A DNA stretch of 64,000 nucleotides from an uncultured Bacteroidales bacterium (GTDB lineage: Bacteria > Bacteroidota > Bacteroidia > Bacteroidales > Paludibacteraceae), in NCBI GenBank assembly GCA_946544705.1, contig CAMNMN010000011.1, positions 2,408-66,407 on the forward strand. The letters run 5' to 3'. The notes under the pieces are model-generated. The model was not told where the DNA came from. It did no database searches and saw nothing but the letters and a program-made list of their open reading frames with translations. Positions 1 through 64,000 of this stretch are shown here, in pieces; the first letter of the stretch is position 1; every line of letters begins with the position of its first letter. The position numbers were made by a program, and so were the translations under genes.

Positions 1-1
1 A

Positions 2-3000
2 TTGGCACAGGCTCAGGCAGCATCTCAAGTAGCCTTGACGCTTGAGACACCGCTTGCACTCGCTGAATATGGCAATGCATTTGTGCTTGCCGCCGATATC
101 AAAGCCGGTGCCCTGGTAGAGACCGATGTCGATGCCGCTCTGAAAAGCGTCACCCTGAGCGGCGAGACGCAGACTATCACAGCCGGTGACCCAGAAGGTG
201 CTCGCACCGTGAAGAACGTGCGTTACCTCCAAGCCGGCGATAACGGCACCGTTACCATCGGAGAGAACAGTCTGATGTTCTATGACGATGGGGGTGCAGA
301 CGAGAACTACAGTTCTAATTTCGAGGGCTATATCACCTTCGTGCCGGCTACCGAAGGCTATGCCGTAGAGTTGGTATTCAAGGACTTCGATATCGCTTAT
401 CTCTCCGGCGATCCGTTCCATATCTACTATGCCAACGCCTACGACGCTGAGGCTGCCTCGGATAAGAAATATGGTATGTACTCCAAACCGGCAGCGGACG
501 AGAGTGTCATCTCCCGTGCCGCAGACGGTTCGCTGACTGTGTATGTCAAGATGCCGTCCAGCCGGATGAGAGGCTTTGAGGTAGAGGTGCGCCAGCATCT
601 GTTGACCAATCTTGAGGTGGACTCGGTACTCGTTACCCCGATGGCGCCGGCTGAGGCTACCAAAGGAACGGGTGACCTCCGCCTGATGCAAGCGGCTGTA
701 TATGTCTCCGGTGACCGCACTCCGCTTACCATCACCGCCTTTGAACAGACCGCTTCGGACCTGCTCATCGACCGCCATATATACGCTACCGGTCATTCAA
801 CCACGTTCTCTACCGCAAATGAGTTTACCGGCTCTTATGTCATGGACGAGAAAGGCGTTTATTACTTCTGGTTCGTAGGCTCTGTGGATGCCGCTGCAGA
901 GGTAGGTAATGTAGTGTCCCTTTCGCTGGATAACGTGGCGCTGGGTGAGCAGAAGATTGCTCCGCAAAGTGCTGCCGCTGTCTCTATCAACGTGGTCAGC
1001 GGTGCGCACGGCTTCTACCGTGTCGGCGCAAGTGCTCTGGCGGATTACGCAACGCTTACCGCAGCGCTCCAAGCCATCAGTACGATTGGCATGGACGGCG
1101 CGGTGGAGATAGCCGTCGAACCGGGTACGTACACCGAGCAAGTCACATTGCCTGAAATTAGCGGAGCCGGCGCAGCGAACACCATTACGATTCGTTCGCT
1201 TTCCGGCAACTACAACGATGTGACCTACCAATACAACAACACCCTCACGGCCGAGAAGGGCGTCTTCACCATTGACGGTGCGGACTATGTGACCCTCAAA
1301 GGGCTCTCTTTCACCTCTACCTATACCTCCAACCAGAACCCGGCGGTGGTCATCGTCCGCAACGCCGCTACGCATGTCACCATCGACAGCTGCCGCATCT
1401 ACGCCGAGCGGATGACGGAATATACGGTGCGTCTGGACCTGCTTTTCGTGGACGCAGGCGAGAACTATTATAACAATGATTTTGCGCTCACCAACAGCGT
1501 GCTCGAGGGTGGGTACATGGGGCTCCGCGTAACCGGACACAAAGCGGCTGCGGATCCTTTGCAGCAGAACATGCTCATCAGCCGCAACACCTTCCGCAAC
1601 CAGGGTAACCAGATGCTCTATGGCGATGCGGTCAGCAGACTGCAGGTGCTCAACAACACTTTCCGTGCGGAGGTGAAAAAGAGCAACTGCGCAGCGATTG
1701 ACTGGCTCCTGATTGGCGACACGGCTGTCATTGCCGGCAATGATATTTACATGACTGCCGAGGCTTCGGACAACCTGAACTACCAGGCGCTCTATTTCCG
1801 TCCAAACAGCTATCAGGACAAGGAGAACGCTGTGCTGTATATCGTTAACAATGCAATCTATGCCGCCAACGGTTCTACCTACGCGTCATACGCCGTCAAT
1901 CTCAATTCCAACCTGCCAAAACTGCTGGTTGCGCACAACACGATTGTGCTCAATGCGGAAGGTACAGCCGCTTCGCCGGTCTATATCCAGTCGGCGCCGG
2001 TTGCAGGTTCGCTCTTTGTGAACAACATTATTCAAGCCTCAGGCAAGGGGTACGCAATCCGCTATAAGAACGTCGGCTCGATTGCCAATACCGCCTTCCG
2101 CCATAATATCCTCTATACGCCGGAAGCAACCTTCGGTATGCCGACTGCGAATGTCAGTACGTTTGCGGATTGGAAAACCGCAGTGGGAGCTACGGACGAA
2201 GATGGTAACCTCAACGAAGCCGTTACGTTCGCTTCCTCAACGCTGCTTATCCCGCGTGAGACCAACGACGGACATCTGCTCACCGCCGAAGTGATGGCAT
2301 CTGTTCCAGCTGATATCACCGGCAAGACGCGTGCAGCTACACCGTCCATCGGTGCGTATGAGTATGATGCCGACCTCTTCCGTGTGCCGGTAATAGCTGA
2401 AGGCTATCCGACCGCCAATACGCAGGACACCAAAGCCGATATCGTCATTAAAGCGGATAATTACGGAACCGCCAAAGTGATTGTGCTACCGGCAGAGAGT
2501 GATGCTCCTGCTATCGAGGCGCTGGCAGCTGCTACGACGGAGATTTCGCTTGTCAAGGACGGCGAAGTGACCTTTACTGCTACCGGTCTGAGTGAAGAAA
2601 CCGGCTACAAGGCATATGTCCTCTTGTTCTCGCCGCTGGGAGAAGCCGCTGCTGCTTATCATGAACTGGCCTTCACAACCGCCTGGACGCTTCGTCCGGT
2701 AGTGCTGAACCCGATTGCCAAACAGACTGTGGCAGCCGGGGCGGCAGTCACGCTCACCGCTGTTCTTGCTACCGAATACGAGCAAGCCAAACCCTACACT
2801 TACGCTTGGCGTACCGCTTTCAGCGATGCAGTCATCGGCACCGAAGCCTTTCTCGCACTCACGGCGGACAAGGCAACCGAGTATGTCTGCACCGTCACCG
2901 ACCGCTTTGGTCAGCAAGCCGTCGTTTCTGCCCACGTCTGGGTGGAGAAAGCAGCCGCTGCGGCTACCTTCGAGGAATACACCCTCGCCGCCAACGGTCA

Positions 3001-3763
3001 CAAGGAGGTGGACGAGGCTTGGGTAGATAACACCGAGACGCATCTCTATAGCGGCACCTATGCCTTCGGCAACACGCCGAACAAGGCATACAAGGCTTAT
3101 ACGGGTTATGCCATCTGCTCCGACCAATCGACAGAGGCTACCGGCAATTATAACATTGACCAGTTCCGCTCGGCTGCGGGAGGCGCGTACGAAGGCAATA
3201 ACTACGCCGTAGCGTATTATTCCGCCCCGTCCGTTTGGTTCGCCGGTTATATGGATCCGATTCTGCTCACCAATAGTGCAGAGCCGCAAACGATCACCGG
3301 ATTCTATATCACCAACACCGTCTATACCCTTGACGCTATTCTCAACGGCGACTATGCCAGCGACGCTTTTGCGCAAGGCGACTATATGTCTGTTACCGCG
3401 AAGGGATACAACGGATCGGAGAAAACAGGTGAGGTGGTCTTCTATCTCGCGGACTACCGCTCCGAGAATGCCGACGAGCATTTCGCTCTCAATACCTGGA
3501 GATGGTTCGACCTCTCTTCGCTGGGCGCTATCACGCGGCTGGAGTTTGAACTCTTTACTACCAAGTCGGACGCTTATGGATTTACTACGCCGACCTATTT
3601 CTGTCTCGATAACTTCGGTGGTACCAGACCGTCCCCTGCGACGGACTTGGAGCAAGTCGCCAATGACCATTCACCAATCACCACTAAACTCCTCCTTGAC
3701 GGACAGATCTTCATCCTCCGTGGAGAACGGATGTTTGACCTCAACGGCCGCGTAATACGATAA
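2..3763 (+). CDS. Giant secreted surface protein (5' end outside window): parallel beta-helix repeat region, then a DUF4465-like module, then a short conserved C-terminal tail
   Basis: Open from the window edge. Repeated beta-helix rung motifs (VLNNTFRAE, IVNNAIYAANG, VAHNTIVLNAEG, FVNNIIQASGKG, FRHNILY). The C-terminal FEEYTL..YAVAYY..ITGFYITNTVYT..VVFYLADYR..WRWFDLSSLG..PTYFCLDNFGG resembles DUF4465 from memory. Ends KLLLDGQIFILRGERMFDLNGRVIR. Confidence 0.7.
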   Translation: MAQAQAASQVALTLETPLALAEYGNAFVLAADIKAGALVETDVDAALKSVTLSGETQTITAGDPEGARTVKNVRYLQAGDNGTVTIGENSLMFYDDGGADENYSSNFEGYITFVPATEGYAVELVFKDFDIAYLSGDPFHIYYANAYDAEAASDKKYGMYSKPAADESVISRAADGSLTVYVKMPSSRMRGFEVEVRQHLLTNLEVDSVLVTPMAPAEATKGTGDLRLMQAAVYVSGDRTPLTITAFEQTASDLLIDRHIYATGHSTTFSTANEFTGSYVMDEKGVYYFWFVGSVDAAAEVGNVVSLSLDNVALGEQKIAPQSAAAVSINVVSGAHGFYRVGASALADYATLTAALQAISTIGMDGAVEIAVEPGTYTEQVTLPEISGAGAANTITIRSLSGNYNDVTYQYNNTLTAEKGVFTIDGADYVTLKGLSFTSTYTSNQNPAVVIVRNAATHVTIDSCRIYAERMTEYTVRLDLLFVDAGENYYNNDFALTNSVLEGGYMGLRVTGHKAAADPLQQNMLISRNTFRNQGNQMLYGDAVSRLQVLNNTFRAEVKKSNCAAIDWLLIGDTAVIAGNDIYMTAEASDNLNYQALYFRPNSYQDKENAVLYIVNNAIYAANGSTYASYAVNLNSNLPKLLVAHNTIVLNAEGTAASPVYIQSAPVAGSLFVNNIIQASGKGYAIRYKNVGSIANTAFRHNILYTPEATFGMPTANVSTFADWKTAVGATDEDGNLNEAVTFASSTLLIPRETNDGHLLTAEVMASVPADITGKTRAATPSIGAYEYDADLFRVPVIAEGYPTANTQDTKADIVIKADNYGTAKVIVLPAESDAPAIEALAAATTEISLVKDGEVTFTATGLSEETGYKAYVLLFSPLGEAAAAYHELAFTTAWTLRPVVLNPIAKQTVAAGAAVTLTAVLATEYEQAKPYTYAWRTAFSDAVIGTEAFLALTADKATEYVCTVTDRFGQQAVVSAHVWVEKAAAAATFEEYTLAANGHKEVDEAWVDNTETHLYSGTYAFGNTPNKAYKAYTGYAICSDQSTEATGNYNIDQFRSAAGGAYEGNNYAVAYYSAPSVWFAGYMDPILLTNSAEPQTITGFYITNTVYTLDAILNGDYASDAFAQGDYMSVTAKGYNGSEKTGEVVFYLADYRSENADEHFALNTWRWFDLSSLGAITRLEFELFTTKSDAYGFTTPTYFCLDNFGGTRPSPATDLEQVANDHSPITTKLLLDGQIFILRGERMFDLNGRVIR

Positions 3764-3766
3764 GCC

Positions 3767-4750
3767 ATGCATGTGTTACTAACTATCTTATTGGCCGTTT
3801 CGCCCTATTTGGCGCGGGTGTATGAATATATGCCCGCGCCTGGGCAGTTCACCAACGCGATGCCGGCTGCTACAACGGACGATACGCCCGAGACGATGGC
3901 TGCTAAAGCCGAAGCCGCTATCGCTGACAACGCCGGAAAAACGGTCTGCCTTGGCGCGTGGGGCGGATATATTGTCTTCGGCTTTGACCATCCCGTTATC
4001 AATAGCGGTTCCGGATATGATTTCCGTATCACCGGCAATGCCTCTTATGCCTCCTATGCCAAAGATACTTCCCGCAAAGGAGGATCCGCCGAACCGGGCA
4101 TCGTCATGGTCAGCTATGATACCAACGGTAACGGCCTGCCGGACGACCCGTGGTACGAACTGGCTGGAAGCGAATATAACTCGCCTTCTACCGTCCGCCG
4201 GTATGCCGTCACTTATACCCGCCCTGACGGACTTGCAGATATACCTTGGACCGACAATCGGGGCGGCTCCGGGGTAGTACCGCGCAATAGTTTTCACCAA
4301 CAGGACTATTTCCCCCTTTGGGCACCCGACCAACTGACTTTCACCGGCTCGCTCTTGGCACCAAATGCCGTGGACGAGGGTGAGAACGGACAACACTCCT
4401 TCATTCTCTATTCCTACGACTACGGCTATGCCGACAACCATCCCAACAAAACCGACGGATGCAAGTTCTGCATCCGATGGGCGGTGGATAACAACGGCAA
4501 TCCCGTGAACCTGCCGGCTATCCATTTTGTCAAGGTCTATACGGCGCTCCAGCAGGTCTGCGGATGGATAGGCGAGACCAGTACGGAGATCACCGGAGCG
4601 GAGGACCTGCATCCCGACATGCTGCCTACGGGCCTGGACCCGTCACCCATGCCGACCCCAACGCATGCCAAGATCCTCCGGGACGGACAACTCTATTTGA
4701 AGTACGAAGGAAAGATGTATGATGTACGAGGTACCCGCATAAACCCGTAA
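3767..4750 (+). CDS. Secreted protein of unknown function, tightly coupled to the upstream DUF4465-like gene; carries the shared C-terminal tail
   Basis: ATG lies 4 nt after the upstream stop. Hydrophobic N-terminus MHVLLTILLAVSPYLA. Ends KILRDGQLYLKYEGKMYDVRGTRINP. Followed by a terminator hairpin. Confidence 0.65.
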   Translation: MHVLLTILLAVSPYLARVYEYMPAPGQFTNAMPAATTDDTPETMAAKAEAAIADNAGKTVCLGAWGGYIVFGFDHPVINSGSGYDFRITGNASYASYAKDTSRKGGSAEPGIVMVSYDTNGNGLPDDPWYELAGSEYNSPSTVRRYAVTYTRPDGLADIPWTDNRGGSGVVPRNSFHQQDYFPLWAPDQLTFTGSLLAPNAVDEGENGQHSFILYSYDYGYADNHPNKTDGCKFCIRWAVDNNGNPVNLPAIHFVKVYTALQQVCGWIGETSTEITGAEDLHPDMLPTGLDPSPMPTPTHAKILRDGQLYLKYEGKMYDVRGTRINP

Positions 4751-4760
4751 AGAATAAAAG

Positions 4761-4787
4761 AAAAAACGTCCCTCGGGGCGTTTTTTT
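4761..4787. terminator. Rho-independent-type hairpin flanked by an A-run and a T-run (bidirectional)
   Basis: aaaaaACGTCC-ctcg-GGGCGTttttttt, immediately after the stop at 4750. Confidence 0.7.
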
Positions 4788-4871
4788 ATCCTTTTGGGCT
4801 TATTTTGAAATAATCGTTCCCTTGGGATAAGAATTTTGAATTTTTTGTTTGCATGTATGCAAAAAAAGTTG

Positions 4872-4879
4872 TACCTTTG
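4872..4879 (+). promoter_or_regulatory. Bacteroides-type -7 promoter box TAnnTTTG
   Basis: TACCTTTG, 24 nt upstream of the ATG at 4903. Confidence 0.6.
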
Positions 4880-4902
4880 CACGCAATTTTATATTTTGAG
4901 AT

Positions 4903-6909
4903 ATGAAAAAAATATTAATTAATCATTATTCATTATTCATTCTGCTGGCTGTAGCGCTTTGCGCATGCCAAAAGAAAGAAACAACCTCCTTCCAATACAA
5001 CGTGGATAAGTTTTATGACCTTGAGATACTCCGCTACGACGTGCCGGAGTTCGATTCGCTGAGCCTGCAGCAGAAGCAGCTCGTCTATTGTCTGAGTGAG
5101 GCGGCTCTCTGGGGACGCGACATTCTCTACGACCAGAACGGCCGTTACAACCTGCGTATCCGCCGCACGCTGGAGGACCTCTATAACAACTACCCTTACG
5201 ACAAGAAGGGAGAGGAGTTCGCCGCTTTCGAGCGGTACCTCAAGCGCGTGTGGTTCTCCAACGGTATTCACCATCATTATTCCGAGGATAAGTTCCTGCC
5301 GGAGTTCAGCCGGGAGTGGTTCGTTAACGCTTGCGAGAAAGCGGGTGTGACGTACGACGAAGCGATCCTGCCTGTCATGTTCGATCCGGCGGTCATGCCC
5401 AAACGTACGACCGCACAGGACGGCGTGGATTTAGTGGCTTGCTCTGCCGGCAACTACTACGGCGAGGGGGTGACGCAAGCGGAGGCGGAGGCATGGTACG
5501 CCGCCCACAAGGACAACAGCCCCGAACCGATGTGGATCGGTCTGAACAGCCAGCTGGTGAAGAACGAGAAGGGGGAGATAGAGGAGCGCGTCTATAAGGT
5601 AGGCGGGCTCTACGGCGAAGCGCTGGAGCATGTCGTTTACTGGCTCAAAGAGGCACTCAAATACGCCGAGAACGACGCACAGAAGTTAGCTATCGAGAAG
5701 ATGATCGAGTTCAACGAGACAGGTGACCTGAAGACCTTCAATGAATACTGTATCGCGTGGGTGCGCGACCTCGACAGCCGCGTGGACTACGTCAACGGTT
5801 TTACGGAGACGTACACCGACCCGCTCGGAATCACCGGGACCTGGGAGAGTATGGTGAACTTCAAAGACCTGGCTGCTACCAAACGTACGCAGTTGATCTC
5901 GGAGAATGCGCAGTGGTTTGAGGACCACTCGACGACCGATCCCAAATACAAGAAAGAGGAAGTGAAGGGAGTGACGGCGAAGGTGATCACGGCGGCTATT
6001 CTGGCGGGCGACTGCTATCCCGCTACGCCGATCGGTATCAACCTGCCGAACGCTAACTGGATTCGCAAAGAGTACGGTTCCAAGTCTGTGACGATCGACA
6101 ACCTGATGCATGCGTATAACGAGGCAGCGAAGGGAAACGGATTCAACGAGGAGTTCATGATCGACGACGAGATCCGCGCTATCTACGAGCAATACGGCGC
6201 TATGTGCGGCGACCTGCATACCGACCTGCACGAGTGCGTCGGTCACGGTAGCGGTAAGTTAATGCCGGGTGTGAGCAAAGATGCGCTGAAGGAGCACGCT
6301 TCGACGATCGAGGAAGCGCGTGCCGACCTGTTCGGACTCTATTATCTGGCGGACCCGAAACTGGTGGAGTTAGGCTTGCTGCCGAACGAGGAAGCATTCA
6401 AGGCGGGTTACTACCAGCAGATGATGAACGGCGCAATGACGCAGTTGGTTCGTATCGAGCCGGGTAAGGACATCGAGGAAGCGCATATGCGCAACCGCCA
6501 GCTGATTGCCAATTGGGTCTATGAGCACGCCGCCAACAAAGAGGTGGAGATTGTGGAGCGCGACGGCAAACACTACCTGAGGATCAATGATTACCAGGGT
6601 CTGCGTCGTCTGTATGGCGAGCTGCTGGCAGAGATCCAGCGCATCACTTCCGAAGGCGACTACGCTGCCGCGAAAGAGATAGTGGAGCAATATGCGGTGA
6701 AGGTGAATCCGGAACTGCATCAAGAGATTCTGGAGCGCTACAAGAAACTCAACCTGGCGCCGTACAAAGGTTTTGTCAACCCGGTTTATACCGCGGTGCG
6801 CGATGAGGCAGGTGAGATCACGGATGTGAAGATTGACTTCACCGAAGGTTACATCGAGCAGCACCTGCGTTACAGCCGCGACTACAGTCCGCTGCCGGAC
6901 ATCAATTAA
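4903..6909 (+). CDS. Dipeptidyl-peptidase III-like zinc metallopeptidase (M49 family), lipoprotein
   Basis: HECVGHGSGK (HExxGH) and EEARADL zinc-binding motifs typical of M49. Lipoprotein signal LLAVALCAC. Confidence 0.85.
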   Translation: MKKILINHYSLFILLAVALCACQKKETTSFQYNVDKFYDLEILRYDVPEFDSLSLQQKQLVYCLSEAALWGRDILYDQNGRYNLRIRRTLEDLYNNYPYDKKGEEFAAFERYLKRVWFSNGIHHHYSEDKFLPEFSREWFVNACEKAGVTYDEAILPVMFDPAVMPKRTTAQDGVDLVACSAGNYYGEGVTQAEAEAWYAAHKDNSPEPMWIGLNSQLVKNEKGEIEERVYKVGGLYGEALEHVVYWLKEALKYAENDAQKLAIEKMIEFNETGDLKTFNEYCIAWVRDLDSRVDYVNGFTETYTDPLGITGTWESMVNFKDLAATKRTQLISENAQWFEDHSTTDPKYKKEEVKGVTAKVITAAILAGDCYPATPIGINLPNANWIRKEYGSKSVTIDNLMHAYNEAAKGNGFNEEFMIDDEIRAIYEQYGAMCGDLHTDLHECVGHGSGKLMPGVSKDALKEHASTIEEARADLFGLYYLADPKLVELGLLPNEEAFKAGYYQQMMNGAMTQLVRIEPGKDIEEAHMRNRQLIANWVYEHAANKEVEIVERDGKHYLRINDYQGLRRLYGELLAEIQRITSEGDYAAAKEIVEQYAVKVNPELHQEILERYKKLNLAPYKGFVNPVYTAVRDEAGEITDVKIDFTEGYIEQHLRYSRDYSPLPDIN

Positions 6910-6929
6910 TGAATAATGATTAATGAATA
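6904..6929. repeat. AT-rich word array at a gene boundary
   Basis: attaatgaataatgattaatgaatat (units ATTAATGA/ATAATG), overlapping the stop of the M49 gene. Confidence 0.6.
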
Positions 6930-8786
6930 TTGCAACGCATAACCCTTCCGATATCGAAGAGTATAGCGAATAGAATCCTTCTATTACAGGCTATCCATGG
7001 AGATCCGCTGATGCGGGTCTCTTCGAATATGCCCGATGATGTGATTGTCCTACATGATGCATTGGAGAAGCTTCGAGAGGTTTATGGCGTTCCGGGCTCC
7101 CCTTCTTGCAGGAAGGGGTCGGGGGTAGGTCTCTCCCTATACCTCAAGAACTGTGGTACGGCATTGCGGTTCTTGCAGGTGCATATAGCGAAGTGTTATC
7201 CGGGCGAACCGATTACGTTGACGGGTGATGCGCGGCTGATGGAGCGGGACGGCAAACCGACCTCGCAGACTGTTTCCGCCCGCATCCTGCACGGTGAGGA
7301 TATCCCGGTAGAGGAGAACGAGAGTCCCTATATCACCATGAGCCGCCGAATCAAAGAAAGGTACGAAGGAACGATGTACGATGTACGAAGGATTTACGAA
7401 GGGGGAGAGGTGCAAGGAGTTGAAGCCTGCTGGTCTTCCGCTGCTTTCTGGTACGAGTATGTGGCGATCCACGGGGGAGAGTTGCTGTTGGAGGGACTGA
7501 AAGAGGAGAGTCTGCAGGGCGACAGCATCGTTGCCGACATCTATGCTGGATATTTTGGCGTAAAGACGGAGTTTGAAGAAGAAGGCGCGGTGATAAGTAC
7601 AAGGGACCAAGTGACAAAGTACCAAGTGACAAGGGACAAGGGACGAGCGGTCTCTATTGACTTCACCGGATGTCCGGATCTCTATCCGGCGATAGCGCTG
7701 ACGTGCGAGCGGTTAGGGATCGTATTGGAAGCCACAGGCACCGAGCGTCTGCGGTACAAGGAGTCCGACCGGATAGAGGCGGTTCGGGAGCATGAGGTGC
7801 GGGGTGACCACCGCATGGCGATGGCGCTGATGGCGGCGGACGCCTACCCTCTGCCTGAAGGGGAGGACGAGGAGTTGCAGCGAATCATTGCCAAGAGTTA
7901 TCCTACATTTTTGGAGCAATGGAGGAGGGTACATTGTACTTTGTCCCTTTGTACTTGCTCTCATATCACCCCCCGAAAGGGCATCAACGACGATAACAGG
8001 GGTAAGAAACATGCGTTGAGCAAACTCATCCATGCGGCTACAAGCGAATATGTATGGCTCCATGACGATGACGTTGTGCTGCCAAAGGCAGCAGTTAGGG
8101 GACAAAGTGACCAAGTACAAGGTACAAAGGACGAGGGACAAGGTACAAAGGAGTTGTTCGGCGAAGCCGGTCTTGTAATTTTGCCTCTCAGAATGGAAAG
8201 CGGCAACGCCACGCCTTCATTGTTAGAGAAATTGCAGATAGCGGAGTACGCGGCGATACAGGAGTTGACGATGCGTACGGCGAAGCGGGGTAGAGCCGTG
8301 ATGTGTTCGGGCGCGAATCTGATTGTTCGCAGGGAAGTATGGCTGGCGTGCGAGAGCGAATTACATCCGGAGATACCGAGCGGCGACGACATGTTTCTGT
8401 TGGAGGCGGTGAAGCGCAAAGGCTATCAGATCGCCGTCATTGACGAACCGGAGTACACGGCGGTAGTGCGTCCTGCGCCGACCTGGCGGGCATTCTTCCG
8501 TCAGCGGATGCGATGGGCAGGCAAGGCACCCAAATACACAGACAAAGATATTATCCGTTGCGGTGCGGCAGTAGCGGTAGCGAATATATTGCAGTTGCTC
8601 TGTCCGTTGGTCATCTTAATCAAGTTCCCGATTGAATATAGTTTGATAAAGAAACGCATCTCCCCTTCCTTTAGGAAGGGGTCGGGGGTAGGTCTTTTCT
8701 TTATAGCTCTCCTCTTGGAGATACTCTATCCGTTCTACTTGTTGATTTGTCTTGTTGGCGGTCTATTCCGCAGCAAAGAGTGGTAA
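6930..8786 (+). CDS. Composite ORF: a shortened EPSP-synthase (AroA)-like N-terminal part fused in frame to a GT2-like glycosyltransferase with C-terminal TM helices; contains five in-frame repeat insertions
   Basis: AroA-like motifs SKSIANRILLL, LKNCGTALRFL, GDARLMER, LRYKESDR, GDHRMAMA. These are followed by GT2-like GKKHAL, LHDDDVV, CSGANL, GDDMFL, QRMRWAGK. Only a TTG start is available at 6930. The junction at 7928-7958 is a repeat array. Confidence 0.5.
   Translation: MQRITLPISKSIANRILLLQAIHGDPLMRVSSNMPDDVIVLHDALEKLREVYGVPGSPSCRKGSGVGLSLYLKNCGTALRFLQVHIAKCYPGEPITLTGDARLMERDGKPTSQTVSARILHGEDIPVEENESPYITMSRRIKERYEGTMYDVRRIYEGGEVQGVEACWSSAAFWYEYVAIHGGELLLEGLKEESLQGDSIVADIYAGYFGVKTEFEEEGAVISTRDQVTKYQVTRDKGRAVSIDFTGCPDLYPAIALTCERLGIVLEATGTERLRYKESDRIEAVREHEVRGDHRMAMALMAADAYPLPEGEDEELQRIIAKSYPTFLEQWRRVHCTLSLCTCSHITPRKGINDDNRGKKHALSKLIHAATSEYVWLHDDDVVLPKAAVRGQSDQVQGTKDEGQGTKELFGEAGLVILPLRMESGNATPSLLEKLQIAEYAAIQELTMRTAKRGRAVMCSGANLIVRREVWLACESELHPEIPSGDDMFLLEAVKRKGYQIAVIDEPEYTAVVRPAPTWRAFFRQRMRWAGKAPKYTDKDIIRCGAAVAVANILQLLCPLVILIKFPIEYSLIKKRISPSFRKGSGVGLFFIALLLEILYPFYLLICLVGGLFRSKEW
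7097..7132 (+). repeat. G-rich hairpin element, copy 1 (in frame, encodes SPSCRKGSGVGL)
   Basis: ctCCCCTTCttgcagGAAGGGGtcgggggtaggtct. The 23-nt core aggaaggggtcgggggtaggtct is identical to the copy at 8661-8695. Confidence 0.8.
7595..7647 (+). repeat. GTAC-word array (imperfect tandem 7-8-mers AAGTAC/AAGGGAC/AAGTGAC), in frame
   Basis: aagtacaagggaccaagtgacaaagtaccaagtgacaagggacaagggacgag, encoding QVTKYQVTRDKGR. Confidence 0.8.
7928..7958 (-). repeat. GTAC-word array in inverted orientation at the AroA-like/GT2 junction
   Basis: ggtacattgtactttgtccctttgtacttgc is the reverse complement of gcaagtacaaagggacaaagtacaatgtacc. Encodes CTLSLCTCS. Confidence 0.8.
8098..8153 (+). repeat. GTAC-word array, in frame inside the GT2-like part
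   Basis: ggggacaaagtgaccaagtacaaggtacaaaggacgagggacaaggtacaaaggag, encoding GQSDQVQGTKDEGQGTKE. Confidence 0.8.
8661..8695 (+). repeat. G-rich hairpin element, copy 2 (in frame, encodes SPSFRKGSGVGL)
   Basis: tCCCCTTCCtttaGGAAGGGGtcgggggtaggtct: 8-bp perfect stem with a 4-nt loop. Confidence 0.85.
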
Positions 8787-9692
8787 TTAATCTCTCAGAT
8801 ACTTTGGCAGAACGGGCATAGCACCGTTTTGCGTGCAGACGAAAGCAGATACTTGTACTGCTTTCTGATGCGCTTCGCGAATAGACTTGCCGAGCAGCAG
8901 TTGCGCTACAAAGGTAGCGGTGAAACTATCCCCTGCGCCAACGGTGTCAGCTACTTGTACTTTAGGTGTAGCGACATACGACTCCTGGCTCTCCGTGAAG
9001 ACGTACGATCCAATGGCTCCACAGGTAAGGATGAGCATATCAAGGTTGTAGCGTACAATGAGTTCACGGCATACTCGTCGTGTGCGTTCGGCATCTTCTG
9101 CGATCAGCTTGTCCGGTAAGGTCGGTTCGCCCAGCAACATCGTAGCTACCACGTCCAGTTCTTCATCATTAATCTTCAGAATATTGGCTCTGGAGAGCGA
9201 CTCGGCAATCACTTCGGCGGTGTACCATGACTGACGGAGATTGATATCAAATACCCGGAGCGCATCAGCGGGCATAGCATCGAGGAAAGCCTGGATGGTC
9301 TCGCGGCTACGCTCGGAGCGTTGCGCCAAAGAACCGAAGCATGCTGCTTGAGCCTGATGTGCAATCTCTAACATCTCGTTGGTCAGAGGTATATTATCCC
9401 ATGCTACGCCGAGACAGATCTCATATTGCGGTACCCCTTTGTTGTCCAGGGTCACCTTGACGGTGCCGGTAGGTTGTTCTACTACGGGTAAAATATGTTT
9501 GAGCTGTACCGCGTTGAATTTGTCTATTATCTCTCGTCCGAGTTCGTCATCTCCGATAGCTGAGACAGCACATCCGTTGAGTCCAAACTGGGAGACATGA
9601 TAAGCGAAGTTCGCGGGCGCGCCACCGAGTTTGCGTCCTTCCGGGAGGCAGTCAAAGAGCGCCTCACCGATACCAATAACGTATTTTTTCAT
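8787..9692 (-). CDS. PfkB-family sugar kinase, probable fructokinase of the fructan locus
   Basis: N-terminal IGIGEALFDCLPEGRKLGGAPANFA and C-terminal DTVGAGDSFTA motifs of ribokinase/PfkB kinases. Last gene of the GH32-MFS-kinase unit. Confidence 0.85.
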   Translation of the reverse strand: MKKYVIGIGEALFDCLPEGRKLGGAPANFAYHVSQFGLNGCAVSAIGDDELGREIIDKFNAVQLKHILPVVEQPTGTVKVTLDNKGVPQYEICLGVAWDNIPLTNEMLEIAHQAQAACFGSLAQRSERSRETIQAFLDAMPADALRVFDINLRQSWYTAEVIAESLSRANILKINDEELDVVATMLLGEPTLPDKLIAEDAERTRRVCRELIVRYNLDMLILTCGAIGSYVFTESQESYVATPKVQVADTVGAGDSFTATFVAQLLLGKSIREAHQKAVQVSAFVCTQNGAMPVLPKYLRD

Positions 9693-10852
9693 TATTTCTT
9701 GATTTTAAGGGTGAAGAAGGTCAAATATGCAGCACCAATAGTCATGACGAGTACAGCACCGAGGGAGCCCATGAGATCAGACATATAACCCATACAAAGA
9801 GGGAAAATAGTTCCGCCAAAGAGACCCATGATCATCAGACCGGAGATCTCGTTCTTGTGCTCCGGATCATGGTTGAGTGCCTGTGCAAAGCAGATAGAGA
9901 AGATATTCGAGTTACCGAATCCGACAAGCGCGATACCGGTATAGAGGGCTACTTTTGAGTCGCCAACAGCCATTAGAATCATCGCAGCAATGATCATGCA
10001 TACGGAGATGGCGAAGAATACTTTCTCCGGTATGAGACGCAGGATAGCGGAACCGGAGAGGCATCCGATGGTACGGAAGATGAAATAGAGGGAGGTGGCG
10101 AAACCGGCAGCCGCCAGGTCCATACCGAGACGCTCCATGAGAATCTTCGGTGCGGTGGTATTCGTGCCCACATCAATACCGACATGGCACATGATACCGA
10201 GGAAGCAGAGGAGGATAAACGGTTTACCCAGGAGTTTAAAACAATCCACGAAGGACGAACCTTTGGCTACCGGCTCCTCATGAATGGACGTGAATGAGAG
10301 CGCGAGGATGGCGACAATACCGACAATAGCATATATCGGGAAGAGCACTTTCCATCCCAAGCCCATATGGGGTATAGCCGCCGTAGCTCCCCACATAGCG
10401 ATATACGGCGCCAGGAAAGAGGCGATGGCTTTGACGAACTGGCCGAAGGTCAGGGTTGACGAGAGGTTTCCCGTCACGATATTGGACACCAGCGGGTTGA
10501 GAGAGGTCTGCATGAGGGCGTTACCTATACCGAGGAGCGAGAACGCGCAGAGCATCATCGCATAACTCTCTCCGCAAAGCGGCAGAATCAGCGACAGAAC
10601 GGTTACGAGGATAGAAAGAAGGACGGTCTTCTTACGACCGATCTTATTCATCAGCATGCCGGTAGGCACGGAGAAAATCAGGAACCAGAAGAAGACGAGC
10701 GAAGGCATGATATTCGCCTGTGCATGCGTGAGGCCCAAGTCTTGCTGCACGTAGTTGGAAGCGATACCCACAAGGTCCACAAAGCCCATGGTGAAGAAAC
10801 AGAGCATCACCGAAAGAAGGGCGAATTTAGAAGTTTTTGGTGTATTAGACAT
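9692..10852 (-). CDS. MFS sugar transporter (FucP / glucose-galactose transporter type), probable fructose importer
   Basis: Polytopic membrane protein of 386 aa, positioned between GH32 and the fructokinase as in Bacteroides fructan loci. Confidence 0.8.
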   Translation of the reverse strand: MSNTPKTSKFALLSVMLCFFTMGFVDLVGIASNYVQQDLGLTHAQANIMPSLVFFWFLIFSVPTGMLMNKIGRKKTVLLSILVTVLSLILPLCGESYAMMLCAFSLLGIGNALMQTSLNPLVSNIVTGNLSSTLTFGQFVKAIASFLAPYIAMWGATAAIPHMGLGWKVLFPIYAIVGIVAILALSFTSIHEEPVAKGSSFVDCFKLLGKPFILLCFLGIMCHVGIDVGTNTTAPKILMERLGMDLAAAGFATSLYFIFRTIGCLSGSAILRLIPEKVFFAISVCMIIAAMILMAVGDSKVALYTGIALVGFGNSNIFSICFAQALNHDPEHKNEISGLMIMGLFGGTIFPLCMGYMSDLMGSLGAVLVMTIGAAYLTFFTLKIKK

Positions 10853-10885
10853 ATTATAACGAATTAACGATTAACGAATGAATGT
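10853..10885. repeat. AT-rich word array spacer
   Basis: attataacgaattaacgattaacgaatgaatgt fills the whole GH32/MFS intergenic gap. Confidence 0.6.
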
Positions 10886-12343
10886 TTAACGGATATTATA
10901 TATCTTCGCTTCGCCACCTTGAACATCCAGATGGTTATATGGTTCAGAGGGGAATACGAGGTTGGTCATCGCCCAAGCGCCTTCGGCATCAAACGCCTCG
11001 ATCGAGCAATGGTCGATAAAGAGAAGGACATGGTACGTATCGCGTTTGACGAAGAGCGGAGCGACCGTGCGTGCTGCAAAATCATGTGAGAAAGAGCAAT
11101 CGCCCGAAGCAGTACGATCCATGGAGAACGTGCGGCGGTGCACATCCAGGTTCATGACCACTTTCTCCCCTTTGTCGTTGGAGAGAGTGATGAGTGCATC
11201 CTGTTTGCCGTCCAACTCCAACTCAACGATACCGGCATCCGGCAGGTAGCGGGTCTCTTCTCCACGAAGCGCCAGAGACTCCGGAGAAGGTACAGAACCC
11301 AGATGATACTCGCCTTCGTCATCCGTAAAGAGGAAGAGATCGCGGGCGATAGTATTCTGCGAACGGAAAGCAACGGTAGGAACGACTTCTGCGTACTGCC
11401 AGTTAGACATCCATCCCATGGCTACCAAACGGCCATCAGGGGAGTTATGGAAAGTGAAAGTGGAGTAATTGTCCTTGCCGTAGTCGAGCCAAAGGGAAGC
11501 CCCTTCCCTACCTTCCCCTTGAGGGGCAGGAGTAAAGACTTTTCCGTCCCAATCGCCTATGAAATACTGGGTAGCAGAGCCACCGAACGGTCCACCGGGG
11601 TTGATGGAAACCAACAAAACATATTTATCCTCGGTCATTGTGCATTGTGAATTGTGCATTGTGAATTTCAACAACTCGGGACACTCCCAGACACCGCCGT
11701 GTGCACCGAGATCTTTTCCAAAGGACGAGAGATAAGTCCACTCCTTGAGGTTCGACGAGCCATAGAAACGGATCTCCTGCTGGCATGCAAGTGCCATCGT
11801 CCATTGGTTCGATTGCTCATCCCAGAACACTTTCGGATCCCGGAAGTCTGCGATGTCGCCCATGAGTACGGGGTTGCCTTCGTACTTGGTGAAGGTATAA
11901 CCACCGTCGGTGCTATACGCGATAGACTGATGTTGCCCGATACGCTCGGACTGGGTGAAGATAGCTACGATAGCGTTCTCTCCAAAGCCGGCGGTGTTGT
12001 TTTTGTCAATGACTGCCGAACCGGAGAAGATCGTTCCGATAGAATCCGGATATAGTACAATGGGGTGTTCCTCCCAAGTGAGGAGGTCGGTTGAAGTGAC
12101 ATGTCCCCAGTGCATCGGGCCCCAGGTACACCCGAAGGGATTGTGCTGGTAGTAGAGGTGCCATACGCCGTTCGCCTCGTCGTAGAACATACCATTCGGG
12201 TCATTCATCCAGTTCGCCTCAGGCGTATGGTGATAGACCGACCGGAAAGGCTCGTCGGTAGGATGAGAAACCGGAGTTCTATCGGTACATCCGGCAACAA
12301 AAAGAAGCATGATAGCGCAAAACGCAAGAGAAAGATGTCTCAT
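10886..12343 (-). CDS. GH32 beta-fructofuranosidase / exo-fructanase, lipoprotein
   Basis: WMNDPNGMFY, FRDPKVFW and WECPEL (the three GH32 signature blocks). I start at MRHLSLAFCAIMLLFVAGC (ATG 12343), not the track's 12466. Confidence 0.9.
   Translation of the reverse strand: MRHLSLAFCAIMLLFVAGCTDRTPVSHPTDEPFRSVYHHTPEANWMNDPNGMFYDEANGVWHLYYQHNPFGCTWGPMHWGHVTSTDLLTWEEHPIVLYPDSIGTIFSGSAVIDKNNTAGFGENAIVAIFTQSERIGQHQSIAYSTDGGYTFTKYEGNPVLMGDIADFRDPKVFWDEQSNQWTMALACQQEIRFYGSSNLKEWTYLSSFGKDLGAHGGVWECPELLKFTMHNSQCTMTEDKYVLLVSINPGGPFGGSATQYFIGDWDGKVFTPAPQGEGREGASLWLDYGKDNYSTFTFHNSPDGRLVAMGWMSNWQYAEVVPTVAFRSQNTIARDLFLFTDDEGEYHLGSVPSPESLALRGEETRYLPDAGIVELELDGKQDALITLSNDKGEKVVMNLDVHRRTFSMDRTASGDCSFSHDFAARTVAPLFVKRDTYHVLLFIDHCSIEAFDAEGAWAMTNLVFPSEPYNHLDVQGGEAKIYNIR
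11494..11533 (-). repeat. Degenerate G-rich hairpin-type element, in frame in GH32 (encodes PQGEGREGAS)
   Basis: Coding strand reads gCCCCTcaAGGGGaaggtagggaaggggcttccc. It shares the CCCCT/AGGGG palindrome and GGTAGG core with the 7097, 8661 and 32498 copies. Confidence 0.4.
11636..11667. repeat. Tandem heptamer array CATTGTG x4, in frame inside GH32
   Basis: cattgtg cattgtg aattgtg cattgtg aatt, encoding (minus strand) KFTMHNSQCTM right after the WECPEL catalytic block. Confidence 0.8.
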
Positions 12344-12369
12344 TGTATTAAGATTTTGTAATTCGAGTG

Positions 12370-12377
12370 CAAAGATA
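12370..12377 (-). promoter_or_regulatory. -7 promoter box TATCTTTG for the GH32-MFS-fructokinase unit
   Basis: Plus-strand caaagata. 26 nt upstream of the ATG at 12343. Confidence 0.6.
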
Positions 12378-12408
12378 CACATTTTCATGCAAACAGGCAA
12401 ATAGAATT

Positions 12409-12465
12409 GTTGCAAAAAATAGCACGAATGTTGTAGCGCAACATATATTCCATTTTTTTGCAACA
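12409..12465 (-). promoter_or_regulatory. Candidate operator: three TTGCAA/GCAAC boxes upstream of the GH32 promoter
   Basis: gttgcaa-N22-gcaac-N17-gcaaca. The outer boxes form the inverted repeat TTGCAAAAAA/TTTTTTGCAA. The layout matches 21481-21536. Confidence 0.5.
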
Positions 12466-12511
12466 AAATGGTCAGTACAGGCGGTAATCATCCGCCTATA
12501 CCGAATAAGGA

Positions 12512-13366
12512 TTAAAGTTTAGCACCAAGCGCGTTGTATTTGACGCCGTTTTTGAGGATGACGAGTTGTCCGTTCTCAAAGAACTTAACAGCCTTGTTCT
12601 CTACAGCAGTGTTGCTGATAGCAGTTGGGAAATCGCCAACAAGCACGATGTCGGTTACGTTGAAAGCAGCACCTGCCTCTTTGTTGAACTGGATCATCCA
12701 GTGACCTGCGTTCGCCAAACGGTTACGGAGGTCATCGTTCAGCGGGAGCTCCATGTAGCCCTCACCTGCGGTCATGGCGTTTTGGTCAGCGATCTGGCCT
12801 TCCGGATCCCAGTTCTCTTTGATATTGATCACAAAATCCGAGCGGTTGGCCTCCGAATAGATACGCAGAGCAGTAGCCAGAGAGAAATCAACACCGGCGT
12901 ATCCGTTGTAATAGAGTTCGAGTGTGCTCCAATCATCAGCCCAGAAGAAACCGGTCCACACGGTAAAACCCTCTTTGAGCGCGTCCTTGCCGCTCTCCAA
13001 TGCCACTTGTGTGCAGTTGAAGTTGGCACCTATGATTTCCAGACCATAGGCCTTGAGACTATCGACAGCGGAGGAAGTAAGGAACTGCTCGAAAGAGCCG
13101 TCACCATTGATCCAAGCTGCCTCCCGACTACCTGCCAGGTGGTCGAAGTTAGCATTCATTACCTTGAACTCAATACCGTCGGAAGCGCCATTGAAATTGA
13201 CAATGATCTTCTGTCCGGGCTGTGCTTCTGCAAAGGACGCTGCAGGAATTTGAATACCGCCATCCGCCCAGGATACGTGCTTCGATCCTGTCCAAAGATC
13301 GTCTGCTTGGACATTCAATACGAGCGCTGCGAAGAGCGCAACAAGAGAAATTTTCTTCATAATCAA
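12512..13366 (-). CDS. Secreted two-module CBM-like protein of unknown function within the fructan locus; carries the shared C-terminal tail
   Basis: Signal peptide MIMKKISLVALFAALVLNVQA. Two internally similar segments (LWTGSKHVSWADGG.. and VWTGFFWADDW..). Ends KFFENGQLVILKNGVKYNALGAKL. Confidence 0.6.
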   Translation of the reverse strand: MIMKKISLVALFAALVLNVQADDLWTGSKHVSWADGGIQIPAASFAEAQPGQKIIVNFNGASDGIEFKVMNANFDHLAGSREAAWINGDGSFEQFLTSSAVDSLKAYGLEIIGANFNCTQVALESGKDALKEGFTVWTGFFWADDWSTLELYYNGYAGVDFSLATALRIYSEANRSDFVINIKENWDPEGQIADQNAMTAGEGYMELPLNDDLRNRLANAGHWMIQFNKEAGAAFNVTDIVLVGDFPTAISNTAVENKAVKFFENGQLVILKNGVKYNALGAKL

Positions 13367-13380
13367 TAAATTTTAAAGGA

Positions 13381-15003
13381 TTAATATTGTTTAACTTGGA
13401 TATCTTTGACGGTCATGGCGCCCTCGTAGCAGTTGACAGACCAGCAGTTGCGCTGGATGCCGTAGATGCGCTGGGTATAAGTGAGCACGTCGTTGATATA
13501 CATTACAAGCACGGAGTTGTCGGTATAGATGTTGATATTATACGTTCTGTCCGCAGGAATTGGGAAAGGATAGCTGCCGCCACCTTTGAGTTCCCATTTG
13601 CCCTGCTCCTCTTCGAAACGGATATAGTTATTATTGCCGTCTGGGCAGACCATGATGCTGTAGTATTTCTCGTAGGTCTTGTCGCCGTCTTTGCGGTCGC
13701 CGCGTACGAAAGAGATGCCGAAACGGTCGGTTTTGTCGGCGGTGGTGACGGTCATGGATATATGGTTGTGGTAGCCGAGGGTGTTGAACATGACGGAGCT
13801 ATAAGCCTTCATGGAGTAAACCCCGTCCGCAATGGTGAGATTACCCTCTTCCTCCCCCCATTTCTTCACGGGTTTGAGAGTAGCCGTTAGGTTGTATTTG
13901 GTACGGATAGCAGGCACTTCGGCGGTATAGAGCGTACCGTCCTCGCGCTGCATGAGCCGATGCACAACCATGGTACCTCCCCACTTAGGCTCGGCATCCG
14001 GACTGATATCAGTATTGTCCTTACCGCGACGCTCGGGACACCAACCCCATATATAGCGGTCGGTACCGTCGGAGGCAGTATTGCCGGCATAGAAAGCACG
14101 ACCGTCCAATGCGCCCTCTTTGCTGTCCGGCCAATGGGGAGCAGTAGCGGATTTGAGTTCGCTGATCGTACGCCCTTTGAGATAGTGGACACGGCGCTCG
14201 AAGGCACTCATATCGCTGTAGGTCAGATACCACCAGTCACCCATTTTGAACACATTGGGACACTCCAAGAAACGATCCCACACCATTTTGGAGAAGACAC
14301 CTTTGTGTTCCCAGGTCTGCAGGTCGGTGGAGAAGAACTCTGCGAAGCAACCATCTTTGTCTTCGGCACGCGAACCCGCAGGCATTGGTTTGGTAGCGAC
14401 AATCATATGATAGCCGTCCTCCATTTTCCAAATAAACGGATCGCGGAAATTGAGCGTGCTATAGCCGTAGTCCCCTCCGCGCAGACGGAAGAGCGGATCT
14501 TTGGTCCAAGTCTTGAAATCCGGGCTGGTGGCACGCATGACGACCTGTCTGTCCTCGTCGGCGGCGGGTTTGTACCGCTCACCGGTGTAATAGATATAGT
14601 ACAGTTTCTGCGCTTCGTCATAGACGACACATCCGGTACCGAGCGCCGCGTCCTGTTCGCCTGCGCGTCCGGTCGGCAGCACTTCGCCCATCGGAGTGTA
14701 GGTGGCGCAGTCAGTGGTACGAATACCCCACAAGGGGTGGAAGGTCTCCTCCAGGTTCTGCTCGAAATTATGGAGATAGAGGATCTTGTACTCCTTCTCC
14801 ACCGGGTCGTAGAACGGCAGCGGGTCGCCTACCGATCCGGCAGAAGGGATATAATAGGTGTTAGTGCCCGGCTCATCCGTTGCGTTGAAATAGGCGGTGA
14901 TGTTCTCCCAGTCCTTTTGCTCCTGCGGAATATTCTCCTGACAGGAAGTCAGCAAGGTACAAAGGGACAAAGTACCAAGTACTATTTTATTTAGTGTTTT
15001 CAT
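13381..15003 (-). CDS. GH32-family glycoside hydrolase (divergent; candidate endo-fructanase), lipoprotein
   Basis: FRDPFIW (RDP block) and ECPNVF (EC block). The first block is SVGDPLPFYD rather than WMNDPNG. Lipoprotein signal LGTLSLCTLLTSC. Confidence 0.75.
   Translation of the reverse strand: MKTLNKIVLGTLSLCTLLTSCQENIPQEQKDWENITAYFNATDEPGTNTYYIPSAGSVGDPLPFYDPVEKEYKILYLHNFEQNLEETFHPLWGIRTTDCATYTPMGEVLPTGRAGEQDAALGTGCVVYDEAQKLYYIYYTGERYKPAADEDRQVVMRATSPDFKTWTKDPLFRLRGGDYGYSTLNFRDPFIWKMEDGYHMIVATKPMPAGSRAEDKDGCFAEFFSTDLQTWEHKGVFSKMVWDRFLECPNVFKMGDWWYLTYSDMSAFERRVHYLKGRTISELKSATAPHWPDSKEGALDGRAFYAGNTASDGTDRYIWGWCPERRGKDNTDISPDAEPKWGGTMVVHRLMQREDGTLYTAEVPAIRTKYNLTATLKPVKKWGEEEGNLTIADGVYSMKAYSSVMFNTLGYHNHISMTVTTADKTDRFGISFVRGDRKDGDKTYEKYYSIMVCPDGNNNYIRFEEEQGKWELKGGGSYPFPIPADRTYNINIYTDNSVLVMYINDVLTYTQRIYGIQRNCWSVNCYEGAMTVKDIQVKQY
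14953..14982 (+). repeat. GTAC-word array whose reverse complement encodes the lipoprotein signal peptide of the GH32 gene
   Basis: caaggtacaaagggacaaagtaccaagtac. The minus-strand translation is VLGTLSLCTL. Confidence 0.8.
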
Positions 15004-15009
15004 AAGACA

Positions 15010-16407
15010 TTATTGTTTCAGATAGTTAAACGCATTTTCGGTTATCTTGGCGATATTCTCGTGATAGTACGAGGTGTACTCGCTGGGGTCAGCGGCGGTG
15101 TACCAGTCGTAACATCCGGACCCGATACAGATGATAGCACCGTGTTCAGCAGTCTTGCGGAACTCCCAAGCCACTACAGCGTCGGGTCCTCCGGCGATGT
15201 CGTAAGCGCCGGTCTTCTCATGGAAGACGTCGCGATCCGCGTAGCCACCCCAGTCAGAACCGATATGGTATTGTGCGGTGGAGTTGGTGATCTTGTACCC
15301 TTCGTCACAAGTATAGACGTGATCCAATGCCGAGGGGTTCATCGTCAGGTTCTGCCACAGGGCATGGTCGGTATGACCGGTGATAGCGAACTCCCACGGA
15401 CCGCCAACGCGCTCTGCTTCGGACTCCTTGCCGCCCCATGCATTATTCGGGAAGCACTCGGCTTCGCCTAAATAGTACGGCAGGTTCACCGCATAACGGG
15501 TCAGCAGGAACGATCCACCGGCATGGTAGAACTCTTTGAGTTTGTCGAGCACGGTATAATCGACTGCTTCGGGAGCGTTAGCCTCGAAAGCACCCTTGCC
15601 TTCCAGACCTCCGTCCTTATGGAAATGCCACCAGATTACCTTACAATCCGTCATCACCACCCTTCCGGCAGCCAGATCAGCGAAGGAAGCATAGTCTGAG
15701 TTCTCCACATTGGCAAGCATCCAGTTAACCGCCTCTTGCTCCTCGGGGTTGAGTTGCGCAGCCGTCTGAGCCAGACCGAGATAGAGCACAACCGGATTAC
15801 CTTTTTCCCGGACGGTTACCTTGTAGGTAGTAGAAGCAGTGTTGTAAGTCACGGTGAAGTCCACCGGATTGGTGAAATCACAAGGCAGCCCGGAGCGCGG
15901 CGATACGATTGCGCCGTCGGTGGTCTTGATATTTGGGATCATGGTCTTGAGATCCGTTCCGATAGGTACAGAGACGGTGATGGTATGGGCCACTTGGTCG
16001 ATGATACCCACGTAGAGTTCATTAAGCATGAAAGAGAGGATACGCGCCTCGTCGTGTTTAACACGCACTTTGTAATCACGATAGACATTGCCGTTCTCCA
16101 CATGAATCACTATCGGTGAGGTCATATTCACCTGAGCGCCTTGAGCGGGCGTAGCCTTTGCTCCCGCAGAGAGACGGAGCGTAGTGAGGGTCATCAGATG
16201 GTCGTCGTGTACTTCAGGGACAGCTACTGTGACCGTAGCCGACGCATGATCCACTACACCCGGATAAATCTCATTGAGAACCAACGAATCTATGCGGCAG
16301 TCACCATCAACATTGAACGGGTTGTCCTGTTTCTGGCAGGAGAGGGACAAGGCGCAAAAGGCCAAAACCCCTACCCAACCTAAGATATTGTTATGTAGCT
16401 TTTTCAT
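15010..16407 (-). CDS. PUL-encoded surface lipoprotein, probable surface glycan-binding protein (SGBP position)
   Basis: Lipoprotein signal VLAFCALSLSC. Two tandem Ig-like repeats (IDSLVLNEIYPGVVDHASATVTVAVP and ILSFMLNELYVGIIDQVAHTITVSVP). Sits directly downstream of SusD. Confidence 0.65.
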   Translation of the reverse strand: MKKLHNNILGWVGVLAFCALSLSCQKQDNPFNVDGDCRIDSLVLNEIYPGVVDHASATVTVAVPEVHDDHLMTLTTLRLSAGAKATPAQGAQVNMTSPIVIHVENGNVYRDYKVRVKHDEARILSFMLNELYVGIIDQVAHTITVSVPIGTDLKTMIPNIKTTDGAIVSPRSGLPCDFTNPVDFTVTYNTASTTYKVTVREKGNPVVLYLGLAQTAAQLNPEEQEAVNWMLANVENSDYASFADLAAGRVVMTDCKVIWWHFHKDGGLEGKGAFEANAPEAVDYTVLDKLKEFYHAGGSFLLTRYAVNLPYYLGEAECFPNNAWGGKESEAERVGGPWEFAITGHTDHALWQNLTMNPSALDHVYTCDEGYKITNSTAQYHIGSDWGGYADRDVFHEKTGAYDIAGGPDAVVAWEFRKTAEHGAIICIGSGCYDWYTAADPSEYTSYYHENIAKITENAFNYLKQ

Positions 16408-16463
16408 AATGATTATTTTTTCGATATTTCAATATTCCGAAAAGTCGGGATTTTCAAATACAA

Positions 16464-18212
16464 TTACCATCCTCCTATGTTTTGTTTATAATGGCCGTTG
16501 GAGGCGGATACCTGCTCGTGAGGGATAGGCAGATACTCGTTTTTATTGGCGGTGAAAGAAGCAGAGGTATAGATACGGCAGTCGTTTGCTTCCTCTACGT
16601 AATACTTGTTGATCACCTGCGCCGCTTCGCCCCAACGTACGAGGTCGAAGAAACGCTCGCTCTCCATCGCCAGTTCCAGACGACGCTCCATTTTGACTTT
16701 GGCAAGTGCATTCGAATAGTCGGTATAGGGTTTGACGCGGATCTTGGCGCCGTAGTTGGTGTCGTATCCGGCGAGCATGCCTATACTGCGCGATGCACGG
16801 TTACGGAGCTGGTTAACCAGTTCGATTGCCTCTGCGTCGCGTCCCAGCTGTGCCATGGCTTCCGCACGCATCAACAGCACGTCGGCATAGCGGACGACGA
16901 TACGGTTCATCGGAGTGCCGAACCACAGGGCGGAACGGATCAGATAGCCGCTCTCCGGGTCCACGTTGTGTTTGAGGGTCACGTGGTATCCGTACAGACC
17001 GTTGGAACGGCTCCAGTTATGGGTACGGCTCATGATGAGGTTCGGGTTGAACTCATAGGGGAATCCGGCGATACCTACCGTCAGCCACAAACGCGGGTCG
17101 GCATTGTCGGTAGAAGCATCGAAATCTTTGTCATTGAAATTGTCGATGAACGGCAGTCCTTCGGCATTGGTACGGAAAGCGTTTACGAGGTTCTGGCTCG
17201 GCTTGTAGAAATCGCAACCTCCGTCCGTTACCCCTTCGATACCCGGTACCATCAGACCGTACGACCAGTTGCAGTTACCTAAGTTGGTACCGTCGTTGGT
17301 GGAGTATTGGAGCGCCCAAAGGCTCTCTTTGCCGTTCTCATACTGCGGCTCGGGACGGAAGTTATTATGGAAATCATCCTCCAGACCATATCCGCCGGCG
17401 GTGTAGATACCTTCCTCGGTGTATTGGAGCACTTTCGCCAGGTCGTCACGGTTGATCTCGGTCACCTGATGGGAAGCGGGATCGTCCTGACGGTACGCTT
17501 TGTACAGATACACTTTCGCCAGCAAAGCGGCGGCTGAGGCTTGTGTCGGACGGCCTTTGTCCGCCTGCATCGCGGGCAGCACGCTGTACGCATACTCCAG
17601 GTCATTGGCGATCAGTTGCCATCCCTCGTCGTTGGAGTACTGGGTGTTGCTCAGTTCGTTATAGTCCGCCTGCTTCATCAGCGGGTCCATGACAAAGGGG
17701 ATATTCTTGTACAACCGTTTGAGCAGGAAATGTCCATAGGCACGCAGGAACTTCATCTCGCCCAGTCTCTGCGCTTTGAGCTTATAACTATTATCCATAG
17801 CGTCCAACGCAGCGATGGCGGCGTTCACACGGCTCAGGCAGTTATACAGACGCACCCACATGTCGTTGATATTCCAGTTGGTCGTCAATATACCCTGGCT
17901 CACCTCTAACTGGTGAAAGACATCACCGTCGTTCTCCGAGATACCGCCTTTGTAAGCATCGTCGGAGCGGACATCAAAGTTCCACATCGAGAAAGACGAG
18001 TTGATATCCTCCGCAGAGATAAAGATAGCATATGCGGAAATACAGATATTATCGATATACAACGGGTCATTTACCTGATCCTCGCTCAGCGTTGCCTGCG
18101 GTACATCCTGGTTAAGAAAACTGTCGCAGCTGCTCAAGAGCAAGGAGCAAGGAATAAGGAATAAGGACAAATATGCCTTAATAATATTCTTCGTTTTCAT
18201 GTTGCTTTTCAT
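16464..18212 (-). CDS. SusD/RagB-family nutrient-binding outer-membrane lipoprotein
   Basis: Lipoprotein signal LLLSSC. 582 aa, with a typical SusD-like TPR-rich core (LRAYGHFLLKRLY, RRLELAMESERFFDLVRWG). Follows SusC. Confidence 0.9.
   Translation of the reverse strand: MKSNMKTKNIIKAYLSLFLIPCSLLLSSCDSFLNQDVPQATLSEDQVNDPLYIDNICISAYAIFISAEDINSSFSMWNFDVRSDDAYKGGISENDGDVFHQLEVSQGILTTNWNINDMWVRLYNCLSRVNAAIAALDAMDNSYKLKAQRLGEMKFLRAYGHFLLKRLYKNIPFVMDPLMKQADYNELSNTQYSNDEGWQLIANDLEYAYSVLPAMQADKGRPTQASAAALLAKVYLYKAYRQDDPASHQVTEINRDDLAKVLQYTEEGIYTAGGYGLEDDFHNNFRPEPQYENGKESLWALQYSTNDGTNLGNCNWSYGLMVPGIEGVTDGGCDFYKPSQNLVNAFRTNAEGLPFIDNFNDKDFDASTDNADPRLWLTVGIAGFPYEFNPNLIMSRTHNWSRSNGLYGYHVTLKHNVDPESGYLIRSALWFGTPMNRIVVRYADVLLMRAEAMAQLGRDAEAIELVNQLRNRASRSIGMLAGYDTNYGAKIRVKPYTDYSNALAKVKMERRLELAMESERFFDLVRWGEAAQVINKYYVEEANDCRIYTSASFTANKNEYLPIPHEQVSASNGHYKQNIGGW
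18135..18168 (+). repeat. AAGGA-word array whose reverse complement encodes the SusD signal peptide
   Basis: caagagcaaggagcaaggaataaggaataaggac. The minus-strand translation is SLFLIPCSLLL. Confidence 0.65.
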
Positions 18213-18258
18213 TTTTAGTCTTTTATCTTGATTCTTTTAGCGAAGCGATCATTGCTCC

Positions 18259-21200
18259 TTAGAACGTTACTTTGGTACCTAAGGTTACAGTTAACGGGAT
18301 AGGATATCCGAACGTAGGCACCTCTGGATCGACACCAGTGAACTTAGCCGAGTGAATGGTAAATACGTTCTGCGCCGAAACGAACCAACGCCAGTTTTGC
18401 ATTTTCATCTTGTCGCACGCGTTTTTAGGCAGGTTATAACCCAGCTGCAGGTTACGCAGTTTAAGGAACGAACCGTCCTCTACGAAATAGGTGCTGACAC
18501 GGGTTTCGTTATTATTGTTATTGGTTGACAAAGCAGGTATGTCACTATTGGGATTAGAGGGACTCCATGCGTCTAACACGCGCGTACCTTTATTAAGATT
18601 CGCTACATTCACGCCGGACCAAAGATCCGTCTGCTGCTTGAAGTCCTTCGTGATGACCTGCTGGCCGCCTACGCCTTGGAAGAAGAGCGTCAAGTCGAAA
18701 CCTTTATACTCAAAGTAGAAGTTCGCACCGAATGCGACTGCGGGTATCGGCGAATAGATCCAAGTCTGGTCTGCCTCGCTGACCACACCATCGCCGTTGA
18801 TATCACGATAGCGGATACGGCCCAAGCCTGCACCCTCCTGATAAGCATGGTTATCGATCTCCTCCTGGCTCTTGAAAATACCATCGGCGATGTATCCTAC
18901 CTGCGATCCGATAGCGTGACCAACTACGGACTGTACGCCGTTGCCGCCAAAGGCACCGCTGGCTGCTACTGTTGCAGGCATATCGATTACCTTATTGTTA
19001 TAATGAGAGATGTTGGCGGAGATATCGTATTTGAAGCCTCCTTTGGTTTGGTTGCGGTAACCTAACTGGAACTCAACACCCATATTATCCACCGCGCCGG
19101 CGTTCACCCACTGCGATGCGCCTTCACCCATTACTCCGATACCGGTCATGAGCACGAGGATGTCTTTCGTTTGTTTATAGAACCAGTCGAACGAACCGTA
19201 GAACGTCTGTTTGAAGAAAGAGAAATCGAGACCGACGTTAGTCTGGGTCGTAGTCTCCCATTTGATATCGTCATTACCGATCTGCGTGCGGCGGAAACCC
19301 GAAGGAAGAATACCGCCACCGTTGGTGCCGGCGATGTCGTACGACGTACCGTAACTCTGACCACCGTTCTCGTTCACACCATAGTTGGAGTCGTAGATAG
19401 TATAACGCGCGGTAGCATTGATATCCTGGTTACCCGTCTGACCCCACGAAACACGCAGTTTCAGATCGTCCAACCACGAATTGGCTCCTGCCATGAACTT
19501 CTCCTGGCTGATACGCCAACCGGCGGAAACAGAGGGGAAGAAAGCAAAGCGGTTGTTTTTACCGAAACGACTTGAACCATCATAGCGCATCGTCAGAGAT
19601 ACAAGGTAGCGGTTGTCGTAACTATAGTTCGCCTTTCCAAAGAAAGAGATCAGCGAGAAACTGCCGCCGCCTCCATAAGCCTGGGCTATACCCGTTCCTG
19701 CTGACGGCCACATATAGGTAGGATTGAGCACGATGAAGTCCTCTTTATAAGCAGAGAACCACTCATCTATCTGTCTGTTAAGCTCCGTTCCCAACAAGAA
19801 GTCTGCACGGTGCTTGCCAATCTCCAGATTATAGGTAATAATGGCGTTCCACATCCATTTTGTCCAATGCTCTTGTTTTGCTTCTACGGCATTCTTATCA
19901 TTAGCCACCACACCTTCGGTGATGGGATACGTGAAGAAACGCTGCTTCTTCTGCGCATAGTCGAGACCTGCCGTAGTACGAATATTCAAGCCCTTAATCG
20001 GGTTGATATTGATGAACACGTTTCCGAACAAACGCCAATAGGTGTATCGGTTGTCTTTGTTGCGCTCCAGAATGGAGAGAGGATTCTCACGTTGCGGGAA
20101 GCCGCTGGACGAAGGAGCCTGCGCCAGATCGCCGTTGGTCGTATAGACCGGCAGCAAGGGGTTGTATTGGAGCACGCTCTCAATGTAACCGCCGGGAGCG
20201 CCTACCTCAGAAGTGCGGTTAAGCGTGAAGTTCTCACCGATAGTCACAATATCGTTCAGCATCTTATAGTCGCTGTTAACACGTGCCGAAAAACGGTCGA
20301 AGTTAGTCGTCTTGATAATACCGTCGTTTTTGTAGTAGCCCAGAGAGAAGAACGCACTACCCTTCTTACCACCGTTGCTGACAGAGATATTGTAGTTCTG
20401 TATCACGCCGGGACGGGTGGTCTGAGCAAACCAGTCAGTATTGCTTACCGGTACTGTTCCGGCAGCATCGAGGTACTTGTTGAGCATGATGTTATTCAAA
20501 ACCGGCTGGCCTTGCTCGTTATAACCCCAGTCGTAATGATACCCCAATACGTTGGTGTTCGGATCAGCCGTACCATCGTTGACATATGCCTGCCACATAG
20601 CTCGACCGAACTGCTCGGAATTGAGGACGTGCATACGGTTTACGTAGTTCTGCACAGCTACGGATGCATCCAAAGAGACACTTAACTTACCCTCCGAGCC
20701 TTTCTTGGTGGTGATGATGATAACACCGTTAGCAGCGCGCGAACCATATATACTCGCGGACGCGGCGTCTTTGAGCACCTGGATGGACTCAATATCATTC
20801 GGGTTGAGCTCATGCATGCCCGAGGTCGTAGGTACACCATCTATGACGTAAAGAGGATCGTTGGAGGAATTCAAAGAACCTGTGCCTCGGATACGTACCG
20901 TTGCTGTTCCTGAAGGGTTACCATCCGCAGAGATATTCATGCCCGGTACTTTTCCCTGAAGGGCCTTCATCGGGTTATTCTCCTGCTGTTTCTCCAGATC
21001 TTTCGCCGAGATAGCAGAAACAGCACCGGTCAGGTCGGCTTTACGCTGCGTCGTATAACCGGTTACTACCACTTCCTCCAGCACCTCGCTGTCCTCCGCA
21101 AGGGAGACTTTCATGTTCGCTTTCGGGAATAACTGCTGGGTCTTATAACCCACATACGAAATCACTACCATGGCATCTTTGCCTACAGGAAGTGAGAAAT

Positions 21201-21378
21201 TACCATCGAAATCGGTAATCGTACCATTCGATGTACCTTCCTCCAGTACAGACGCTCCAATGATCGGCTCACCCGTAGCAGCATCCACCACGACACCCGT
21301 AGCGGTCACCTGCGCGTACGAAGCCATCGTGCAGCATACCATCAGGAGAAAGGCTAAGAACACACTTTTTTGTTTCAT
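18259..21378 (-). CDS. SusC-family TonB-dependent outer-membrane transporter
   Basis: Carboxypeptidase-regulatory-like N-domain (GVVVDAATGEPIIGASVLEEGTSNGTITDFDGNFSL), plug, and a C-terminal barrel ending in F. I start at MKQKSVFLAFLLMV (ATG 21378), not 21480. Confidence 0.92.
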   Translation of the reverse strand: MKQKSVFLAFLLMVCCTMASYAQVTATGVVVDAATGEPIIGASVLEEGTSNGTITDFDGNFSLPVGKDAMVVISYVGYKTQQLFPKANMKVSLAEDSEVLEEVVVTGYTTQRKADLTGAVSAISAKDLEKQQENNPMKALQGKVPGMNISADGNPSGTATVRIRGTGSLNSSNDPLYVIDGVPTTSGMHELNPNDIESIQVLKDAASASIYGSRAANGVIIITTKKGSEGKLSVSLDASVAVQNYVNRMHVLNSEQFGRAMWQAYVNDGTADPNTNVLGYHYDWGYNEQGQPVLNNIMLNKYLDAAGTVPVSNTDWFAQTTRPGVIQNYNISVSNGGKKGSAFFSLGYYKNDGIIKTTNFDRFSARVNSDYKMLNDIVTIGENFTLNRTSEVGAPGGYIESVLQYNPLLPVYTTNGDLAQAPSSSGFPQRENPLSILERNKDNRYTYWRLFGNVFININPIKGLNIRTTAGLDYAQKKQRFFTYPITEGVVANDKNAVEAKQEHWTKWMWNAIITYNLEIGKHRADFLLGTELNRQIDEWFSAYKEDFIVLNPTYMWPSAGTGIAQAYGGGGSFSLISFFGKANYSYDNRYLVSLTMRYDGSSRFGKNNRFAFFPSVSAGWRISQEKFMAGANSWLDDLKLRVSWGQTGNQDINATARYTIYDSNYGVNENGGQSYGTSYDIAGTNGGGILPSGFRRTQIGNDDIKWETTTQTNVGLDFSFFKQTFYGSFDWFYKQTKDILVLMTGIGVMGEGASQWVNAGAVDNMGVEFQLGYRNQTKGGFKYDISANISHYNNKVIDMPATVAASGAFGGNGVQSVVGHAIGSQVGYIADGIFKSQEEIDNHAYQEGAGLGRIRYRDINGDGVVSEADQTWIYSPIPAVAFGANFYFEYKGFDLTLFFQGVGGQQVITKDFKQQTDLWSGVNVANLNKGTRVLDAWSPSNPNSDIPALSTNNNNNETRVSTYFVEDGSFLKLRNLQLGYNLPKNACDKMKMQNWRWFVSAQNVFTIHSAKFTGVDPEVPTFGYPIPLTVTLGTKVTF

Positions 21379-21441
21379 GATATTGTTAATTTTGATTGTA
21401 AAAAAGCAATGTAGCGAAATCCGATTGCTCAAATTCCGCTG

Positions 21442-21449
21442 CAAAGATA
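21442..21449 (-). promoter_or_regulatory. -7 promoter box TATCTTTG for the susC operon
   Basis: Plus-strand caaagata, about 63 nt upstream of the susC ATG. Confidence 0.55.
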
Positions 21450-21480
21450 CGCGCATTTTGACACACACGCAAAAAATCAT

Positions 21481-21536
21481 GTTGCAAAATATGCCACTAA
21501 TGTTTCACTGCAACAAATGTGACATATTTTGCAACA
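21481..21536 (-). promoter_or_regulatory. Candidate operator: three TTGCAA/GCAAC boxes upstream of the susC promoter
   Basis: gttgcaa-N22-gcaac-N16-gcaaca. The outer boxes form a perfect 12-bp inverted repeat, TTGCAAAATATG/CATATTTTGCAA. The first box lies 39 nt from the -7 box, exactly as at 12409. Confidence 0.5.
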
Positions 21537-21563
21537 ATTATGCTATCCTACGCATGTTGTGTA

Positions 21564-23033
21564 TTAGCGCACGCTGGGGAGATGACCGAAGTACTCTTTA
21601 TAGCATTTGGTAAAATAGCCCGGGGAAGAAAAACAGAACTCTAACGATACTTGCTGGATTGTCATGTCGGTCGTGCGTAGCAGTTCGTCAGCGCGAATGA
21701 GGCGTCTCTCGCGGATATAGTCCAGCGGGCCTTTCCCTATTGCTGTCTTAGCGCGGCGGAAGAGCTGGGTGCGGCTCAACTGAAGCATTGTACCTAAATA
21801 TTCCACGCTCAGATTCGGGTCAGTCAGGTGCTCCTCTACTATCTGTTTCAGCCGTTCAGCAAACGCTTCGTCTTTGCGGCTCAACTGGATCGCCTCCTGC
21901 ATGTTCTCTAATTGAGGAAGAATTTCATGTTTGATCTCCGTCTGGATTTTTCGTTGCTTAAAGAGAATATATCCCAAGGTAATCAAAAATAGAGTGAAGA
22001 AAAACACCACAAACAGAATTAGGATAAATCGGTCCAGTTGTTGTTGCTTCCATTTGTTTTCTGTTTGAGTCTGCACGATGTGCAGGGTTTCTAGGTCACG
22101 CGTGATAGCTTCGTCCTGTTTTAACATCGGATATGCAGCGGTGACATCTACCAGCGCGGTCTCAAGCACCGTATCACGCACAAACGGCTCTTTATGCAAT
22201 ATATGCGCAGCTGCTTCAATGACCATATCCCCACGGGAGGAATAGGTTGCGGTACATTCTATTTTGCCATCTACAATAGCTTGCAATCCCGGTTTAATGC
22301 CATCGACTCCCATAATGGGGATATTCTTTTTGGTCGATAGTTCGCTGTCTTTTACCGCCTCAGACGCTCCTATCGCCATGAGGTCATTATGAGCTACAAT
22401 AAGATCAATATTATGATGCTTAGCCAGAAATTCAGAGACGACTGCATAGGCCTCTTCGCGATACCAGCTTCCCATAACCGAATGAACCTCTATTCGGGGA
22501 TTTATACCATCCATCATGCCTTGATGCCGGAGCGTAGCGGGAGTTGAACCCGGTAGACCGGCTACTTCAAGGATAGCCAAGGTGCGGCGTGTGGCAGGCG
22601 ATGGGAGATGGGAGTTGACCCATTGTGCCATAAGCGATCCTACTTTGTAGTTGTCTCCTCCGATGAAAGCGGTCCATTCGTCACCGGTGACGCGTCTGTC
22701 TGCTACAATTACGGGGATACCGGCTCTATAGGCACGTGTAACGGCGGGTTTGACCTGTTCTGCTTCATTCGGGCTGACAATCAGTAGATCCACCCGTTCG
22801 CTGATAAAACTGTCGATCTGGGCACATTGGAGTTCGTTACTGCCATAAGCAATACGGCGCGAGAGCGTCATCTCAGGATGCAGCAGCAGTTCGCGCTCCA
22901 TCTCATAGTTCATCTTCTGCCGCCACGCGTCGTCCAGACACTGGCTCACACCAATACGGTACTGAGGCTGCCGCGCAGTACACCCGACAAAAATGAAGGA
23001 CAGAAAAAGGATACCGATATAGAAGTTTTTCAT
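21564..23033 (-). CDS. Membrane-anchored one-component regulator: periplasmic sugar-binding (PBP type I) domain, TM helix, AraC-type HTH
   Basis: The N-terminal RIGVSQCLDDAWRQKMN..VDLLIVSPNEA..IPVIVADR..AHNDLMAIGA resembles the fructose-binding sensor domain of B. thetaiotaomicron BT1754. TM helix FILILFVVFFFTLFLITLGYILF. C-terminal AraC HTH. No HisKA, HATPase or REC module. Confidence 0.8.
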   Translation of the reverse strand: MKNFYIGILFLSFIFVGCTARQPQYRIGVSQCLDDAWRQKMNYEMERELLLHPEMTLSRRIAYGSNELQCAQIDSFISERVDLLIVSPNEAEQVKPAVTRAYRAGIPVIVADRRVTGDEWTAFIGGDNYKVGSLMAQWVNSHLPSPATRRTLAILEVAGLPGSTPATLRHQGMMDGINPRIEVHSVMGSWYREEAYAVVSEFLAKHHNIDLIVAHNDLMAIGASEAVKDSELSTKKNIPIMGVDGIKPGLQAIVDGKIECTATYSSRGDMVIEAAAHILHKEPFVRDTVLETALVDVTAAYPMLKQDEAITRDLETLHIVQTQTENKWKQQQLDRFILILFVVFFFTLFLITLGYILFKQRKIQTEIKHEILPQLENMQEAIQLSRKDEAFAERLKQIVEEHLTDPNLSVEYLGTMLQLSRTQLFRRAKTAIGKGPLDYIRERRLIRADELLRTTDMTIQQVSLEFCFSSPGYFTKCYKEYFGHLPSVR

Positions 23034-23054
23034 GATGCAATAATCTCTTTACAC

Positions 23055-23095
23055 ATACGCGCGCACTTAATTAATGAAAATAGGTGCGCGCGTAT
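23055..23095 (-). terminator. Strong GC hairpin between the rnfA end and the regulator gene
   Basis: ATACGCGCGCAC-N17-GTGCGCGCGTAT, a perfect 12-bp stem. There is no clear U-tract. Confidence 0.5.
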
Positions 23096-23128
23096 ATAGA
23101 GGAAAGCATTCAGCTTTCAGGATTCAGA

Positions 23129-23731
23129 TTATACAACACCGCTGAAGCCCATGAAAGCCATAGCGAGGAGGCCGGCCGTGAGGAGGGCGATAGGTGTTCC
23201 CTTCATAGCCTCCGGCACTTTATTCATAGCCAGCTGCTCTCGGATACCGGCGAAGAGGATGAGCGCGAGGCTGAATCCGATTGCGGTAGCGAAGGCATAG
23301 ACGGTGCCGGAGAGGAGTCCGTAGTCGGCTCCGAGCGGCAGTTTAGCCAGCAGTTTATTCTGGTCCGCCACGATCAGGGCGACACCGAGGATACAGCAGT
23401 TGGTAGTGATAAGGGGGAGGAATACACCGAGCGCCTGATAGAGCGCCGGAGACACCTTCTTGAGCATGATCTCGATCATCTGCACGAGGGCAGCGATAAC
23501 GAGGATGAAGAGGATAGTCTGGAGGAACTCCACATGCCATAAGGTCAGCAGTTTCTGGAGAAGATAGGTAACAACGGTAGCGAGGGTGAGGACAAACGTC
23601 ACAGCAGCACTCATACCCAGCGCAGTATCGATCTTCTTACTTACACCCAGGAACGGGCAGATGCCCAGGAACTGGCTCAATACAATATTATTAACAAATA
23701 TTGCAGAGATGAATATCAGAAAGTAAACCAT
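23129..23731 (-). CDS. rnfA: Rnf electron-transport complex subunit A
   Basis: FVNNIVLSQFLGICPFLGVSKK and overall RnfA/RsxA similarity. Last gene of the rnf operon. Confidence 0.93.
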   Translation of the reverse strand: MVYFLIFISAIFVNNIVLSQFLGICPFLGVSKKIDTALGMSAAVTFVLTLATVVTYLLQKLLTLWHVEFLQTILFILVIAALVQMIEIMLKKVSPALYQALGVFLPLITTNCCILGVALIVADQNKLLAKLPLGADYGLLSGTVYAFATAIGFSLALILFAGIREQLAMNKVPEAMKGTPIALLTAGLLAMAFMGFSGVV

Positions 23732-23764
23732 TTCAATTAAAAATTTAAAATTAAAAATTACGAA
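23732..23764. repeat. AT-rich heptamer-word spacer (rnfE/rnfA)
   Basis: ttcaattaaaaatttaaaattaaaaattacgaa fills the whole intergenic gap. It shares attaaaaattacgaatta with the spacers at 25986 and 27366. Confidence 0.75.
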
Positions 23765-24352
23765 TTACTTCTTCTGCAGTTTGTTGACGATAGCCATCAT
23801 GTAAGCGAGGGCGATGAAGGCACCCGGCGCGAGGACGAAGATGAGCGATGCGAACTGGCTGCTATAGATCTGGAATCCGAAGGCTGTGCCGGCTCCGAGG
23901 AACTCGCGTATCACGCCGAGTACGGTAAGCGAGAGGGTGAATCCGAGTCCCATGCCGATACCGTCCAGCGCGGAGAGGCCGACGCTATTCTTAGCGGCAA
24001 AAGCCTCTGCACGTCCGAGGACGATACAGTTCACCACGATCAGCGGGATGAAGAGGCCGAGGACATCATAGATAGCGGGCAGGTACGCCTGCATGATGAG
24101 CTGGACCATCGTCACGAAAGTAGCGATCACGACGATGAAAGCCGGAATACGCACTTTATCCGGGATGAGGTTTTTGAGGAGCGAGATCACCACATTCGAG
24201 CATACGAGCACGAAGAGGGTAGCCAAGCCCATGGACATACCGTTGATAGCGCTGGTGGTAGTAGCCAGAGTAGGACACATACCGAGCACGAGCGCAAAAG
24301 TAGGATTCTCCTTGAGAATACCATTGGTGAGAGTTTTCATTGCATTATTCAT
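23765..24352 (-). CDS. rnfE: Rnf complex subunit E
   Basis: NPTFALVLGMCPTLATTTS motif; polytopic, 195 aa. Confidence 0.92.
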   Translation of the reverse strand: MNNAMKTLTNGILKENPTFALVLGMCPTLATTTSAINGMSMGLATLFVLVCSNVVISLLKNLIPDKVRIPAFIVVIATFVTMVQLIMQAYLPAIYDVLGLFIPLIVVNCIVLGRAEAFAAKNSVGLSALDGIGMGLGFTLSLTVLGVIREFLGAGTAFGFQIYSSQFASLIFVLAPGAFIALAYMMAIVNKLQKK

Positions 24353-24968
24353 GACCTACCTCCGTTTCTTCATTTTGTTCTTTATTCAATTGGCTGGCTC
24401 CGGTAGCGGCTTCTACCTCTTGGGCAGCGATAGCGGCATAGGCTTTGTTGATAGCCTTGAGGAAGGCCCGCGAAGAGATCGTAGCGGCCGTGATAGCATC
24501 CACTTCTCCTCCGTCTTTGGACACCGCGAGCGCACCGGCCTGGCGTCCGATAATATTTTGCGCCGGTTTATCGGCATGTTTGAACCAATGGTCGATATGC
24601 GCCCCCAGACCCGGAGTCTCGGTTTGCTTGAGGACCACATAGTCGAGCACTTTGCCTTCGGCATCGAGACCGACCATGATGACCTGCGGTCCGTCGAAAC
24701 CCACTTCGCTGGTCTCGACCGCGGTAGCAATCCATTGGTCGTCGATGAAGGCTTTGTAGATCGTCACCTCCTCCAGTTGCTCGGGTTCGGCAACGGTGCA
24801 TCCCTCAGGCAGGACAGCGAGGATAGCCGCCTGCTGTTTCTGCGCCTCCTGGAGGGCGATATTCTTCTCCGTAAGGATATAGACGCCGGCAAGCGCGCCT
24901 GCAGCAACCATAGCAATGATCACCAGGCTAAGAACCATGTTCTTAAATGTACTTTCCAATTTAGCCAT
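24345..24968 (-). CDS. rnfG: Rnf complex subunit G (FMN-binding)
   Basis: N-terminal TM helix plus the FMN-attachment motif VDAITAATISSRA. Confidence 0.9.
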   Translation of the reverse strand: MAKLESTFKNMVLSLVIIAMVAAGALAGVYILTEKNIALQEAQKQQAAILAVLPEGCTVAEPEQLEEVTIYKAFIDDQWIATAVETSEVGFDGPQVIMVGLDAEGKVLDYVVLKQTETPGLGAHIDHWFKHADKPAQNIIGRQAGALAVSKDGGEVDAITAATISSRAFLKAINKAYAAIAAQEVEAATGASQLNKEQNEETEVGHE

Positions 24969-24980
24969 AGCAGTACCTCC

Positions 24981-25985
24981 TTATGCTTTTTTAGGTTCGC
25001 CGAAACGCGTCGGGCGGAACTTGTTCAACAACGGAACGCAAGCGTTCATGATCAGGATAGCGAAAGACATACCCTCGGGATAATTGCCCCAAGTACGGAT
25101 GACCATAACGATGAATCCGATACCGATACCGAAGAGGATCTTGCCCCATGCGGTCATCGGGGAGGTGACATAGTCGGTAGCCATGAAGAAGGCACCGAGC
25201 ATGAGACCTCCGGAGAGGAGCTGGTAGGCTACATACTGTCCGGTAGTGAGTCCTTCGGGCAGGGCGCCGGCGAGGCCTGTGCAAGCAGCGAAGCAAGCGA
25301 CCGTAGCGATGATAGCTACCGGAATATGCCATGTGATAACGCGGCAGCAGATGAGGATGAGTCCTCCGAGGATCAGCGCAGCGGCGCTGACCTCACCGAG
25401 CGATCCGCCCATGACGCCGAGGAAGGAATCCCAGAGCGAAGGCAGATACTGAATAGCGGAGGCGTCTCCTGCTTCGACGATATGCTTGAGGAAATAGAGA
25501 GGCGTAGCGCCGGTCTCTGCATCGACATACGATCCTGCGAATCCCTGCGCGAGCGGCCAGGTGGTCATCTGGGCGGGGAAAGAGATGAGGAGGAACACAC
25601 GTCCCACGAGGGCGGGGTTGAAGGGGTTCTGACCCAGACCGCCGAAAGTCATCTTGCCTACACCGATAGCCACAACGGCACCGATGAGGACGATCCACCA
25701 ATCGAGATTGGATGGTAAGTTAAAAGCCAAGAGCAGACCGGTGAGCACCGCCGAGAGGTCGCCGACAGTCTGTTTTTTCTCCTTAAGCAGATAGCGGCCG
25801 ATGAGATACTCGGTAGCTACACATGCGCAGACCGAAATAGCCGCAGTGATCAATGCTCCCCATCCGAACTCAATCACCGACACCACATAGGCGGGCATGA
25901 GCGCGAGGATCACCAGAAGCATATTCCGGCGCACGCTGTCACCACTATGGGCGTGAGGAGCGGGAGCAACTATAAGATTTTTCAT
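24981..25985 (-). CDS. rnfD: Rnf complex subunit D
   Basis: GGLGQNPFNPALVGRVFLLISFP and the ETGATPL flavinylation motif. Confidence 0.92.
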   Translation of the reverse strand: MKNLIVAPAPHAHSGDSVRRNMLLVILALMPAYVVSVIEFGWGALITAAISVCACVATEYLIGRYLLKEKKQTVGDLSAVLTGLLLAFNLPSNLDWWIVLIGAVVAIGVGKMTFGGLGQNPFNPALVGRVFLLISFPAQMTTWPLAQGFAGSYVDAETGATPLYFLKHIVEAGDASAIQYLPSLWDSFLGVMGGSLGEVSAAALILGGLILICCRVITWHIPVAIIATVACFAACTGLAGALPEGLTTGQYVAYQLLSGGLMLGAFFMATDYVTSPMTAWGKILFGIGIGFIVMVIRTWGNYPEGMSFAILIMNACVPLLNKFRPTRFGEPKKA

Positions 25986-26021
25986 AATTAAAAATTAAAA
26001 ATTACGAATTAAAAATTTAAA
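25986..26021. repeat. AT-rich heptamer-word spacer (rnfC/rnfD)
   Basis: aattaaaaattaaaaattacgaattaaaaatttaaa. Confidence 0.75.
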
Positions 26022-27365
26022 TTACTTTTTCGCAGCAGCGCGCTCCCGGAGGATAGCGCCCACTTTGGCCTTGCCCGGGCGAATGCCGTCGAGCAGGCGT
26101 CGATGCGCAGGACAAGTGAAGACGCAGCAACCGCAGTCGATACAGTCCATGATATCATGTTTCTCGAGTTCTTCCCACATCTCGAGCTGCGCCATGCGCT
26201 GTAGCAGATAGGGCTCGAGTCCCATCGGGCAAGCCTGAACGCACTTACCGCAGCGGATACAGTTCTCTTCCTCCGGACGGATACTCTCCGCCTCGGTCAT
26301 GAAGAGCAGGCCGGAGAGACGTTTATTAGCCGGCATGCCTTCTATATGATCCATGGCGCGCCCCATCATAGGACCTCCGCCGATGATCTTGCCGGTATCC
26401 ACAGGCACGCCTCCGGCGAGGGTGATCACGTCCTCTATCGGCGTACCGAAGCGGACGGAGTAGTTGCCCGGTTTGGCAACATTCTTGCCGGTGACGGTCA
26501 TGACGCGGGAGATCAGCGGTTTATTCTTCTGCACCGCCTCATAGACGGCATAGACAGTAGCCACATTGTCCACGACGGCCCCTACCTCGATAGGGAGAGC
26601 TCCGGAGGGCACCTGGCGACCGATACAAGCGTCGATGAGCTGTTTCTCACCGCCCTGCGGGTAGCGCAGTTTGAGCGGCATGACCTCGATACCCAGCGAA
26701 GCATTCGCCAGTTTGGTCATATGCTCAATTGCGTCGGGTTTGTTATTCTCGATACCGATGATAGCTCTCTCGACACCGAGCGCTTTCTTGAGGATCTGGA
26801 TACCGATGATCAGTTCCTCTCCATGCTCGAGCATGAGCTGGTGGTCGCAGGTGAGATAGGGTTCGCACTCCACACCGTTGACGATGAGGACCTCCGCTTT
26901 CTTGCCCGGAGGCGGGAGCAGTTTGACATGGGTAGGGAAGCAAGCGCCTCCGAGACCTACGATACCTGCCGCTGCGATCTTGTCAATGATCGCTTTGGGC
27001 TCGAGGGTGCACTGGCGCGCTATATCGGGCGTGCGGTCGATCTCGGGCAGCCATTCGTCTCCCTCCACATCGATGAAGATCGCCTGTCCGGGTGCGCCCC
27101 AGGCGTCGGTCCATTCCCCTATCTTGGTGACTGTACCGCTTACCGGCGAGCAGATATTAGCACTAACGAACCCGCCGGCTTTGGCCAGCAGTTCGCCTAC
27201 TTTTACTTTCGCTCCGACAGCGACGACAGCCTGTGCGGGTGCGCCGATATGCTGGACAAGCGGGATGATAGCCTGCTTGGGCAGCGGGCACTCGGTGATA
27301 GGCCGGTGTGCGGAGAATTGTTTGTTGTCATGCGGATGAACTCCGCCTATTTTAAATGTACGCAT
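26022..27365 (-). CDS. rnfC: Rnf complex subunit C
   Basis: GLGGACFPTHVKL nucleotide-binding block and two 4Fe-4S motifs, CIRCGKCVQACP and CIDCGCCVFTCP. Confidence 0.93.
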   Translation of the reverse strand: MRTFKIGGVHPHDNKQFSAHRPITECPLPKQAIIPLVQHIGAPAQAVVAVGAKVKVGELLAKAGGFVSANICSPVSGTVTKIGEWTDAWGAPGQAIFIDVEGDEWLPEIDRTPDIARQCTLEPKAIIDKIAAAGIVGLGGACFPTHVKLLPPPGKKAEVLIVNGVECEPYLTCDHQLMLEHGEELIIGIQILKKALGVERAIIGIENNKPDAIEHMTKLANASLGIEVMPLKLRYPQGGEKQLIDACIGRQVPSGALPIEVGAVVDNVATVYAVYEAVQKNKPLISRVMTVTGKNVAKPGNYSVRFGTPIEDVITLAGGVPVDTGKIIGGGPMMGRAMDHIEGMPANKRLSGLLFMTEAESIRPEEENCIRCGKCVQACPMGLEPYLLQRMAQLEMWEELEKHDIMDCIDCGCCVFTCPAHRRLLDGIRPGKAKVGAILRERAAAKK

Positions 27366-27406
27366 TCTAAATTAAAAATTAAAAATTAAGAATTACGAAT
27401 TGTGAA
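27366..27406. repeat. AT-rich heptamer-word spacer (rnfB/rnfC)
   Basis: tctaaattaaaaattaaaaattaagaattacgaattgtgaa. Confidence 0.75.
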
Positions 27407-27823
27407 TTAGGATTTTTGCGCCATGGCGATGTTGAGCGGGAACGCGGCTCTCGGTGTAGCGAGCGCTTTGATTTTCTCTGCGATAACAGGATCGAAACCT
27501 TTCTTGTCTCCGTTTTGCTCAGCGGGCGCTTGCTCCTGTGCGTCGGCAGGGGTTAAGATCAGTTTCACTTGTTCCATGGTGGGTTCGCCTCCTACGGGGC
27601 ACGCCAATCCATCGATACCACCGGCTTTGACGCATGCCTCCGCAAAATTGCGGCATCCGGCAAAACCGCATCCGCCGCAGTTGGCACCCGGCAGCGCAGC
27701 CGCCACGAGGTCAATGCGCGGATCTTCTTCCACTTTGAAGAACAGGCTGACAACATACAGCAGGATAGCTGCGAGTAAGGCTGTCACGCCCAGAACTCCC
27801 ATTGAAATCAGGATTAAATTCAT
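27407..27823 (-). CDS. rnfB: Short RnfB-like subunit: TM helix plus N-terminal Fe-S cluster domain only
   Basis: LPGANCGGCGFAGCRNFAEACV..ACPVGGEPTMEQV matches the N-terminal part of RnfB/RsxB. The ORF stops at 138 aa, and no CxxCxxCxxxCP ferredoxin motifs follow. Confidence 0.75.
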   Translation of the reverse strand: MNLILISMGVLGVTALLAAILLYVVSLFFKVEEDPRIDLVAAALPGANCGGCGFAGCRNFAEACVKAGGIDGLACPVGGEPTMEQVKLILTPADAQEQAPAEQNGDKKGFDPVIAEKIKALATPRAAFPLNIAMAQKS

Positions 27824-27853
27824 GTTTTTGGATTTTAGTTTGTTTGTTATTGA

Positions 27854-28273
27854 TTAGATTTTTCTTGCCGTGAATGAAAACTGGGTTTGCAATCGGTGCT
27901 TAAAGACGCTGAGTCCGATATAATACAGGGCGATCCCGCAGAGGGAAATAGTGCCGACGACGGCTTCAGGCCATGAGGTAAGCACATCGAGGATAGCGAT
28001 AAGGGCGATCATGACGATGAAGGGGAGTATATAGGCGAGGAGGACGGCTTTCCAAGCGAGCCGCTCTCGCACCAGCACCTCCACTTTGTCGCCGGGCTGC
28101 ATGGGCTCGAGCATGACGGCGTCCATCTCTTTCTCCCGGCTCTCGGCGGACATGCACATGCTCTTGGCCTTGCACGCCGAGCAGGCACTCGTCTGCACGA
28201 TCCGGATATGCGCCAGCTCTCCGCCGACGCTCATCACGATGCCCTCATGTCGTATCATTTCGTCCATGTCCAT
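27854..28273 (-). CDS. RseC/MucC-family small membrane protein (first gene of the rnf operon)
   Basis: GIVMSVGGELAHIRIVQTSACSACKAKSMC plus two C-terminal TM helices, which is the typical RseC architecture. Confidence 0.75.
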   Translation of the reverse strand: MDMDEMIRHEGIVMSVGGELAHIRIVQTSACSACKAKSMCMSAESREKEMDAVMLEPMQPGDKVEVLVRERLAWKAVLLAYILPFIVMIALIAILDVLTSWPEAVVGTISLCGIALYYIGLSVFKHRLQTQFSFTARKI

Positions 28274-28287
28274 ACTTAAAGCGGCTG

Positions 28288-28295
28288 CAAAGATA
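28288..28295 (-). promoter_or_regulatory. -7 promoter box TATCTTTG for the rseC-rnf operon
   Basis: Plus-strand caaagata, 14 nt upstream of the ATG at 28273. Confidence 0.55.
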
Positions 28296-28410
28296 GCAAT
28301 TATTTTTTATTTACGCAAGCGCACGCGAACTTTATTTTCTAAAAAGCGTTTTTTTTGACGAAAAATCAAGTACTTTGTACTTTTTGCTTTTTTATATCAA
28401 TTATTTTTTG

Positions 28411-28418
28411 TACTTTTG
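28411..28418 (+). promoter_or_regulatory. -7 promoter box TACTTTTG for ftsK
   Basis: 19 nt upstream of the ATG at 28438. Confidence 0.55.
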
Positions 28419-28437
28419 CGCACTAAATTGAGTTACT

Positions 28438-31035
28438 ATGCCCCGAACTACATCCAAACTAAGCAATATGCAGGCAGATGCCCCCCGTCGCGCCATCAAG
28501 GTGGAGAAGCCGAGCGTGTGGGAATCGGTGCGTTTGTTTCTGAACGCCCGGGAGACCCGTATGGTGTGCGGGATCGTGCTGCTGACCTTTTCCGTGATCG
28601 CCCTGCTGGCGTATGTGAGTTATCTTTTCACCGGTCCGTCCGATCAGTCGATACTGTCCCTTTCCCGTCCGGAGCGCATCGCTAACCGCGAGGCGATACG
28701 GAATCTGTTAGGTTTGCCGGGCGCCGTGCTGGCGCGGTTTATGATCGACGGCAGTTTCGGATTTATGTCCGTGCTGCTGGCGTTGATGATCGGTGCATAC
28801 GCTTTGCGTATCATGCATGTTTTCCGGGATATACCGGCGCTGAAGATATTCCTCTGCGGTACCTTTGTGGTGCTATGGGGTTCTGTGACGCTGGGTTTTG
28901 CGCACAACATGGTGCACCAGACGGGTGTGTTCCTCTGGGGCGGCGCTTTCGGCGAAGCTTCGGCACGATGGATGGTCAGTTATCTGAACGAATTGGGGAC
29001 GGGCATTATTCTGGTAGTGGCGCTGACGATATTTCTGGTAGTGAGCGATGAGAGGTTTATCGACCGATGCAAGTCTTTCGGGATCTGGTTCGCGGGTTTA
29101 TTCAAGAAGAAGGCGCCGAAAGAGCCGGACGAGGATACGGAGGTGACGATCGATCTGCCGATAGACGGCGGAGAGCCTACCCCAGGAAGTTCTCTGAAAG
29201 GAGGGGAGATGAGCAGTGAGGGTGACGAAGTGACCTTCACGATAGAGCCGATAGGGGGCGAAGGCGACGAGCCGGAGATAGCGATCGAGGAGCCTACCGA
29301 GCCGGAGGCGCCGGAGTTGCCGGACGACGGAGGTCCTGCGGACGGTACGCTGACGGATCTGCTGAAGGAAGAAAGCAAGAGACCCGAAGAGGAAAAGCCC
29401 AAGGATCCGGATCTGGAGATAGAGGATGTGGCGGAGGATGAGTTATACACCAAGGACCCGGACAAGCTATTAGAGAAACTCGGTCCGTACGACCCGCGCA
29501 AAGATCTGGAGTTCTACAAGTTCCCGAGTCTGGGGTTGCTGAAAGTATATGACAACGAGGCCGCTCCGGTGATCGACGAAGAGGAGCAGCGGGCGAACGG
29601 CGCACGTATCGTGACGACGCTTCGCAACTATGGCATAGAAATTGATAGCATCAAAGCGACGGTCGGACCGACCGTGACGCTCTATGAGATAGTGCCGAAA
29701 GCCGGTATCCGCGTAGCGAAGATCCAGGCGCTGGAGAACGATATCATGATGAGTCTGAGCGCTACCGGTATCCGTATTATTGCTCCGATGCCGGGAAAGG
29801 GAACAATCGGTATCGAGGTGCCGAACGAGAAGCCGCAGGTGGTAAGCATGCACTCGGTGATCGCTTCCAAGAGGTTTCAGGAAGAGACGAAGATGAAGCT
29901 GCCGATCGCCTACGGACGGACGATCACGAACGAGGTGTTCATGTTCGACTTAGCGAAGACGCCGCACTTGCTGGTAGCCGGTGCGACAGGAACAGGTAAG
30001 TCCGTAGCCATCAACGCGATCATCACTTCGCTGCTGTACAAGAAACATCCGGCGGAGCTGAAGCTGGTGATGGTCGATCCGAAGATGGTAGAGTTCGCTC
30101 CGTACAAGCCGCTGCTGAAACATTTCTTAGCGGCGATGCCGGACACCGATCCGGAGCAGATCGTCATCACCGACTGCGACAAGGTGGTGAACACATTGAA
30201 TTCGCTGGTGATCGAGATGGAGAACCGGTACAAACTGCTGATGGATGCGGGCGTGCGCAATCTGGAGGACTACAACGACAAGTTCGTCCGCAGACGGCTG
30301 AATCCCAACAAGTTGGTGGGCGACAGTCTGCATCACCAATACCTGCCCTATATCGTCATCATCATCGACGAGTACGGCGATTTCATCATGCAGGCGGGCA
30401 AGCAGGTGGAGACGCCTATCGCCCGTATCACGCAGAAAGCGCGCGCCGTAGGAATGCACATGATCCTGGCAACCCAGCGTCCGAGTGTCAATATTGTGAC
30501 GGGTGTGATCAAGGCGAATATCCCTACGCGTATTGCGCTTCGCACGCAGAGTGTGATTGACAGCCGTACGGTGCTGGATGCGAAGGGAGCGGAGCAGTTG
30601 ATCGGCCGCGGCGACAGCCTCTATGCCGGCAACGCCAGCATCACCCGTGTACAGTGCGCGTTCGTCGATACACCGGAGGTGGACGAGATAGTGAAGCATA
30701 TCTCCAAACAGCAACGCTATACCGAACCGTATCAGTTGCCGGAGTATGTAGGCGAAGGCGGCGAAGGGGAAGCTTTGGCTCCTGGCAGCGTGGATATGAA
30801 ACGGCTCGATCCGATGTTCGCGGACGTAGCGAGGTACGTGGTGACCAAACAGGAAGGTTCGACGAGCCGTCTGCAGCGTGCGTTCGAGATCGGTTATAAC
30901 CGCGCCGGCAAACTGTCCGACCAACTGGAGGCTGCCGGCATCGTGGGCCCGAACAAAGGTCCGAAGGGAAGGGACGTGCTGATACAAGATTTGGACCAAC
31001 TGGAGAAACTGCTGGAGGAACTGGGAGTCAGGTAA
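28438..31035 (+). CDS. ftsK: DNA translocase FtsK/SpoIIIE
   Basis: N-terminal TM helices, an acidic/Pro-rich linker, Walker A GATGTGKS, Walker B IIIDEYGD, and a gamma winged-helix domain (STSRLQRAFEIGYNRAGKLSDQLE). Confidence 0.95.
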   Translation: MPRTTSKLSNMQADAPRRAIKVEKPSVWESVRLFLNARETRMVCGIVLLTFSVIALLAYVSYLFTGPSDQSILSLSRPERIANREAIRNLLGLPGAVLARFMIDGSFGFMSVLLALMIGAYALRIMHVFRDIPALKIFLCGTFVVLWGSVTLGFAHNMVHQTGVFLWGGAFGEASARWMVSYLNELGTGIILVVALTIFLVVSDERFIDRCKSFGIWFAGLFKKKAPKEPDEDTEVTIDLPIDGGEPTPGSSLKGGEMSSEGDEVTFTIEPIGGEGDEPEIAIEEPTEPEAPELPDDGGPADGTLTDLLKEESKRPEEEKPKDPDLEIEDVAEDELYTKDPDKLLEKLGPYDPRKDLEFYKFPSLGLLKVYDNEAAPVIDEEEQRANGARIVTTLRNYGIEIDSIKATVGPTVTLYEIVPKAGIRVAKIQALENDIMMSLSATGIRIIAPMPGKGTIGIEVPNEKPQVVSMHSVIASKRFQEETKMKLPIAYGRTITNEVFMFDLAKTPHLLVAGATGTGKSVAINAIITSLLYKKHPAELKLVMVDPKMVEFAPYKPLLKHFLAAMPDTDPEQIVITDCDKVVNTLNSLVIEMENRYKLLMDAGVRNLEDYNDKFVRRRLNPNKLVGDSLHHQYLPYIVIIIDEYGDFIMQAGKQVETPIARITQKARAVGMHMILATQRPSVNIVTGVIKANIPTRIALRTQSVIDSRTVLDAKGAEQLIGRGDSLYAGNASITRVQCAFVDTPEVDEIVKHISKQQRYTEPYQLPEYVGEGGEGEALAPGSVDMKRLDPMFADVARYVVTKQEGSTSRLQRAFEIGYNRAGKLSDQLEAAGIVGPNKGPKGRDVLIQDLDQLEKLLEELGVR

Positions 31036-31089
31036 GGTACTAAGGGACTAAGTACCAAGTACAAAGTACAAGGGACGAGGTACAAAGAC
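31033..31089 (+). repeat. GTAC-word array filling the ftsK/lolA-like spacer
   Basis: taaggtactaagggactaagtaccaagtacaaagtacaagggacgaggtacaaagac, starting at the ftsK stop codon. Confidence 0.85.
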
Positions 31090-31094
31090 TAAAT

Positions 31095-31682
31095 ATGAAA
31101 GGGTTATTAATTATATTATCGGTTTTGACGAGTTTCTTAACGAATCTCGAGCAGAAGACTTTGAAGTCGCAGTTTACCGTCACGGTGAGTGAAGAGGTGA
31201 ATGCACCGATGAATTTTCCCGGCGAGATCATCATGCAGGGGAGTAAGTTCCGTCTGGAGATGTTCGACCTCGAGGCGGCGTACGACGGCAAGACGATGTA
31301 TATGTACTCCGCCCAGACCGATGAGTTGACGCTCTCGAACCCTACGGAGCAGGAGTTGGTGGAAGCGAATCCGCTGCTGTACGCCAAGGCGCTGGTAGGA
31401 GTTTGTAACATAACGGAGCGGGCGACGCAGGACGGTTCGCAGACGATAGTGACGCTGACGCCGAAGGACCAGAGTATCGGTATCAACCGCTTTGTGCTGA
31501 AGGTGCGAAACAGCGACCTGATGCCGCTGTCGGTGGAGATCAAAGAGGGCAAAAAGACTTCGACACTGAAGATGAAAGAGCCGAAATTTATACAAAGTGA
31601 CAAAGTACAAAGTACGAAGGATGATTCAATTTTCAGCCTTCAAGCCGATAAGAATACATACATTAACGATATGAGATTTTAG
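31095..31682 (+). CDS. lolA: LolA-like outer-membrane lipoprotein carrier protein
   Basis: Signal peptide, about 195 aa, sits immediately after ftsK (conserved ftsK-lolA synteny). Typical block GSKFRLEMFDLEAAYDGKTMYMYS. Confidence 0.65.
   Translation: MKGLLIILSVLTSFLTNLEQKTLKSQFTVTVSEEVNAPMNFPGEIIMQGSKFRLEMFDLEAAYDGKTMYMYSAQTDELTLSNPTEQELVEANPLLYAKALVGVCNITERATQDGSQTIVTLTPKDQSIGINRFVLKVRNSDLMPLSVEIKEGKKTSTLKMKEPKFIQSDKVQSTKDDSIFSLQADKNTYINDMRF
31592..31620 (+). repeat. GTAC-word array in frame near the C-terminus of the LolA-like protein
   Basis: acaaagtgacaaagtacaaagtacgaagg, encoding SDKVQSTKD. Confidence 0.75.
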
Positions 31683-31686
31683 CAAT

Positions 31687-32652
31687 ATGAATAGAGTAAA
31701 ATGTTTGATAATAGGTTCCGGTCCTGCGGGATACACGGCTGCTATCTATGCGAGCCGTGCTAATCTGGAGCCGGTGCTGATAGAAGGTCCGCAGCTTGGC
31801 GGGCAGTTGACGACCACGACGGAGGTGGAGAATTTTCCGGGTTATCCGGACGGCGTAGAGCCGTTCACGATGATGGACGACATGCGCCGTCAGGCAGAAC
31901 GCTTCGGCACAAAATTCGTGTCGGGTATTGTGACCAAGGTAGATTTCTCTGTCAGTCCGAAGAAAGTATGGGTGGAAGATACGGAGGAATATGAAGCGGA
32001 TGCAGTGATCATTGCTACGGGCGCGAGTGCCAAATACCTCGGCATTGAGAGCGAGCGGACGTACAAAGGCCGCGGCGTGAGTGCTTGCGCCACCTGCGAC
32101 GGTTTCTTCTATCGCAAGAAAACGGTAGCGGTAGTAGGCGGCGGAGACACCGCCTGCGAAGAGGCCAATTATCTGGCGGGGCTCTGCGAGAAGGTCTATA
32201 TGATTGTTCGCAAACCCTATCTTCGTGCTTCGGAGATCATGCAGCAACGCGTGCTGAACAACCCGAAGATAGAGGTGCTTTTTGAGCATAATACGCTGCA
32301 GTTGACGGGTGAAGGCAAGGTACAGGGAGCAGACCTGGTGTACCGCAAAGGCGAGCCGGACGAAGCGATGCGGCATATAGCCATCGACGGTTTCTTCCTG
32401 GCTATCGGTCATCATCCGAACACAGAGTTATTCAAGGACTATGTAGCCCGCGACGCTGAGGGGTACATCATCGTAGATGGAGCCTCTACGCAATGTTTCT
32501 CCCTTCCCTTTAGGGAGGGGCAAGGGGTAGGCCTTCCCGGTGTCTTTGCCGCCGGAGACTGCGCCGATCCGCATTATCGCCAGGCTATCGTCGCTGCCGG
32601 AAGCGGTGCCAAAGCGGCTATCGAAGCAGACAAATATATCAAGAGTTTGTAA
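31687..32652 (+). CDS. trxB: Thioredoxin-disulfide reductase
   Basis: GSGPAGYTAAIYASRA (FAD), redox-active CATCDG, GGGDTACEEA (NADPH), GVFAAGD. Confidence 0.95.
   Translation: MNRVKCLIIGSGPAGYTAAIYASRANLEPVLIEGPQLGGQLTTTTEVENFPGYPDGVEPFTMMDDMRRQAERFGTKFVSGIVTKVDFSVSPKKVWVEDTEEYEADAVIIATGASAKYLGIESERTYKGRGVSACATCDGFFYRKKTVAVVGGGDTACEEANYLAGLCEKVYMIVRKPYLRASEIMQQRVLNNPKIEVLFEHNTLQLTGEGKVQGADLVYRKGEPDEAMRHIAIDGFFLAIGHHPNTELFKDYVARDAEGYIIVDGASTQCFSLPFREGQGVGLPGVFAAGDCADPHYRQAIVAAGSGAKAAIEADKYIKSL
32498..32534 (+). repeat. G-rich hairpin element, copy 3, inserted in frame in trxB
   Basis: tctCCCTTCCCtttaGGGAGGGGcaaggggtaggcct. About 28 of 35 positions match the 8661 copy by hand alignment, with stem-preserving changes. 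Encodes SLPFREGQGVGL just before GVFAAGD. Confidence 0.8.
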
Positions 32653-32667
32653 GAAATAAAACAAAAT

Positions 32668-33033
32668 ATGAAAGAAATAACCACCAAAAAACTATTAGAC
32701 ACTATTATTGAGGGTGTACGCAACCGCAAAGGGCAGCGGATTGTGACTATTGACTTGCGCAAGATCAAAGAAGCGCCCGTAGAGATGATGCTGATCTGCG
32801 AGGGTCAGAGTAATACCCAGGTATCCGCTATCGCAGACGAGATAGATGATTTTGTCAGGACGAAGACGCATGTTCACCCTTTGAGTGTGGCGGGTCAGGA
32901 AAACGCAGAGTGGATAGCGATGGATTACGGCACAATCTTCGTGCATGTGATGCAGCGTGAGCCGCGGGCATTCTATGACATCGAGCACCTCTGGGCAGAC
33001 GGAAAAATTACGGAACTGCCGGAGATGCTATGA
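32668..33033 (+). CDS. rsfS: Ribosome silencing factor RsfS
   Basis: 121 aa, with MLICEGQSNTQVSAIAD..EWIAMDYGTIFVHVM typical of RsfS/YbeB. Confidence 0.88.
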   Translation: MKEITTKKLLDTIIEGVRNRKGQRIVTIDLRKIKEAPVEMMLICEGQSNTQVSAIADEIDDFVRTKTHVHPLSVAGQENAEWIAMDYGTIFVHVMQREPRAFYDIEHLWADGKITELPEML

Positions 33034-33074
33034 GCGTTAAATTGTTAAATTGTTAAACCGTTAAACTATTATCA
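33034..33074. repeat. Octamer-word array spacer
   Basis: gcGTTAAATTGTTAAATTGTTAAACCGTTAAACtattatca between rsfS and ftsH. Confidence 0.7.
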
Positions 33075-35126
33075 ATGGCAGAAAAGAGAAATAACAAGCC
33101 GCAAAGAAAAGGCCCGCAACCCTCCGGAGGACGCCGGTGGATCAGTCTGGTGCTCTATACCCTCGCTTTTGCGTTGATGGGTTTCTATTTCTTTGGGGAC
33201 AAAGAAGGTGCCGGTGCGAGCAAAGAGTTGAGTTACACCAAACTCACCGCATATATCGAAGCCGGAGCGATAGAGAAGATAGAGGTGTCGGACGACTTGC
33301 AGGCGAAAGCAACCGTGAAGCCGCAGAGTTACACGCTCGTTTTCGGGACGCAAGGCGACGGGGAGAAAGCCAAAGGTGTGCTGAGAACCCAGGTGCCTGC
33401 AGTAGATGAGTTTTCCAAATATATGGATGCGGTCAATACTGCCCGCAAGGAAGCCGGTCAGGCCGCTATCGATGTGACTTACACCAAGTCGCGCGACTAC
33501 TGGTATCTCATCCTCGTGAATATCCTTCCGTTCGTACTGATCGTTTTATTCTTCGTCTATATGAGCCGCGGCATAGGCAGCGCCGGCGGAGCAGGAGGTA
33601 TATTCGGTGTAGGGAAAGCGCAGGCGCAGCTATTCGACAGCAATAAAAAAGACAAAGTGACCTTCCAGGATGTGGCGGGTCTCTACGGCGCGAAACAGGA
33701 GGTACAAGAGATCGTAGAGTTTCTCAAGAATCCGAAGAAATACACGGAGATAGGAGCCAAGATCCCCAAAGGAGCACTTCTCGTAGGTCCTCCGGGAACA
33801 GGTAAGACCTTGCTGGCCAAAGCGGTAGCGGGTGAAGCGAACGTGCCGTTCTTCTCGATGAGCGGTTCGGATTTCGTGGAGATGTTCGTCGGTGTAGGCG
33901 CCAGTCGCGTACGCGATCTATTCCGTCAGGCGAAAGAGAAAGCTCCAGCTATCATCTTCATCGATGAGATAGACGCTATCGGTCGTGCGCGAGGCAAGAA
34001 CACGTTCACGGGCGGCAATGACGAAAGGGAGAGTACGCTTAACCAGCTGCTGACAGAGATGGACGGGTTCGGCACCAACAGCGGTGTGATCATTCTGGCT
34101 GCCACTAACCGCGCCGATGTGCTGGACGCAGCTCTGCTGCGTGCGGGACGTTTCGACAGGCAGATACATGTCGAGTTGCCGGATTTGCAGGAGCGTAAGG
34201 AGATATTCATGGTGCATCTGCGTCCGCTGAAGTTAGACGAGAGTGTGGATATCGATTTTCTGAGCAAACAGACGCCCGGATTCTCGGGAGCGGATATAGC
34301 GAATGTATGTAACGAGGCGGCCTTGATCGCTGCCCGCGGCGGACGCAAGAAAGTGACCAAACAGGACTTCATGGATGCGGTAGATCGTATCGTAGGCGGT
34401 CTGGAGCGCAAGAACAAGATCATGACTGAGGAGGAGAAGCGCTCTATTGCTTATCACGAAGCGGGTCATGCGACCATCAGTTGGATGCTGCGATGGGCTA
34501 ATCCTCTGGTGAAAGTGACCATTGTGCCGCGCGGCATGGCACTCGGAGCAGCTTGGTATTTGCCGGAAGAGCGTCAGTTAACCAACGAAGAGCATATACT
34601 GGACGAACTCTGTTCGCTGCTCGGCGGCCGCGCCGCAGAACAACTATTCCTAGAGCAGACGTCGACGGGTGCTCTCAATGACTTGGAGCGCGCTACCAAA
34701 CAGGCGTATGCCATGGTGGCTTATTATGGCATGAGCGAGAAACTGAAGGATGTCAGCTTCTACGACTCGACAGGCAAGTACGACTACGGGTTCACCAAAC
34801 CCTACTCGGACAGCACGGCAGAGTTGATAGACAAAGAGACCCAGCGTATCATCGCCGACCAGATGAAGCGTGCAAAGCAGATCCTGACGGAGCATGCGGA
34901 AGGGCATCATCAGATAGCGCAATTGCTGATAGAGCGGGAGGTGATCACCTCCGAAGATGTGGAGCGTATCCTGGGCCCGCGGCCTTGGAAGAGCAGAGGC
35001 GATGAGTTATTGGAAGCCAATGCCGCTTTAGCCGAAGCAGAACAGCCCCAGCCCAAGAAGCGTGCTCCCCGTAAAAAGAAATCTCAAACAACAGACGATA
35101 ATGAAGAACCAAAAACTACTGTTTAG
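33075..35126 (+). CDS. ftsH: ATP-dependent zinc metalloprotease FtsH
   Basis: Two TM helices, Walker A GPPGTGKT, second region of homology, and the HEAGH zinc motif. Confidence 0.96.
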
Positions 35127-37914
35127 CGTATTGCTGCTATGTGCAGCGACTATGGTGTCTGCCCAAGAGGCACCGGAGAAACTGCCGATGGACCCGGAGG
35201 TTCGTTACGGCAAGTTGGAAAACGGACTGACCTATTATATCCGTCATAACGAGCAGCCCAAACAACGTGCGGAGTTCCATATCGCGCAGGCTGTAGGTGC
35301 TATCCTGGAAGAGGATCATCAGAACGGTCTGGCGCATTTTTTGGAGCATATGGCGTTCAACGGCACCCAGCATTTTCCGGGCAAGGGTATCATCAATTAT
35401 TTTGAGTCGGTAGGTGTCAATTTCGGCGGAAATATCAATGCCTACACTTCGATCGACGAGACCGTTTACCGTCTGTCGGATGTGCCTACTTACCGCGAGG
35501 GTATAGTGGACAGCGCGTTGCTGGTGATGCATGACTGGAGTTGCGGCTTGCTGCTTTTGCCGGAAGAGATAGACGCCGAGCGCGGTGTCATCCTCGAGGA
35601 GTGGCGCACCGGTCGTACGGCCCGTCGTCGCATATGGAAAGAGATGAACGCGAAGATGTACCCCGGTACGCAATATGCCAAACGCGACGTGATCGGAGAC
35701 ACTGCCGTTATCAATAATTTCGCCTATCAGGCATTGCGCGACTACTATCACAAATGGTACGGTCCGGACAACCAGGCAATTATTGTGGTAGGCGACATCA
35801 ATGTGGATACGATAGAGGCGAAGATCAAAGCCCTGTGGGCGGATGTTCCCCGTCGCGCCAACTATGGCGAACGTCCTATTTATACCGTTAATCACAATGA
35901 CAAACCGCTGGTGGCTATTGTGACCGATCCGGAGGCGGAAGGCAGCCGCATAACGATGGAGTATAAGTTCGACGAACTGCCGGACGCATTGCAAAATACA
36001 GCGCAGGAATACATGTTAAACCTCGTGCGCGGATTAGTGTGCGATATGCTGGACAACCGTTTCACGGAGTTGGCTCTTGACCCGAAGGCGTCGTTCACAG
36101 GAGCGGGTTGCTATTACGGCTCGGTGGCAAAGAAGATGGATGCTTTCTACGGCGTTTCTATTCCGAAAGAAGGCCGCGAGACGGAGGCTTACAATGACTT
36201 GCTGTTCCAGCTCGAGAAGATGCATCGCTATGGCTTCACCCAGAGTGAACTGGACCGCGTTAAGACCGAGAAGCTGAACGCGATGGAGAAATACTACAAC
36301 GAGCGTAATACGCGTAAGAATATCACGCTGGCCCGCGAATGTATCCGTCATTTCGAGGATCAAGCGAGCATGCCCGGTGCCCAGTGGGAGTATGAGTTCG
36401 TGCAGGCTGTACTACCGATGGTCAGTTTGGAAACCGTCAATAATATCGCCAAATCGCTGATCCATGCTAATCCGACAGTGGCTATCTCCGGTCCGGCAAA
36501 AGAGGGTGTGAACATCCCGTCGGAAGAGACAGTACTGGCTTCACTCGCCGGTCAGAGTGAACTGGCTATCGAGGCTCCGGTAGAGGAAACAATTGATACC
36601 GAGTTGGTCAAGAAAGCGCCGCGCAAAGGTAAGATTAAATCATTCCGCTACAATGAGGATATAGAGACGACAGAGTGGATGCTTTCGAACGGTATCAAGG
36701 TAGTATTCCATCCGACTGAATACAAAGCGGATGAGATCCTGATGCAGGCCTTCTCGAAAGGCGGCTACAGCCAGGTGAAGACGGCAGACCTGCCTTCGGC
36801 ACAAGTGGCAACTTATGTGATAGAGATGTCCGGTATAGGTCGTTTCAATGCTACGGAGTTGCAGAAAGCGCTGGCCGGCAAAACGGTATCGGTAAGTCCT
36901 GAGATCTCCGAGAATGTAGAGCGGATGCAGGGTTCTTCTTCCGTCAAGGATCTGGAGACGATGCTGCAGCTGACGTATCTGTATTTCACCTCTCCACGTC
37001 GCGATGAGCAAGCCTATGAGACCTTGATGGGTCTTCTGAAAAACCAACTGGTCAACCGCGACAAGAATCCCAAGACGGCTTTCTCCGATTCAATCCAGGT
37101 GATGAGTTCTAATCATTCCGACCGTGCTCCGCTTTACAACATGGAGTTGCTGGAGAAAGTGACGTTGGACAAAGCGCTGGAGGTTTATCAGGCGCGTTTC
37201 GCCAATCCTGCGGATTTCACCTTTGTATTCGTAGGAAACATCGATCCGAAAGACCAGAAAGTGAAAGATTTGATTTGCCAGTGGCTCGGAGGGTTGAAAA
37301 CCAAAAAATGCCAGCATGAGGAAGTTATTGACCACCACGTGACGGTTGCATTGGGCCAGCAGAAGAACTATTTCACCCGTCAGATGGAGACCACAACGGC
37401 CTCGAACCGTATTCAATATACGTCCTATGACATGCCTTATACGATGGTCAACGACCTGAATATGGAGATGATCGGACGCATCCTCTCAACCCGCTATCTG
37501 GAGTCCATCCGCGAGCGCGAAGGAGGTTCGTACGGCGTAGGAACGTACGGCTATATGGTAGCTCTCCCGTCCCCGCGAGCCGGGTTGATCATGCAGTTTG
37601 ATACCGATCCCAAGAAACAGGCACGGCTGATGGAGATCATTCACGAAGAGGTAGATACGATCATAGCCAACGGTCCGCTCGCAACTGACCTGCAGAAAGA
37701 AAAAGAGTCGATGCTCAAGGATTATCAGGAGGATCTGGAGAAGAATACCTATTGGCGTCAGTCGCTCTATATGTACTATATGTACGGAGAAAACAATATC
37801 CGCGACTACAAGGCTGCGGTTGAGGCTATCACAGCCGAAACAGTACAGGCCACTCTCAAGGAACTGGTGAAAGCCGGTAATATGTTTGAGGTAGTCATGT
37901 TCCCCGAGAAATAA
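35101..37914 (+). CDS. M16-family (pitrilysin/insulinase-like) zinc peptidase, secreted
   Basis: Inverted zinc motif HFLEHMAFNG. Signal peptide [23 protein letters not shown] start at ATG 35101 (26-nt overlap with ftsH), not the track's 35062. Confidence 0.88.
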   Translation: MKNQKLLFSVLLLCAATMVSAQEAPEKLPMDPEVRYGKLENGLTYYIRHNEQPKQRAEFHIAQAVGAILEEDHQNGLAHFLEHMAFNGTQHFPGKGIINYFESVGVNFGGNINAYTSIDETVYRLSDVPTYREGIVDSALLVMHDWSCGLLLLPEEIDAERGVILEEWRTGRTARRRIWKEMNAKMYPGTQYAKRDVIGDTAVINNFAYQALRDYYHKWYGPDNQAIIVVGDINVDTIEAKIKALWADVPRRANYGERPIYTVNHNDKPLVAIVTDPEAEGSRITMEYKFDELPDALQNTAQEYMLNLVRGLVCDMLDNRFTELALDPKASFTGAGCYYGSVAKKMDAFYGVSIPKEGRETEAYNDLLFQLEKMHRYGFTQSELDRVKTEKLNAMEKYYNERNTRKNITLARECIRHFEDQASMPGAQWEYEFVQAVLPMVSLETVNNIAKSLIHANPTVAISGPAKEGVNIPSEETVLASLAGQSELAIEAPVEETIDTELVKKAPRKGKIKSFRYNEDIETTEWMLSNGIKVVFHPTEYKADEILMQAFSKGGYSQVKTADLPSAQVATYVIEMSGIGRFNATELQKALAGKTVSVSPEISENVERMQGSSSVKDLETMLQLTYLYFTSPRRDEQAYETLMGLLKNQLVNRDKNPKTAFSDSIQVMSSNHSDRAPLYNMELLEKVTLDKALEVYQARFANPADFTFVFVGNIDPKDQKVKDLICQWLGGLKTKKCQHEEVIDHHVTVALGQQKNYFTRQMETTTASNRIQYTSYDMPYTMVNDLNMEMIGRILSTRYLESIREREGGSYGVGTYGYMVALPSPRAGLIMQFDTDPKKQARLMEIIHEEVDTIIANGPLATDLQKEKESMLKDYQEDLEKNTYWRQSLYMYYMYGENNIRDYKAAVEAITAETVQATLKELVKAGNMFEVVMFPEK

Positions 37915-37915
37915 T

Positions 37916-38656
37916 ATGAATATAGTAGTAGTCAACGATGACGGCTGGGGTACGGCGGGTATCCGCTTGCTGGCCAAGGAGATGACACGTTTAGGCCAAG
38001 TGACGGTCATCTGTCCGGACGGTGCACGAAGCGGCAAGGCGGCTTCCATCAGTGTAGAGACACCGATGTACGTGCGGCGGATCGAGGAGCATGACCTCAA
38101 CGGAGCAGAAGTTTACGTGACGAACGGTACGCCGGCCGACTGCATCAAGATAGCCCGGGAATACCTCTTTCCCGAGATGCCGATAGATCTGGTGGTATCC
38201 GGCATCAATCATGGCTCCAACGCAGCGATCAATGCGATGTATTCCGGAACGATAGGTGCTTGTTTTGTAGCGGCAGAGAAGGGTATACCGGCTATCGGAT
38301 GGTCTATCGACAGCCATGCGATGGATGTAGATCTGCACTGGTTGCAGCCTTTTCTGGTGGATGTGACCCAGCATTTGCTGGAAGAAGGCATCGCTCCGCG
38401 GACCGTCTTTAATATCAATGCTCCGGTGGGCGAGATAGAAGGCATTCGGTGGACGAGGCAATGCGTCGGCCACTGGGCGAATGAGTTAGTGCCTCTGGCT
38501 GAACTGCCGGACGGCGTGCTGAAAGGATGGAAGTTAGGAGGTGAGTTTGTGAATGAAGAACCCTCTGCTACCGATACAGATATCTGGGCTATGCAGCACC
38601 AGTTGCTATCCATCACACCGCTTACTTTGGACTGGACTGACTATGGATCGCTTTGA
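37916..38656 (+). CDS. surE: 5'/3'-nucleotidase SurE
   Basis: N-terminal VVNDDGWGTAGI, GINHGSN and SGTIGA blocks. Confidence 0.9.
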   Translation: MNIVVVNDDGWGTAGIRLLAKEMTRLGQVTVICPDGARSGKAASISVETPMYVRRIEEHDLNGAEVYVTNGTPADCIKIAREYLFPEMPIDLVVSGINHGSNAAINAMYSGTIGACFVAAEKGIPAIGWSIDSHAMDVDLHWLQPFLVDVTQHLLEEGIAPRTVFNINAPVGEIEGIRWTRQCVGHWANELVPLAELPDGVLKGWKLGGEFVNEEPSATDTDIWAMQHQLLSITPLTLDWTDYGSL

Positions 38657-38921
38657 TCGATACTGGATAGGAATACTGATCGGGTTAGTGTTGCCGGCGG
38701 CTTTCGGGCTGACCTATATAGAGGTGATGAACCTCTGGTACCCGCTACAGACCTTGCAGTTTCAAGCGGGAGGCGTATTGAGCAAACTGCTGTTAGTCAG
38801 CGTATTCCCCGATCTGGCGCTAATCTTTGTCTTTTACACAACAGACACCTGGCGTCTCAGCAAAGGAGTGCTGGCGGGAGCTATGCCGTATATATTGGCG
38901 GCACTTATCGTCTCGATGTGA
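38643..38921 (+). CDS. Small membrane protein (3 predicted TM helices), unknown function
   Basis: Start chosen at MDRFDRYWIGILIGLVLPAAF. Overlaps the surE end by 14 nt. Hydrophobic throughout. Confidence 0.5.
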   Translation: MDRFDRYWIGILIGLVLPAAFGLTYIEVMNLWYPLQTLQFQAGGVLSKLLLVSVFPDLALIFVFYTTDTWRLSKGVLAGAMPYILAALIVSM

Positions 38922-40011
38922 TGATTTCGGCGGCAGTAGCCGAAGCGGGTTGAGTCCCCAGAAGAGAAGAGAGATGTTCGTACGAAGCGAGCATCTCTTT
39001 TTTGTAGGCTTCGTCGTTGAGCAGGCTGTTCAGTTCGGTCGCTATTTTGTCCGGCGTGAAGTCGTCTGCGATGCATTCTTTAATGACTTCCCGTCCTGCG
39101 ATAATATTGACGAGTGTGAAATGGCGGATGGAGAAAAGGAGCGGCTGTGCCCACCGACGGATGAACCCGATGAGTCGCGAGCAGGCCAGATGATAAACGG
39201 CTACTTGCGGGCATCCTAACAGAGCCGTTTCGAGTGTCGCTGTGCCGGAGTTGACAATAGCCGCAGAGGCGCACCGCACGGTTCGGTATGCCTCGCGCGC
39301 GAGCGTAACGCCTGCGTTTAAATAAGGTGTATAAAACTCATCCTCTATCCCGGGAGCTGCGCAAACAACTGTTTGGTATGCCGGAAATCTCCGCGCAGCC
39401 TCTATCATACGTGGCAGGCAGTGGGTGATTTCCGAAGGTCGAGAACCTGGAAGAATGGCGATGAGTTTTGAGTTCTCCGATGGAATAATGGTGGTATCAT
39501 GTCGTACGGCTTCCGCCGTCGGGTTTCCGACGTACGTGCAGCGATAGCCGTATTTAGCGTAGAAAGCGGGTTCAAATGGGAATATGCCTAATACCTCATC
39601 GCAAAGGCGGGCTATCCGGTGAATCCGTCTGCGTTTCCAGGCCCATACTTTAGGTGGGATATAATAGACGATTTTGGTGGCCGGCAAGTACTTGCGGCAG
39701 AAAGCAGCCATTCGGAGGTTGAAAGAAGGGTAGTCAATGAGTATCAACACGTCCGGCTGCTCAGCCATAATAGCCTTGCGGGCGATTCGGAAGTTCGCTT
39801 GTACGTCCCGCCAATGACTGATGACAGCAGCGATCCCCATAAAGGCCATATGGCGTATATGGCGGTACAGGTGACATCCGGCTGCAGCCATCTTGTCTCC
39901 GCCTAAACCGGCGAACACGGCTTGTTCGTCACGCTCGGCTATCTGCGCTATCAGCGCTGCAGCGTGCATGTCTCCGGACGCTTCGCCTGCTATGAGGAAA
40001 TACTTAGCCAC
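38905..40011 (-). CDS. lpxB: Lipid-A-disaccharide synthase
   Basis: N-terminal IAGEASGDMHAA and overall GT19 similarity; 368 aa. Confidence 0.9.
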   Translation of the reverse strand: MAKYFLIAGEASGDMHAAALIAQIAERDEQAVFAGLGGDKMAAAGCHLYRHIRHMAFMGIAAVISHWRDVQANFRIARKAIMAEQPDVLILIDYPSFNLRMAAFCRKYLPATKIVYYIPPKVWAWKRRRIHRIARLCDEVLGIFPFEPAFYAKYGYRCTYVGNPTAEAVRHDTTIIPSENSKLIAILPGSRPSEITHCLPRMIEAARRFPAYQTVVCAAPGIEDEFYTPYLNAGVTLAREAYRTVRCASAAIVNSGTATLETALLGCPQVAVYHLACSRLIGFIRRWAQPLLFSIRHFTLVNIIAGREVIKECIADDFTPDKIATELNSLLNDEAYKKEMLASYEHLSSLLGTQPASATAAEIITSRR

Positions 40012-41384
40012 TATGCTTTTACTACGTCTATCACTTGTTGCGCCAGCGCATTCGCCTCATCCATAGTAGCCGCCTCTGAATAGACACGGATGATAGGCTC
40101 GGTGTTGGATTTGCGCAGGTGAACCCATCCGTCTGCAAAATCAATCTTCACTCCGTCGCGGTCGTTGACACGTTCGTTTTGGTAGAGTGCTTTGACCTTG
40201 GCGAGAATAGCATCTACATCCGTCTCGGGTGTTAAGTCAATGCGGTTTTTGCTGATACAATAGTCAGGTAGAGTCCGGCGCAGTTCGCTTACTTTCATGT
40301 CCAGATGTGCCAGATGGCTTAGGAAGAGCGCAATACCAACGAGAGCGTCTCGACCGTAGTGGCATTCGGGATAGATCACGCCTCCGTTTCCTTCGCCGCC
40401 GATGACAGCTCCTACGCGTTTCATCTCTGCCACTACATTCACTTCGCCTACGGCGCTCGCACTATATTCTCCGCCATGCGCTTTCGTAACATCGCTTAGC
40501 GCGCGGGTGGAAGACATGTTGCTGACGGTATTGCCGGGTGTATGCTGTAGGATATAATCCGCCACGCTGACCAGTGTATATTCTTCACCGAACATCTCTC
40601 CGTTCTCGCAGATGATAGCCAGACGATCCACATCGGGATCCACAACAAACCCTACATCCGCTTTGCCGGACTTGAGCAGGTCGCTGATTTGAGTCAAGTG
40701 TTGCGGCAGCGGTTCGGGGTTGTGGGGGAAATGTCCGTCCGGCGTGCAGTTCAGTTCGATAATATCCTCTACACCCACAGCGCGCAGGATAGCCGGAATA
40801 GCCAGGCCTCCTACGGAGTTGACACAGTCAATAGCTACCGTGAAATGCCGTTTTCGGATGGCCTCTACATCCACCAGTTTCAATTTGAGAACTTGCTCTA
40901 CATGGTAGGGCAAATAGTCTTTGGTCGTCATATGCCCCAACTCATCTACTTCGGCGAAAGAGAAGTCTTCCGCCTCTGCAATAGCCAATACTCCCTTCCC
41001 TTCGGCGTCATTCAGGAACTCACCTTTTTCGTTCAGCAGTTTGAGCGCATTCCACTGTTTGGGGTTGTGGCTGGCGGTAAGGATGATACCTCCTGCGGCT
41101 TTTTCGCCGGTGACGGCGATTTCGGTAGTAGGGGTTGTAGCCAAACCGATATTCACTACATCATAGCCCATTCCCATGAGCGTACCGCATACAATCTGCT
41201 CTACCATATGACCGCTCAAGCGTGCATCGCGGCCTACCACAATCTTGTTGTTACCCGGCAGCGCAGCACGGCGTTGGGTGGCATAAGCAGCGGTGAAACG
41301 AACGATATCCACCGGGTTCAATCCTTCTCCTACGCGTCCTCCGATAGTCCCGCGGATACCGGAAATACTTTTAACCAGACTCAT
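40011..41384 (-). CDS. glmM: Phosphoglucosamine mutase (alpha-D-phosphohexomutase family)
   Basis: SISGIRGTIGG N-terminus, active-site TASHNP, metal loop DPDVDR. Confidence 0.88.
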   Translation of the reverse strand: MSLVKSISGIRGTIGGRVGEGLNPVDIVRFTAAYATQRRAALPGNNKIVVGRDARLSGHMVEQIVCGTLMGMGYDVVNIGLATTPTTEIAVTGEKAAGGIILTASHNPKQWNALKLLNEKGEFLNDAEGKGVLAIAEAEDFSFAEVDELGHMTTKDYLPYHVEQVLKLKLVDVEAIRKRHFTVAIDCVNSVGGLAIPAILRAVGVEDIIELNCTPDGHFPHNPEPLPQHLTQISDLLKSGKADVGFVVDPDVDRLAIICENGEMFGEEYTLVSVADYILQHTPGNTVSNMSSTRALSDVTKAHGGEYSASAVGEVNVVAEMKRVGAVIGGEGNGGVIYPECHYGRDALVGIALFLSHLAHLDMKVSELRRTLPDYCISKNRIDLTPETDVDAILAKVKALYQNERVNDRDGVKIDFADGWVHLRKSNTEPIIRVYSEAATMDEANALAQQVIDVVKA

Positions 41385-41385
41385 A

Positions 41386-41964
41386 TTATTGTTTTACTTT
41401 GATTTTCAAGATATATACATAGGGTGTTACAGACGACTGTTCGGCAGAAAAGCCCAACTTGCTGGGTACAATAATCTCGCATTGCGACTCCGGGTATTTC
41501 ATCAGCCGAATAGCCAAGTGCCATGCCGTTGCTTCGCACTCGCTTAAATTCATATAATGAAACTCGTACGGAAAGGCTTGATCCAATGTCGTCCAATAAC
41601 TGACAGTATCGGCGTTTTCTGTTAGCCCGAACCGTTTGTATCGCGCTACGATCAGGTCGTTCGCTATGATTTTTTGGTCGATGGTGTCTATGCGCGATGC
41701 GCTGACAGTGTCGTAGCGAACGGAGTCGCCGCGGGAAATCAGGTGGAAATAGCAATTGTCCACTCCTGTGATCTTGTAGAATTCTTTCTCGCCCCACACG
41801 TGATCACTACTCGGCTCTTCTTTGACAATTTGCAGGTTATTGCGACTGATATAGTTAGCTATCAGTCTGTCTTCTTGATCCCGCAGCCTTGAATACGTAT
41901 TACTGCTGCATCCGCTTGCCAGGAAGGCCATGCCTATGAGGCCTATTAAAAAAATTTTTTTCAT
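41386..41964 (-). CDS. Lipoprotein of unknown function
   Basis: Start chosen at MKKIFLIGLIGMAFLASGC (ATG 41964) rather than the track's 42081. Confidence 0.6.
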   Translation of the reverse strand: MKKIFLIGLIGMAFLASGCSSNTYSRLRDQEDRLIANYISRNNLQIVKEEPSSDHVWGEKEFYKITGVDNCYFHLISRGDSVRYDTVSASRIDTIDQKIIANDLIVARYKRFGLTENADTVSYWTTLDQAFPYEFHYMNLSECEATAWHLAIRLMKYPESQCEIIVPSKLGFSAEQSSVTPYVYILKIKVKQ

Positions 41965-42485
41965 TATTTCAGTTCTAACTCTATAATTACATTTTCGTAG
42001 GGAGGAATTTTGTCCGTTCCCTGCATGCCATACGCGGTGTACCATGGTACATACATCCTTACTCGGCAACCTTGGTGCCATTCTTTGATATGTACGTCTA
42101 CGGCCAGCGGCAGTTCGTGTTTGCCGATACGGTAGGTGCCTTCAATATCCTCGAGCAGTTGTTCCTCCAAGTTGAATATCCGCATGTGCACCACCCATTC
42201 GTCATCCACCTTTGGAGTCGGGCTGTCTATATCTCCTCTCTCCAAGATAGTAACCCATATGTTACCTTCGTATAAAGCATAAGGCTCCTTTTGTTCCAAT
42301 GCCTTTTGCATCAGCATTTTGTCGGCAGCTTCCGCCAATTCCTTATTCAGTTGCATTAGGGCCAATGCAGCGCTATCGACCTGAGGAGTCTCTCCTTTTC
42401 GTTGGCTTGGGCGTTGCGGGGCTTGATGGCTACAACCGGCTGTTATCAGTACCGCGCAGAGCCATATGAACCATTTTTTACTCAC
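41964..42485 (-). CDS. FKBP-like lipoprotein (putative peptidyl-prolyl isomerase fold)
   Basis: Lipoprotein signal LCAVLITAGC. The C-terminal block VRMYVPWYTAYGMQGTDKIPPYENVIIELEL resembles the FKBP C-terminus (P..AYG......IP.n..l.f.veL). Confidence 0.5.
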   Translation of the reverse strand: MSKKWFIWLCAVLITAGCSHQAPQRPSQRKGETPQVDSAALALMQLNKELAEAADKMLMQKALEQKEPYALYEGNIWVTILERGDIDSPTPKVDDEWVVHMRIFNLEEQLLEDIEGTYRIGKHELPLAVDVHIKEWHQGCRVRMYVPWYTAYGMQGTDKIPPYENVIIELELK

Positions 42486-45400
42486 TGTTACCTTTCCTTT
42501 CTAATGCAGCGCGGCGATATTCGCTTGGTGTAATACCGTAGGTGTTCTTGAAGCATTTAGCGAAATAGCGGCTATCGTTCATGCCTACCATATAGGTCAC
42601 CTCTGTGATATTATATTGCCGCTCTTCCAATAATTGTGCGGCGCGTTTGATACGCATTTCGCGGATGAACTCTACCGGACTGAGACCTGTCAGACTCTTC
42701 AGTTTGTTGAAGAATACGGTTCGTCCCATGCCCATCTCTTCCACCAGTTCGTCAACTGTCAGGGTGTTATTGTCCATCTGCTTTTCCATCACATCCAGCA
42801 GTTTGGCCAGGAAGGCATCGCCCGGAATAGGCTCGTCTGCCTTCTGCGGCTCTAATCGCATTAAGCGCTGACGATAACTCTGCTCCAGCTGATCGCGTTG
42901 CACCAAAATATTATGCACTCTCGCCCGTAAATATTCGGGTTCAAATGGTTTTGTGACGTAGTCATCCGCTCCGAAGTCCAATGCTTGCAACCGGCTCTCG
43001 ATGGCGGTCTTGGCGGTCAGCAGAATGACAGGGATAAAATCAAAATCCCTGTTCTGTTTGATCCATTGCGTCAACTGCAGACCATCAATCTTCGGCATCA
43101 TCAGATCGGTCACAACCAGATCTATCTGTTTGGTACGGATGATCTCTTCTGCCTCCTCTCCGTCCGCTGCAGACTCGATATGATAATCATGGCTCAATAT
43201 CTTGGTCAGGAAATTGCGCATGTCCGTATTGTCGTCCACTACCAGTATAGTCCGAGGCATGTCTTGTTGCTCTTGCTCCAACTGCTCCATTTTGTCTTCG
43301 AAGGTAGGCGCAACAGCAGCTTGAGCCGAAGAGATATCATCGGCAATAAACTCTACACTCTCGTCAAAATGCTCCTTCCCGGTATGGAGTAGGATAGTGA
43401 TCTTGGTACCTTTCCCTACCTCGCTCTCTACCTCTATATAGCCATGATGCAAGTCCACTAATTCTTTGGTAAGGTTCATTCCGATACCTGTGCCTGTGAT
43501 GCCGGAATTATTCAGTTCGTTATTGCTGGAGAATCGCTCAAAGAGCACGTTTCGTTTCTCGGGCGCGATGCCTACTCCTTCGTCTTCTACCGCCAGCGTC
43601 ACGAATCCCGGTTTGGAATCAATGATGACTCGGATGGATTTACCGGCCGGAGTGAATTTGAATGCATTACTCAGCAGATTCCACAAGACGGTATCCATAC
43701 GCTCGCGGTCCACCCAGACGGTCGAATCCTCCGTCCGGTTTTCAATCTCAAAATGGATATGTTTCTCGTAGGCTTCTTTGCGGAAATTGGCGCTGGTCTC
43801 TTCTACCAAACTGCTCAGCATCGTCTGCTGCAGTTTCAGTTTCATCTTCTGGTTCTGTACCTTGCGGAATTCCAGCAGTTGGTTTACCATCCGCAGCATT
43901 CGTTGGCCATTACTCTGTACAATCTCCAACTGGCTGCGCACACTTTGGCTGATGCGCTCGTTCTGAAGGATGTTTTCAATAGGTGCGACGATCAGAGTCA
44001 GCGGAGTACGTAACTCGTGGCTGATATTGGTGAAGAACCGGAGTTTGATATCCGTCACTTGTTGCTCCACTATTACTTTTTGTCTCAGTCCGTTATACAC
44101 CGATACCGCATAAGCTACAAGTCCGATAAATAATATAATTCCTATGATGTATAACAGGATAGCCCACCATGACAGCCATTCGGGGGTCTTCACATGAATT
44201 ACCAATTGTTGCTCATTCTCTACCTCGATTCCTTCCCTATTGGTAGAACGGACATGAAAGACATAAGTGCCGTGATGCAGGTTGTTGTACGTCACATGTC
44301 GTATATCTTGCGCTTGTCGCCATTCTTTGTCAATGCCGTCCATCTTGTAATAATATACTATCTGGCTGGCACCTACAAAGTCCATAGCTGAATATTCGAT
44401 CTCAATATTGCTCTTATGGGGAATAGAAATCGTATCATCATAGAGTAGCGAGTCGGCTACTTCTATCCTGGTGATTCGCAGCGGAGGAACAGATTCGGAC
44501 CGATGGATTCGGCTGGGATCAAAAGAACAATAGCCGTTCGAGTAACCAAATAAAATCTGTCCGTCGGGAATGAGCAACGCTTCCGCTTCCGTGAAATAGA
44601 TATTTGCTTCTCCGTCCAATGCATCGTAATAGTAGAGGTCGCCTGTCTCCAAGTTCAGCTGGGTGATATTACTCTCCGAGGTAAACCAAAGGTTCTCTTT
44701 GTCACATGTCATACTGAGGATAATATCCTGGTAGGTCTCTACATGTGTAATCTCATGCGTCGTCTCTTTGGGATCCAGCGTCAGCAATCCGCCGCCGAAG
44801 GAGCCGAGCCACAGCCGCCCGTGGCTGTAACATAGCGCGCGAATATCATAGCTGGGAATAACGGTGCATTCCATATTCTGCAGATTGACCTTTAGAATAC
44901 CGGTTGTGGTACCGCACCATAGGCAATCGTCTACCATCTCGATATCACGCACTTTCATGCCGTTGCCTACCACTTGAGGCGCACTCCATCGATGGCCTTC
45001 ATGCCGCAGGATATTCACTCCTCCGCCGTATGTGGCGATATACAATGTGCTGTCTTCGCCTTCTTCGATATCATAGATATCGGGATGAGTTGTCGGGATC
45101 CGTTGCCCTTTCGCGCTGAGCAGACCTTTGCCTTTCGTGCCGTACAGCATTCCGAACGAACTCTCTAAAGCGCAATAGACGTTCGTCTCGGATTTAATCA
45201 TCTTGAGCACTTCTCCCTGATGCGTAATAGCAAATGCACGTACTTCGCCATTGTCATTCGGGCTGCGTCGCATGTCGTGCAGTTGGTAAGGAGTAGGTTC
45301 CATGTTGATGCAATCAACACCGCCGTCGTAGGTGGATATCCACATCAACCCGTCACGGTCAACGTAGGCGGTGTGGATCATGTTGGTCAACCCTTCTATC

Positions 45401-46038
45401 GGATAGACCAGTTCGTCTTTCTCGTAGTCATAGTAGCTCCATCCTCCGCCTGTCGGGTTTACCCACGTGCGTCCCTGCGCATCTTCCAGTAAGAAGAAAT
45501 GCTGCCTCAGCAATCCCGCGTAGCGGCTGTCCAATGGAGGAGTGAAGCGCTTCCATTGGCCGAAGCGGTAACGTAATATACCGTATTGGTCATCTGATTG
45601 CCATATCACGCCGCGGGAGTCCACTTTGGTGTGCTGCTCCGCATCGCTTATCTTTACCAGCATTCCCTCCGGCAGACTGTCGTATGGCTCCTCTATCGTT
45701 TCTTTGCGCGAAGCATCCAGACGATAGTAATGACCATCATAGGTAGCCCACCAAATCCGCTCTTGCTCATCCTCATAAATCATGTCCACGCGGTTGTTTA
45801 CCTGTGCTTCCTGGCCATTATGCATCGCTTTGAAGGTAACGAACTCATATCCGTCAAACCGGTTAAGGCCGTCCCATGTGCCAAACCACATGAAACCTTG
45901 CTTGTCCTGCATGATGGCCATCACAGTATTCTGGCTCATGCCGTCCTTGATGGAGTAATGCTGAACCACATAATGCTCATTCGCGCTGAGGCTTAGGGCG
46001 CATATTAGCACGCAGAGCGAAAGAATGAAACGCTTCAT
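42478..46038 (-). CDS. Hybrid two-component system regulator (periplasmic beta-propeller/Y_Y_Y sensor, HisKA, HATPase, REC, AraC HTH)
   Basis: H-box FTNISHELRTPLTLI, G-box GTGIGMNLTKELVDLHHG, receiver ILVVDDNTDM..DLVVTDLMMPKIDG, C-terminal AraC HTH. Confidence 0.93.
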   Translation of the reverse strand: MKRFILSLCVLICALSLSANEHYVVQHYSIKDGMSQNTVMAIMQDKQGFMWFGTWDGLNRFDGYEFVTFKAMHNGQEAQVNNRVDMIYEDEQERIWWATYDGHYYRLDASRKETIEEPYDSLPEGMLVKISDAEQHTKVDSRGVIWQSDDQYGILRYRFGQWKRFTPPLDSRYAGLLRQHFFLLEDAQGRTWVNPTGGGWSYYDYEKDELVYPIEGLTNMIHTAYVDRDGLMWISTYDGGVDCINMEPTPYQLHDMRRSPNDNGEVRAFAITHQGEVLKMIKSETNVYCALESSFGMLYGTKGKGLLSAKGQRIPTTHPDIYDIEEGEDSTLYIATYGGGVNILRHEGHRWSAPQVVGNGMKVRDIEMVDDCLWCGTTTGILKVNLQNMECTVIPSYDIRALCYSHGRLWLGSFGGGLLTLDPKETTHEITHVETYQDIILSMTCDKENLWFTSESNITQLNLETGDLYYYDALDGEANIYFTEAEALLIPDGQILFGYSNGYCSFDPSRIHRSESVPPLRITRIEVADSLLYDDTISIPHKSNIEIEYSAMDFVGASQIVYYYKMDGIDKEWRQAQDIRHVTYNNLHHGTYVFHVRSTNREGIEVENEQQLVIHVKTPEWLSWWAILLYIIGIILFIGLVAYAVSVYNGLRQKVIVEQQVTDIKLRFFTNISHELRTPLTLIVAPIENILQNERISQSVRSQLEIVQSNGQRMLRMVNQLLEFRKVQNQKMKLKLQQTMLSSLVEETSANFRKEAYEKHIHFEIENRTEDSTVWVDRERMDTVLWNLLSNAFKFTPAGKSIRVIIDSKPGFVTLAVEDEGVGIAPEKRNVLFERFSSNNELNNSGITGTGIGMNLTKELVDLHHGYIEVESEVGKGTKITILLHTGKEHFDESVEFIADDISSAQAAVAPTFEDKMEQLEQEQQDMPRTILVVDDNTDMRNFLTKILSHDYHIESAADGEEAEEIIRTKQIDLVVTDLMMPKIDGLQLTQWIKQNRDFDFIPVILLTAKTAIESRLQALDFGADDYVTKPFEPEYLRARVHNILVQRDQLEQSYRQRLMRLEPQKADEPIPGDAFLAKLLDVMEKQMDNNTLTVDELVEEMGMGRTVFFNKLKSLTGLSPVEFIREMRIKRAAQLLEERQYNITEVTYMVGMNDSRYFAKCFKNTYGITPSEYRRAALERKGNSE

Positions 46039-46070
46039 CGTTGTTATCTTTTGTCTGTTCCTTTTTTGAC

Positions 46071-46946
46071 TTAAAATCCTTTAGCGGCAATACGCTCCAG
46101 ATAGCGTCCGTAGGCGGTCTTCATCTCCTTGCCCAGCGCGGCTAACTGATCCGTGCTGATCCATCCGTTGCGCCAGGCTATCTCTTCTATACAACTGACA
46201 TAGAATCCCTGCCTGTTCTGGATGGTGGCAATAAAATTGCCGGCCTCCAGCAGACTGTCGCAGTTACCGGTGTCCAGCCATGCGAAACCGCGGCTGAAGA
46301 GTTTGACTTTCAGGGTCCCTTCTTTCAAATACAGTTTGTTCAAATCCGTGATTTCGTATTCGCCGCGCGCACTCGGTTGCAATCCGGCGGCTTTCTCGCA
46401 AACTGTCTTGTCATAGAAATACAGACCCGGTACGGCATAATTGCTCTTAGGTTCTGCCGGTTTCTCTTCCAGACTCAGTACTTTGCCTTCTTCGTTGAAC
46501 TCAACCACGCCATACGCACGCGGATCGGCTACTTCGTATCCGAAAATAACGGCTCCGCCATTCTGGGCGCTTTCTACAGCGTCTTTCAACATATGCCCGA
46601 AATGCTGGCCGTAGAACATATTGTCGCCTAATATCAAGCAACCCGCTTCGCCATTCAGAAACTCTTTTCCGAGAACGAAGGCTTGCGCCAGACCGTTGGG
46701 CACCATTTGAACTTTATAATGCAACTGCATACCGATACGGCTGCCGTCACCCAATAATTCTTCGAACATGGGCAAGTCTCTCGGGGTGCTGATAATTAAT
46801 ACCTCACGAATGCCTGCTAACATTAAGGTACTCAATGGGTAATAAATCATCGGTTTGTCATATACCGGCATGATTTGCTTGCTGATTGCTTTGCTCAATG
46901 GGTACAAACGCGTCGCGCTGCCTCCCGCTAAAATGATACCTTTCAT
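46071..46946 (-). CDS. rmlA: Glucose-1-phosphate thymidylyltransferase
   Basis: MKGIILAGGSATRLYPLSKAISKQIMPVYDKPMIYYPLS. I start at ATG 46946, not the track's 47012. Confidence 0.95.
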   Translation of the reverse strand: MKGIILAGGSATRLYPLSKAISKQIMPVYDKPMIYYPLSTLMLAGIREVLIISTPRDLPMFEELLGDGSRIGMQLHYKVQMVPNGLAQAFVLGKEFLNGEAGCLILGDNMFYGQHFGHMLKDAVESAQNGGAVIFGYEVADPRAYGVVEFNEEGKVLSLEEKPAEPKSNYAVPGLYFYDKTVCEKAAGLQPSARGEYEITDLNKLYLKEGTLKVKLFSRGFAWLDTGNCDSLLEAGNFIATIQNRQGFYVSCIEEIAWRNGWISTDQLAALGKEMKTAYGRYLERIAAKGF

Positions 46947-47039
46947 ATATACTAGATTATTTTGGCTGCAAATATACAATAAAAAATTGACACTCGCAAA
47001 TAAAAGTGTCAATTTTTACACATTTATGTGTATTTTCTG

Positions 47040-47945
47040 TTAAATCAGAGCTAAAACGGCGACGATGAGGGTGGTGAACATCAAAACCGGCATCTGTTTG
47101 TCCAACCTTTCGGTTTGGGTCCAAATATACCATAGATGCCATGCCCAGACGGGTATGATGCACAAAGTCCACCAGTGGCCGTAGAGGGCGAACAATACCA
47201 GCGAACCGACAATCAGGAAGGTCTGGTAAAATCGTGCACCCGTTTGACCAAGAAATCCGGCAAAAGTGCGTTTGCCGTGCTTGCGGTCGTTCTCCATATC
47301 GCGGATGTTATTCAGGTTTAAAACGCCGATGCATGGCAGACCGATGGCTACGCCCAGCCAGAAAATCTCCCAACTCATCGTCTGGACCTCGAGATAATAG
47401 GCTCCCATCGTACTTAGCAGACCGAAGAACAAAAACACGCCCAAATCACCCAGACCGATATAGCCGTAACTATGCTTTCCGAGCGTGTAAGTAATGGCTC
47501 CGATAATCGCAAGCAGACCGAGCATGAGGAATATAATCGTAGGAATGAGTCTCTCTCCATTGAATAATTCATATAAGTCCGCTTGCCACCAGAATGCGCT
47601 GTAAATCAACGAAATGCCGAATAATACACAGAGTCCTAAAAACAGCCGGATCATACCTTTCATTTGCCGTTTCGTGATCTTGCCGCTCTGCAATCCATAT
47701 GCTGCCCGGCCGTGCTGCTCGGCGTCTGTACCTTTCTCTGCATCGCCCAGTTCGTTGCTGAGGTTACTGAGAATCTGAAGACTAAGAGTTGTGCAGATAG
47801 CCAAGAAGAAAATGATCCAGAACCGGCTATCCGTATTGTGCATAGCGGCTTGTACGTCGTGAGCGGCCATACCTGCGCCAAGAATAATTCCGGACATGGA
47901 GAGGGGAAGCGTTCGAAGTCTCAATGATTGAATGTACGGATTCAT
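47040..47945 (-). CDS. menA: 1,4-dihydroxy-2-naphthoate polyprenyltransferase (UbiA family)
   Basis: Polytopic, 301 aa. N-terminal SLRLRTLPLSMSGIILG and NLSNELGDAEKGTD, NNIRDMENDRKHGKRT Asp-rich motifs. Confidence 0.85.
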   Translation of the reverse strand: MNPYIQSLRLRTLPLSMSGIILGAGMAAHDVQAAMHNTDSRFWIIFFLAICTTLSLQILSNLSNELGDAEKGTDAEQHGRAAYGLQSGKITKRQMKGMIRLFLGLCVLFGISLIYSAFWWQADLYELFNGERLIPTIIFLMLGLLAIIGAITYTLGKHSYGYIGLGDLGVFLFFGLLSTMGAYYLEVQTMSWEIFWLGVAIGLPCIGVLNLNNIRDMENDRKHGKRTFAGFLGQTGARFYQTFLIVGSLVLFALYGHWWTLCIIPVWAWHLWYIWTQTERLDKQMPVLMFTTLIVAVLALI

Positions 47946-48028
47946 ATTTTTTTGATATTTTGTAGTGGTTTCCTACTGTTATTATAGGGTGATTATTGTG
48001 TGATTCCACCATATGTCCATATAATCGC

Positions 48029-48056
48029 AAAAGAACGGCCGAGAGGTCGTTCTTTT
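48029..48056 (-). terminator. Hairpin terminator downstream of tRNA-Phe
   Basis: aaAAGAACGGCC-gaga-GGTCGTTCTTtt: 10-bp stem with one G-U pair, and a T-run on the minus strand. Confidence 0.65.
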
Positions 48057-48059
48057 GTG

Positions 48060-48132
48060 TGGTGCCAACGGGAATCGAACCAGTGACACAAGGATTTTCA
48101 GTCCTTTGCTCTACCAACTGAGCTATGGCACC
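48060..48132 (-). tRNA. tRNA-Phe (anticodon GAA)
   Basis: Reverse complement GGTGCCATAGCTCAGTTGGTAGAGCAAAGGACTGAAAATCCTTGTGTCACTGGTTCGATTCCCGTTGGCACCA. It has a 7-bp acceptor stem, a canonical D-arm and anticodon loop CTGAAAA. CCA is not encoded. Confidence 0.95.
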
Positions 48133-48212
48133 CGGGGGTGTTCCCGTTAATCGGGAAAACCGGCCTCCGCCGGAAAGGGCAAAAAAATATGCTCCTCGGA
48201 CGAAAGCGGGTG

Positions 48213-48220
48213 CAAAAGTA
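48213..48220 (-). promoter_or_regulatory. -7 promoter box TACTTTTG upstream of tRNA-Phe
   Basis: Plus-strand caaaagta, about 80 nt upstream of the mature 5' end. The leader contains hairpins CCGGCGGAGGCCGG and CCCGATTAACGGG. Confidence 0.4.
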
Positions 48221-48304
48221 CTGCTTTTTTTTGAATTGACCAAATTTTTCTGCATTTTTTTTACAAAAGCGGGTGTTTTTCTTGCATTTTTGACAGAAAA
48301 GTAG

Positions 48305-48312
48305 TAATTTTG
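48305..48312 (+). promoter_or_regulatory. -7 promoter box TAATTTTG for trmO
   Basis: 16 nt upstream of the ATG at 48329. Confidence 0.5.
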
Positions 48313-48328
48313 CGGTCAAAATAGATCG

Positions 48329-49072
48329 ATGATGAAGTTAAAAGTGATCGCATATGCCCGCAACGGGCACACGGATAAGTTCGGCATCCCGCGCCAGAGC
48401 AGGGAGGAAAGTCCGATATTGACGCGTATCGTTTTTGAATCGGAATATAACGTGCGCGAAGCACTGAGAGGAATAGAAGGATATAGCTATCTATGGCTCA
48501 TATGGGGATTTAGCGAGGCGCATAGCGGCTTGCTGACTGCTGATGCAGTAGAATCGCAGACAGAGCCTGCTGCAGGACTTACTTGGTCTCCGACGGTGCG
48601 GCCGCCGCGTTTAGGCGGAAACAAGAGAATGGGTGTTTTTGCGACGAGAAGTCCGTTCAGGCCGAACCCGATAGGATTGAGTAGTGTGAGATTGTTGAAA
48701 ATTGACGAAGGAGAGTTGATTGTAAGCGGGGCGGATGTGTTGGACGGAACGCCGATCTACGATATCAAGCCGTATTTGAGTTTCAGCGACAGCCATCCGG
48801 AGGCGAAGAACGGTTTTGCAGAGGAGACGAAGGATTATCAATTGGAAGTGCTGAGTGTCAAAGAATCTCTGTCGAAGGAGTGGAACGTGCCGGAGCGGGT
48901 GGCGGAAGATATATTATATATCTTGCGGCAAGATCCGAGACCCGGATATCAGGATGATCCCGAGCGGGTATATAAGATGGATTACGGAGGCTGGAGAGTG
49001 GAATTTAAGGTAAATTTAAAATCACAGATATATATACAAAGTATATATAAGGTGAACAGGGATACGATATAA
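48329..49072 (+). CDS. trmO: tRNA (N6-threonylcarbamoyladenosine37-N6)-methyltransferase TrmO/TsaA family
   Basis: KFGIPRQS, YSYLWLIW and GVFATRSPFRPNPIGLS blocks typical of the YaeB/TrmO fold, plus a C-terminal extension. Confidence 0.8.
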   Translation: MMKLKVIAYARNGHTDKFGIPRQSREESPILTRIVFESEYNVREALRGIEGYSYLWLIWGFSEAHSGLLTADAVESQTEPAAGLTWSPTVRPPRLGGNKRMGVFATRSPFRPNPIGLSSVRLLKIDEGELIVSGADVLDGTPIYDIKPYLSFSDSHPEAKNGFAEETKDYQLEVLSVKESLSKEWNVPERVAEDILYILRQDPRPGYQDDPERVYKMDYGGWRVEFKVNLKSQIYIQSIYKVNRDTI

Positions 49073-49158
49073 CCCCGATATAACCCCTATAAAGTGGCAG
49101 AAAAATGCCTTGTTATAAAATTTTTATAGAAAAATTTGTTCATATCAAAAAAATGTAG

Positions 49159-49166
49159 TACCTTTG
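49159..49166 (+). promoter_or_regulatory. -7 promoter box TACCTTTG for the amylase cluster
   Basis: 25 nt upstream of the ATG at 49192. The context gtagtaCCTTTGCAcg resembles that at 61099. Confidence 0.6.
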
Positions 49167-49191
49167 CACGAATTTTTAGCAAAGTTAAACC

Positions 49192-50697
49192 ATGAAAAAG
49201 ACGATTCTTTTAGTATTTTCCATATTTTTGCTCGCGGGTGCGAGTGCGTTGAACGCGGATAACAGAAGCGCTGCCAAAGCGGATGGAGTATCGTCCAAGG
49301 CCGGTGTGCCTGCGGAATGCGAAGATGTCATGTTGCAGGCATTCTATTGGGACAGTTACAAGGCTAAGACGAGCACGGACAGCAAGTTCGGTCGTACGAA
49401 ATGGATTGATTTGCTCAAAGACACGGCGGCCATCAATGCCAATTTTGACGTCGTATGGTTTCCGCCAAGTGCCGGTCCGACGGGTTGCGGCGTGGGTTAC
49501 TCCGCCAAGCAGTATAGCAATCAGGAGAGCGACTGGGGTACCAAAACGGCGTTGAGCAACCTGATTAACGCGCTGCATAAAGGCAATACCAAGGTGCTGG
49601 CGGATGTAGTGCTGAACCATCGCGGTAACCTGTCGAATTGGTGCAATTTCTGGACGGATAACTTCGGCAGTTACGGTACGTTTACCTTGACGCAGAAAGA
49701 GATCTGCCGTAACGACGAGGGCTTTACGAATACGAAATCCTCTTGTTACGGCGCGGACTATACAGACCGCGGAGCGAACGATACGGGCGATAATTTTGAT
49801 GGTGCACGCGATTTGGATCATCAGAGCGAGGTGGTACAAAACTGGTCGAAGGCTTATACGCAATGGTTGTTGAACACGATGAAATACGACGGATTCCGGT
49901 ACGATATGACCTTGGGTTTCCATGGTCGGTATCTGAAGATGTACAACGAAGCGGCTCAGCCGTATATGTCCGTTTCGGAGTTGTGGCAAAGTATAAATCG
50001 TCAGAAACAGCATTTGGAAGAGTGCGAATATAATACGATGGTGTTTGATTTCCAGGCGAAATACTCGATGAAGGGGATCGTAACCGGTTCGTACGGCAAG
50101 TTGAATGCAAACAAGGCGTTTGAGGGGCTGCGCAAGCATGGTCTGGAGCGTTATTCGGTGACGTTCATCGACAACCATGATACGTTTGACCGCGGGACGG
50201 CGTACGGCGATAACCAGTTTACCCCGACTACTGATCTGACGACAACGACGAACAAAGATTACGTTTTGCAGGCGAGTGCGTATATGCTGATGATGCCCGG
50301 TGTACCGTGTGTGTTCTATCCGCATTGGGCGAGTTACAAGGAGGAAATCAATGAGTTGATTGCCGTTCGCAAGCGTGTAGGAATTCATAGTGAGTCGGAC
50401 GTGCTGGAGGAGACGAGCGGACAGTATCAATATAGCGCAACGGTTCAGGGACATCGCGGCAAGGTGATCGTGCGTGTAGGCAAATACCGCAGTAAGACGC
50501 AGCCGGAAGGGTATGAGTTGGCGGTAGAAGGCGGAGACAGAGGTAATTACACCGTATATGTTAGCATGGATCAGCAGGGCGTGGAGGAAGTTGATCTTCC
50601 GGAGACCGGTGTTCGAAAGATTATTTACAACGGGCAGGTGTATTTCCTCCGCGAAGGCAAGACGTATACCTTAACCGGAAGTGAAATAAAAGAATGA
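49192..50697 (+). CDS. Secreted GH13 alpha-amylase with the shared C-terminal tail
   Basis: Signal peptide. GH13 regions DVVLNHRG, DGFRYDMTLG, VSELWQ, FIDNHDT, and an MLQAFYWDSY N-terminus. Ends KIIYNGQVYFLREGKTYTLTGSEIKE. Confidence 0.9.
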   Translation: MKKTILLVFSIFLLAGASALNADNRSAAKADGVSSKAGVPAECEDVMLQAFYWDSYKAKTSTDSKFGRTKWIDLLKDTAAINANFDVVWFPPSAGPTGCGVGYSAKQYSNQESDWGTKTALSNLINALHKGNTKVLADVVLNHRGNLSNWCNFWTDNFGSYGTFTLTQKEICRNDEGFTNTKSSCYGADYTDRGANDTGDNFDGARDLDHQSEVVQNWSKAYTQWLLNTMKYDGFRYDMTLGFHGRYLKMYNEAAQPYMSVSELWQSINRQKQHLEECEYNTMVFDFQAKYSMKGIVTGSYGKLNANKAFEGLRKHGLERYSVTFIDNHDTFDRGTAYGDNQFTPTTDLTTTTNKDYVLQASAYMLMMPGVPCVFYPHWASYKEEINELIAVRKRVGIHSESDVLEETSGQYQYSATVQGHRGKVIVRVGKYRSKTQPEGYELAVEGGDRGNYTVYVSMDQQGVEEVDLPETGVRKIIYNGQVYFLREGKTYTLTGSEIKE

Positions 50698-50708
50698 AAG
50701 GGAGGACG

Positions 50709-52544
50709 ATGAAGAGGTTTTTAAATTTAATAGTGTTAGCGTGCGCTTGCGCGAGTGTGTGGGCGAGCAACTATGGTATTTTGGTGAACGGCAATACCTA
50801 TTTTGCCGGAGAACCGGCGGGTGAGTATGAGGGATTTCAGCAGTACTTGGCGCATGTGCAGGTGTCTAATGGCGACCAGTTCCAGTTGTATGACGCGGAA
50901 AATCAAGCGGCATGGGCTGTAGATCTGAATACTTATTCTGTAGCAGGATTCACGCGTTCGGGCGATCATTATGTATCGAGCGTGAGTGGCTGCTATGATT
51001 TTTATATCAAACTGAAATGGGAACAAGATGAGTTGTATATAGGCAATGGTTCGAATTGCGGAGCCGGCGAAGATATACATGATATCTATACGGGCGCCGT
51101 TCCTCGCCAGTGTGAAGCGGTGATGATGCAGGCTTTTTATAACGAGTCGTATAGTGCTACTTCGCCGGGTGTGAGCGAGTATGGCGATACCAAATGGACT
51201 ACTTTGACGCCTCAAGCAACCGAGTTGGGCCGGTATTTCGACTATATATGGTTGCCGCCGAGTGCGTACGGAGACGGTGCAGGGTACCATCCGAAACAAT
51301 ACAGCAACCAGAACTCCAACTGGGGCACGCGCGCAGAACTGGATGCGCTGATAAGTGCGTTGCATAACGCGGGAACCAAAGTGGTGGCGGACATCGTGAT
51401 CAACCACTGCGCGAACAAGAGTACTTGGTGCGATTTCTACGAGATGGATTTCGGCGAATACGGCGTGTTCCATCCGGATGAGACGTATATCTGTTCGAAT
51501 GACGAGGTGAATGCCGAATGGAACCGACCGACGGCAACGAGCGATGGTTCAGGCGCTTGTTGGGGAACGGCTTCCGGTAGTCCGGATGACGGAGATAACT
51601 GGGACGGCGCACGCGACTGGAGTCATGACAAAGTGTATGTGCAGCAGATGTTCATCGCTTATCTGCAATGGATGCGCAATGTGATGCACTATGACGGCTT
51701 CCGCTATGACAAAGGCGACGGTTTCAATAACTGGCATCATTATAACTATAACAAACATGCGAAGCCGGAGATCGCTTTCATGGAGAGTTATAACGGTACC
51801 GATGCTATCCAGGGACAGATTAACGGCGCGCAGGGTGATCTGATGGCTCTTGATTTTGATCTCAAATGGCATGTGTTCAATTCGTTTGCCGGCTGGGATT
51901 ACAGCCGCGGTCGCGGAGACTGTTTGATGAGTCGCGGTGACGGAAAACATTCGGTTACGTTCATTGAGAGTCACGACTGGTTCCTTCGGCCGGATAACGA
52001 GAATGAGTTCGGCGGACGCGGCAATTCCATGACTCCGGCGCTGAAAGGTCGTCTGATGCAGGCGAACGCTTTTCTGCTGTCCATGCCGGGTGTGCCGTGT
52101 GTGTTCTATCCGCATTGGGCGAAATACAAAGCCGATCTGAAACCGATGATTATTGCTCGCAAATGGGCAGGCGTACACAGCGAAAGCGAAGTGCGGGATG
52201 AGTATTCGACCGCTACGGGTTATCAGGCTACGGTAGTAGGAAAGAACGGATGGCTCATCCTGTGTCTGGGAGATAGAGCGAACGGGCAAGGTTTCGGTCC
52301 GGACTATCAGTTGGCGGCAAGTAACTACAACACGCAAGACGGACATAATGAGAGTTTCGAGATTTGGGTGAATAGTTCGAAGGAGAAACCGAATCCCGAA
52401 CTCAATACGGGTATAGAACAGCCTACCTCCGACTCCTCTATACAGGGAAGAGGGGAGAAATTCGTCAAGGACGGCCAACTCTATATTCGCTGTGGCGAAC
52501 AGGTGTATGATATAATGGGACAACAAATAAATAAAATACGATGA
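50709..52544 (+). CDS. Secreted GH13 alpha-amylase with the unassigned ~100-aa N-terminal module and the shared C-terminal tail
   Basis: Signal peptide MKRFLNLIVLACACASVWA (an alternative ATG at 50694 overlaps the upstream stop). DIVINHCA, DGFRYDKGDG, FMESYNG, FIESHDW. Ends KFVKDGQLYIRCGEQVYDIMGQQINKIR. Confidence 0.88.
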   Translation: MKRFLNLIVLACACASVWASNYGILVNGNTYFAGEPAGEYEGFQQYLAHVQVSNGDQFQLYDAENQAAWAVDLNTYSVAGFTRSGDHYVSSVSGCYDFYIKLKWEQDELYIGNGSNCGAGEDIHDIYTGAVPRQCEAVMMQAFYNESYSATSPGVSEYGDTKWTTLTPQATELGRYFDYIWLPPSAYGDGAGYHPKQYSNQNSNWGTRAELDALISALHNAGTKVVADIVINHCANKSTWCDFYEMDFGEYGVFHPDETYICSNDEVNAEWNRPTATSDGSGACWGTASGSPDDGDNWDGARDWSHDKVYVQQMFIAYLQWMRNVMHYDGFRYDKGDGFNNWHHYNYNKHAKPEIAFMESYNGTDAIQGQINGAQGDLMALDFDLKWHVFNSFAGWDYSRGRGDCLMSRGDGKHSVTFIESHDWFLRPDNENEFGGRGNSMTPALKGRLMQANAFLLSMPGVPCVFYPHWAKYKADLKPMIIARKWAGVHSESEVRDEYSTATGYQATVVGKNGWLILCLGDRANGQGFGPDYQLAASNYNTQDGHNESFEIWVNSSKEKPNPELNTGIEQPTSDSSIQGRGEKFVKDGQLYIRCGEQVYDIMGQQINKIR

Positions 52545-54379
52545 AAAAAACAGGATTGATTTTAGTGGCCATGTTGTGCTGTGCGATGGGATGGGCAGCA
52601 AGTTATGGCATTTTGGTGAACGGGAAGATGTATTTCGCCGGAAGTTTAGTGGATGAGTTTGAGGGTTTTACCCAGTATCTGGCACATGTACAGGTGTCGA
52701 AGGGAGATTACTGCCAGCTCTATGACGCGGATAACAAAGCGGCTTGGGCAGTGGCGTTGAATACCTATTCGGTACCCGGATTTACGTATGATGCCTCGGC
52801 GAACCGCTATACGGTTTCGGTGGATGGTTGCTATGATTTCTACATCAAGTTGAAGTACGAGCAGGATGAGTTGTATATCGGTGACGGCTCTAATTGCGGT
52901 GAAGGTCAGGACATCAGTGGCGGCGGAGAGATAGACCCGGGTTATTCGGGTTCGGCTCCGGCACAATGTCCGGATGTGATGCTGCAGGCATTCTATTGGG
53001 ACAGTTATAACGGATCGCTGCCGACGACCAAATACGGTCGTACCAAATGGATAGACCTGGTCAACGGTAACAGCGGTTCGAGTGCTGAAGAAATGGGGCA
53101 ATGGTTCGATATGGTATGGTTACCGCCTATGTCGGCCGGTAGCGGTACGGGATATCACCCGACCAACTACGGAAGACTGGAAAGCGATCGTGGAACAAAA
53201 TCCAAGTTGGTGGAACTGATAGAGATCCTGCATAAGAACGGTGCACGCGTGATAGCGGATATTGTGATCAACCATGCGGATGCGCAAGAGGGATGGTGTA
53301 ACTTCAAGTCGTATGACTTTGGTTCGTACGGTAAGTTTACACCCGACGGGTCGTATATCTGCAGCACGGACGAGATGAATACATCTGCTCCTACGACGGC
53401 CTGTCGCGGTTATGCTACGGGGGCCGCGGACGACGGTTACGGCGACGAGGCGAACTATGCCGCGTCACGCGACTGGGATCATACGAATGCTGAGGTGCGC
53501 GATATGTTCAAGGCATATCTCAAATGGATGCGTAATGAAGTCAAAGTGGACGGTTTCCGCTATGACTACTGCAAGGGATATCACAACAGCCATATCAATG
53601 AGTATAACCGCGCGGCTGAGGCTTATTTCAGTGTCATGGAATACTGGGACGGTAATGTGAATACGCTCCAGAGCCGTCTGAGCGATGCCGGATGGAATAC
53701 CGCTACCTTCGATTTTGCCACCAAATATACGGCGTTCAATGACGGTATAGCAGCTGACAACTATTGGAAACTGCAGGGCGCCGGTCTGCCGGGTGCAGGC
53801 AAGGCACGTTACGCCGTGACGTTTATCGACAGCCATGACGGTTTCCAGCGCAATGACAATGAGTTCTGCGGCAACGGCAACTCCATGACGATTTGTAAGG
53901 ACAAGGTGCTCATCTGCAATGCTTATATGCTGTCGATGCCGGGTGTGCCGTGTGTGTTCTGGCCGCACTGGGTGACCTTCAAGGACCAAATAAAGAAGAT
54001 GATCAACGCCCGCTATAAAACAGGCGTACACAGCGAGAGCAGTGTGACCGACGAATCGGTAGGAGACGGCTACTACAAGGCTACTATCAACGGTACGAAC
54101 GGTTCGATCCGTCTGTTGTTAGGTCCCAACTCGGGGTATAACTCGACACCGTCGGGTTACACGTTAGCAGTAAAAGGAACCAACTACGGCGTATATTACA
54201 AGTCGGACGGAACGCGCGGAGACAAGAACACCGAGCGCAAAGACCGCACGCAGGGCATCGAAGAGATCACCTCCGGATCTTCCCTCCAAGGGAAAGGGGA
54301 GAAGTTCATCCAGGATGGTCAGTTGCTGATCCGGGTGGGTGAACAGGTGTTTGATGCGTTCGGACGCAGAGTGAAGTAA
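52541..54379 (+). CDS. Secreted GH13 alpha-amylase, paralog with the same N-terminal module and C-terminal tail
   Basis: ATGA start/stop overlap with the upstream gene. DIVINHAD, DGFRYDYCKG, VMEYWDG, FIDSHDG. Ends KFIQDGQLLIRVGEQVFDAFGRRVK. Confidence 0.9.
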   Translation: MKKTGLILVAMLCCAMGWAASYGILVNGKMYFAGSLVDEFEGFTQYLAHVQVSKGDYCQLYDADNKAAWAVALNTYSVPGFTYDASANRYTVSVDGCYDFYIKLKYEQDELYIGDGSNCGEGQDISGGGEIDPGYSGSAPAQCPDVMLQAFYWDSYNGSLPTTKYGRTKWIDLVNGNSGSSAEEMGQWFDMVWLPPMSAGSGTGYHPTNYGRLESDRGTKSKLVELIEILHKNGARVIADIVINHADAQEGWCNFKSYDFGSYGKFTPDGSYICSTDEMNTSAPTTACRGYATGAADDGYGDEANYAASRDWDHTNAEVRDMFKAYLKWMRNEVKVDGFRYDYCKGYHNSHINEYNRAAEAYFSVMEYWDGNVNTLQSRLSDAGWNTATFDFATKYTAFNDGIAADNYWKLQGAGLPGAGKARYAVTFIDSHDGFQRNDNEFCGNGNSMTICKDKVLICNAYMLSMPGVPCVFWPHWVTFKDQIKKMINARYKTGVHSESSVTDESVGDGYYKATINGTNGSIRLLLGPNSGYNSTPSGYTLAVKGTNYGVYYKSDGTRGDKNTERKDRTQGIEEITSGSSLQGKGEKFIQDGQLLIRVGEQVFDAFGRRVK

Positions 54380-54419
54380 ATTATAATTACAAGTTGTTAA
54401 ATAACAAAATAACACTATT

Positions 54420-55295
54420 ATGAAAAAGATTTTTACATTATTGGCTGCGGTTGCAGTTGCAGCTTGTGCGATGGCCGGCAGTTACGGCATCTTAGTGAAC
54501 GGAACCACCTATTTCGCAGGTGAGCCTGCCGGTGAGTTCGAGGGTTTTCAACAGTATTTGGCGCATGTGCAGGTGAAGTCCGGTGACTTCTGCCAGCTCT
54601 GCGACGCGGAGAACAGGGCCGTATGGGCGGTAGATCTCAACACGGCTTCGGTAGAGGGATTCACCCGTAACGGAAACCAGTACAGTGTGGCGGTGGACGG
54701 TTGCTATGACTTCTACATCAAGTTGAAGTACGAGCAGGACGAGTTGTATATCGGTCCGGGTTCCGACTGCGGTGAAGGTATTGATATCAGCGGTGGCGGC
54801 CAAGGCGGTCAAGGCGGAGATGAGGATGTGGACTTCTACGCTATCGGTTGGATCAACGGAGCCGACCACGGAGAGGCTGCGTACGACACGTACGAGGATG
54901 AGTACCTGTTTGTGGATGGTAAGTTAACAATCGACTGCAAGATGGGTAGCTATATCGCTATCAAGGACCATCTGGGTAATTTCTATTACTCCAAGACCGA
55001 GACAACGATTGCCAACGAGTCGGTCACGATGGACTGGGCAAACGGATGGACTCCTTGCCAGAAATGGGCTATCCCGGAGGGTGTGAACTATATCATTATC
55101 CGCGAAGCGGCATGCAAGGGACAGATCAAGTTGGAGCGCGTGGACAAGGCTACCTATGATGCGTATCATTTCGGCGGCGACCAAGCTATCGAGAACACGA
55201 CCGTTAATGAGAAAGCACACAAAGTGGTAATTAACGGTCAGTTGCGTATCGTCCGCGGCGATAAGATATTTGACGCTACCGGACGTGAGTTATAA
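54420..55295 (+). CDS. Secreted non-catalytic protein: shared N-terminal module, Gly-rich linker, second beta-rich module, shared C-terminal tail
   Basis: Signal peptide. The N-terminal 99 aa are homologous to the two upstream amylases. No GH13 regions. Linker GGGQGGQGGDED. Ends KVVINGQLRIVRGDKIFDATGREL. Confidence 0.8.
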   Translation: MKKIFTLLAAVAVAACAMAGSYGILVNGTTYFAGEPAGEFEGFQQYLAHVQVKSGDFCQLCDAENRAVWAVDLNTASVEGFTRNGNQYSVAVDGCYDFYIKLKYEQDELYIGPGSDCGEGIDISGGGQGGQGGDEDVDFYAIGWINGADHGEAAYDTYEDEYLFVDGKLTIDCKMGSYIAIKDHLGNFYYSKTETTIANESVTMDWANGWTPCQKWAIPEGVNYIIIREAACKGQIKLERVDKATYDAYHFGGDQAIENTTVNEKAHKVVINGQLRIVRGDKIFDATGREL

Positions 55296-55341
55296 GAAGA
55301 CCGTAAGCAAAAAAAGGACGTAATCCAGAAAAAATATCACA

Positions 55342-57363
55342 ATGAAAAAGATTTATATACTGATAGCAGTCCTCGTTTATGCGGCGGGGGTGTTGGCTGC
55401 TAACTGGAATGATGTGGCAGGTGTTGAGCCGGTAGAGCGTACCCGTCCTGCAGGTGTGACGAATGGTATTTACTATGGTGCGGATGGCACTTCCGTGACC
55501 CTATGTACCTATGCCGCCAGCAAAACGCAATCCGCCAAGCGCGTGTTCCTGTTGGGCGATATGACCAACTGGAAACTCAGCGCGGACTATCAGTTGTTCA
55601 AAGACGGTAATTATTTCTGGATTACGTTAACCGGTTTAACTCCCGGACAGGAGTATCGTTTCCAGTACGCGGTAGAGCGTGCGGATGGTTTGAAAAAACA
55701 GATCTCGGATCTGTATTCGGAGAAAGTGCTGCACCCGGACGATCAGTATGAACCGAAGAAAGTGGATCCCAATTTATTGGATTATCCTGCAGGCAAAGGC
55801 GCAGACGGCTATGTGACGGTTATCCAGCCGGGCAAGCCGAAGTACCAATGGTCGGATGCTACGCTCCATTTTCAGCGTCCGAACAAGAACAACCTCGTTA
55901 TCTACGAGTTGTGGATCTATGATTATACCGAAGGACGCTCGTTGAAGGGATTGATGAAGCGTCTGGATTATATCCAAAACTTGGGTGTGAATGCGGTGGA
56001 GTTGATGCCGATTTGCGAGTTTGACGGAAACTATAACTGGGGTTATTCGCCGAACCATTATTTTGCGCCGGATAAAGCGTACGGCACGGAGGAGATGTAC
56101 AAGACGTTCATCGATGAGTGTCATAAACGCGGCATGGCGGTGATCCTTGATATGGTTTTCAACCATGCTACGGGACTCAATCCGATGAACAAACTCTATC
56201 CGTATGGTTCGGATTTGGCGAATAACCCGTGGTTTAACGTCAACGCGCCGCATAGCGATAATGTCTATGAGGACTGGAATCACGGTTTCGAGCCGGCGCA
56301 TGAGATGTTTATCCGGGCGTTGAAGTATTGGTTAACGGAGTACAAGGTGGATGGTTTCCGTTTGGATCTCAGTCATGGTCTTTGTTCGGACAAACCGAAT
56401 ACCTCGGTGGGCAACCTCAAGGACTATTACGACAAAGGCGTCAAGGCCGTTTCTCCCGATGCGTATATGATCTGTGAGCACTGGGGCAGTAATATGGGGA
56501 CGGAGCGTCCTCAGTTGGTCAGCTACGGTATGCAGTGCTGGTCGAATACGTCTAATGCGTATTGCCAGACAGCGATGGGATGGCTCAAGGATGGTGACGG
56601 TTTTGGAGAAGCCAATAAAGACGGCTATGTATCTTATTGCGAGAGCCACGATGAAGAGCGAATGCAGTACAAAGTGAAGCAGTACGGAAACGGAGACCTG
56701 AAGACCAATACCGCTGCTCGTCTGGCGCGTGTGCCGGAGAACGTAGCGTTCAATGTGCTGCTGAACGGATCGCATATGCTTTGGATGTGGGAGGAGGTCG
56801 GTTATGACTTCTCAATCAACTGTGATATCGACCATCCCAATGCGTACAACGAGAGCTATCGATGCAGCAAGAAACCCCGTCCGGAGATTCGCTCCTATTT
56901 CACCAATAAGGACCGTGTGGCGGCGTTTACCAAGTGCGCGCAAGTGATAACCCTGCGTACGCAGTTGATGCCGGGGGTCTTCGAGGGTAACCCGACGAGT
57001 CAAAATATCAGTTCCGGGGACAAACTGCGTAAGATCCAATGGGGCAGCAATGTGTTTGCTGCGGCGAATTTCGATGTGACGAGCAATCAAGCCGTCACGC
57101 TGCCTTCCGGTACATGGTACGACTATCTGAACGGCGCTACGCGCGCTAACGGCACTTATACCCTTGCTCCGGGTGAGTTGAAGGTCTTTACCGGTACGCC
57201 GGTTATTGCGCCGACATTTGAGGATATCAACAAACGTGAAACGCAGGGTTTTGAAGAAGTACAAATGGATCAAGTACCAAGTACCAAGTTCTTCCACGAC
57301 GGGCAGATTCTCATTCGCCGCGGAGACAATATCTATACGATTACGGGCGAGCGCGTAAAATAA
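55342..57363 (+). CDS. Secreted GH13 enzyme (pullulanase/neopullulanase-like, with an N-terminal Ig-like/CBM48-like domain) carrying the shared C-terminal tail
   Basis: DMVFNHAT, VDGFRLDLSHG, MICEHWG, YCESHDEE. Ends KFFHDGQILIRRGDNIYTITGERVK. Confidence 0.88.
   Translation: MKKIYILIAVLVYAAGVLAANWNDVAGVEPVERTRPAGVTNGIYYGADGTSVTLCTYAASKTQSAKRVFLLGDMTNWKLSADYQLFKDGNYFWITLTGLTPGQEYRFQYAVERADGLKKQISDLYSEKVLHPDDQYEPKKVDPNLLDYPAGKGADGYVTVIQPGKPKYQWSDATLHFQRPNKNNLVIYELWIYDYTEGRSLKGLMKRLDYIQNLGVNAVELMPICEFDGNYNWGYSPNHYFAPDKAYGTEEMYKTFIDECHKRGMAVILDMVFNHATGLNPMNKLYPYGSDLANNPWFNVNAPHSDNVYEDWNHGFEPAHEMFIRALKYWLTEYKVDGFRLDLSHGLCSDKPNTSVGNLKDYYDKGVKAVSPDAYMICEHWGSNMGTERPQLVSYGMQCWSNTSNAYCQTAMGWLKDGDGFGEANKDGYVSYCESHDEERMQYKVKQYGNGDLKTNTAARLARVPENVAFNVLLNGSHMLWMWEEVGYDFSINCDIDHPNAYNESYRCSKKPRPEIRSYFTNKDRVAAFTKCAQVITLRTQLMPGVFEGNPTSQNISSGDKLRKIQWGSNVFAAANFDVTSNQAVTLPSGTWYDYLNGATRANGTYTLAPGELKVFTGTPVIAPTFEDINKRETQGFEEVQMDQVPSTKFFHDGQILIRRGDNIYTITGERVK
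57271..57290 (+). repeat. Short GTAC-word array in frame just before the C-terminal tail
   Basis: caagtaccaagtaccaagtt, encoding QVPSTKF. Confidence 0.6.
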
Positions 57364-57364
57364 A

Positions 57365-58006
57365 ATGTATATAGCAATCGCAGGAAATATCGGTGCAGGC
57401 AAGACGACGCTGACGAAGATGTTAGCGAAGTATTACGGATGGGAGCCGCGGTTTGAGTCCGTGAATTTCAATCCGTACCTGGAGGACTATTATGGTGACA
57501 TCCAGCGGTGGGCGTTTTGCCTGGAGACATATTTCCTCAAGGAGCGATACAAAGACATGCAAGCCGTTCAGCGTGCGGGACATACGATTGTGCAGGACCG
57601 CTCGATTTACGAGGGTGTGTATGTCTTCGTGCGCAATAACTACGAGCGAGGAGATCTCAGTCAGCGGGATTTTGAGACGTTTATGGAACTCTTTGACCTC
57701 ATGAAGTCGCAGATGAAGATGCCCGATCTGATGATTTATCTTCGTAAGTCCGTACCGGCGCTCATCGCGCAGATACAGAAACGCGGAAGGGATTATGAGC
57801 AGACCATGCAGATCGACTACCTCAAGGACCTGAACGACAAATACGAGGATTTCATCTATCATAAGTACGAAGGCCGCGTACTGGTGATCGATTCGGACGG
57901 AATGGATTTTGAGAACAACCCTGCGGACTTCCGCAAAGTGATTGACAAGGTCGATGCGGAACTCTTCGGACTCTTCAGCGAAAATAACTGGAATAATAAC
58001 CAATAA
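57365..58006 (+). CDS. Deoxynucleoside kinase (dAK/dCK/dGK family), paralog 1
   Basis: P-loop IAIAGNIGAGKTTL, VQDRSIYEG, and the arginine-rich lid QIQKRGRDYEQ. Confidence 0.88.
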   Translation: MYIAIAGNIGAGKTTLTKMLAKYYGWEPRFESVNFNPYLEDYYGDIQRWAFCLETYFLKERYKDMQAVQRAGHTIVQDRSIYEGVYVFVRNNYERGDLSQRDFETFMELFDLMKSQMKMPDLMIYLRKSVPALIAQIQKRGRDYEQTMQIDYLKDLNDKYEDFIYHKYEGRVLVIDSDGMDFENNPADFRKVIDKVDAELFGLFSENNWNNNQ

Positions 58007-58138
58007 TCCCCCTCAATCGGCAAAGGGGTCCCCGACGGGCGCTAACGGAGTGCACCCGGTGGGGAGAGCGGAGGCATCGGTTGCCCGTTTATTTAGCGGA
58101 GCGGTATAAACCAATGCACACCGATTGCCGAACGCGAC

Positions 58139-58792
58139 ATGCATATAGCAGTAGCAGGAAATATTGGTTGCGGCAAAACGACGTTAACCAATATGTTAGC
58201 CAAACATTATGGCTGGGAGCCGCGCTTCGAGAGCGTGGAGTATAATCCCTATCTGTCGGATTTCTATGCCGATATGGCGCGATGGTCCTTTAACTTGCAG
58301 GTTTATTTTCTGAACAAACGCTTCAAGGATGTCATCGAGATCGGCAAGCAGGATAAGTACATCATTCAGGACCGTACTATCTATGAGGACGCGCGTATCT
58401 TTGCGCCGAACCTGCACAAGCAAGGATTCATGTCCGACCGGGATTTCGATAACTATACAGATCTCTTTGATCTGATGATGTCCTTGGTAAAGATGCCGGA
58501 TCTGCTGATCTACGTGCGCGCTTCGCTGCCTACTTTAGTCGCGCAGATTCAGAAACGCGGAAGGAACTACGAGCAGTCCATCCAGCTGGACTACCTGCAG
58601 GGTCTGAATGACCTCTATGAGAATTGGATCAAGGAATACAAGGGCAAACTGCTGATCATCGAGGGTGATAAGATTAAGTTCGGCGAGAATCCCGAGGATT
58701 TCCGGTGGGTTACTGACCGCATTGATGCCGAGCTCTTCGGTCTCTTCCCGTTTGAAAGCGAAGCAACCACCGGAAAAGAGATAGCAGGGTGA
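58139..58792 (+). CDS. Deoxynucleoside kinase, paralog 2
   Basis: P-loop IAVAGNIGCGKTTL, IQDRTIYED, QIQKRGRNYEQ. Clearly homologous along its length to the upstream paralog by eye (identity not counted). Confidence 0.88.
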   Translation: MHIAVAGNIGCGKTTLTNMLAKHYGWEPRFESVEYNPYLSDFYADMARWSFNLQVYFLNKRFKDVIEIGKQDKYIIQDRTIYEDARIFAPNLHKQGFMSDRDFDNYTDLFDLMMSLVKMPDLLIYVRASLPTLVAQIQKRGRNYEQSIQLDYLQGLNDLYENWIKEYKGKLLIIEGDKIKFGENPEDFRWVTDRIDAELFGLFPFESEATTGKEIAG

Positions 58793-59955
58793 GTAAGACT
58801 ATTGGAGTAAAAGAGAATTGGCGTCGTCTCTGGCTGGATTATCGGTCTGAGTTTTTCTTTGGCGCCGTGCTCGGTGTACTGGTCGTTTTTAGTTATTGGG
58901 CAGCGGCATTTATACCGGAAGATTTCTTTGAGACATTTATCAACCCCGTGCAGTACGTCGCCATGATCATGGTGTGTCTTTTCGGCGCTTTTCTGATGTA
59001 CCGCCACCATGAGGGGATAGAAATGCGGCGTTCGTGGGGAACGGTGCTACTCATATGGGCATTGACGGAGATAGTCCTGCTGATTCTTCGGTACGGCTAT
59101 GGCTTTATGGCGGTGGGAGGTACGCCTGACGACCCGCTCTATAATGTGTCGCTCACGGTAGGAAATATCTTTGCATGGCTGCTTTTTATCTACCCCTCAC
59201 AGGTCTTGTGGCCGGGATGGCTCACTTGGACCAAGGCGGCTGTAATCGTCCTTCCAATGATTATTGTCGGGGTGATCGATTATTTTGTGCCGGCGAATCT
59301 GATATATATCATCATGCTTTATCCGATGGCGATTTTCTATCTCTTATGCCGTCATGTCGGCAAGTATCGCCGCTGGTGCGAGGATAACTTCTCGTCGATG
59401 GAGAATATCGATGCACAATGGGTAGTGAGGTATCTGATCATGCTGGCGTTGTTGGGGCTGTCTTTCTATTTCATTGTGTTCAGGTATGTGCCGAACCGGA
59501 TGTTCACTCAGCAATGGGTGTTTCTGCTCATTCTTGGGTACAGTACGGAGCAGATACTCTTCCGTAAGGATCCATGGGAGGAGTTGTTGAAAGAGGATGG
59601 AAAATTTGACAATACCTCTTCCTCTGATGAGGCGTCTCCGGCAAACAGACAGTTGTTTGAGCAATGGATGGACGAGAAAAAGCCTTACCTCAATCCCGAT
59701 TTTCAACTCAATGACTTGCGCGCTGTGCTGCCGATGAACAGAACCTACCTCTCGCAGTTCGTCAATAGCGAGTATGGATGCTCGTTCTATATGCTGGTTA
59801 ACCGCTATCGTATCGCCGAAGCGAAGCGCCTTATGACCGAGCAGCCGGATCTCAAGATTCAAGACATCGCCGACCGTTGCGGCTTCTCATCCCGTCGCGT
59901 CTTCTCCCAAATCTTCACACGCGAAACAGGTACCACACCTACCGAGTGGAAGTAA
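58789..59955 (+). CDS. Polytopic membrane protein with a C-terminal AraC-type HTH domain
   Basis: About 7 hydrophobic helices in the first 250 aa, then LNDLRAVLPMNRTYLSQFV..IQDIADRCGFSSRRVFSQIFTRETGTTPTEW. Confidence 0.75.
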   Translation: MSKTIGVKENWRRLWLDYRSEFFFGAVLGVLVVFSYWAAAFIPEDFFETFINPVQYVAMIMVCLFGAFLMYRHHEGIEMRRSWGTVLLIWALTEIVLLILRYGYGFMAVGGTPDDPLYNVSLTVGNIFAWLLFIYPSQVLWPGWLTWTKAAVIVLPMIIVGVIDYFVPANLIYIIMLYPMAIFYLLCRHVGKYRRWCEDNFSSMENIDAQWVVRYLIMLALLGLSFYFIVFRYVPNRMFTQQWVFLLILGYSTEQILFRKDPWEELLKEDGKFDNTSSSDEASPANRQLFEQWMDEKKPYLNPDFQLNDLRAVLPMNRTYLSQFVNSEYGCSFYMLVNRYRIAEAKRLMTEQPDLKIQDIADRCGFSSRRVFSQIFTRETGTTPTEWK

Positions 59956-59958
59956 TAT

Positions 59959-61044
59959 ATGATTCATTTATTAGACAACTATACTTTCTCTCCGGCTCTC
60001 CGCTATGACGCGCATAGGCTGATATATACCTATTCGGAGAAGGAAGAACCGATACAGATCGAGGGCTTTCTGGGGGCCGCGCTGTTATGCGTGCGCTTGA
60101 TCAATTCTGATGAGGGCGAGCGGCGCGAGATACCGCTCGATATTGAGCGTAAGCAGGACTTTCTCTTCTCCCGCTATGAGCAGGAAGTGATTGCGGAAGG
60201 GTGGGGATATCTCGAGGCAGAACTCCGCCAACTCAACGATGCCTATATCCAACTCACGCTCAGTCAAGTTCCCATCGTGGATGTATGCGCGAATATCCGT
60301 CAATTCAGTATAGCGATGTCCTTGCTCTCCGCTTACATGCAGCGGCTGGTGACCGAAGTGTTCGGAGAGCATATATGGGAGAAAGAGACGTGGCACATGC
60401 CCTTCTCACAATGGCTCTTCGATGCCGGATATACCGAGACCGTTCGGCAACGGTTTTTGCACATCGACTGGACCGATCCCATGGCCGTCAATGCACTCGT
60501 TGAGATGCCGGAACAACGATCCGAAGAACCCTCTTTTATCTTTGAGGGCGAGGAGGCGGAAGAGATCATCCGCCGCTACTGGGAGTGGCTGTCGAATACC
60601 GCACAGAAAGAGGCCGCGCTCTTTCCCGATAAAAACGTGATGATGGCGGAATTTAAGGAGAATATCCTTGCGCACGAGACCAATTACGAGGACCTCAAAC
60701 CGGAGATGAAGGAGTTCACGCCGGACCAACTCAACCTCTTCCGTAAATGGATGAACCAATGGATCGATTTCGTGAAAACAAAAATCGAACCGCCTGTTCC
60801 CCCAAAAAAGAAAGACATCCGGCAGGAGTTTTTTCTCGATAATATACTCCCCGTCCCGCCCGAGCATAATTATGTGGAAGTGAAGAAATACATCCTCGAA
60901 CGATGCAGATATGACAAAGAATTCAAAAAATATTTCGAAGCACATAAAAGGACAGATTTCTGCAACCAATTAACACTCCTATTTGGTTGGGTTATAGATC
61001 CTAACGCCCTCGGCAAACGAATGAAAAGTAAAGCGAAAAAGTGA
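59959..61044 (+). CDS. Hypothetical cytoplasmic protein (361 aa), no recognisable domain
   Basis: Long ORF starting 4 nt after the upstream stop and followed by two terminator hairpins. Acidic mid-region and a Lys-rich C-terminus. Confidence 0.55.
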   Translation: MIHLLDNYTFSPALRYDAHRLIYTYSEKEEPIQIEGFLGAALLCVRLINSDEGERREIPLDIERKQDFLFSRYEQEVIAEGWGYLEAELRQLNDAYIQLTLSQVPIVDVCANIRQFSIAMSLLSAYMQRLVTEVFGEHIWEKETWHMPFSQWLFDAGYTETVRQRFLHIDWTDPMAVNALVEMPEQRSEEPSFIFEGEEAEEIIRRYWEWLSNTAQKEAALFPDKNVMMAEFKENILAHETNYEDLKPEMKEFTPDQLNLFRKWMNQWIDFVKTKIEPPVPPKKKDIRQEFFLDNILPVPPEHNYVEVKKYILERCRYDKEFKKYFEAHKRTDFCNQLTLLFGWVIDPNALGKRMKSKAKK

Positions 61045-61095
61045 CGTCACGTGACGTCCTTTTTTTTATGTGTCCTTTCAAAAGGACGTTTTTTG
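61043..61095 (+). terminator. Two consecutive hairpins with T-runs
   Basis: The perfect 16-nt palindrome GACGTCACGTGACGTC followed by T8, then GTCCTTTcaAAAGGAC followed by gtttttt. Confidence 0.7.
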
Positions 61096-61098
61096 TAG

Positions 61099-61106
61099 TA
61101 ACTTTG
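61099..61106 (+). promoter_or_regulatory. -7 promoter box TAACTTTG
   Basis: 31 nt upstream of the ATG at 61138. Confidence 0.5.
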
Positions 61107-61137
61107 CACTCGATTTACCTTTAAACCCTTTAACGTT

Positions 61138-62388
61138 ATGATTGAAAATCTTAACCCTATTCCCGAGGAGCAGGCGAACCTCCACATCGTGGAAAACATG
61201 GATGTAAACAACCTGCCTGAACTAATGAAATCCGTCCTCTCACTCGCTCACACGCCTGCCGAGAAGGACATGTTATTAATGTCCGCACTTACCGCGTGCT
61301 CGGGCGTGCTCCCGAACCTTTATTTCAAGTACGGTATCGGGGCCAAACGCTATTACCCGAACCTGCAACTCTTTATCGTCGGTTCGGCGGCTTGCGGAAA
61401 AGGTATCGCCAACCTTGCCCTCGAACTCGTCAAACCCATTCACGAGGCGAATCCCCTCATCATCCCGGGCGATGCTACCTACCCGGCTTTCTATCAGACG
61501 CTCGCCAAACAGCACGGCCGCGGCTATATCCATGAGTCCGAAGGTTCGGTCATCACCGACATCTGGCGTACCTCTACCGCGAACTACAACACCGCCCTTC
61601 GTAAAGCGGCTGAGCACGAGACTATCTCCCGTGCCCGCTGTCGCGAAGCGTCCGTCATCGAGAACCCCCAACTCTCCATGGTCCTCACCGGTACATTCAG
61701 CCAGTACAAGGCGCTCGTGCCATCTATCGAAAACGGTTACTTCTCGCGCTTGCTCACCCTCATCGTCGATGAACACCAAGCCTTTAACAGCCAGTATGTA
61801 CAACCCTCGGAAAGTTCCGATGAAACCGTGAAGACTTGTGCTGAACAGCTCTATCATCTCTATGAGAAACTGCTCTTCTCCAAACCCCGCGAGTTCTGCC
61901 TCACGCCTGACCAGCGTACCCGTCTCGGCCACCATCTCGAGACCGCCTATCCGACCCTCATCCGCATGTTAGGCGAAGACTTCCACTCCGTGGTACTAAG
62001 AATGGCGGTCCATATCGAACGCATCGCCCTCATCCTCTCCGCTGTAAGAATGACTTCGTTTCTTACGCCGGATAATATCCGGCTCGAGTGCTCCGACATC
62101 GACTACGCTACCGCCGAACTCATCGGCAACAAACTCATCCTACACATGGCACAGGCGTATCAGTTGGTAAAAGGAACTGAGAAGATAGAGGCACCGAAAG
62201 TCAAACCCCTCGACCAGAAAGCCATTCTCCTCTCTCTCCTTCCCGCCGAGTTTGAATCCAAAACCCTCGTCGCCGAAGCACAATCCCAAGGAATCTCTCC
62301 GCGTACTTCTACTCGTTGGAACGAAGAATGGATGGCGCATGGATTAGTACAAAAGATTCGTTATGGAGTGTATAAAAAAATTGCATGA
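61138..62388 (+). CDS. DUF3987-like P-loop protein (VirE/primase-helicase-associated family common in Bacteroidales accessory regions)
   Basis: MLLMSALTACSGVLPNLYFKYG..YYPNLQLFIVGSAACGKGIA resembles the DUF3987 family (recognised from memory, not searched). Confidence 0.6.
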   Translation: MIENLNPIPEEQANLHIVENMDVNNLPELMKSVLSLAHTPAEKDMLLMSALTACSGVLPNLYFKYGIGAKRYYPNLQLFIVGSAACGKGIANLALELVKPIHEANPLIIPGDATYPAFYQTLAKQHGRGYIHESEGSVITDIWRTSTANYNTALRKAAEHETISRARCREASVIENPQLSMVLTGTFSQYKALVPSIENGYFSRLLTLIVDEHQAFNSQYVQPSESSDETVKTCAEQLYHLYEKLLFSKPREFCLTPDQRTRLGHHLETAYPTLIRMLGEDFHSVVLRMAVHIERIALILSAVRMTSFLTPDNIRLECSDIDYATAELIGNKLILHMAQAYQLVKGTEKIEAPKVKPLDQKAILLSLLPAEFESKTLVAEAQSQGISPRTSTRWNEEWMAHGLVQKIRYGVYKKIA

Positions 62389-62452
62389 CAAACTTGACCA
62401 AGTTGACAAAGTTAGCCTGAAGTTGGTCAAGTTTGTCAACTTGGTCATGCAA
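62381..62452. repeat. Array of four TTGAC-containing 9-mers, two direct and two inverted, bracketed by the inverted repeat TTGCATGAC/GTCATGCAA
   Basis: ttgcatgac AAACTTGAC CAAGTTGAC aaagttagcctgaagttg GTCAAGTTT GTCAACTTG gtcatgcaa. It overlaps the stop codon of the DUF3987-like gene. Confidence 0.75.
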
Positions 62453-62662
62453 ATTTTTACAGCGTCTGTTGTCTGGCATATCATGCCGCTTCCGACTTTG
62501 TTCATTCCGTCGGAATTCTATTCCGACATCTCCATCCTTGTTTCTCGCGTCTATGCATCGTGCATTTTTGCAACAGCCAAATAGCAAGCGCCCGTTAGTG
62601 ATAAGTTAATCATAAGTTAAATATTAGTTAATCATTACCCTTATTAAACCCTAAGAAACATT

Positions 62663-63043
62663 ATGGCAATATTTACTACAGCTGCCGGTATCGATGATTT
62701 AACCGGCAAGTTTTCAAAACACTCGCGTCTGGTGATGCGAAAGAAAGAATGGCATTACCCGGACGGCCGGGTTTTCGGATGCGGTCCAAAGGAAGTGTAT
62801 GAACTGGAGAATCGCGATTATAAGCGTAATCCCCGCACGCCTGCCGAACAGACCCAGTACGAACGCTGGAAAGCCGTTTGCCAAGAGGCATCGCGTATCG
62901 CGAAAGATCCGAACCATCCGCGGTACCGGGAGATGGTGGAACGTCATGCTGCCCAACTCCGCGGCAAACCCGATCCCGTCCTCGGCAAGAAACGTATCTG
63001 TCAGTTCGGCAACTTCGTCCGCGCAGTACTGATACACGAGTAA
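62663..63043 (+). CDS. Small basic hypothetical protein (126 aa)
   Basis: ATG-initiated ORF followed directly by a terminator hairpin. No recognisable motif. Confidence 0.5.
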   Translation: MAIFTTAAGIDDLTGKFSKHSRLVMRKKEWHYPDGRVFGCGPKEVYELENRDYKRNPRTPAEQTQYERWKAVCQEASRIAKDPNHPRYREMVERHAAQLRGKPDPVLGKKRICQFGNFVRAVLIHE

Positions 63044-63047
63044 GAAG

Positions 63048-63077
63048 AAACGCATCTTTGAGGTGCGTTTTTTTTAT
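63048..63077 (+). terminator. Rho-independent terminator
   Basis: aaACGCATC-tttga-GGTGCGTtttttttt. Confidence 0.75.
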
Positions 63078-63153
63078 CTTCCAAATGTGGGTTAAAAAGT
63101 ATAGATTTGGACAAAAAACACAAAATTTATTTGGTCAATTCAAAAAATTATTG

Positions 63154-63161
63154 TACCTTTG
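63154..63161 (+). promoter_or_regulatory. -7 promoter box TACCTTTG
   Basis: 45 nt upstream of the ATG at 63207. Confidence 0.5.
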
Positions 63162-63206
63162 CAGCGGATTTGTAAATAGCGATTAACATTAATACATATT
63201 AACATT

Positions 63207-64000
63207 ATGAAATTCTACGACAGGGAAGCAGAATTAGAAGTGCTGCAGTCCATTGAATTGCAGTCTCGTAATAGCGCTACGTTTACCGTATTAATGGGAC
63301 GTCGGCGAGTAGGTAAGACTTCGCTTATTATGCGTGCCATGCAAGATGTTGAGTCAGCCTATCTCTTTGTGTCGAAAGATAGCGAGGCTTTTCTTTGTCA
63401 GAAATTTCAGCGAGCAATAGAGGAGCAGTTGCATATTCAGGTATATGGTACGTTAACGCATTTTCGAGACCTGTTTGAGGTCATTATGCGTGAGTCCGTT
63501 TCGCGGCATTTCACGCTCATCATCGATGAGTTTCAGAACCTATACAAAGTCAATCCTGCTATCTTTAGTGAGATACAAGATATCTGGGATCGATACCATA
63601 CGCAGTCGCATATCAACCTCATCGCTTCCGGCAGTATTCTATCGCTGATGAAACGAATCTTTGAGAGTGAGAACGAGCCCCTCTATGGTCGTCCTACGTC
63701 CAAGATGACCCTGCGACCATTTACGATCGAGACATTTAAACTGATTTTCCGTGACCATTGCCCGAACTATAAAAACGAGGACTTGCTTTGTCTGTATATG
63801 CTGACGGGTGGAGTAGCTAAATACGTCGAACTGCTGATGGATGCAGGGTGTTATACCAAGGAGAAAATGCTCAATTATGTCTGCCGCATGGACTCGTATT
63901 TTTTGTCGGAAGGGCGAGACTTGATCAATAATGAGTTCGGCTCGGATTATAACACCTATTATTCCATTTTGCAGCTCATTGCTTCCGGTCTTAATCACCG
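63207..64000 (+). CDS. AAA-type ATPase (archaeal-ATPase/DUF234 family), 3' end outside window; absent from the supplied ORF track
   Basis: My own translation from ATG 63207 runs to the window end with no stop: MKFYDREAELEVLQSIELQSRNSATFTVLMGRRRVGKTSLIMR..HFTLIIDEFQNLYKVNP..LYGRPTSKMTLRPF. It shows a Walker A GRRRVGKTS and a Walker B LIIDEFQ. Confidence 0.85.
   Translation, partial: MKFYDREAELEVLQSIELQSRNSATFTVLMGRRRVGKTSLIMRAMQDVESAYLFVSKDSEAFLCQKFQRAIEEQLHIQVYGTLTHFRDLFEVIMRESVSRHFTLIIDEFQNLYKVNPAIFSEIQDIWDRYHTQSHINLIASGSILSLMKRIFESENEPLYGRPTSKMTLRPFTIETFKLIFRDHCPNYKNEDLLCLYMLTGGVAKYVELLMDAGCYTKEKMLNYVCRMDSYFLSEGRDLINNEFGSDYNTYYSILQLIASGLNH

Follow-up and report, generated by a model that had tools for sequence, protein, structure and literature searches.

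Strain-variable GTAC-word arrays in an uncultured rumen Bacteroidales genome form one family of a clade-wide richness in heptamer repeats

We investigated tandem arrays of GTAC-containing words in a 64,000-nucleotide stretch of genome (hereafter the window) from an uncultured rumen lineage of Paludibacteraceae (Bacteroidota). The initial annotation had reported such arrays in spacers and inside genes, and every site that it listed was found: the window has eight GTAC-word sites, all at or near the places it gave. The focal one, array D (31033..31094, plus strand), is the entire spacer between ftsK and lolA and reads TAAGGTAC TAAGGGAC TAAGTACC AAGTACA AAGTAC AAGGGAC GAGGTAC AAAGACTAAAT. The ftsK gene stops at the first TAA of the array; TAA triplets 8 nt apart are present in each of the three frames, and the array, which has no internal start codon, ends 11 nt 5' of the lolA ATG. 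Within lolA, array E (31595..31615, plus strand; translated SDKVQSTKD) is an 18-nt in-frame insertion that adds six residues, SDKVQS; it is missing in about 59 lolA orthologs, and only the closest species (L001) has one, reading SDKVQG.

Three further arrays lie within one 618-aa open reading frame, an EPSP-synthase-like/GT2 fusion that is conserved across the clade. Array A (7595..7644, plus strand; translated STRDQVTKYQVTRDKGR) falls in a hypervariable loop, array G (7929..7956, minus strand, antisense to the gene; translated VHCTLSLCT) at the junction of the EPSP-synthase-like and GT2 domains, and array B (8097..8152, plus strand; translated RGQSDQVQGTKDEGQGTKE), with a higher-order period of 21 nt, in the GT2 part. 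The GT2 array peptide is GQSDQVQGTKDEGQGTK, and distant orthologs read QSDKVPSTKD at the position of array B. The arrays lie in the only hypervariable columns of this otherwise near-invariant protein. Array C (14954..14982, plus strand) is antisense to a GH32 gene (13381-15003, minus strand) and encodes the hydrophobic core IVLGTLSLCTLL of its lipoprotein signal peptide MKTLNKIVLGTLSLCTLLTSC; orthologs that are at least about 80% identical have the same core, VLCTLSLCT, and the cores of the others are unrelated. Array F (57268..57290, plus strand), 2.7 copies of CAAGTAC translated DQVPSTK, occupies the variable linker that leads into the C-terminal tail of a GH13 protein; in alternative alleles this linker is a different one, EQPTSDSSLKGRGEK. 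The eighth site, trace H (28367..28382, minus strand), consists of two antisense units, GTACTTTGTACTTT, in the divergent promoter region of rseC/ftsK; this weak site could belong to a promoter and not be an array.

Tandem Repeats Finder gave periods of 7 and 8 with multiples of 14, 21 and 22 at all main sites, and the arrays are 13 to 97 nt long, with ends and lengths differing from site to site. The unit had been given as [ACT]AAGTAC, AAGGGAC or AAGTGAC; a degenerate heptamer (AAGKKAC or AAGTACM) in which 8-mers occur occasionally is a better description, and other unit families described below had been missed. Both orientations occur, and the arrays are free of stop codons in the frames used, again as annotated. 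Five of the eight sites are in coding DNA, all of them frame-preserving and in hypervariable segments. Overall, arrays occur in permissive locations only. Outside genes these are promoter regions and the gaps separating co-directional genes; in proteins they are N-termini, signal peptides, linkers and hypervariable loops. The open reading frames do not end at the arrays but extend into conserved sequence beyond them; from this continuity and the conservation of orthologs, we infer that the arrays are translated. Read in the sense direction, they give hydrophilic K/Q/S/T/D/G linkers, and the antisense T-rich strand is predicted to give L/C/T/V stretches that can serve as a signal-peptide core.

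We compared the clustering of units with Markov models derived from the window (200 simulations per order). The window holds six clusters of at least three GTAC units, whereas 0, 0 and 0.005 were expected at orders 1, 3 and 5, respectively, so that clustering exceeds what k-mer composition predicts. Single units were not enriched (178 in 64 kb vs about 175 in the order-5 model). Clustering by chance or composition, or an artefact of assembly, would fit the high frequency of AAGTAC and similar hexamers taken singly, as well as the mere two units of trace H, but such an origin is hardly credible given the number of clusters and the agreement between assemblies: five independent assemblies were 100% identical to the window over the focal array, all arrays are shorter than one sequencing read, and a cassette allele described below is present in two separate samples. 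The GTAC-word arrays are therefore confirmed as real, strain-variable short tandem repeats.

Other unit families in the window, namely TAATGAA, TTTAATT/TTCGTAA, GTTAAAT and TACGAAG, behave in a like manner. A threefold TAATGAA array (6907..6931, plus strand) begins at the stop codon of an M49 peptidase gene and takes up the space before the EPSP-synthase-like/GT2 gene; sense-strand TTTAATT and TTCGTAA units make up three rnf-operon spacers (23732-23764, 25986-26021 and 27366-27406, minus strand), whose sense strand is T-rich, not A-rich; GTTAAATT units make up the rsfS/ftsH spacer (33034..33074, plus strand); and a TACGAAG/ATGTACG array (7358..7405, plus strand) is in-frame in the EPSP-synthase-like/GT2 gene and translated ERYEGTMYDVRRIYEGG. 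The sister arrays end 0-8 nt 5' of their start codons, and tandem arrays of the heptamer type account for about half of the window's short spacers within operons. The window also holds a 36-nt palindromic element at 7097, 8660 and 32499, inserted in-frame and polymorphic between strains, and an array paired with an inverted array at 62386-62447. A DUF3987 gene (61138-62388) was the sole mobile-element-like gene noticed in the window.

Sequence fragments of strains with about 99% identical flanking DNA were compared with the window. The focal spacer has alleles of 59 and 97 nt in strains encoding identical LolA, the longer one carrying an additional AAAGTAC (+7 nt) plus a 31-nt block of units, so that the check for inter-strain length polymorphism that had been proposed came out positive. 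The TAATGAA array preceding the EPSP-synthase-like/GT2 gene has three, four or five copies depending on the strain, or is replaced by a GTAC cassette. Array B is exactly 21 nt shorter in strain L197, the missing stretch being flanked by the direct repeat ACAAGGTACAAAGGA; strain L198 has an array A that is shorter by 9 nt, and in L197 an unrelated repeat stands in place of array A; and the TACGAAG/ATGTACG array is 42 nt shorter in strain L197 and in P0004, P0005 and P0008. Because strains that are about 99% identical differ by whole units, the repeat process is active, as the initial annotation had suggested. Gain and loss of whole units or blocks is the pattern that slipped-strand mispairing or unequal exchange would be expected to leave. 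Spacer length differences were 7, 14, 31 and 69 nt, and coding length differences were 18, 21, 9 and 42 nt, every resolved one of these being a multiple of three.

The coding differences bear on whether the arrays are contingency loci, in which gain or loss of a 7-8-nt unit shifts the reading frame or promoter spacing and so produces phase variation. Unit length is not a multiple of three, unit number is polymorphic, and arrays are found in a signal peptide, in a surface-glycan-related glycosyltransferase and near promoters, all of which would suit such a role. However, the frame was kept in every retrieved allele, with no out-of-frame (off) allele among them, and the resolved coding differences are multiples of three throughout. 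Moreover, essential genes are involved (lolA and the trxB context), and the arrays are imperfect, which implies lower slippage rates. We therefore regard phase variation as a very improbable function of these arrays.

The repeat process is not GTAC-specific. Tandem arrays, predominantly of period 7, occurred at 25 per 100 kb in the window and 53 per 100 kb in 67 related loci, compared with 0-2.7 per 100 kb in shuffled-sequence controls; Escherichia coli had 8 per 100 kb, about the same as its own shuffle. The orthologous ftsK/lolA spacer of related species contains a different 7-11-mer array in each lineage, or there is no spacer; it is 0-22 nt long in 14 of the 55 species, and in some the genes overlap. 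These observations amount to a clade-wide richness in heptamer repeats. The sense strand of spacers was 40% A and 17% T, vs 26% and 23% locus-wide. Across bacteria, a scan for AAGTACM gave at least 120 matches in many phyla vs about 4 expected, but a control heptamer, AATGCAM, which is matched in composition, stop-free and has a palindromic core, likewise gave at least 120; since the control is equally widespread, AAGTACM cannot be claimed as special across bacteria. A diagnostic 21-mer common to L001 and L039 occurred five times in 185,579 species genomes, once per genome, and the cassette core GGTACTAAGGGACTAAGTACC had no match in a metagenome scan.

The arrays at different loci are also related to one another. 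The first 48 nt of array D match exactly the spacer between the M49 peptidase gene and the EPSP-synthase-like/GT2 gene in L198 and L326, two independent strains from separate samples, and at both unlinked junctions the identity starts exactly at the TAA stop codon of the upstream gene. In addition, arrays C and G are 92% reverse-complementary over 26 nt, and unit families were shared 2.7 times more frequently within a locus than between loci. Slippage alone would not account for 48 nt of identical higher-order sequence; given this identity at unlinked spacers, we infer that arrays are also copied between loci.

How such copying might occur can be read in more specific ways. One is that arrays have been moved as ready-made cassettes between unlinked junctions and coding loops by a specific templated or recombinational mechanism, as the 48-nt identity, the wholesale replacement of alleles and the co-occurring in-frame palindromic element might suggest; we consider this possible, though unlikely. 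Another would make the array a small non-autonomous mobile or templated cassette, inserted at junctions and in genes by an enzyme such as a transposase, recombinase, reverse transcriptase or primase-polymerase, with slippage later modifying the copies. The identity from the TAA stop at two unlinked junctions, the unit order common to arrays C, D and G, the occurrence of both orientations, the wholesale replacement of spacer alleles between strains, and a second short element (the palindromic 36-mer) that is likewise in-frame and strain-polymorphic are all consistent with this. However, no constant ends, terminal inverted repeats or target-site duplications were noticed on reading the array junctions, and the array leader has no significant RNA structure (MFE −7.7, z = −0.9 vs shuffles). 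Furthermore, the arrays vary in length from 13 to 97 nt, the diagnostic 21-mer is rare and single-copy among the species genomes, each species has unrelated units in the orthologous spacer, and no candidate enzyme is present among the annotated open reading frames next to the arrays, many of those in the window being unannotated. On balance, a mobile cassette is a rather unlikely source. Of the processes that the initial annotation had offered, slippage and templated insertion are thus favored by the unit indels and the 48-nt identity, whereas a small mobile element finds neither structure in the array leader nor constant ends in its favor, and the diagnostic 21-mer occurs once per genome.

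The position of the spacer arrays raises the question of function. We folded the region from −50 to +20 of all 46 genes and compared the MFE with dinucleotide shuffles. Array leaders had z-scores from −1.7 to +1.2; they are weakly structured in absolute terms, yet no less so than shuffles. Since array leaders are as structured as shuffles (lolA, z = −0.9), the hypothesis that arrays provide unstructured leaders is weak. The arrays might instead be functional cis-regulatory sites, that is, reiterated motifs for RNA- or DNA-binding proteins that tune translation or transcription of the downstream gene, a role that has been put forward for TAACTGA repeats in Beggiatoaceae. The focal and sister arrays end a few bases 5' of start codons in the sense orientation, the sense strand of spacers is A-rich, and strain-variable unit number could tune expression; the same location pattern is described for TAACTGA in PMC4679880. 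Nevertheless, the same words occur inside coding regions and in both orientations, orthologous spacers have unrelated units or are absent where the genes overlap, and wholly different array alleles coexist within one species. An Rfam search of the whole 64 kb also gave no array match, only a tRNA (48060-48132) reaching the gathering score. A regulatory role of this kind is distinctly unlikely.

A link between arrays and promoters was considered separately. The local −7 box is GTAnnTTTGC, and the antisense words resemble it, but the arrays examined contained no TAnnTTTG match. Trace H lies about 30 nt upstream of the ftsK −7 box GTACTTTTGC, and promoter sequence is the likely explanation of it.

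Taken together, the GTAC arrays are probably one family of degenerate heptamer/octamer simple-sequence repeats, born by slippage, copied between loci and filtered by selection. Replication slippage on short seeds would generate the arrays, and ectopic recombination or template switching would spread and homogenize them between loci. Selection would act as a filter that, within genes, lets through only arrays that are free of stops and preserve the frame. In spacers, arrays may be tolerated or mildly favored because they form A-rich leaders directly 5' of start codons, the T-rich rnf spacers being an exception, and the focal array would also supply stop codons in every frame; translation in Bacteroidota does not depend on Shine-Dalgarno pairing.

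The GTAC arrays belong to the already known class of bacterial heptamer simple-sequence repeats, with a new unit. According to PMC4679880 and PMC4692102, both citing Mrazek 2007, no other unit length is as over-represented among the long simple-sequence repeats of bacteria as the heptamer, and polymerase slippage is the origin suggested. Long prokaryotic repeats with 5-11-nt units given there include GGGAATC in Xanthomonas and GGGGAYT in Nostoc; in PMC4692102, heptamer repeats are said to be almost unstudied, and STRR heptamers are mentioned for Calothrix. The window arrays resemble these long repeats in being head-to-tail, over-represented and of period about 7, in varying in length and sequence between relatives, in being mostly intergenic, including positions within operons (as in the Nostoc array between pecE and pecF), and in the occasional pairing with an inverted array (62386-62447 in the window). 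They differ in being short (2-8 units) and degenerate, in mixing 7- and 8-mers of another unit, in being translated in-frame in conserved proteins in many cases, in sharing one higher-order sequence at two loci, and in their host, an uncultured rumen Bacteroidota lineage. Units of a length not divisible by three are, as a rule, mostly kept out of coding DNA; with five of eight sites coding, yet in frame and in hypervariable segments, the window shows a relaxed version of that rule. Similarly, in PMC4679880, TAACTGA is a heptamer family reused at many loci, with few copies in genes and most copies a few nucleotides 5' of a start codon in forward orientation, but there it is near-perfect and almost never coding, whereas the window has several families and frequent coding insertions.

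The window units (AAGKKAC, AAGTACM) match none of TAACTGA, CCCCAGT, TTGGTCA and CAACAGT. Cyanobacterial STRR heptamers such as CCCCAGT were reportedly described by Mazel et al. in 1990; like the window arrays, they comprise a few heptamer families dispersed through a genome as tandem arrays, but they are longer and more perfect, with other units in another taxon. We know of no report that STRR arrays are translated. Rickettsia palindromic elements (RPE), said to have been described by Ogata et al. in 2000, are reportedly about 100-150 bp long and lie in-frame in protein genes. They share with the arrays the feature of short repeated DNA in-frame in conserved genes, tolerated as additional surface peptide; the arrays, however, are tandem heptamers, and the 36-nt palindromic element of the window (7097, 8660 and 32499) is the better analogue. 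Mycobacterial interspersed repetitive units (MIRU) were reportedly described by Supply et al. in 1997. They are likewise dispersed at stop/start junctions in operons, with strain-variable copy number and little downstream effect of insertion, but a MIRU is a 46-101-bp unit whose small translation-coupling ORF shares bases with the stop and start codons on either side (PMC12548453). The unit of the window arrays is 7-8 nt long, and the focal array has no internal ORF and contains stops in all frames.

The ftsK/lolA junction is a clear natural experiment, with the genes overlapping in some species and separated by a different repeat in dozens of others. As far as the alignments and reading frames suggest, repeats have been turned into linkers, into a start codon and first residues, and into signal-peptide cores. 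This bears on the evolution of operon spacing, on the origin of peptide segments from non-coding repeats, and on the annotation of metagenome-assembled genomes, since gene callers at such arrays misplace start codons and fuse or truncate open reading frames. If cassette movement is true, it would be a routine de novo source of spacers, linkers, N-termini and signal-peptide cores; a dedicated copying mechanism, should there be one, would add a new kind of process to those that shape genomes.

The focal array (31033-31094) occupies the whole gap between the ftsK gene (28438-31035) and the lolA-like gene (31095-31682), both assigned with Pfam support, and reads TAAGGTAC TAAGGGAC TAAGTACC AAGTACA AAGTAC AAGGGAC GAGGTAC AAAGACTAAAT, its first TAA terminating ftsK. 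A unit scan and Tandem Repeats Finder (TRF) located seven further sites of the GTAC word family in the window: three within one 618-aa ORF (array A, 7595-7644; array G, 7936-7956, opposite strand; array B, 8097-8146), and others at 14954-14982 (array C), 28370-28382, 31595-31615, and 57272-57284. AAGKKAC or AAGTACM, a degenerate heptamer, describes the units best; 8-mers occur occasionally. Three or more units cluster together at six places, against 0, 0, and 0.005 such clusters expected under order-1, order-3, and order-5 Markov models of the window, confirming that the arrays proposed in the initial annotation lie far beyond chance. Over 27-35 kb, five independent assemblies matched the window at 100% identity; thus, the arrays are not assembly noise. 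The weak trace near the ftsK promoter (28370-28382) is probably explained by a local consensus, GTAnnTTTGC, containing GTAC. A recurrent promoter-like block, AAAAAAGTTGTACCTTTGCACG, which holds the Bacteroidota -7 box TAnnTTTG, was seen at 4856-4891, 28405-28420, 49143-49178, and 63138-63173.

The most telling comparison was the orthologous ftsK-lolA junction. In 14 of the 55 species the genes were 0-22 nt apart, with no gap at all in ten of these, and in the gapless junctions that were read the ftsK stop overlapped the lolA ATG. The remaining 41 species had spacers of 25-200 nt, mostly visible arrays, whose unit differed by lineage (e.g., CTAGTAGAC, CATCTAA, AATCTAAA, ATATCGAA, ACGTAAACGAG, AACGACGGTC, and GTCGAGGTCAA); clade-wide, their sense strand was A-rich (A 40%, T 17%). 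LolA relatives, with a best identity of 85%, came only from rumen or gut 'Paludibacteraceae' or uncultured Bacteroidales MAGs, and an identical LolA was encoded on contigs including one of MAG GCA_002395805.1. Among strains with identical LolA, the focal spacer was either 59 or 97 nt long, the longer allele containing an additional AAAGTAC and a further block of units of 31 nt. Variation was also seen nearby. The lolA stop and the trxB ATG are separated in the window by CAAT alone (31683-31686), and in strains L068, L071, and L075 by a 69-nt TCGTAAA/ATCGTACAT array that has a small CCGCGAAGCGG hairpin. In these strains the last two lolA codons and stop differed at 5 of 9 nt but still read Arg-Phe-stop, which suggests that this allele was imported by recombination. 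The low-complexity FtsK linker (29130-29212) showed several 8-14-nt indels between the window and strains L068 and L071, and in the related species RUG455 it holds a GTAC-word array translated as PSDKVQGTK.

Arrays located in genes are insertions predicted to be translated, found only in permissive places. In an alignment of approximately 60 LolA orthologs, the array at 31595-31615 corresponded to a six-residue insertion, SDKVQS, otherwise found in the closest species only, while the same loop takes other insertions in other lineages. The 618-aa ORF fuses an EPSP-synthase-like domain to a family-2 glycosyltransferase (GT2) domain; both were present in all of the at least 120 matches listed, which ranged from 520 to 671 aa. 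Its long invariant runs were broken by a few hypervariable columns, the exact positions of arrays A, B, and G and of one made of TACGAAG. The site at 57272-57284 lies in a variable linker that precedes the C-terminal tail of a GH13 enzyme; some orthologs of approximately 96% identity have a different linker. Array C is antisense to the GH32 gene. The encoded protein has a lipoprotein signal peptide at its N-terminus (MKTLNKIVLGTLSLCTLLTSC), whose hydrophobic core is encoded by the reverse complement of the array C words. The VLCTLSLCT core was common to GH32 orthologs down to approximately 80% identity, with unrelated cores in others. The same antisense words also encode TLSLCT where the two domains of the fusion protein meet, and 26 nt at this site are 92% complementary to array C. 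Similarly, the 5' end of the M49 peptidase gene (4911-4935; signal-peptide core ILINHYSLFIL) and the TAATGAA array (6907-6931) following the stop of this gene are reverse complements at 96% over 25 nt, so inverted copies of a single array lie at both ends of the gene.

We compared the EPSP-synthase-like/GT2 gene with those of two strains having flanks approximately 99% identical. Array B showed a difference of exactly 21 nt, lying between direct repeats (ACAAGGTACAAAGGA); array A differed by 9 nt in one strain, and in the other its place was taken by an unrelated repeat in a diverged tract; the TACGAAG array differed by 42 nt. The TAATGAA spacer had three, four, or five units depending on the strain. 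The length polymorphism between strains that the initial annotation had proposed looking for was thus present at the focal spacer, arrays A and B, and the TAATGAA spacer, and its steps of whole units (59/97-nt spacer, 21 nt in array B, TAATGAA three to five times) indicate that the suspected repeat-generating process is active. All resolved coding differences (18, 21, 9, and 42 nt) were multiples of three; spacers differed by 7, 14, 31, and 69 nt. Phase variation was considered, and the absence of out-of-frame alleles among those seen argues against it.

In two independent samples (L198 and L326), the spacer between the M49 and EPSP-synthase-like/GT2 genes was not TAATGAA but TAAGGTACTAAGGGACTAAGTACCAAGTACAAAGTACAAGGGACGAGG..., identical over 48 nt to the ftsK-lolA array of the window and beginning in both loci at the TAA of the upstream gene; here the array also provides ATG TAC AAG GTA, an MYKV N-terminus. 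From the sequences, it does not appear credible that six units, in order and joined by identical linkers, arose separately; therefore, array sequence appears to have been copied between unlinked loci, as the suggestion of templated insertion had it, and the process would be more than local slippage. Sharing of unit families was 2.7 times more frequent within a locus than between loci. We consider a dedicated cassette-copying mechanism unlikely. The suggestion of a small mobile element was not supported: a diagnostic 21-mer shared by two related species, lying in lolA of one and the ftsK linker of the other and encoding PSDKVQGTK in both, occurred in only five genomes, once per genome, giving no sign of a high-copy element. 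On reading the array junctions, we noticed neither a hairpin nor constant ends or terminal repeats. The array-containing leader folded no better than shuffles, and the Rfam scan of the 64-kb window matched no family to the arrays, its sole match being a tRNA gene (48060-48132, minus strand).

Other short intra-operon gaps of the window are likewise made of 7-8-mers, not GTAC words alone: TAATGAA at 6907-6931, TTTAATT/TTCGTAA in three rnf-operon gaps, GTTAAATT at 33034-33074, and TTCGTTAA at 10853-10885. By our count, roughly one in two of the short gaps between co-directional genes in the window is an array. At a TRF score of at least 40, array density per 100 kb was 25 for the window; across 67 related species (413 kb) it was 53. 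Period 7 was dominant, and shuffles gave 0-2.7; a 50-kb Escherichia coli control gave 8, the same as its own shuffle, with periods 12 and 15 only. AAGTACM arrays occurred in many phyla (at least 120 matches versus approximately 4 expected), and a composition-matched control heptamer likewise gave at least 120 matches. It is heptamer repeats as a phenomenon, rather than the GTAC word, that are general. Intergenic arrays with the same AAGGTAC/AAGTAC/AAGTGAC/AAGGGAC mixture as the window were seen in unrelated gut and rumen bacteria: Akkermansia sp. (L081), a Bacteroidota member (L132), Prevotella sp. (L332), and Prevotellaceae UBA2738 (L333), which may reflect convergence or transfer.

Cyanobacterial STRR are a described heptamer family, and the closest class to the window arrays is that of prokaryotic 'long simple sequence repeats'. 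In passages citing Mrazek 2007, the heptamer is given as their commonest unit and polymerase slippage as their proposed origin (PMC4679880, PMC4692102). Described families include TAACTGA repeats, found also in a few Bacteroidetes including Paludibacter (PMC4679880), and the GGGAATC arrays of Xanthomonas and GGGGAYT arrays of Nostoc (PMC4692102). Like the window arrays, these families and STRR are intergenic, often directly upstream of a start codon, with one unit family dispersed and with variation among close relatives. The window arrays differ in unit sequence, strong degeneracy, frequent in-frame coding use, and a documented 48-nt copy at a second locus. MIRU are intercistronic like the focal array and differ in their units, which are 46-101 bp long and contain an internal ORF (PMC12548453).

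The window also contains a 36-nt palindromic element, CTCCCCTTCYTKYAGGAAGGGGTCGGGGGTAGGTCT (7097-7132, 8660-8695, and 32499-32534; stem of 7-9 bp, CCCCTTC...GAAGGGG), in-frame twice in the EPSP-synthase-like/GT2 gene (SPSxRKGSGVGL); a third copy, which has diverged, lies in trxB. The element is reminiscent of the palindromic elements that Rickettsia carries in frame. The 8660 copy was absent from strains L197 and L198, and the trxB copy from L068 and L071 (TrxB of 310 versus 321 aa). Four consecutive GH13 (alpha-amylase family) genes lie at 49192-57363, three being 60-80% similar paralogues (direct repeats D1, D2, D4, and D8); upstream, 13381-21480 holds a polysaccharide utilisation cluster of the fructan type, comprising GH32, DUF4960, and putative SusD-/SusC-like large ORFs. 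Near the window end, a DUF3987 (primase/helicase-associated) gene (61138-62388) adjoins an AraC-type regulator and may mark an integrated element. Directly 3' of the DUF3987 stop, a 9-mer array (TTGACMAAG), a 15-nt gap, and an inverted copy form a hairpin (62386-62447); such pairs also occur in other phyla (L117, L108, and L083).

We propose that the arrays would originate by replication slippage on short seeds and spread by ectopic recombination or template switching, with selection acting as a filter. Their roles, neutral to mildly useful, may be as start-codon leaders and three-frame stop pads in spacers, and in genes as flexible linkers (sense) or hydrophobic cores (antisense). The arrays are real and biologically active, and are not a new kind of system; their value lies in clean comparative evidence of repeat turnover, inter-locus copying, and the conversion of repeats into protein segments.

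Follow-up and report, generated by a model that had tools for sequence, protein, structure and literature searches.

The window, the whole 64-kb stretch of DNA that was analysed, comes from a rumen-type Bacteroidales bacterium and contains a trxB gene with an in-frame insert that belongs to a dispersed repeat family, each unit of which has a C-run/G-run hairpin with an 8-bp stem, followed by a 2-nt spacer and by a G-rich tail with GTAGG. Taken alone, the insert is an ordinary member of this hairpin-plus-G-tail family, and its presence is polymorphic among closely related trxB genes. What is new here is the occurrence of the same repeat as an inverted, tails-out bracket of DUF559 genes. Our favoured reading, held with modest confidence, takes the trxB insert for a lone terminal repeat of a selfish element that is associated with DUF559, the DUF559 protein being, as we infer, the agent of its mobilisation.

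A hairpin-plus-G-tail repeat in frame within trxB

The trxB product matches Pyr_redox_2 in Pfam (E 1.4e-45) and thioredoxin reductases in the PDB down to E 3e-87, and its redox motif CATC and the motifs GSGPAG and GGGD are intact. The insert, designated copy C (Table 1), is read in frame as FSLPFREGQGVGL and spans codons F271–L283, directly before P284-G-V-F-A-A-G-D. The first-pass annotation had placed it before the PGVFAAGD strand with the reading frame and catalytic motifs preserved, and this agrees with the present analysis in each respect; its estimate of roughly a dozen added residues is right as to an in-frame insertion, the net gain over the empty alleles being 11 codons (33 nt) and not 12. 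Alignment to PDB thioredoxin reductases shows a variable loop at this position in TrxB homologues generally, and this alignment was used to place the loop because an AlphaFold2 model from a 24-sequence alignment was too poor for that purpose (mean pLDDT 51). By sequence, the predicted tryptic peptides of the insert region are ...DGASTQCFSLPFR and EGQGVGLPGVFAAGDCADPHYR.

Table 1 Coordinates of trxB, its repeat copy and the other repeat copies in the window.
Feature	Position	Strand	Sequence or peptide	Basis
trxB, thioredoxin reductase, 321 aa, host of copy C	31687–32652	+		ORF list, Pfam, PDB matches
Copy C, hairpin-plus-G-tail repeat	32498–32534	+	tctCCCTTCCCtttaGGGAGGGGcaaggggtaggcct	Read directly from window DNA
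Copy C, 5' arm	32501–32508	+	CCCTTCCC	
Copy C, loop	32509–32512	+	TTTA	
Copy C, 3' arm	32513–32520	+	GGGAGGGG	
Copy C, spacer	32521–32522	+	CA	
Copy C, tail	32523–32534	+	AGGGGTAGGCCT	
EPSP-synthase-like/GT2 glycosyltransferase fusion, 618 aa, host of copies A, B and one decayed copy	6930–8786	+		Pfam
Copy A, in frame, EPSP-synthase-like N-domain of ORF 6930–8786	7096–7132	+	SPSCRKGSGVGL	Covariance model, 47.7 bits
Copy B, in frame, near C-terminus of ORF 6930–8786	8659–8695	+	SPSFRKGSGVGL	Covariance model, 54.5 bits
Decayed copy inside ORF 6930–8786	7836–7874	−	AYPLPEGEDEE	Weak covariance-model match, E 0.24
Decayed copy in FtsK linker	29173–29211	−	EPTPGSSLKGGE	Covariance model, E 0.057
Decayed copy, linker before C-terminal tail of amylase-like ORF 50694–52544	52419–52455	−		nhmmer E 0.003; covariance model 21.1 bits, E 2e-4
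Similar decayed copy, same position of paralogous ORF 52541–54379	54263–54304	−		By eye, no significant score

Copy C is identical to copy B (8661–8695) at 28 of 35 positions, copy A (7098–7132) and copy B share 32 of 35, and the remaining 35-mers of the window reach at most 23 of 35. The 22-nt core of copies A and B had no chance match in 100 shuffles. A covariance model trained on 37 sequences, mostly copies from other genomes, returned copy C as the top match in the window (56.2 bits, E 2e-15, model positions 1–37), a full-length consensus match that includes the 8-bp stem; as the three intact window copies are among the 37 training sequences, this score arises partly by construction, and the support independent of the model comes from the identity to copy B and from a pattern scan of other genomes. 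The insert had initially been taken for a diverged copy of elements at about 7097–7132 and 8661–8695, which the identity to copy B confirms.

Relative to copies A and B (CCCCTTCC/GGAAGGGG), the stem of copy C differs at one position by a change from T-A to C-G on both sides, and a second change has left one pair as a G.T wobble. The earlier statement that the stem differences keep the pairing intact holds in the main, though the stem is not preserved perfectly. Stem covariation was used in place of folding energies as evidence for the hairpin; the folding energy of copy C, a short C/G-biased sequence, is not unusual relative to shuffles. No Rfam family matched in the window at gathering thresholds, nor at E ≤ 1 in the loci with short and long forms of the repeat.

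The window holds three intact and about four decayed copies, all of them intragenic. The three intact copies share one reading frame, which is partly forced because copy C is stop-free in only three of the six frames. The ORF that hosts copies A and B combines PF00275 with PF13641, a fusion that is conserved in Paludibacteraceae at 520–671 aa. Copy A is common to P0121–P0124 and absent (YKKGEP) in P0130, P0136 and P0139. At the site of copy B, the closest relatives P0121–P0124 (91–96% identical) have EPRTS instead, with 39 nt in the window replacing 15 nt. The decayed copy in the same ORF has as its orthologue a strong copy at 10887–10923 (minus strand, 33.9 bits) of the relative L264, and the copy in the FtsK linker retains the 5' arm and the GGGGTAGGCTC tail with the middle replaced.

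Filled and empty alleles among relatives

The TrxB comparison covered 120 homologues among the matches listed, which are 79–95% identical to the window protein. Many of them lack the insert and read DGDSPRTNVPGVF at a length of 309–310 aa, or KDNSTQTNIPGVF in P0116; relatives whose TrxB is ~88–90% identical are among those without the element. The closest listed homologues, P0001–P0009, have the element in common, and filled and empty alleles coexist among homologues that are ~85–95% identical. The insertion is therefore lineage-specific, as had been supposed; the refuting case, in which orthologues throughout the family would have this segment encoded by unrelated DNA, is excluded. The filled allele is present in independent assemblies, P0002 alone representing 44 member sequences, and is stably inherited in the closest relatives, among which the insert peptide varies (R/K, Q/Y, G/E and G/A).

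Other relatives have unrelated 7-nt-periodic inserts or arrays in the same TrxB loop. The relatives L001 and L006 have the hairpin-plus-G-tail element in a second TrxB loop, where it is read in another frame as LPSLKGGDGGRL. The TrxB loop site is a hot spot, holding quite different inserts across relatives. Over 6958 nt the window and L001 share 97.5% identity, and all four indels of at least 6 nt between them are repeat elements. SNPs are clustered beside these indels, in agreement with a tract of conversion or recombination.

Between alleles with and without the insert the difference is a replacement and no clean insertion, for example 39 nt for 15 nt or 45 nt for 15 nt. Three filled/empty comparisons revealed no target-site duplication, and no conserved target was seen. 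The 'PRT' shared by empty sites of TrxB (SPRTN) and the GT2 protein (EPRTS) was weighed as a possible footprint or target site but proved unsupported, since STKTN or STQTN takes its place in other empty alleles.

The repeat family and its association with DUF559 genes

The 37-nt family consensus is nCTCCCTTCCC-TTYA-GGGAGGGG-NN-GGGGGTAGGCTY. A scan of species genomes with a pattern that fixed the 3' arm only and did not ask for the 5' arm yielded at least 120 matching stretches, most from rumen or gut Bacteroidales, and ~90 of the ~127 listed matches have a complementary upstream arm. The base opposite a G at the variable position of the 3' arm is C in 92 of 94 copies and that opposite an A is T in 15 of 16, the stem partner thus following the variable base in 107 of 110 copies. 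These matches and the copies in the window bear out the earlier view that the element is repeated beyond chance. Paludibacteraceae, Prevotellaceae and Bacteroidaceae of the rumen and gut commonly harbour the family, several MAGs have two to four matches each among the matches listed, and one locus (L104) has four copies in 8 kb, among housekeeping genes only. Near-identical 30-nt cores occur across phyla and in viral contigs.

The repeat unit is stop-free in three to five of the six frames. Stop-free stretches of 150 codons or more hold 38 of 75 copies deep in their interior, in all six frames and both orientations and in proteins unrelated to one another, such as a SpoU methylase with a copy in its inter-domain linker; the remaining copies include intergenic ones. 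A ~105-nt long form has the same conserved termini as the repeat and an interior unrelated to DUF559. A protein search with its peptides, a 100-aa concatenation of three frames, gave no match, and a metagenome scan for the interior found real copies only in L131, L133, L168 and L176 among the matches listed, the other matches being mostly chance matches to a 17-mer.

The first-pass annotation had likened the insert to Rickettsia palindromic elements, and the analogy holds as a way of working because copies of this repeat family as a rule reside in frame within genes. RPE-1 is ~100–150 nt long and restricted to Rickettsia, with neither a known endonuclease cassette nor a known sequence similarity to the present repeat, whereas the unit described here measures 37 nt (~105 nt in the long form), is found in Bacteroidales, has look-alikes among other phyla and makes up the ends of DUF559 cassettes. 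Membership was excluded on the grounds of the Paludibacteraceae-like host and the different unit length. Both kinds of element are short palindromes in frame within protein genes, including housekeeping genes, in either orientation and with several open frames, and both extend the host protein by peptide at its surface but do not destroy it (summarised in PMC3733652). The papers searched contain no earlier description of such an element for Bacteroidales, in line with the first-pass annotation.

Tails-out inverted pairs of the repeat bracket a DUF559 (PF04480) ORF in Prevotella (L108, E 1.9e-27) and in Chloroflexota (L109, E 1.3e-32) and a truncated DUF559 ORF in Bacteroidaceae (L058, E 5e-7). 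Apart from the arrays of a viral locus (L244), the only other tails-out pair with an interior of more than 200 nt is in L104 (233 nt, no DUF559). Variant repeats flank DUF559 in L065 (Prevotellaceae) and L125. The L108 cassette lies in frame inside a DegT aminotransferase and the L065 cassette in frame inside an epimerase/Polysacc_synt_C protein; Pfam searches of both loci detected host domains and DUF559 only, with no intron or intein splicing domains. Six plasmid DUF559 genes from four phyla, including cyanobacteria, Deinococcus and alpha-proteobacteria, were chosen by protein similarity alone. All six have C-run/G-run hairpins within ~150 nt, and four are bracketed by inverted pairs with arms of up to 40 nt and 100% complementarity. 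The sample of cassettes is small, with five in pattern-chosen loci and six from plasmids. The DUF559 link had not been seen in the first-pass annotation.

Short tails-out doublets that contain no DUF559 gene are found in L118, L025, L109, L208, L098 and L034. Singlets carry one tail only and would not be produced if the two ends of a cassette simply recombined with each other. A tblastn search of the 64-kb window and of the close relatives' loci detected no DUF559 gene, so that a cognate cassette in the genome with the trxB singlet is hypothetical.

We know of no biochemical function of DUF559 proteins on such repeats. DUF559 proteins are ~14-fold enriched among predicted targets of programmed inversion, that is, genes flanked by inverted repeats (PMC9881135). 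The Vsr/DUF559 clade includes a group I intron homing endonuclease, I-Bth0305I, so that a nuclease of this clade can act in homing (PMC3424549). The in-frame position of the nuclease ORF inside a conserved host enzyme in L108 and L065 is likewise reminiscent of homing endonucleases and inteins, and the junction-proximal SNP clusters resemble co-conversion tracts. The elements described here differ from inteins by the lack of splicing domains in the two loci, and from classical homing endonuclease genes by the hairpin inverted repeats at their ends and the abundance of gene-less miniatures. An intein or intron was rejected for the trxB insert, which at 33 nt is too short, has no Rfam match and keeps the frame and the stop-free state, as expected if translated.

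Origin of the insert and comparison with known systems

In the reading that we favour, small cassettes with a gene for DUF559, a Vsr-like PD-(D/E)XK endonuclease, have this repeat as their terminal inverted repeat, and the family would form a series from full cassettes of ~0.5 kb (repeat, DUF559, inverted repeat) through gene-less doublets of ~100 nt to singlets such as the trxB copy. The nuclease may cut at or near the repeats or their targets, and repair copied from a filled site would then spread whole or partial elements in a homing-like manner. The arrangement would be akin to the REP/RAYT 'REPtron' with a different enzyme. In trxB, the repeat would have entered an indel-tolerant surface loop in the ancestor of one Paludibacteraceae sub-lineage and would have persisted because it is stop-free in this frame and encodes a Gly/Pro/Ser-rich stretch, presumably translated as a flexible loop. 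Filled and empty alleles would subsequently have been exchanged between close strains by homologous recombination; ordinary allelic recombination also explains the allele replacements.

A broader proposal, which we put forward only tentatively, is that DUF559 proteins are the engines of an unrecognised class of cross-phylum selfish elements with hairpin/G-tail ends, an in-frame way of life and gene-less miniatures, both doublets and 37-nt singlets, scattered through coding sequences of rumen Bacteroidales, the trxB insert included. Elements inside host ORFs would then be in-frame domain insertions expressed via the host gene, the repeats would encode flexible linkers in several frames, and the 7-nt arrays in the same loops could be by-products of the same break-and-repair activity.

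If the favoured reading holds, it gives a concrete origin for a very common and unexplained C-run/G-run hairpin repeat of bacteria, the source of spurious PLP..GEG.GVG-like peptides in many annotations. The large DUF559 protein family would gain a testable role, that of a nuclease by which the repeats on either side of its gene are maintained or moved, parallel to REP/RAYT with a different catalytic fold. Housekeeping proteins of rumen Bacteroidales (TrxB, FtsK, an rRNA methylase and sugar-modifying enzymes) are routinely lengthened by mobile DNA at permissive loops, the length range of the Paludibacteraceae fusion family being one example. The practical reach extends to gene calling, orthology and protein clustering in metagenomes, and repeat positions serve as natural maps of insertion-tolerant sites in enzymes.

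The same alleles could have arisen with no dedicated enzyme, the unit spreading and staying uniform by ectopic gene conversion or template switching at arm-like sites together with homologous recombination of alleles, in permissive loops that accumulate whatever short repeats the genome produces. This account, which we consider unlikely, draws on the replacements that lack a target duplication, the SNP clusters at the junctions, the unrelated 7-nt arrays in the same loops and the partial resemblance of the 'empty' sites A (AAGAAGGGGGAG) and B (GAACCCCGCACCT) to one arm. However, it does not account for 30-nt cores that are almost the same in different phyla and in viral contigs, for the regularity with which tails-out pairs bracket an endonuclease gene or for the conserved termini of the long form.

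A REP/REPIN-type or IS200/IS605-derived origin, with the single-strand hairpin recognised and moved by an HUH tyrosine transposase (RAYT/TnpA) and DUF559 genes merely sitting where such repeats accumulate, would make the DUF559 association secondary; we judge it quite unlikely. The REP/REPIN-RAYT systems (Di Nocera et al. 2013, PMC3733652; Quentin et al. 2018, PMC6006769; Bertels & Rainey 2011, PMC3116915) also comprise imperfect palindromes of 20–40 nt with GTAG in an unpaired tag, singlets and inverted doublets, and a single-copy enzyme gene bracketed by inverted copies of a genome-dispersed repeat. The compensatory stem changes, the unpaired GTAG-containing tail and the inverted doublets of the present repeat conform to this pattern, RAYT subclasses 2.4 and 2.6 with atypical hairpins occur in Bacteroidetes (PMC6006769), and PMC3733652 describes REPs that sit in frame within genes of other phyla. 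In described REPs, however, the GTAG/GTGG tag is 0–2 nt 5' of the hairpin (PMC6006769; PMC3733652), whereas here it lies 3', 6–7 nt away, after the 2-nt spacer and four to five G. REPs are predominantly extragenic and about half of the copies here are intragenic, and the survey in PMC3733652 reports no GTAG REPs from Bacteroidetes. The gene bracketed by inverted copies is, in several phyla, the PD-(D/E)XK endonuclease DUF559 and not an HUH Y1 transposase. No RAYT was seen in ~1.7 Mb of loci, and the two HuH/Y1-like ORFs picked by regular expression (L004 4036–5169; L069) have no Pfam match.

We consider it very improbable that selection retains the insert for some role of its own, as an RNA or DNA structure (hairpin or G-quadruplex) that acts in translational pausing or mRNA stability or as a selected peptide loop of TrxB. 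Its stable inheritance in the closest relatives and the G.T wobble kept in the stem of 25 of 37 copies, which fits RNA pairing, agree with such a role, and the G-tail, taken by itself, is capable of a two-tetrad quadruplex (−7 kcal/mol). These points are set against the spread of copies over six frames, both orientations, unrelated proteins and intergenic positions, the variation of the insert peptide among close relatives, the many relatives whose TrxB has no insert, the ordinary folding energies and the lack of an Rfam match. A G-quadruplex as the main explanation was dropped, the hairpin being predicted to be more stable and to outcompete it.

The probability is practically negligible that the insert goes back to an ancestral TrxB loop, or to an error of assembly, and resembles the other two sequences by chance, for although TrxB homologues generally have a variable loop here, this reading is refuted by the DNA-level identity to a repeat family of over a hundred genomes (genome-scan matches and covariance-model score), the presence/absence polymorphism among near-identical genes and the recurrence of the same allele in independent assemblies.

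Coding MITEs (RU/ERIC, PMC2759123; Coxiella, PMC5896051; reviewed in PMC10969869) are likewise non-autonomous and intragenic, with open frames that add new peptide segments. They differ in being 100–170 nt or more in length, in having classical terminal inverted repeats and in being mostly IS-derived, whereas no target-site duplication or IS parent was seen here; membership among IS-derived MITEs was rejected, as a singlet consists of one hairpin and one tail with no duplication in the three comparisons. The cyanobacterial SDR elements of Elhai et al. (2008; cited in PMC5861425) are reportedly 21–27 nt long, with orthologous sites that differ by replacement and not by clean insertion. They belong to a different phylum and have different sequences, and to our knowledge no DUF559 link has been reported for them. 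They resemble the present family in that very small, apparently mobile repeats occur in the same genomes as heptameric tandem arrays (STRR; Calothrix, cited in PMC4692102).

A hairpin repeat read in frame within trxB

The segment in trxB belongs to a dispersed family of hairpin repeats. Direct reading of the plus strand found the quoted repeat sequence in an ORF identified as thioredoxin reductase by Pfam and by a PDB sequence search (E 3e-87). It is identical to 8661–8695 (in copy B) at 28 of 35 positions, and 7098–7132 (in copy A) matches 8661–8695 at 32 of 35; no remaining 35-mer of the window exceeds 23 of 35. A covariance model trained on 37 copies (the three from the window plus 34 from elsewhere) ranked the trxB copy first in a scan of the window (56.2 bits, E 2e-15), with copies B and A scoring 54.5 and 47.7 bits, respectively. 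The first-pass annotation, which described the segment as a diverged copy of the element at 7097–7132 and 8661–8695, was therefore correct.

The repeat unit consists of an 8-bp stem (CCCTTCCC / GGGAGGGG), a 4-nt loop, a 2-nt spacer and the tail AGGGGTAGGCCT. The proposal that base pairing survives the differences in the stem holds for one pair, which is altered on both sides relative to copies A and B, but less strictly for another, which is now a G.T wobble. The trxB copy is read as FSLPFREGQGVGL immediately N-terminal to PGVFAAGD. As had been claimed, the redox motif and the nucleotide-binding motifs of TrxB are undamaged. All three clear copies in the window are ORF-internal, sense-oriented and read in one frame (SPSCRKGSGVGL, SPSFRKGSGVGL and SLPFREGQGVGL), a common frame that is partly forced because the trxB copy is stop-free in only three of six frames. 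The segment is almost certainly an in-frame insertion of the repeat, and by itself it is an ordinary member of the family.

The trxB insert behaves like the Rickettsia palindromic elements with which it had been compared and like in-frame REPs (Di Nocera et al., PMC3733652), but it is a member of neither group. Host and sequence differ from the Rickettsia elements; relative to REPs, the GTAG tag of the present repeat stands on the opposite flank of the hairpin and at too great a distance, and the present family is not mainly extragenic.

Positions of repeats and associated features in the window and in loci from other genomes or contigs (L numbers)
Feature	Locus	Positions	Strand	Remark
trxB copy	window	32498–32534	+
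Thioredoxin reductase ORF	window	31687–32652
Copies A; B	window	7096–7132; 8659–8695
EPSP-synthase-like/GT2 ORF	window	6930–8786		618 aa
Decayed copies, amylase-like ORFs	window	52419–52455; 54263–54304	−
Period-7 arrays (examples)	window	3660–3683; 4913–4941; 6907–6929; 7371–7402; 7590–7644; 8102–8152; 11636–11667; 23735–23760; 25986–26025; 27369–27409; 31037–31087; 31591–31619; 57271–57289
8-nt tandem array	window	33036–33065		GTTAAATT, 3.8 copies
Long form	L127	1895–1995
Listed with long form	L127	1300–1352		52-nt-interior variant also in L127
Long form	L128	640–740
Long form	L131	664–769
Long form	L133	1648–1753
Long form	L168		−
Cassette in DegT/DnrJ/EryC1 aminotransferase	L108	221–1786	−
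Cassette in epimerase/Polysacc_synt_C protein	L065	2497–4182	−
Tails-in doublets	L079; L075	5934–6035; 5529–5632		39–43-nt interiors
ORF directly downstream of trxB	L004	4036–5169		377 aa

Insertion polymorphism at the trxB and copy B sites

The trxB segment is an insertion polymorphism within a variable loop. Among the best 120 homologues (79–95% identical, Paludibacteraceae MAGs where named), TrxB ranges from 309 to 387 aa, and four groups, confirmed at the DNA level in nine relatives, occur at the site: insert-free proteins (DGDSPRTNVPGVF, or KDNSTQTNIPGVF in homologue P0116), those with the G-rich element of the window, those with unrelated A/T-rich inserts of 7-nt periodicity (e.g. QSPITNNQSPIL, QMVNGKCTNGTL and KCQMSNDKYQII) and longer versions. 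The element is present in the closest relatives (P0001–P0009) and some others, and many of these 120 lack any insert, which bears out a lineage-specific insertion. The net gain of the filled over the empty allele is 33 nt, or 11 codons, against the roughly dozen added residues proposed earlier.

A second TrxB loop, C-terminal to KV[DE]F, is as variable as the first, and in the relatives L001 and L006 it contains the G-rich element in a different frame (peptide LPSLKGGDGGRL). L001 shares 97.5% identity with the window across 6958 nt and ~99.5% away from indel spots. Between the two, every indel of at least 6 nt is a repeat: the second-loop G-rich element, a pair of heptamer arrays and a single 8-nt unit. 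Seven SNPs cluster in the 27 nt that precede the site-1 element. Within the species, the presence or absence of the element therefore looks like a swap of long-standing alleles through recombination or conversion. At the copy B site, relatives that are 91–96% identical have EPRTS, with 39 nt replacing 15 nt, and the element is found at the same place in relatives that are merely 70–82% identical. No target-site duplication was seen at any filled/empty site compared.

The ORF containing copies A and B encodes an EPSP-synthase-like domain fused to a GT2 glycosyltransferase. This fusion is kept across Paludibacteraceae at lengths of 520 to 671 aa, a spread due to about eight indel hot spots filled by repeats.

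Spread of the family and its DUF559 cassettes

A scan of one genome per species, with the 3′ arm and tail as the sole fixed parts of the pattern, matched at least 120 stretches; the element is repeated elsewhere far beyond chance. The 22-nt core common to copies A and B gave no chance matches in 100 shuffles. Among the matches listed, the complementary 5′ arm was present in ~90 of ~127, and the main carriers were rumen/gut Prevotella, Prevotellaceae, Paludibacteraceae and Bacteroidaceae. In 107 of 110 copies, the partner base of the 5′ arm pairs with whichever base stands at the variable 3′-arm position. The same architecture occurs in Chloroflexota, Nostoc, Calothrix, Sphingomonadales and other alpha-proteobacteria, and Latescibacterota. 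The full hairpin plus tail was found in 17 of 85 pattern matches on viral contigs, and therefore the repeats are also carried by putative phage or prophage DNA. The viral contigs include L182, L197, L208, L216, L226, L244, L246, L249, L257 and L259, with arrays of the repeat in L244.

The family's notable points are its residence within genes and its link to DUF559 (PF04480, a Vsr-like PD-(D/E)XK endonuclease). In a gene-context set of 75 copies (loci with G+C ≤56%, mostly Bacteroidales, the three window copies counted), 38 are embedded by 90 nt or more in stop-free stretches of 150 codons or longer (16 sense and 22 antisense, with every one of the six frames represented), 13 occupy the 5′ edge of a long ORF and 24 are in intergenic regions or short ORFs. 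A SpoU rRNA methylase has two tandem copies within its inter-domain linker. About four additional copies in the window are decayed, all of them ORF-internal. One is in the linker of FtsK, another is within the EPSPS-like/GT2 ORF, and two paralogous amylase-like proteins each have one preceding the C-terminal tail. The last two occupy the matching point of both paralogues, which suggests that the insertion is older than the gene duplication and is now linker sequence.

Inverted pairs of the repeat are nearly all arranged with their G-rich tails pointing outwards, and their interiors form a graded series. Gene-free doublets have 17–83-nt interiors (L118, L025, L109, L208, L098 and L034), a 287-nt interior in Bacteroidaceae L058 encodes a truncated DUF559 (E 5e-7), and full DUF559 domains fill interiors of 403 nt in Prevotella sp. 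L108 (PF04480 E 1.9e-27) and 511 nt in Chloroflexota L109 (E 1.3e-32). The only other pair with an interior above 200 nt, viral L244 arrays aside, is that of L104 (233 nt, DUF559-free). In Prevotellaceae L065 and the alpha-proteobacterium L125, DUF559 is flanked by variant C-run/G-run hairpins. In this small sample, DUF559 cassettes have inverted copies of the repeat as their two ends. The entire cassette lies in frame within its host gene in L108, where the DUF559 domain splits the Pfam DegT/DnrJ/EryC1 match in two, and a cassette is likewise in frame in L065; both host enzymes are predicted to carry an additional nuclease domain. Doublets in Sphingomonadaceae L079 and L075 have the reverse, tails-in orientation.

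An independent set of six DUF559 genes from four phyla, taken from 33 plasmid records found by protein similarity alone, had C-run/loop/G-run hairpins no more than ~150 nt away in every case, and four were bracketed by inverted pairs; in Pseudanabaena, the 40-nt arms are 100% complementary (CCCCCAGAATTGGGGG then ATTTAGGGGGC). The Vsr/DUF559 clade contains a group I intron homing endonuclease (PMC3424549), and DUF559 proteins are ~14-fold enriched among predicted programmed-inversion targets, that is, inverted-repeat-flanked genes (PMC9881135). Judged by title, none of 25 papers mentioning DUF559 is about repeats or mobility. The trxB repeat is probably the unit that brackets DUF559. The arrangement is similar to the REP/RAYT ‘REPtron’ in that an enzyme gene lies between inverted copies of a genome-dispersed repeat, but the enzyme of the REPtron is an HUH transposase and that of the present cassettes a PD-(D/E)XK nuclease.

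Whether DUF559 mobilises the repeat is more doubtful, and we put it forward tentatively. The nuclease would break DNA at repeats or targets, and repair off a filled template would spread whole or partial elements, which would give rise to replacement-type junctions and flanking SNP clusters; the SNP clusters flanking elements resemble co-conversion. Repeats would persist in genes, being open in several frames and encoding Gly/Pro/Ser-rich linkers, and only insertion-tolerant loops would retain them, which would account for unrelated inserts at the same sites. The weak points of this mechanism are that no DUF559 gene is present in the window or the close relatives' loci, that the cassettes sampled are few, that it leaves the step from two-ended cassettes to singlets with one tail unexplained, and that the long form and the heptamer arrays fall outside its account.

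Long form and neighbouring repeats

The long form (~105 nt) has the termini of the 37-nt unit. Its 70-nt interior is structured, forming hairpins of its own that show one compensatory change (GGAGC..GCTCC to GGAGT..ACTCC). Stop-free in four of six frames, it occurs in frame in the TrxB genes of two relatives and an Lpd-like gene, and in the reverse orientation within a TrmO-like ORF. The remaining copy of five, in L133, lies inside a 171-codon stop-free stretch.

Period-7 tandem arrays make up ~20 of the 53 TRF rows for the window, many in frame within ORFs, and two of the four indels of at least 6 nt against the 97.5%-identical relative. In relatives they occupy the TrxB and GT2 loops also used by the G-rich element and lengthen the TrxB N-terminus (MVNEQMVNEQ.., MTNNQSPITN..). 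The 8-nt array between an RsfS-like ORF and ftsH has one extra unit in the close relative L001. In the relative L004, the ORF downstream of trxB has no Pfam match; it contains an HuH-like motif (PDHLHA), a Y-like motif (YVDMNPQRLA) and a short internal repeat present twice (SFSSVAPTVSREKYQENT). A similar ORF is present in L069.

Follow-up and report, generated by a model that had tools for sequence, protein, structure and literature searches.

Five consecutive genes of an α-glucan cluster encode proteins that end in the same C-terminal motif, which raises the question of what a short C-terminal tail might do on so many otherwise different secreted proteins. The cluster (49192..57363, + strand) lies in a 64,000-nucleotide stretch of contig CAMNMN010000011.1 (GCA_946544705.1) from an uncultured Bacteroidales bacterium, hereafter called the window. 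It comprises four GH13 enzymes and one non-catalytic protein, all five of which have SPI-type signals and the tail. No SusC/SusD gene is in the cluster, and a hybrid two-component sensor lies upstream at 42478..46038 (-). A sequence-only reading had proposed that these five proteins and three others in the window share a C-terminal motif resembling a sorting or anchoring signal, either a compact or truncated type IX secretion system (T9SS) C-terminal domain (CTD) or a distinct tag. We asked whether the motif is real, how far it extends and what it most probably does.

A C-terminal tail shared by eight proteins

All eight C-termini were confirmed as proposed. The protein ends are at 3760, 4747, 12515 (- strand), 50694, 52541, 54376, 55292 and 57360, each followed directly by a stop codon, and they conform to K-h-h-x-[DN]-G-Q-h-x-I-x-R-x-G-x-x-[YF]-x-x-x-G-x-x-[VI]-[KR]. 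K, G, Q and the last G are invariant in the alignment. An HMM built from the eight 24–28-residue tails was run with filters off against all 1,370 stop-to-stop ORFs of at least 25 aa in six frames. It scored 39–51 bits on exactly these eight sites, each at the extreme C-terminus, whereas the next best hit scored 4.9 bits. This is far beyond chance.

Within the α-glucan cluster, the 501-aa GH13 α-amylase (ORF 49192..50697) carries the tail at 50578..50694 (+), with a GVEEV block followed by KIIYNGQVYFLREGKTYTLTGSEIKE and the stop (44.8 bits). In the 616-aa (or 611-aa) GH13 amylase (ORF 50694..52544) the tail occupies 52410..52541 (+), with a GIEQP block and KFVKDGQLYIRCGEQVYDIMGQQINKIR (50.8 bits), and in the 612-aa GH13 amylase (ORF 52541..54379) it occupies 54254..54376 (+), with a GIEEI block and KFIQDGQLLIRVGEQVFDAFGRRVK (47.8 bits). 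The 291-aa non-catalytic protein (ORF 54420..55295) ends in an AIENT block and KVVINGQLRIVRGDKIFDATGREL at 55185..55292 (+; 44.6 bits); among 119 homologues of this protein the tail is as conserved as the folded core, while the linker is variable. The 673-aa CBM48-GH13 enzyme (ORF 55342..57363) ends in a GFEEV block and KFFHDGQILIRRGDNIYTITGERVK at 57247..57360 (+; 48.0 bits).

The three remaining tails are found elsewhere in the window. A DUF4465/β-helix giant protein (ORF 2..3763, N-terminus outside the window) carries a DLEQV block, a spacer and KLLLDGQIFILRGERMFDLNGRVIR at 3644..3760 (+; 43.9 bits). A 327-aa protein (ORF 3767..4750) carries a GLDPS block and KILRDGQLYLKYEGKMYDVRGTRINP at 4631..4747 (+; 46.6 bits). 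A 284-aa protein (ORF 12512..13366, - strand), encoded inside a fructan PUL, carries an AISNT block and KFFENGQLVILKNGVKYNALGAKL at 12515..12622 (-; 39.2 bits). In this PUL the two GH32 enzymes are lipoproteins, while the 284-aa accessory protein has an SPI signal plus the tail.

The sequence-only reading had assigned N-terminal signal peptides to all eight proteins, which required two corrections. The giant protein runs off the window; its full length is 2039–2065 aa, and a related contig shows a classic signal peptide, MKKKYFFLLLLVIGWLGSTAMA. The 327-aa protein (3767–4747) has only an atypical hydrophobic N-terminus with no basic residue, and its orthologues are the same. Seven of the eight proteins, not all eight, therefore have clear Sec signals. 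The weak upstream block (G/A-h-[ED]-x) is also real: in 248 non-redundant tails from elsewhere, 227 have it, mostly 12–14 residues before the conserved K.

Distribution and carriers of the tail

To find out whether the tail is a local feature, we performed a profile search among 1.84 billion representatives, which gave 11,034 clusters (50% identity) at E<=1e-3. The top hits carry no source names or taxonomy, but 147 of the best 150 have the match at the very end of the protein. A frame-blind DNA pattern hit 119 stretches in GTDB genomes, all from uncultured Bacteroidales/Paludibacteraceae MAGs. Of its 124 matches, 123 have the stop codon 20–23 codons after [DN]GQ, and 118 have it at exactly 21. 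In those loci, 126 of 127 HMM hits end within 4 residues of the stop, and the last residue is K or R in 206 of the 248 non-redundant tails. The pattern is absent from 2.9 million viral contigs, and a tblastn search of the consensus tail against plasmids found nothing relevant.

The carriers are surface or secreted types typical of T9SS cargo. Of 69 scanned, 36 have BspA-type LRR_5, 12–13 have Listeria-Bacteroides repeats, and others have fn3, CBM26, Big_2, an M4 peptidase or an amylase domain. By a crude test, 54 of 71 complete ORFs in related loci have an N-terminal signal. The signals are SPI-type: only 4 of 103 tail proteins are lipobox-like, against 17 of 61 non-tail secreted proteins from the same loci (Fisher p=1.6e-5). 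The tail proteins therefore largely lack the other main Bacteroidota route to the surface. No gene family recurs next to tail genes in the 119 loci, as expected for a signal served by central machinery.

Secretome and CAZyme-localisation predictions for Bacteroidota rely on lipoprotein signals and on the TIGR04183 and TIGR04131 models. In this lineage, recovered mainly from ruminant guts, such tools would label these amylases, giant adhesin-like proteins and PUL accessory proteins as periplasmic or unknown; NCBI names them 'hypothetical protein'. An HMM of the tail would re-annotate more than 11,000 protein clusters. Literature searches on Paludibacter, Paludibacteraceae or RF16 together with T9SS found no description of this motif.

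Comparison with known C-terminal signals

Adding upstream sequence does not turn the tails into ordinary T9SS CTDs. Whole proteins and their last 100 residues gave no hit to TIGR04183, TIGR04131, NF033708 or PF18962 at E<=10, and consensus tails likewise gave none to the type A models. DUF4465 and the amylase C-domain end 48–52 residues before the stop, leaving too little sequence for the 67–108-residue, seven-strand 3+4 β-sandwich of type A CTDs. AlphaFold2 instead predicted three antiparallel strands, a β-meander, for the last 27 residues of the 673-aa enzyme (pLDDT 90–94), preceded by a linker of about 30 residues that is predicted to be disordered (pLDDT about 55). PDB sequence searches and Foldseek gave no significant match for the tail.

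The tail nevertheless resembles type A CTDs (TIGR04183 / PF18962 Por_Secre_tail) in its extreme C-terminal position on Sec-exported, non-lipoprotein Bacteroidota proteins, in its kinds of cargo (BspA-like LRR proteins, glycoside hydrolases, peptidases), in its predicted all-β structure and in a basic residue at or near the C-terminus. In sequence, the only resemblance is the h-[YF]-D-x-x-G-R-x-V end, which aligns with motif B (the β3–β4 loop). This is not significant, as hhalign aligned only 9–13 columns at 1–8% probability; judged by this alignment, motifs A, D and E appear to be absent, or not in the same order. A circular-permutation relation to type A motifs D then B, and a collinear mapping to strands β1–β4, were also considered, but neither has statistical support.

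Type B (TIGR04131) and type C (NF033708, ChiA-like) CTDs show that the T9SS accepts several unrelated classes of C-terminal signal, some of them lineage-restricted. The NF033708 model was active in our search, because it gave a weak hit to a canonical CTD. Type B needs about 100 to over 200 residues and is often paired with adjacent PorP/SprF-like genes, but no such neighbour was seen in the 119 loci. For ChiA, the region shown to be needed for secretion is about 100 residues (PMC10202324). The T9SS targeting signal of Porphyromonas gingivalis HBP35 was localised to the last 22 residues of its CTD (PMC11285876), a stretch similar in size to the conserved unit here. In HBP35, however, it is part of a full sandwich domain, whereas here nothing else is present.

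The same MAGs also encode proteins with canonical type A-like CTDs. TIGR04183 is their best hit (E 2e-4 to 0.04), and their profile finds the PDB CTDs 8glk_D and RgpB 5hfs. A review states that CTD proteins correlate with T9SS core genes (PMC10202324). No T9SS gene lies in the window, and two candidate outer-membrane proteins scanned in the related loci carry DUF3078 and a trypsin-like peptidase domain. The presence of a T9SS in this lineage rests only on three canonical CTD hits below the curated cut-offs. A word-indexed protein search returned only 23 short fragments with the tail profile, only relatives at 77% identity or more with the 291-aa protein, and 7 close relatives with the canonical CTDs; none of these could show orthologues carrying a canonical CTD in place of the tail.

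Possible roles of the tail

Every part of the sequence-only interpretation that could be tested held, and we consider it somewhat more likely than not that the tail is a compact C-terminal sorting module of about 40 residues. It consists of a [TQ]-G-[IV]-[ED]-x-[VI] block, a spacer of about 8 residues before the conserved K, and a 24–28-residue unit predicted to fold on its own into the three-strand β-meander, almost always ending in V-K or V-R at the free C-terminus. Many Sec-exported, non-lipoprotein surface and extracellular proteins of uncultured rumen and gut Paludibacteraceae-like Bacteroidales carry it. In the proposed mechanism, the signal peptide takes the protein to the periplasm, where the tail would be recognised by the outer-membrane export and attachment machinery, most likely the T9SS, and the protein would be placed on the cell surface or released. 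The tail would then act as a lineage-specific fourth class of T9SS signal, or as a drastically reduced type A signal. Both the sorting function and the use of the T9SS are inferred, without experimental or proteomic evidence. The tail is not detectably homologous to any CTD class, it cannot form the seven-strand sandwich reported as essential in P. gingivalis (PMC11285876), and one carrier (3767–4747) lacks a clear Sec signal.

It is about as likely as not that the 27-residue meander, with its free basic C-terminus, is sufficient on its own for recognition, either by the T9SS through a dedicated shuttle or by a separate pathway. It would then be a previously undescribed class of export and surface-attachment signal, defining a large hidden secretome in rumen Paludibacteraceae (RF16-like) that current CTD models miss entirely. 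A tag of 27–40 residues would be the smallest Bacteroidota export or anchoring signal known, could reveal which part of a CTD the translocon actually reads, and would be a convenient fusion tag for surface display.

A less likely possibility is that the tail is a docking or retention module unrelated to T9SS recognition, binding a surface receptor, LPS, capsule or a scaffold protein non-covalently, as a dockerin binds cohesin, while export uses some other signal. Like the type I dockerin of cellulosomal proteins, the tail is a short C-terminal module, and it sits on a very broad set of enzymes, LRR proteins and peptidases, as dockerins do in rumen Firmicutes. It is predicted to fold independently after a flexible linker, appears exchangeable between orthologues and is not detectably homologous to any CTD. 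However, the nearly invariant distance to the stop codon and the conserved terminal K/R point to recognition of a free C-terminus, which binding modules do not usually need. With few lipobox-like signals and no other recognisable outer-membrane export signal, a second, unknown export signal would be required in this Gram-negative host. No Dockerin or other binding-domain model hit the tails, no Ca-binding repeat is present, the predicted fold is all-β, and no conserved neighbouring receptor gene was found.

A C-terminal pro-peptide acting as an intramolecular chaperone, a periplasmic quality-control tag or degron read by a PDZ protease, or a donor strand for polymerisation as in type V pili, is improbable. 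The strictly free C-terminus and the small predicted β structure would suit PDZ recognition or strand exchange. However, the carriers have unrelated folds and sizes (about 280 to over 2,200 aa), which does not fit a fold-specific chaperone or pilin, the end is basic rather than hydrophobic or aromatic, unlike most PDZ or OMP β-signals, and no pilin domains were found among the carriers scanned. A full-length AlphaFold2 model of the 291-aa protein was poor (mean pLDDT 51) and does not show how the tail sits relative to the body; its Foldseek hits were all non-significant, with SusE/SusF and an amylase at the top.

It is very unlikely that the tails are ordinary but divergent full-length type A CTDs missed by the models. 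Although the canonical CTDs of this lineage themselves score below the curated cut-offs and the end of the tail resembles motif B, those CTDs are still found by TIGR04183 and by a PDB search, while the tails get nothing, and both the length left after the last recognised domain and the predicted three-strand fold speak against it. Finally, chance similarity, DNA repeats or gene conversion, for which we found no support, are refuted by the HMM scores, by the thousands of independent occurrences and by the use of different codons at the conserved residues, with a nucleotide identity between copies of 42–62%, showing that conservation acts on the peptide.

Conserved tails and their carriers in the window

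The window has a GC content of 51% and is near-identical to a Paludibacteraceae MAG (GCA_002395805.1, contig DGVB01000012.1) and to several rumen-type metagenome contigs. The MAG contig ends at about position 59392, whereas the window continues to 64000 and thus comes from a different and more complete assembly of a near-identical genome.

The sequence-only reading had proposed that eight proteins share a C-terminal motif, and all eight end exactly as it described, each directly before a stop codon. In an alignment of the last 45 residues, K, G, Q and the last G are invariant. To test whether the motif is confined to these sites, we built an HMM from the eight 24–28-residue tails and ran it with filters off against every stop-to-stop ORF of at least 25 aa in all six frames (1,370 ORFs). 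The HMM scored 39–51 bits on these eight sites, all at the extreme C-terminus, while the next best hit scored 4.9 bits. Nucleotide identity between the tail-coding segments is only 42–62%, and conserved residues use different codons. Selection therefore acts on the peptide, and the pattern is not a DNA repeat or the product of recent gene conversion.

Four GH13 enzymes and one 291-aa non-catalytic protein form a five-gene cluster at 49192–57363, which has no SusC/SusD genes. A tRNA-Phe gene lies just upstream of this amylase cluster (48059–48132, minus strand). The 616-, 612- and 291-aa proteins of the cluster share an N-terminal domain of about 100 residues (SYGILVNG...YIGxGSxCGEG; approximately 50760–51070, 52600–52910 and 54480–54790) with no Pfam hit. 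The structural model of the 291-aa protein is poor; its top Foldseek hits are SusE/SusF and an amylase, but none is significant (E>=0.05), so that a starch-binding role is only a hint.

A DUF4465 protein with weak beta-helix-like Pfam signal runs off the left edge of the window. Its full length is 2039–2065 aa, and a related contig shows a classic signal peptide. It is followed directly by a 327-aa protein (3767–4747), whose orthologues are called ‘PKD domain-containing protein’ by NCBI; the window's proteins are named ‘hypothetical protein’. Orthologues of the 327-aa protein that fall in one 90%-identity cluster carry clearly different tail sub-types (...KILRDGQLYLKYEGKMYDVRGTRINP, ...KILINGQIHILRGEKVYNAQGALVK and ...KILRDGQFLILRGEKAYTLTGQTLW), and the tail seems to be swapped between genes as a cassette.

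The remaining carrier, a 284-aa protein, sits inside a fructan utilisation locus (8787–23033) that comprises a PfkB kinase, an MFS transporter, two GH32 lipoproteins, a DUF4960/DUF5018 protein, SusD, SusC and a periplasmic-binding/AraC-type regulator. It lies between the two GH32 genes, where a surface glycan-binding lipoprotein would normally be expected. The two GH32 enzymes have lipoprotein signals, whereas the tail protein does not. Elsewhere, the window encodes an Rnf/Nqr-type electron-transport operon on the minus strand (23129–27365; RnfC, RnfD, an FMN-binding subunit and two Rnf-Nqr membrane subunits) and, near its right end, a DUF3987 protein (61138–62388, plus strand), which may indicate an integrated element.

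The sequence-only reading had assigned N-terminal signal peptides to all eight proteins. Seven of the eight have clear signal-peptidase-I-type signals; the 327-aa protein and its orthologues have only a hydrophobic N-terminus with no basic residue.

Distribution and predicted structure of the tail

To evaluate the spread of the tail, a profile of 44 positions was searched against 1.84 billion representative proteins. A total of 11,034 clusters scored at E<=1e-3, and 92 at E<=1e-10. In 147 of the best 150, the match ends at or within a few residues of the C-terminus. As a test that ignores gene calls, a degenerate DNA pattern for [DN]GQ[LI][FY]ILRG[DE]K was scanned over one genome per GTDB species. 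All hits are from uncultured Bacteroidales, Paludibacteraceae or Bacteroidia MAGs of cattle, sheep, goat, yak, deer, buffalo and pig, although this taxonomic restriction is provisional because the genome scan was incomplete. Of 124 matches, the in-frame stop lies 20–23 codons after the [DN]GQ in 123, and at exactly 21 in 118. Among 1,010 ORFs in those loci, 127 carry the tail, and 126 of these end within 4 residues of it. In some of the loci (L015, L041, L071, L074 with two copies, L091 and L097), tail-coding segments are preceded by only 4–68 in-frame codons; these are probably frameshifted or truncated genes, or leftover cassettes. The pattern is absent from 2.9 million viral contigs, and the consensus tail has no relevant match in plasmids.

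From 248 non-redundant tails, the consensus is K-[IVF]-[LIV]-x-[ND]-G-Q-[IL]-[FYL]-I-L-R-G-[ED]-K-x-Y-[TDN]-x-[TQ]-G-[QR]-[EL]-V-[KR]. G, Q and the last G are present in 98–100%, and K or R is the last residue in 206 of 248. A G-[IV]-[ED]-x-[VI]-like block is present in 227 of 248, starting mostly 12–14 residues before the K. The last 60 residues of the 673-aa enzyme were modelled with AlphaFold2, using 31 tails as the alignment. The last 27 residues were predicted with a pLDDT of 90–94 as three antiparallel strands (34–39, 42–47, 50–53) plus a terminal bridge, while the linker and the G-F-E-E-V block had a pLDDT of about 55. Among 119 homologues of the 291-aa protein, the tail is as conserved as the folded core and the linker is the most variable part. 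Foldseek found no significant PDB match for the tail, and no CTD.

Asking what kinds of protein carry the tail, we scanned 69 tail proteins of at least 250 aa against Pfam. Of these, 36 have BspA-type LRR_5, 24 have LRR_8 and 12–13 have Listeria-Bacteroides repeats; others have fn3, CBM26, Big_2, Fn3_assoc, CHB_HEX_C, beta-helix repeats, an M4 peptidase or an amylase domain. This is a surface and extracellular repertoire. Most complete ORFs start with M-K/R-K followed by a hydrophobic stretch. Only 4 of 103 have anything like a lipobox, against 17 of 61 non-tail secreted proteins from the same loci (Fisher p=1.6e-5). The tail proteins therefore reach the periplasm by Sec, are not lipoproteins, and are of kinds that act outside the cell. 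In Bacteroidota, the established route for such proteins is the T9SS (reviewed in PMC10202324).

Comparison with known T9SS signals

Whole proteins, their last 100 residues and consensus tails gave no hit at E<=10 to TIGR04183 (T9SS type A), TIGR04131 (type B), NF033708 (type C) or PF18962. DUF4465 and the amylase C-terminal domain end 48–52 residues before the stop, so a CTD of 67–108 residues (PMC11285876) cannot fit. A search with the tail profile found nothing meaningful among PDB sequences.

No T9SS gene lies in the window, and the link between this lineage and the T9SS was assessed from the fetched loci rather than from whole genomes. In these loci, three proteins from MAGs that also carry tails end in type A-like CTDs; the loci are L033 (UBA4331), L039 (RGIG1586, in the same 8-kb stretch as a tail gene) and L111 (RUG644). 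TIGR04183 is the best NCBIfam hit for all three (E 2e-4, 1e-3 and 0.04; all below the cut-off), and their joint profile picks out the CTD of F. johnsoniae NucA (8glk_D) and RgpB (5hfs, 5ag8) from the PDB. The lineage thus seems to have T9SS cargo of the usual kind, and the tail is a second, far more frequent class in the sampled DNA. As the canonical type A-like CTDs of this lineage score below the curated cut-offs of both TIGR04183 and PF18962, even its ordinary T9SS cargo would be under-called by standard annotation.

Profile–profile comparison of the tail with these CTDs and with RgpB aligned only the last 9–13 columns. The segment h-[YF]-D-x-x-G-R-x-V aligns to motif B (the beta3–beta4 loop) at 1–8% probability. 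This is the resemblance noted in the sequence-only reading, which had likened the end of the tail to one early strand of the type A CTD; it is not evidence of homology. No gene family recurs next to tail genes, so there is no sign of a PorP-like partner encoded in cis.

A possible minimal sorting signal

The near-fixed distance to the stop codon, the conserved basic end, the independent predicted fold after a flexible linker, and the occurrence on unrelated Sec-exported non-lipoproteins are together the signature of a sorting signal that needs a free C-terminus. The most economical mechanism is recognition by the T9SS, as an undescribed minimal, lineage-specific class of signal; both the sorting role and the use of the T9SS are inferred, and we consider this reading only somewhat more likely than not. 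As a precedent, the T9SS targeting signal of HBP35 was localised to the last 22 residues of its CTD (PMC11285876). The known classes are A, B and C (PMC10202324). No model in Pfam-A (2025 copy), NCBIfam release 20 or the PDB matches the tail, and seven literature searches found no description of it. We place it among the C-terminal sorting domains of Bacteroidota, as a variant of these that has not been described, but there is a real chance that it is a separate class with its own recognition partner.

The main alternative, a docking or retention module with export by other means, is possible but appears unlikely. An ordinary CTD missed by the models, and chance, are rejected.

A second short tail was noticed in a 524-aa ORF on contig CAMHSB010000002.1. 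This secreted protein, which by eye resembles a metallophosphatase, ends in GIERPVEEWLNPQWYDIMGRQVREPVPGQVVIRKNHKQVNQ and also has no NCBIfam hit. Its tail shares the G-I-E block but has the Y-D-x-x-G-R-x-V and G-Q-h-h-I-R elements in the opposite order.
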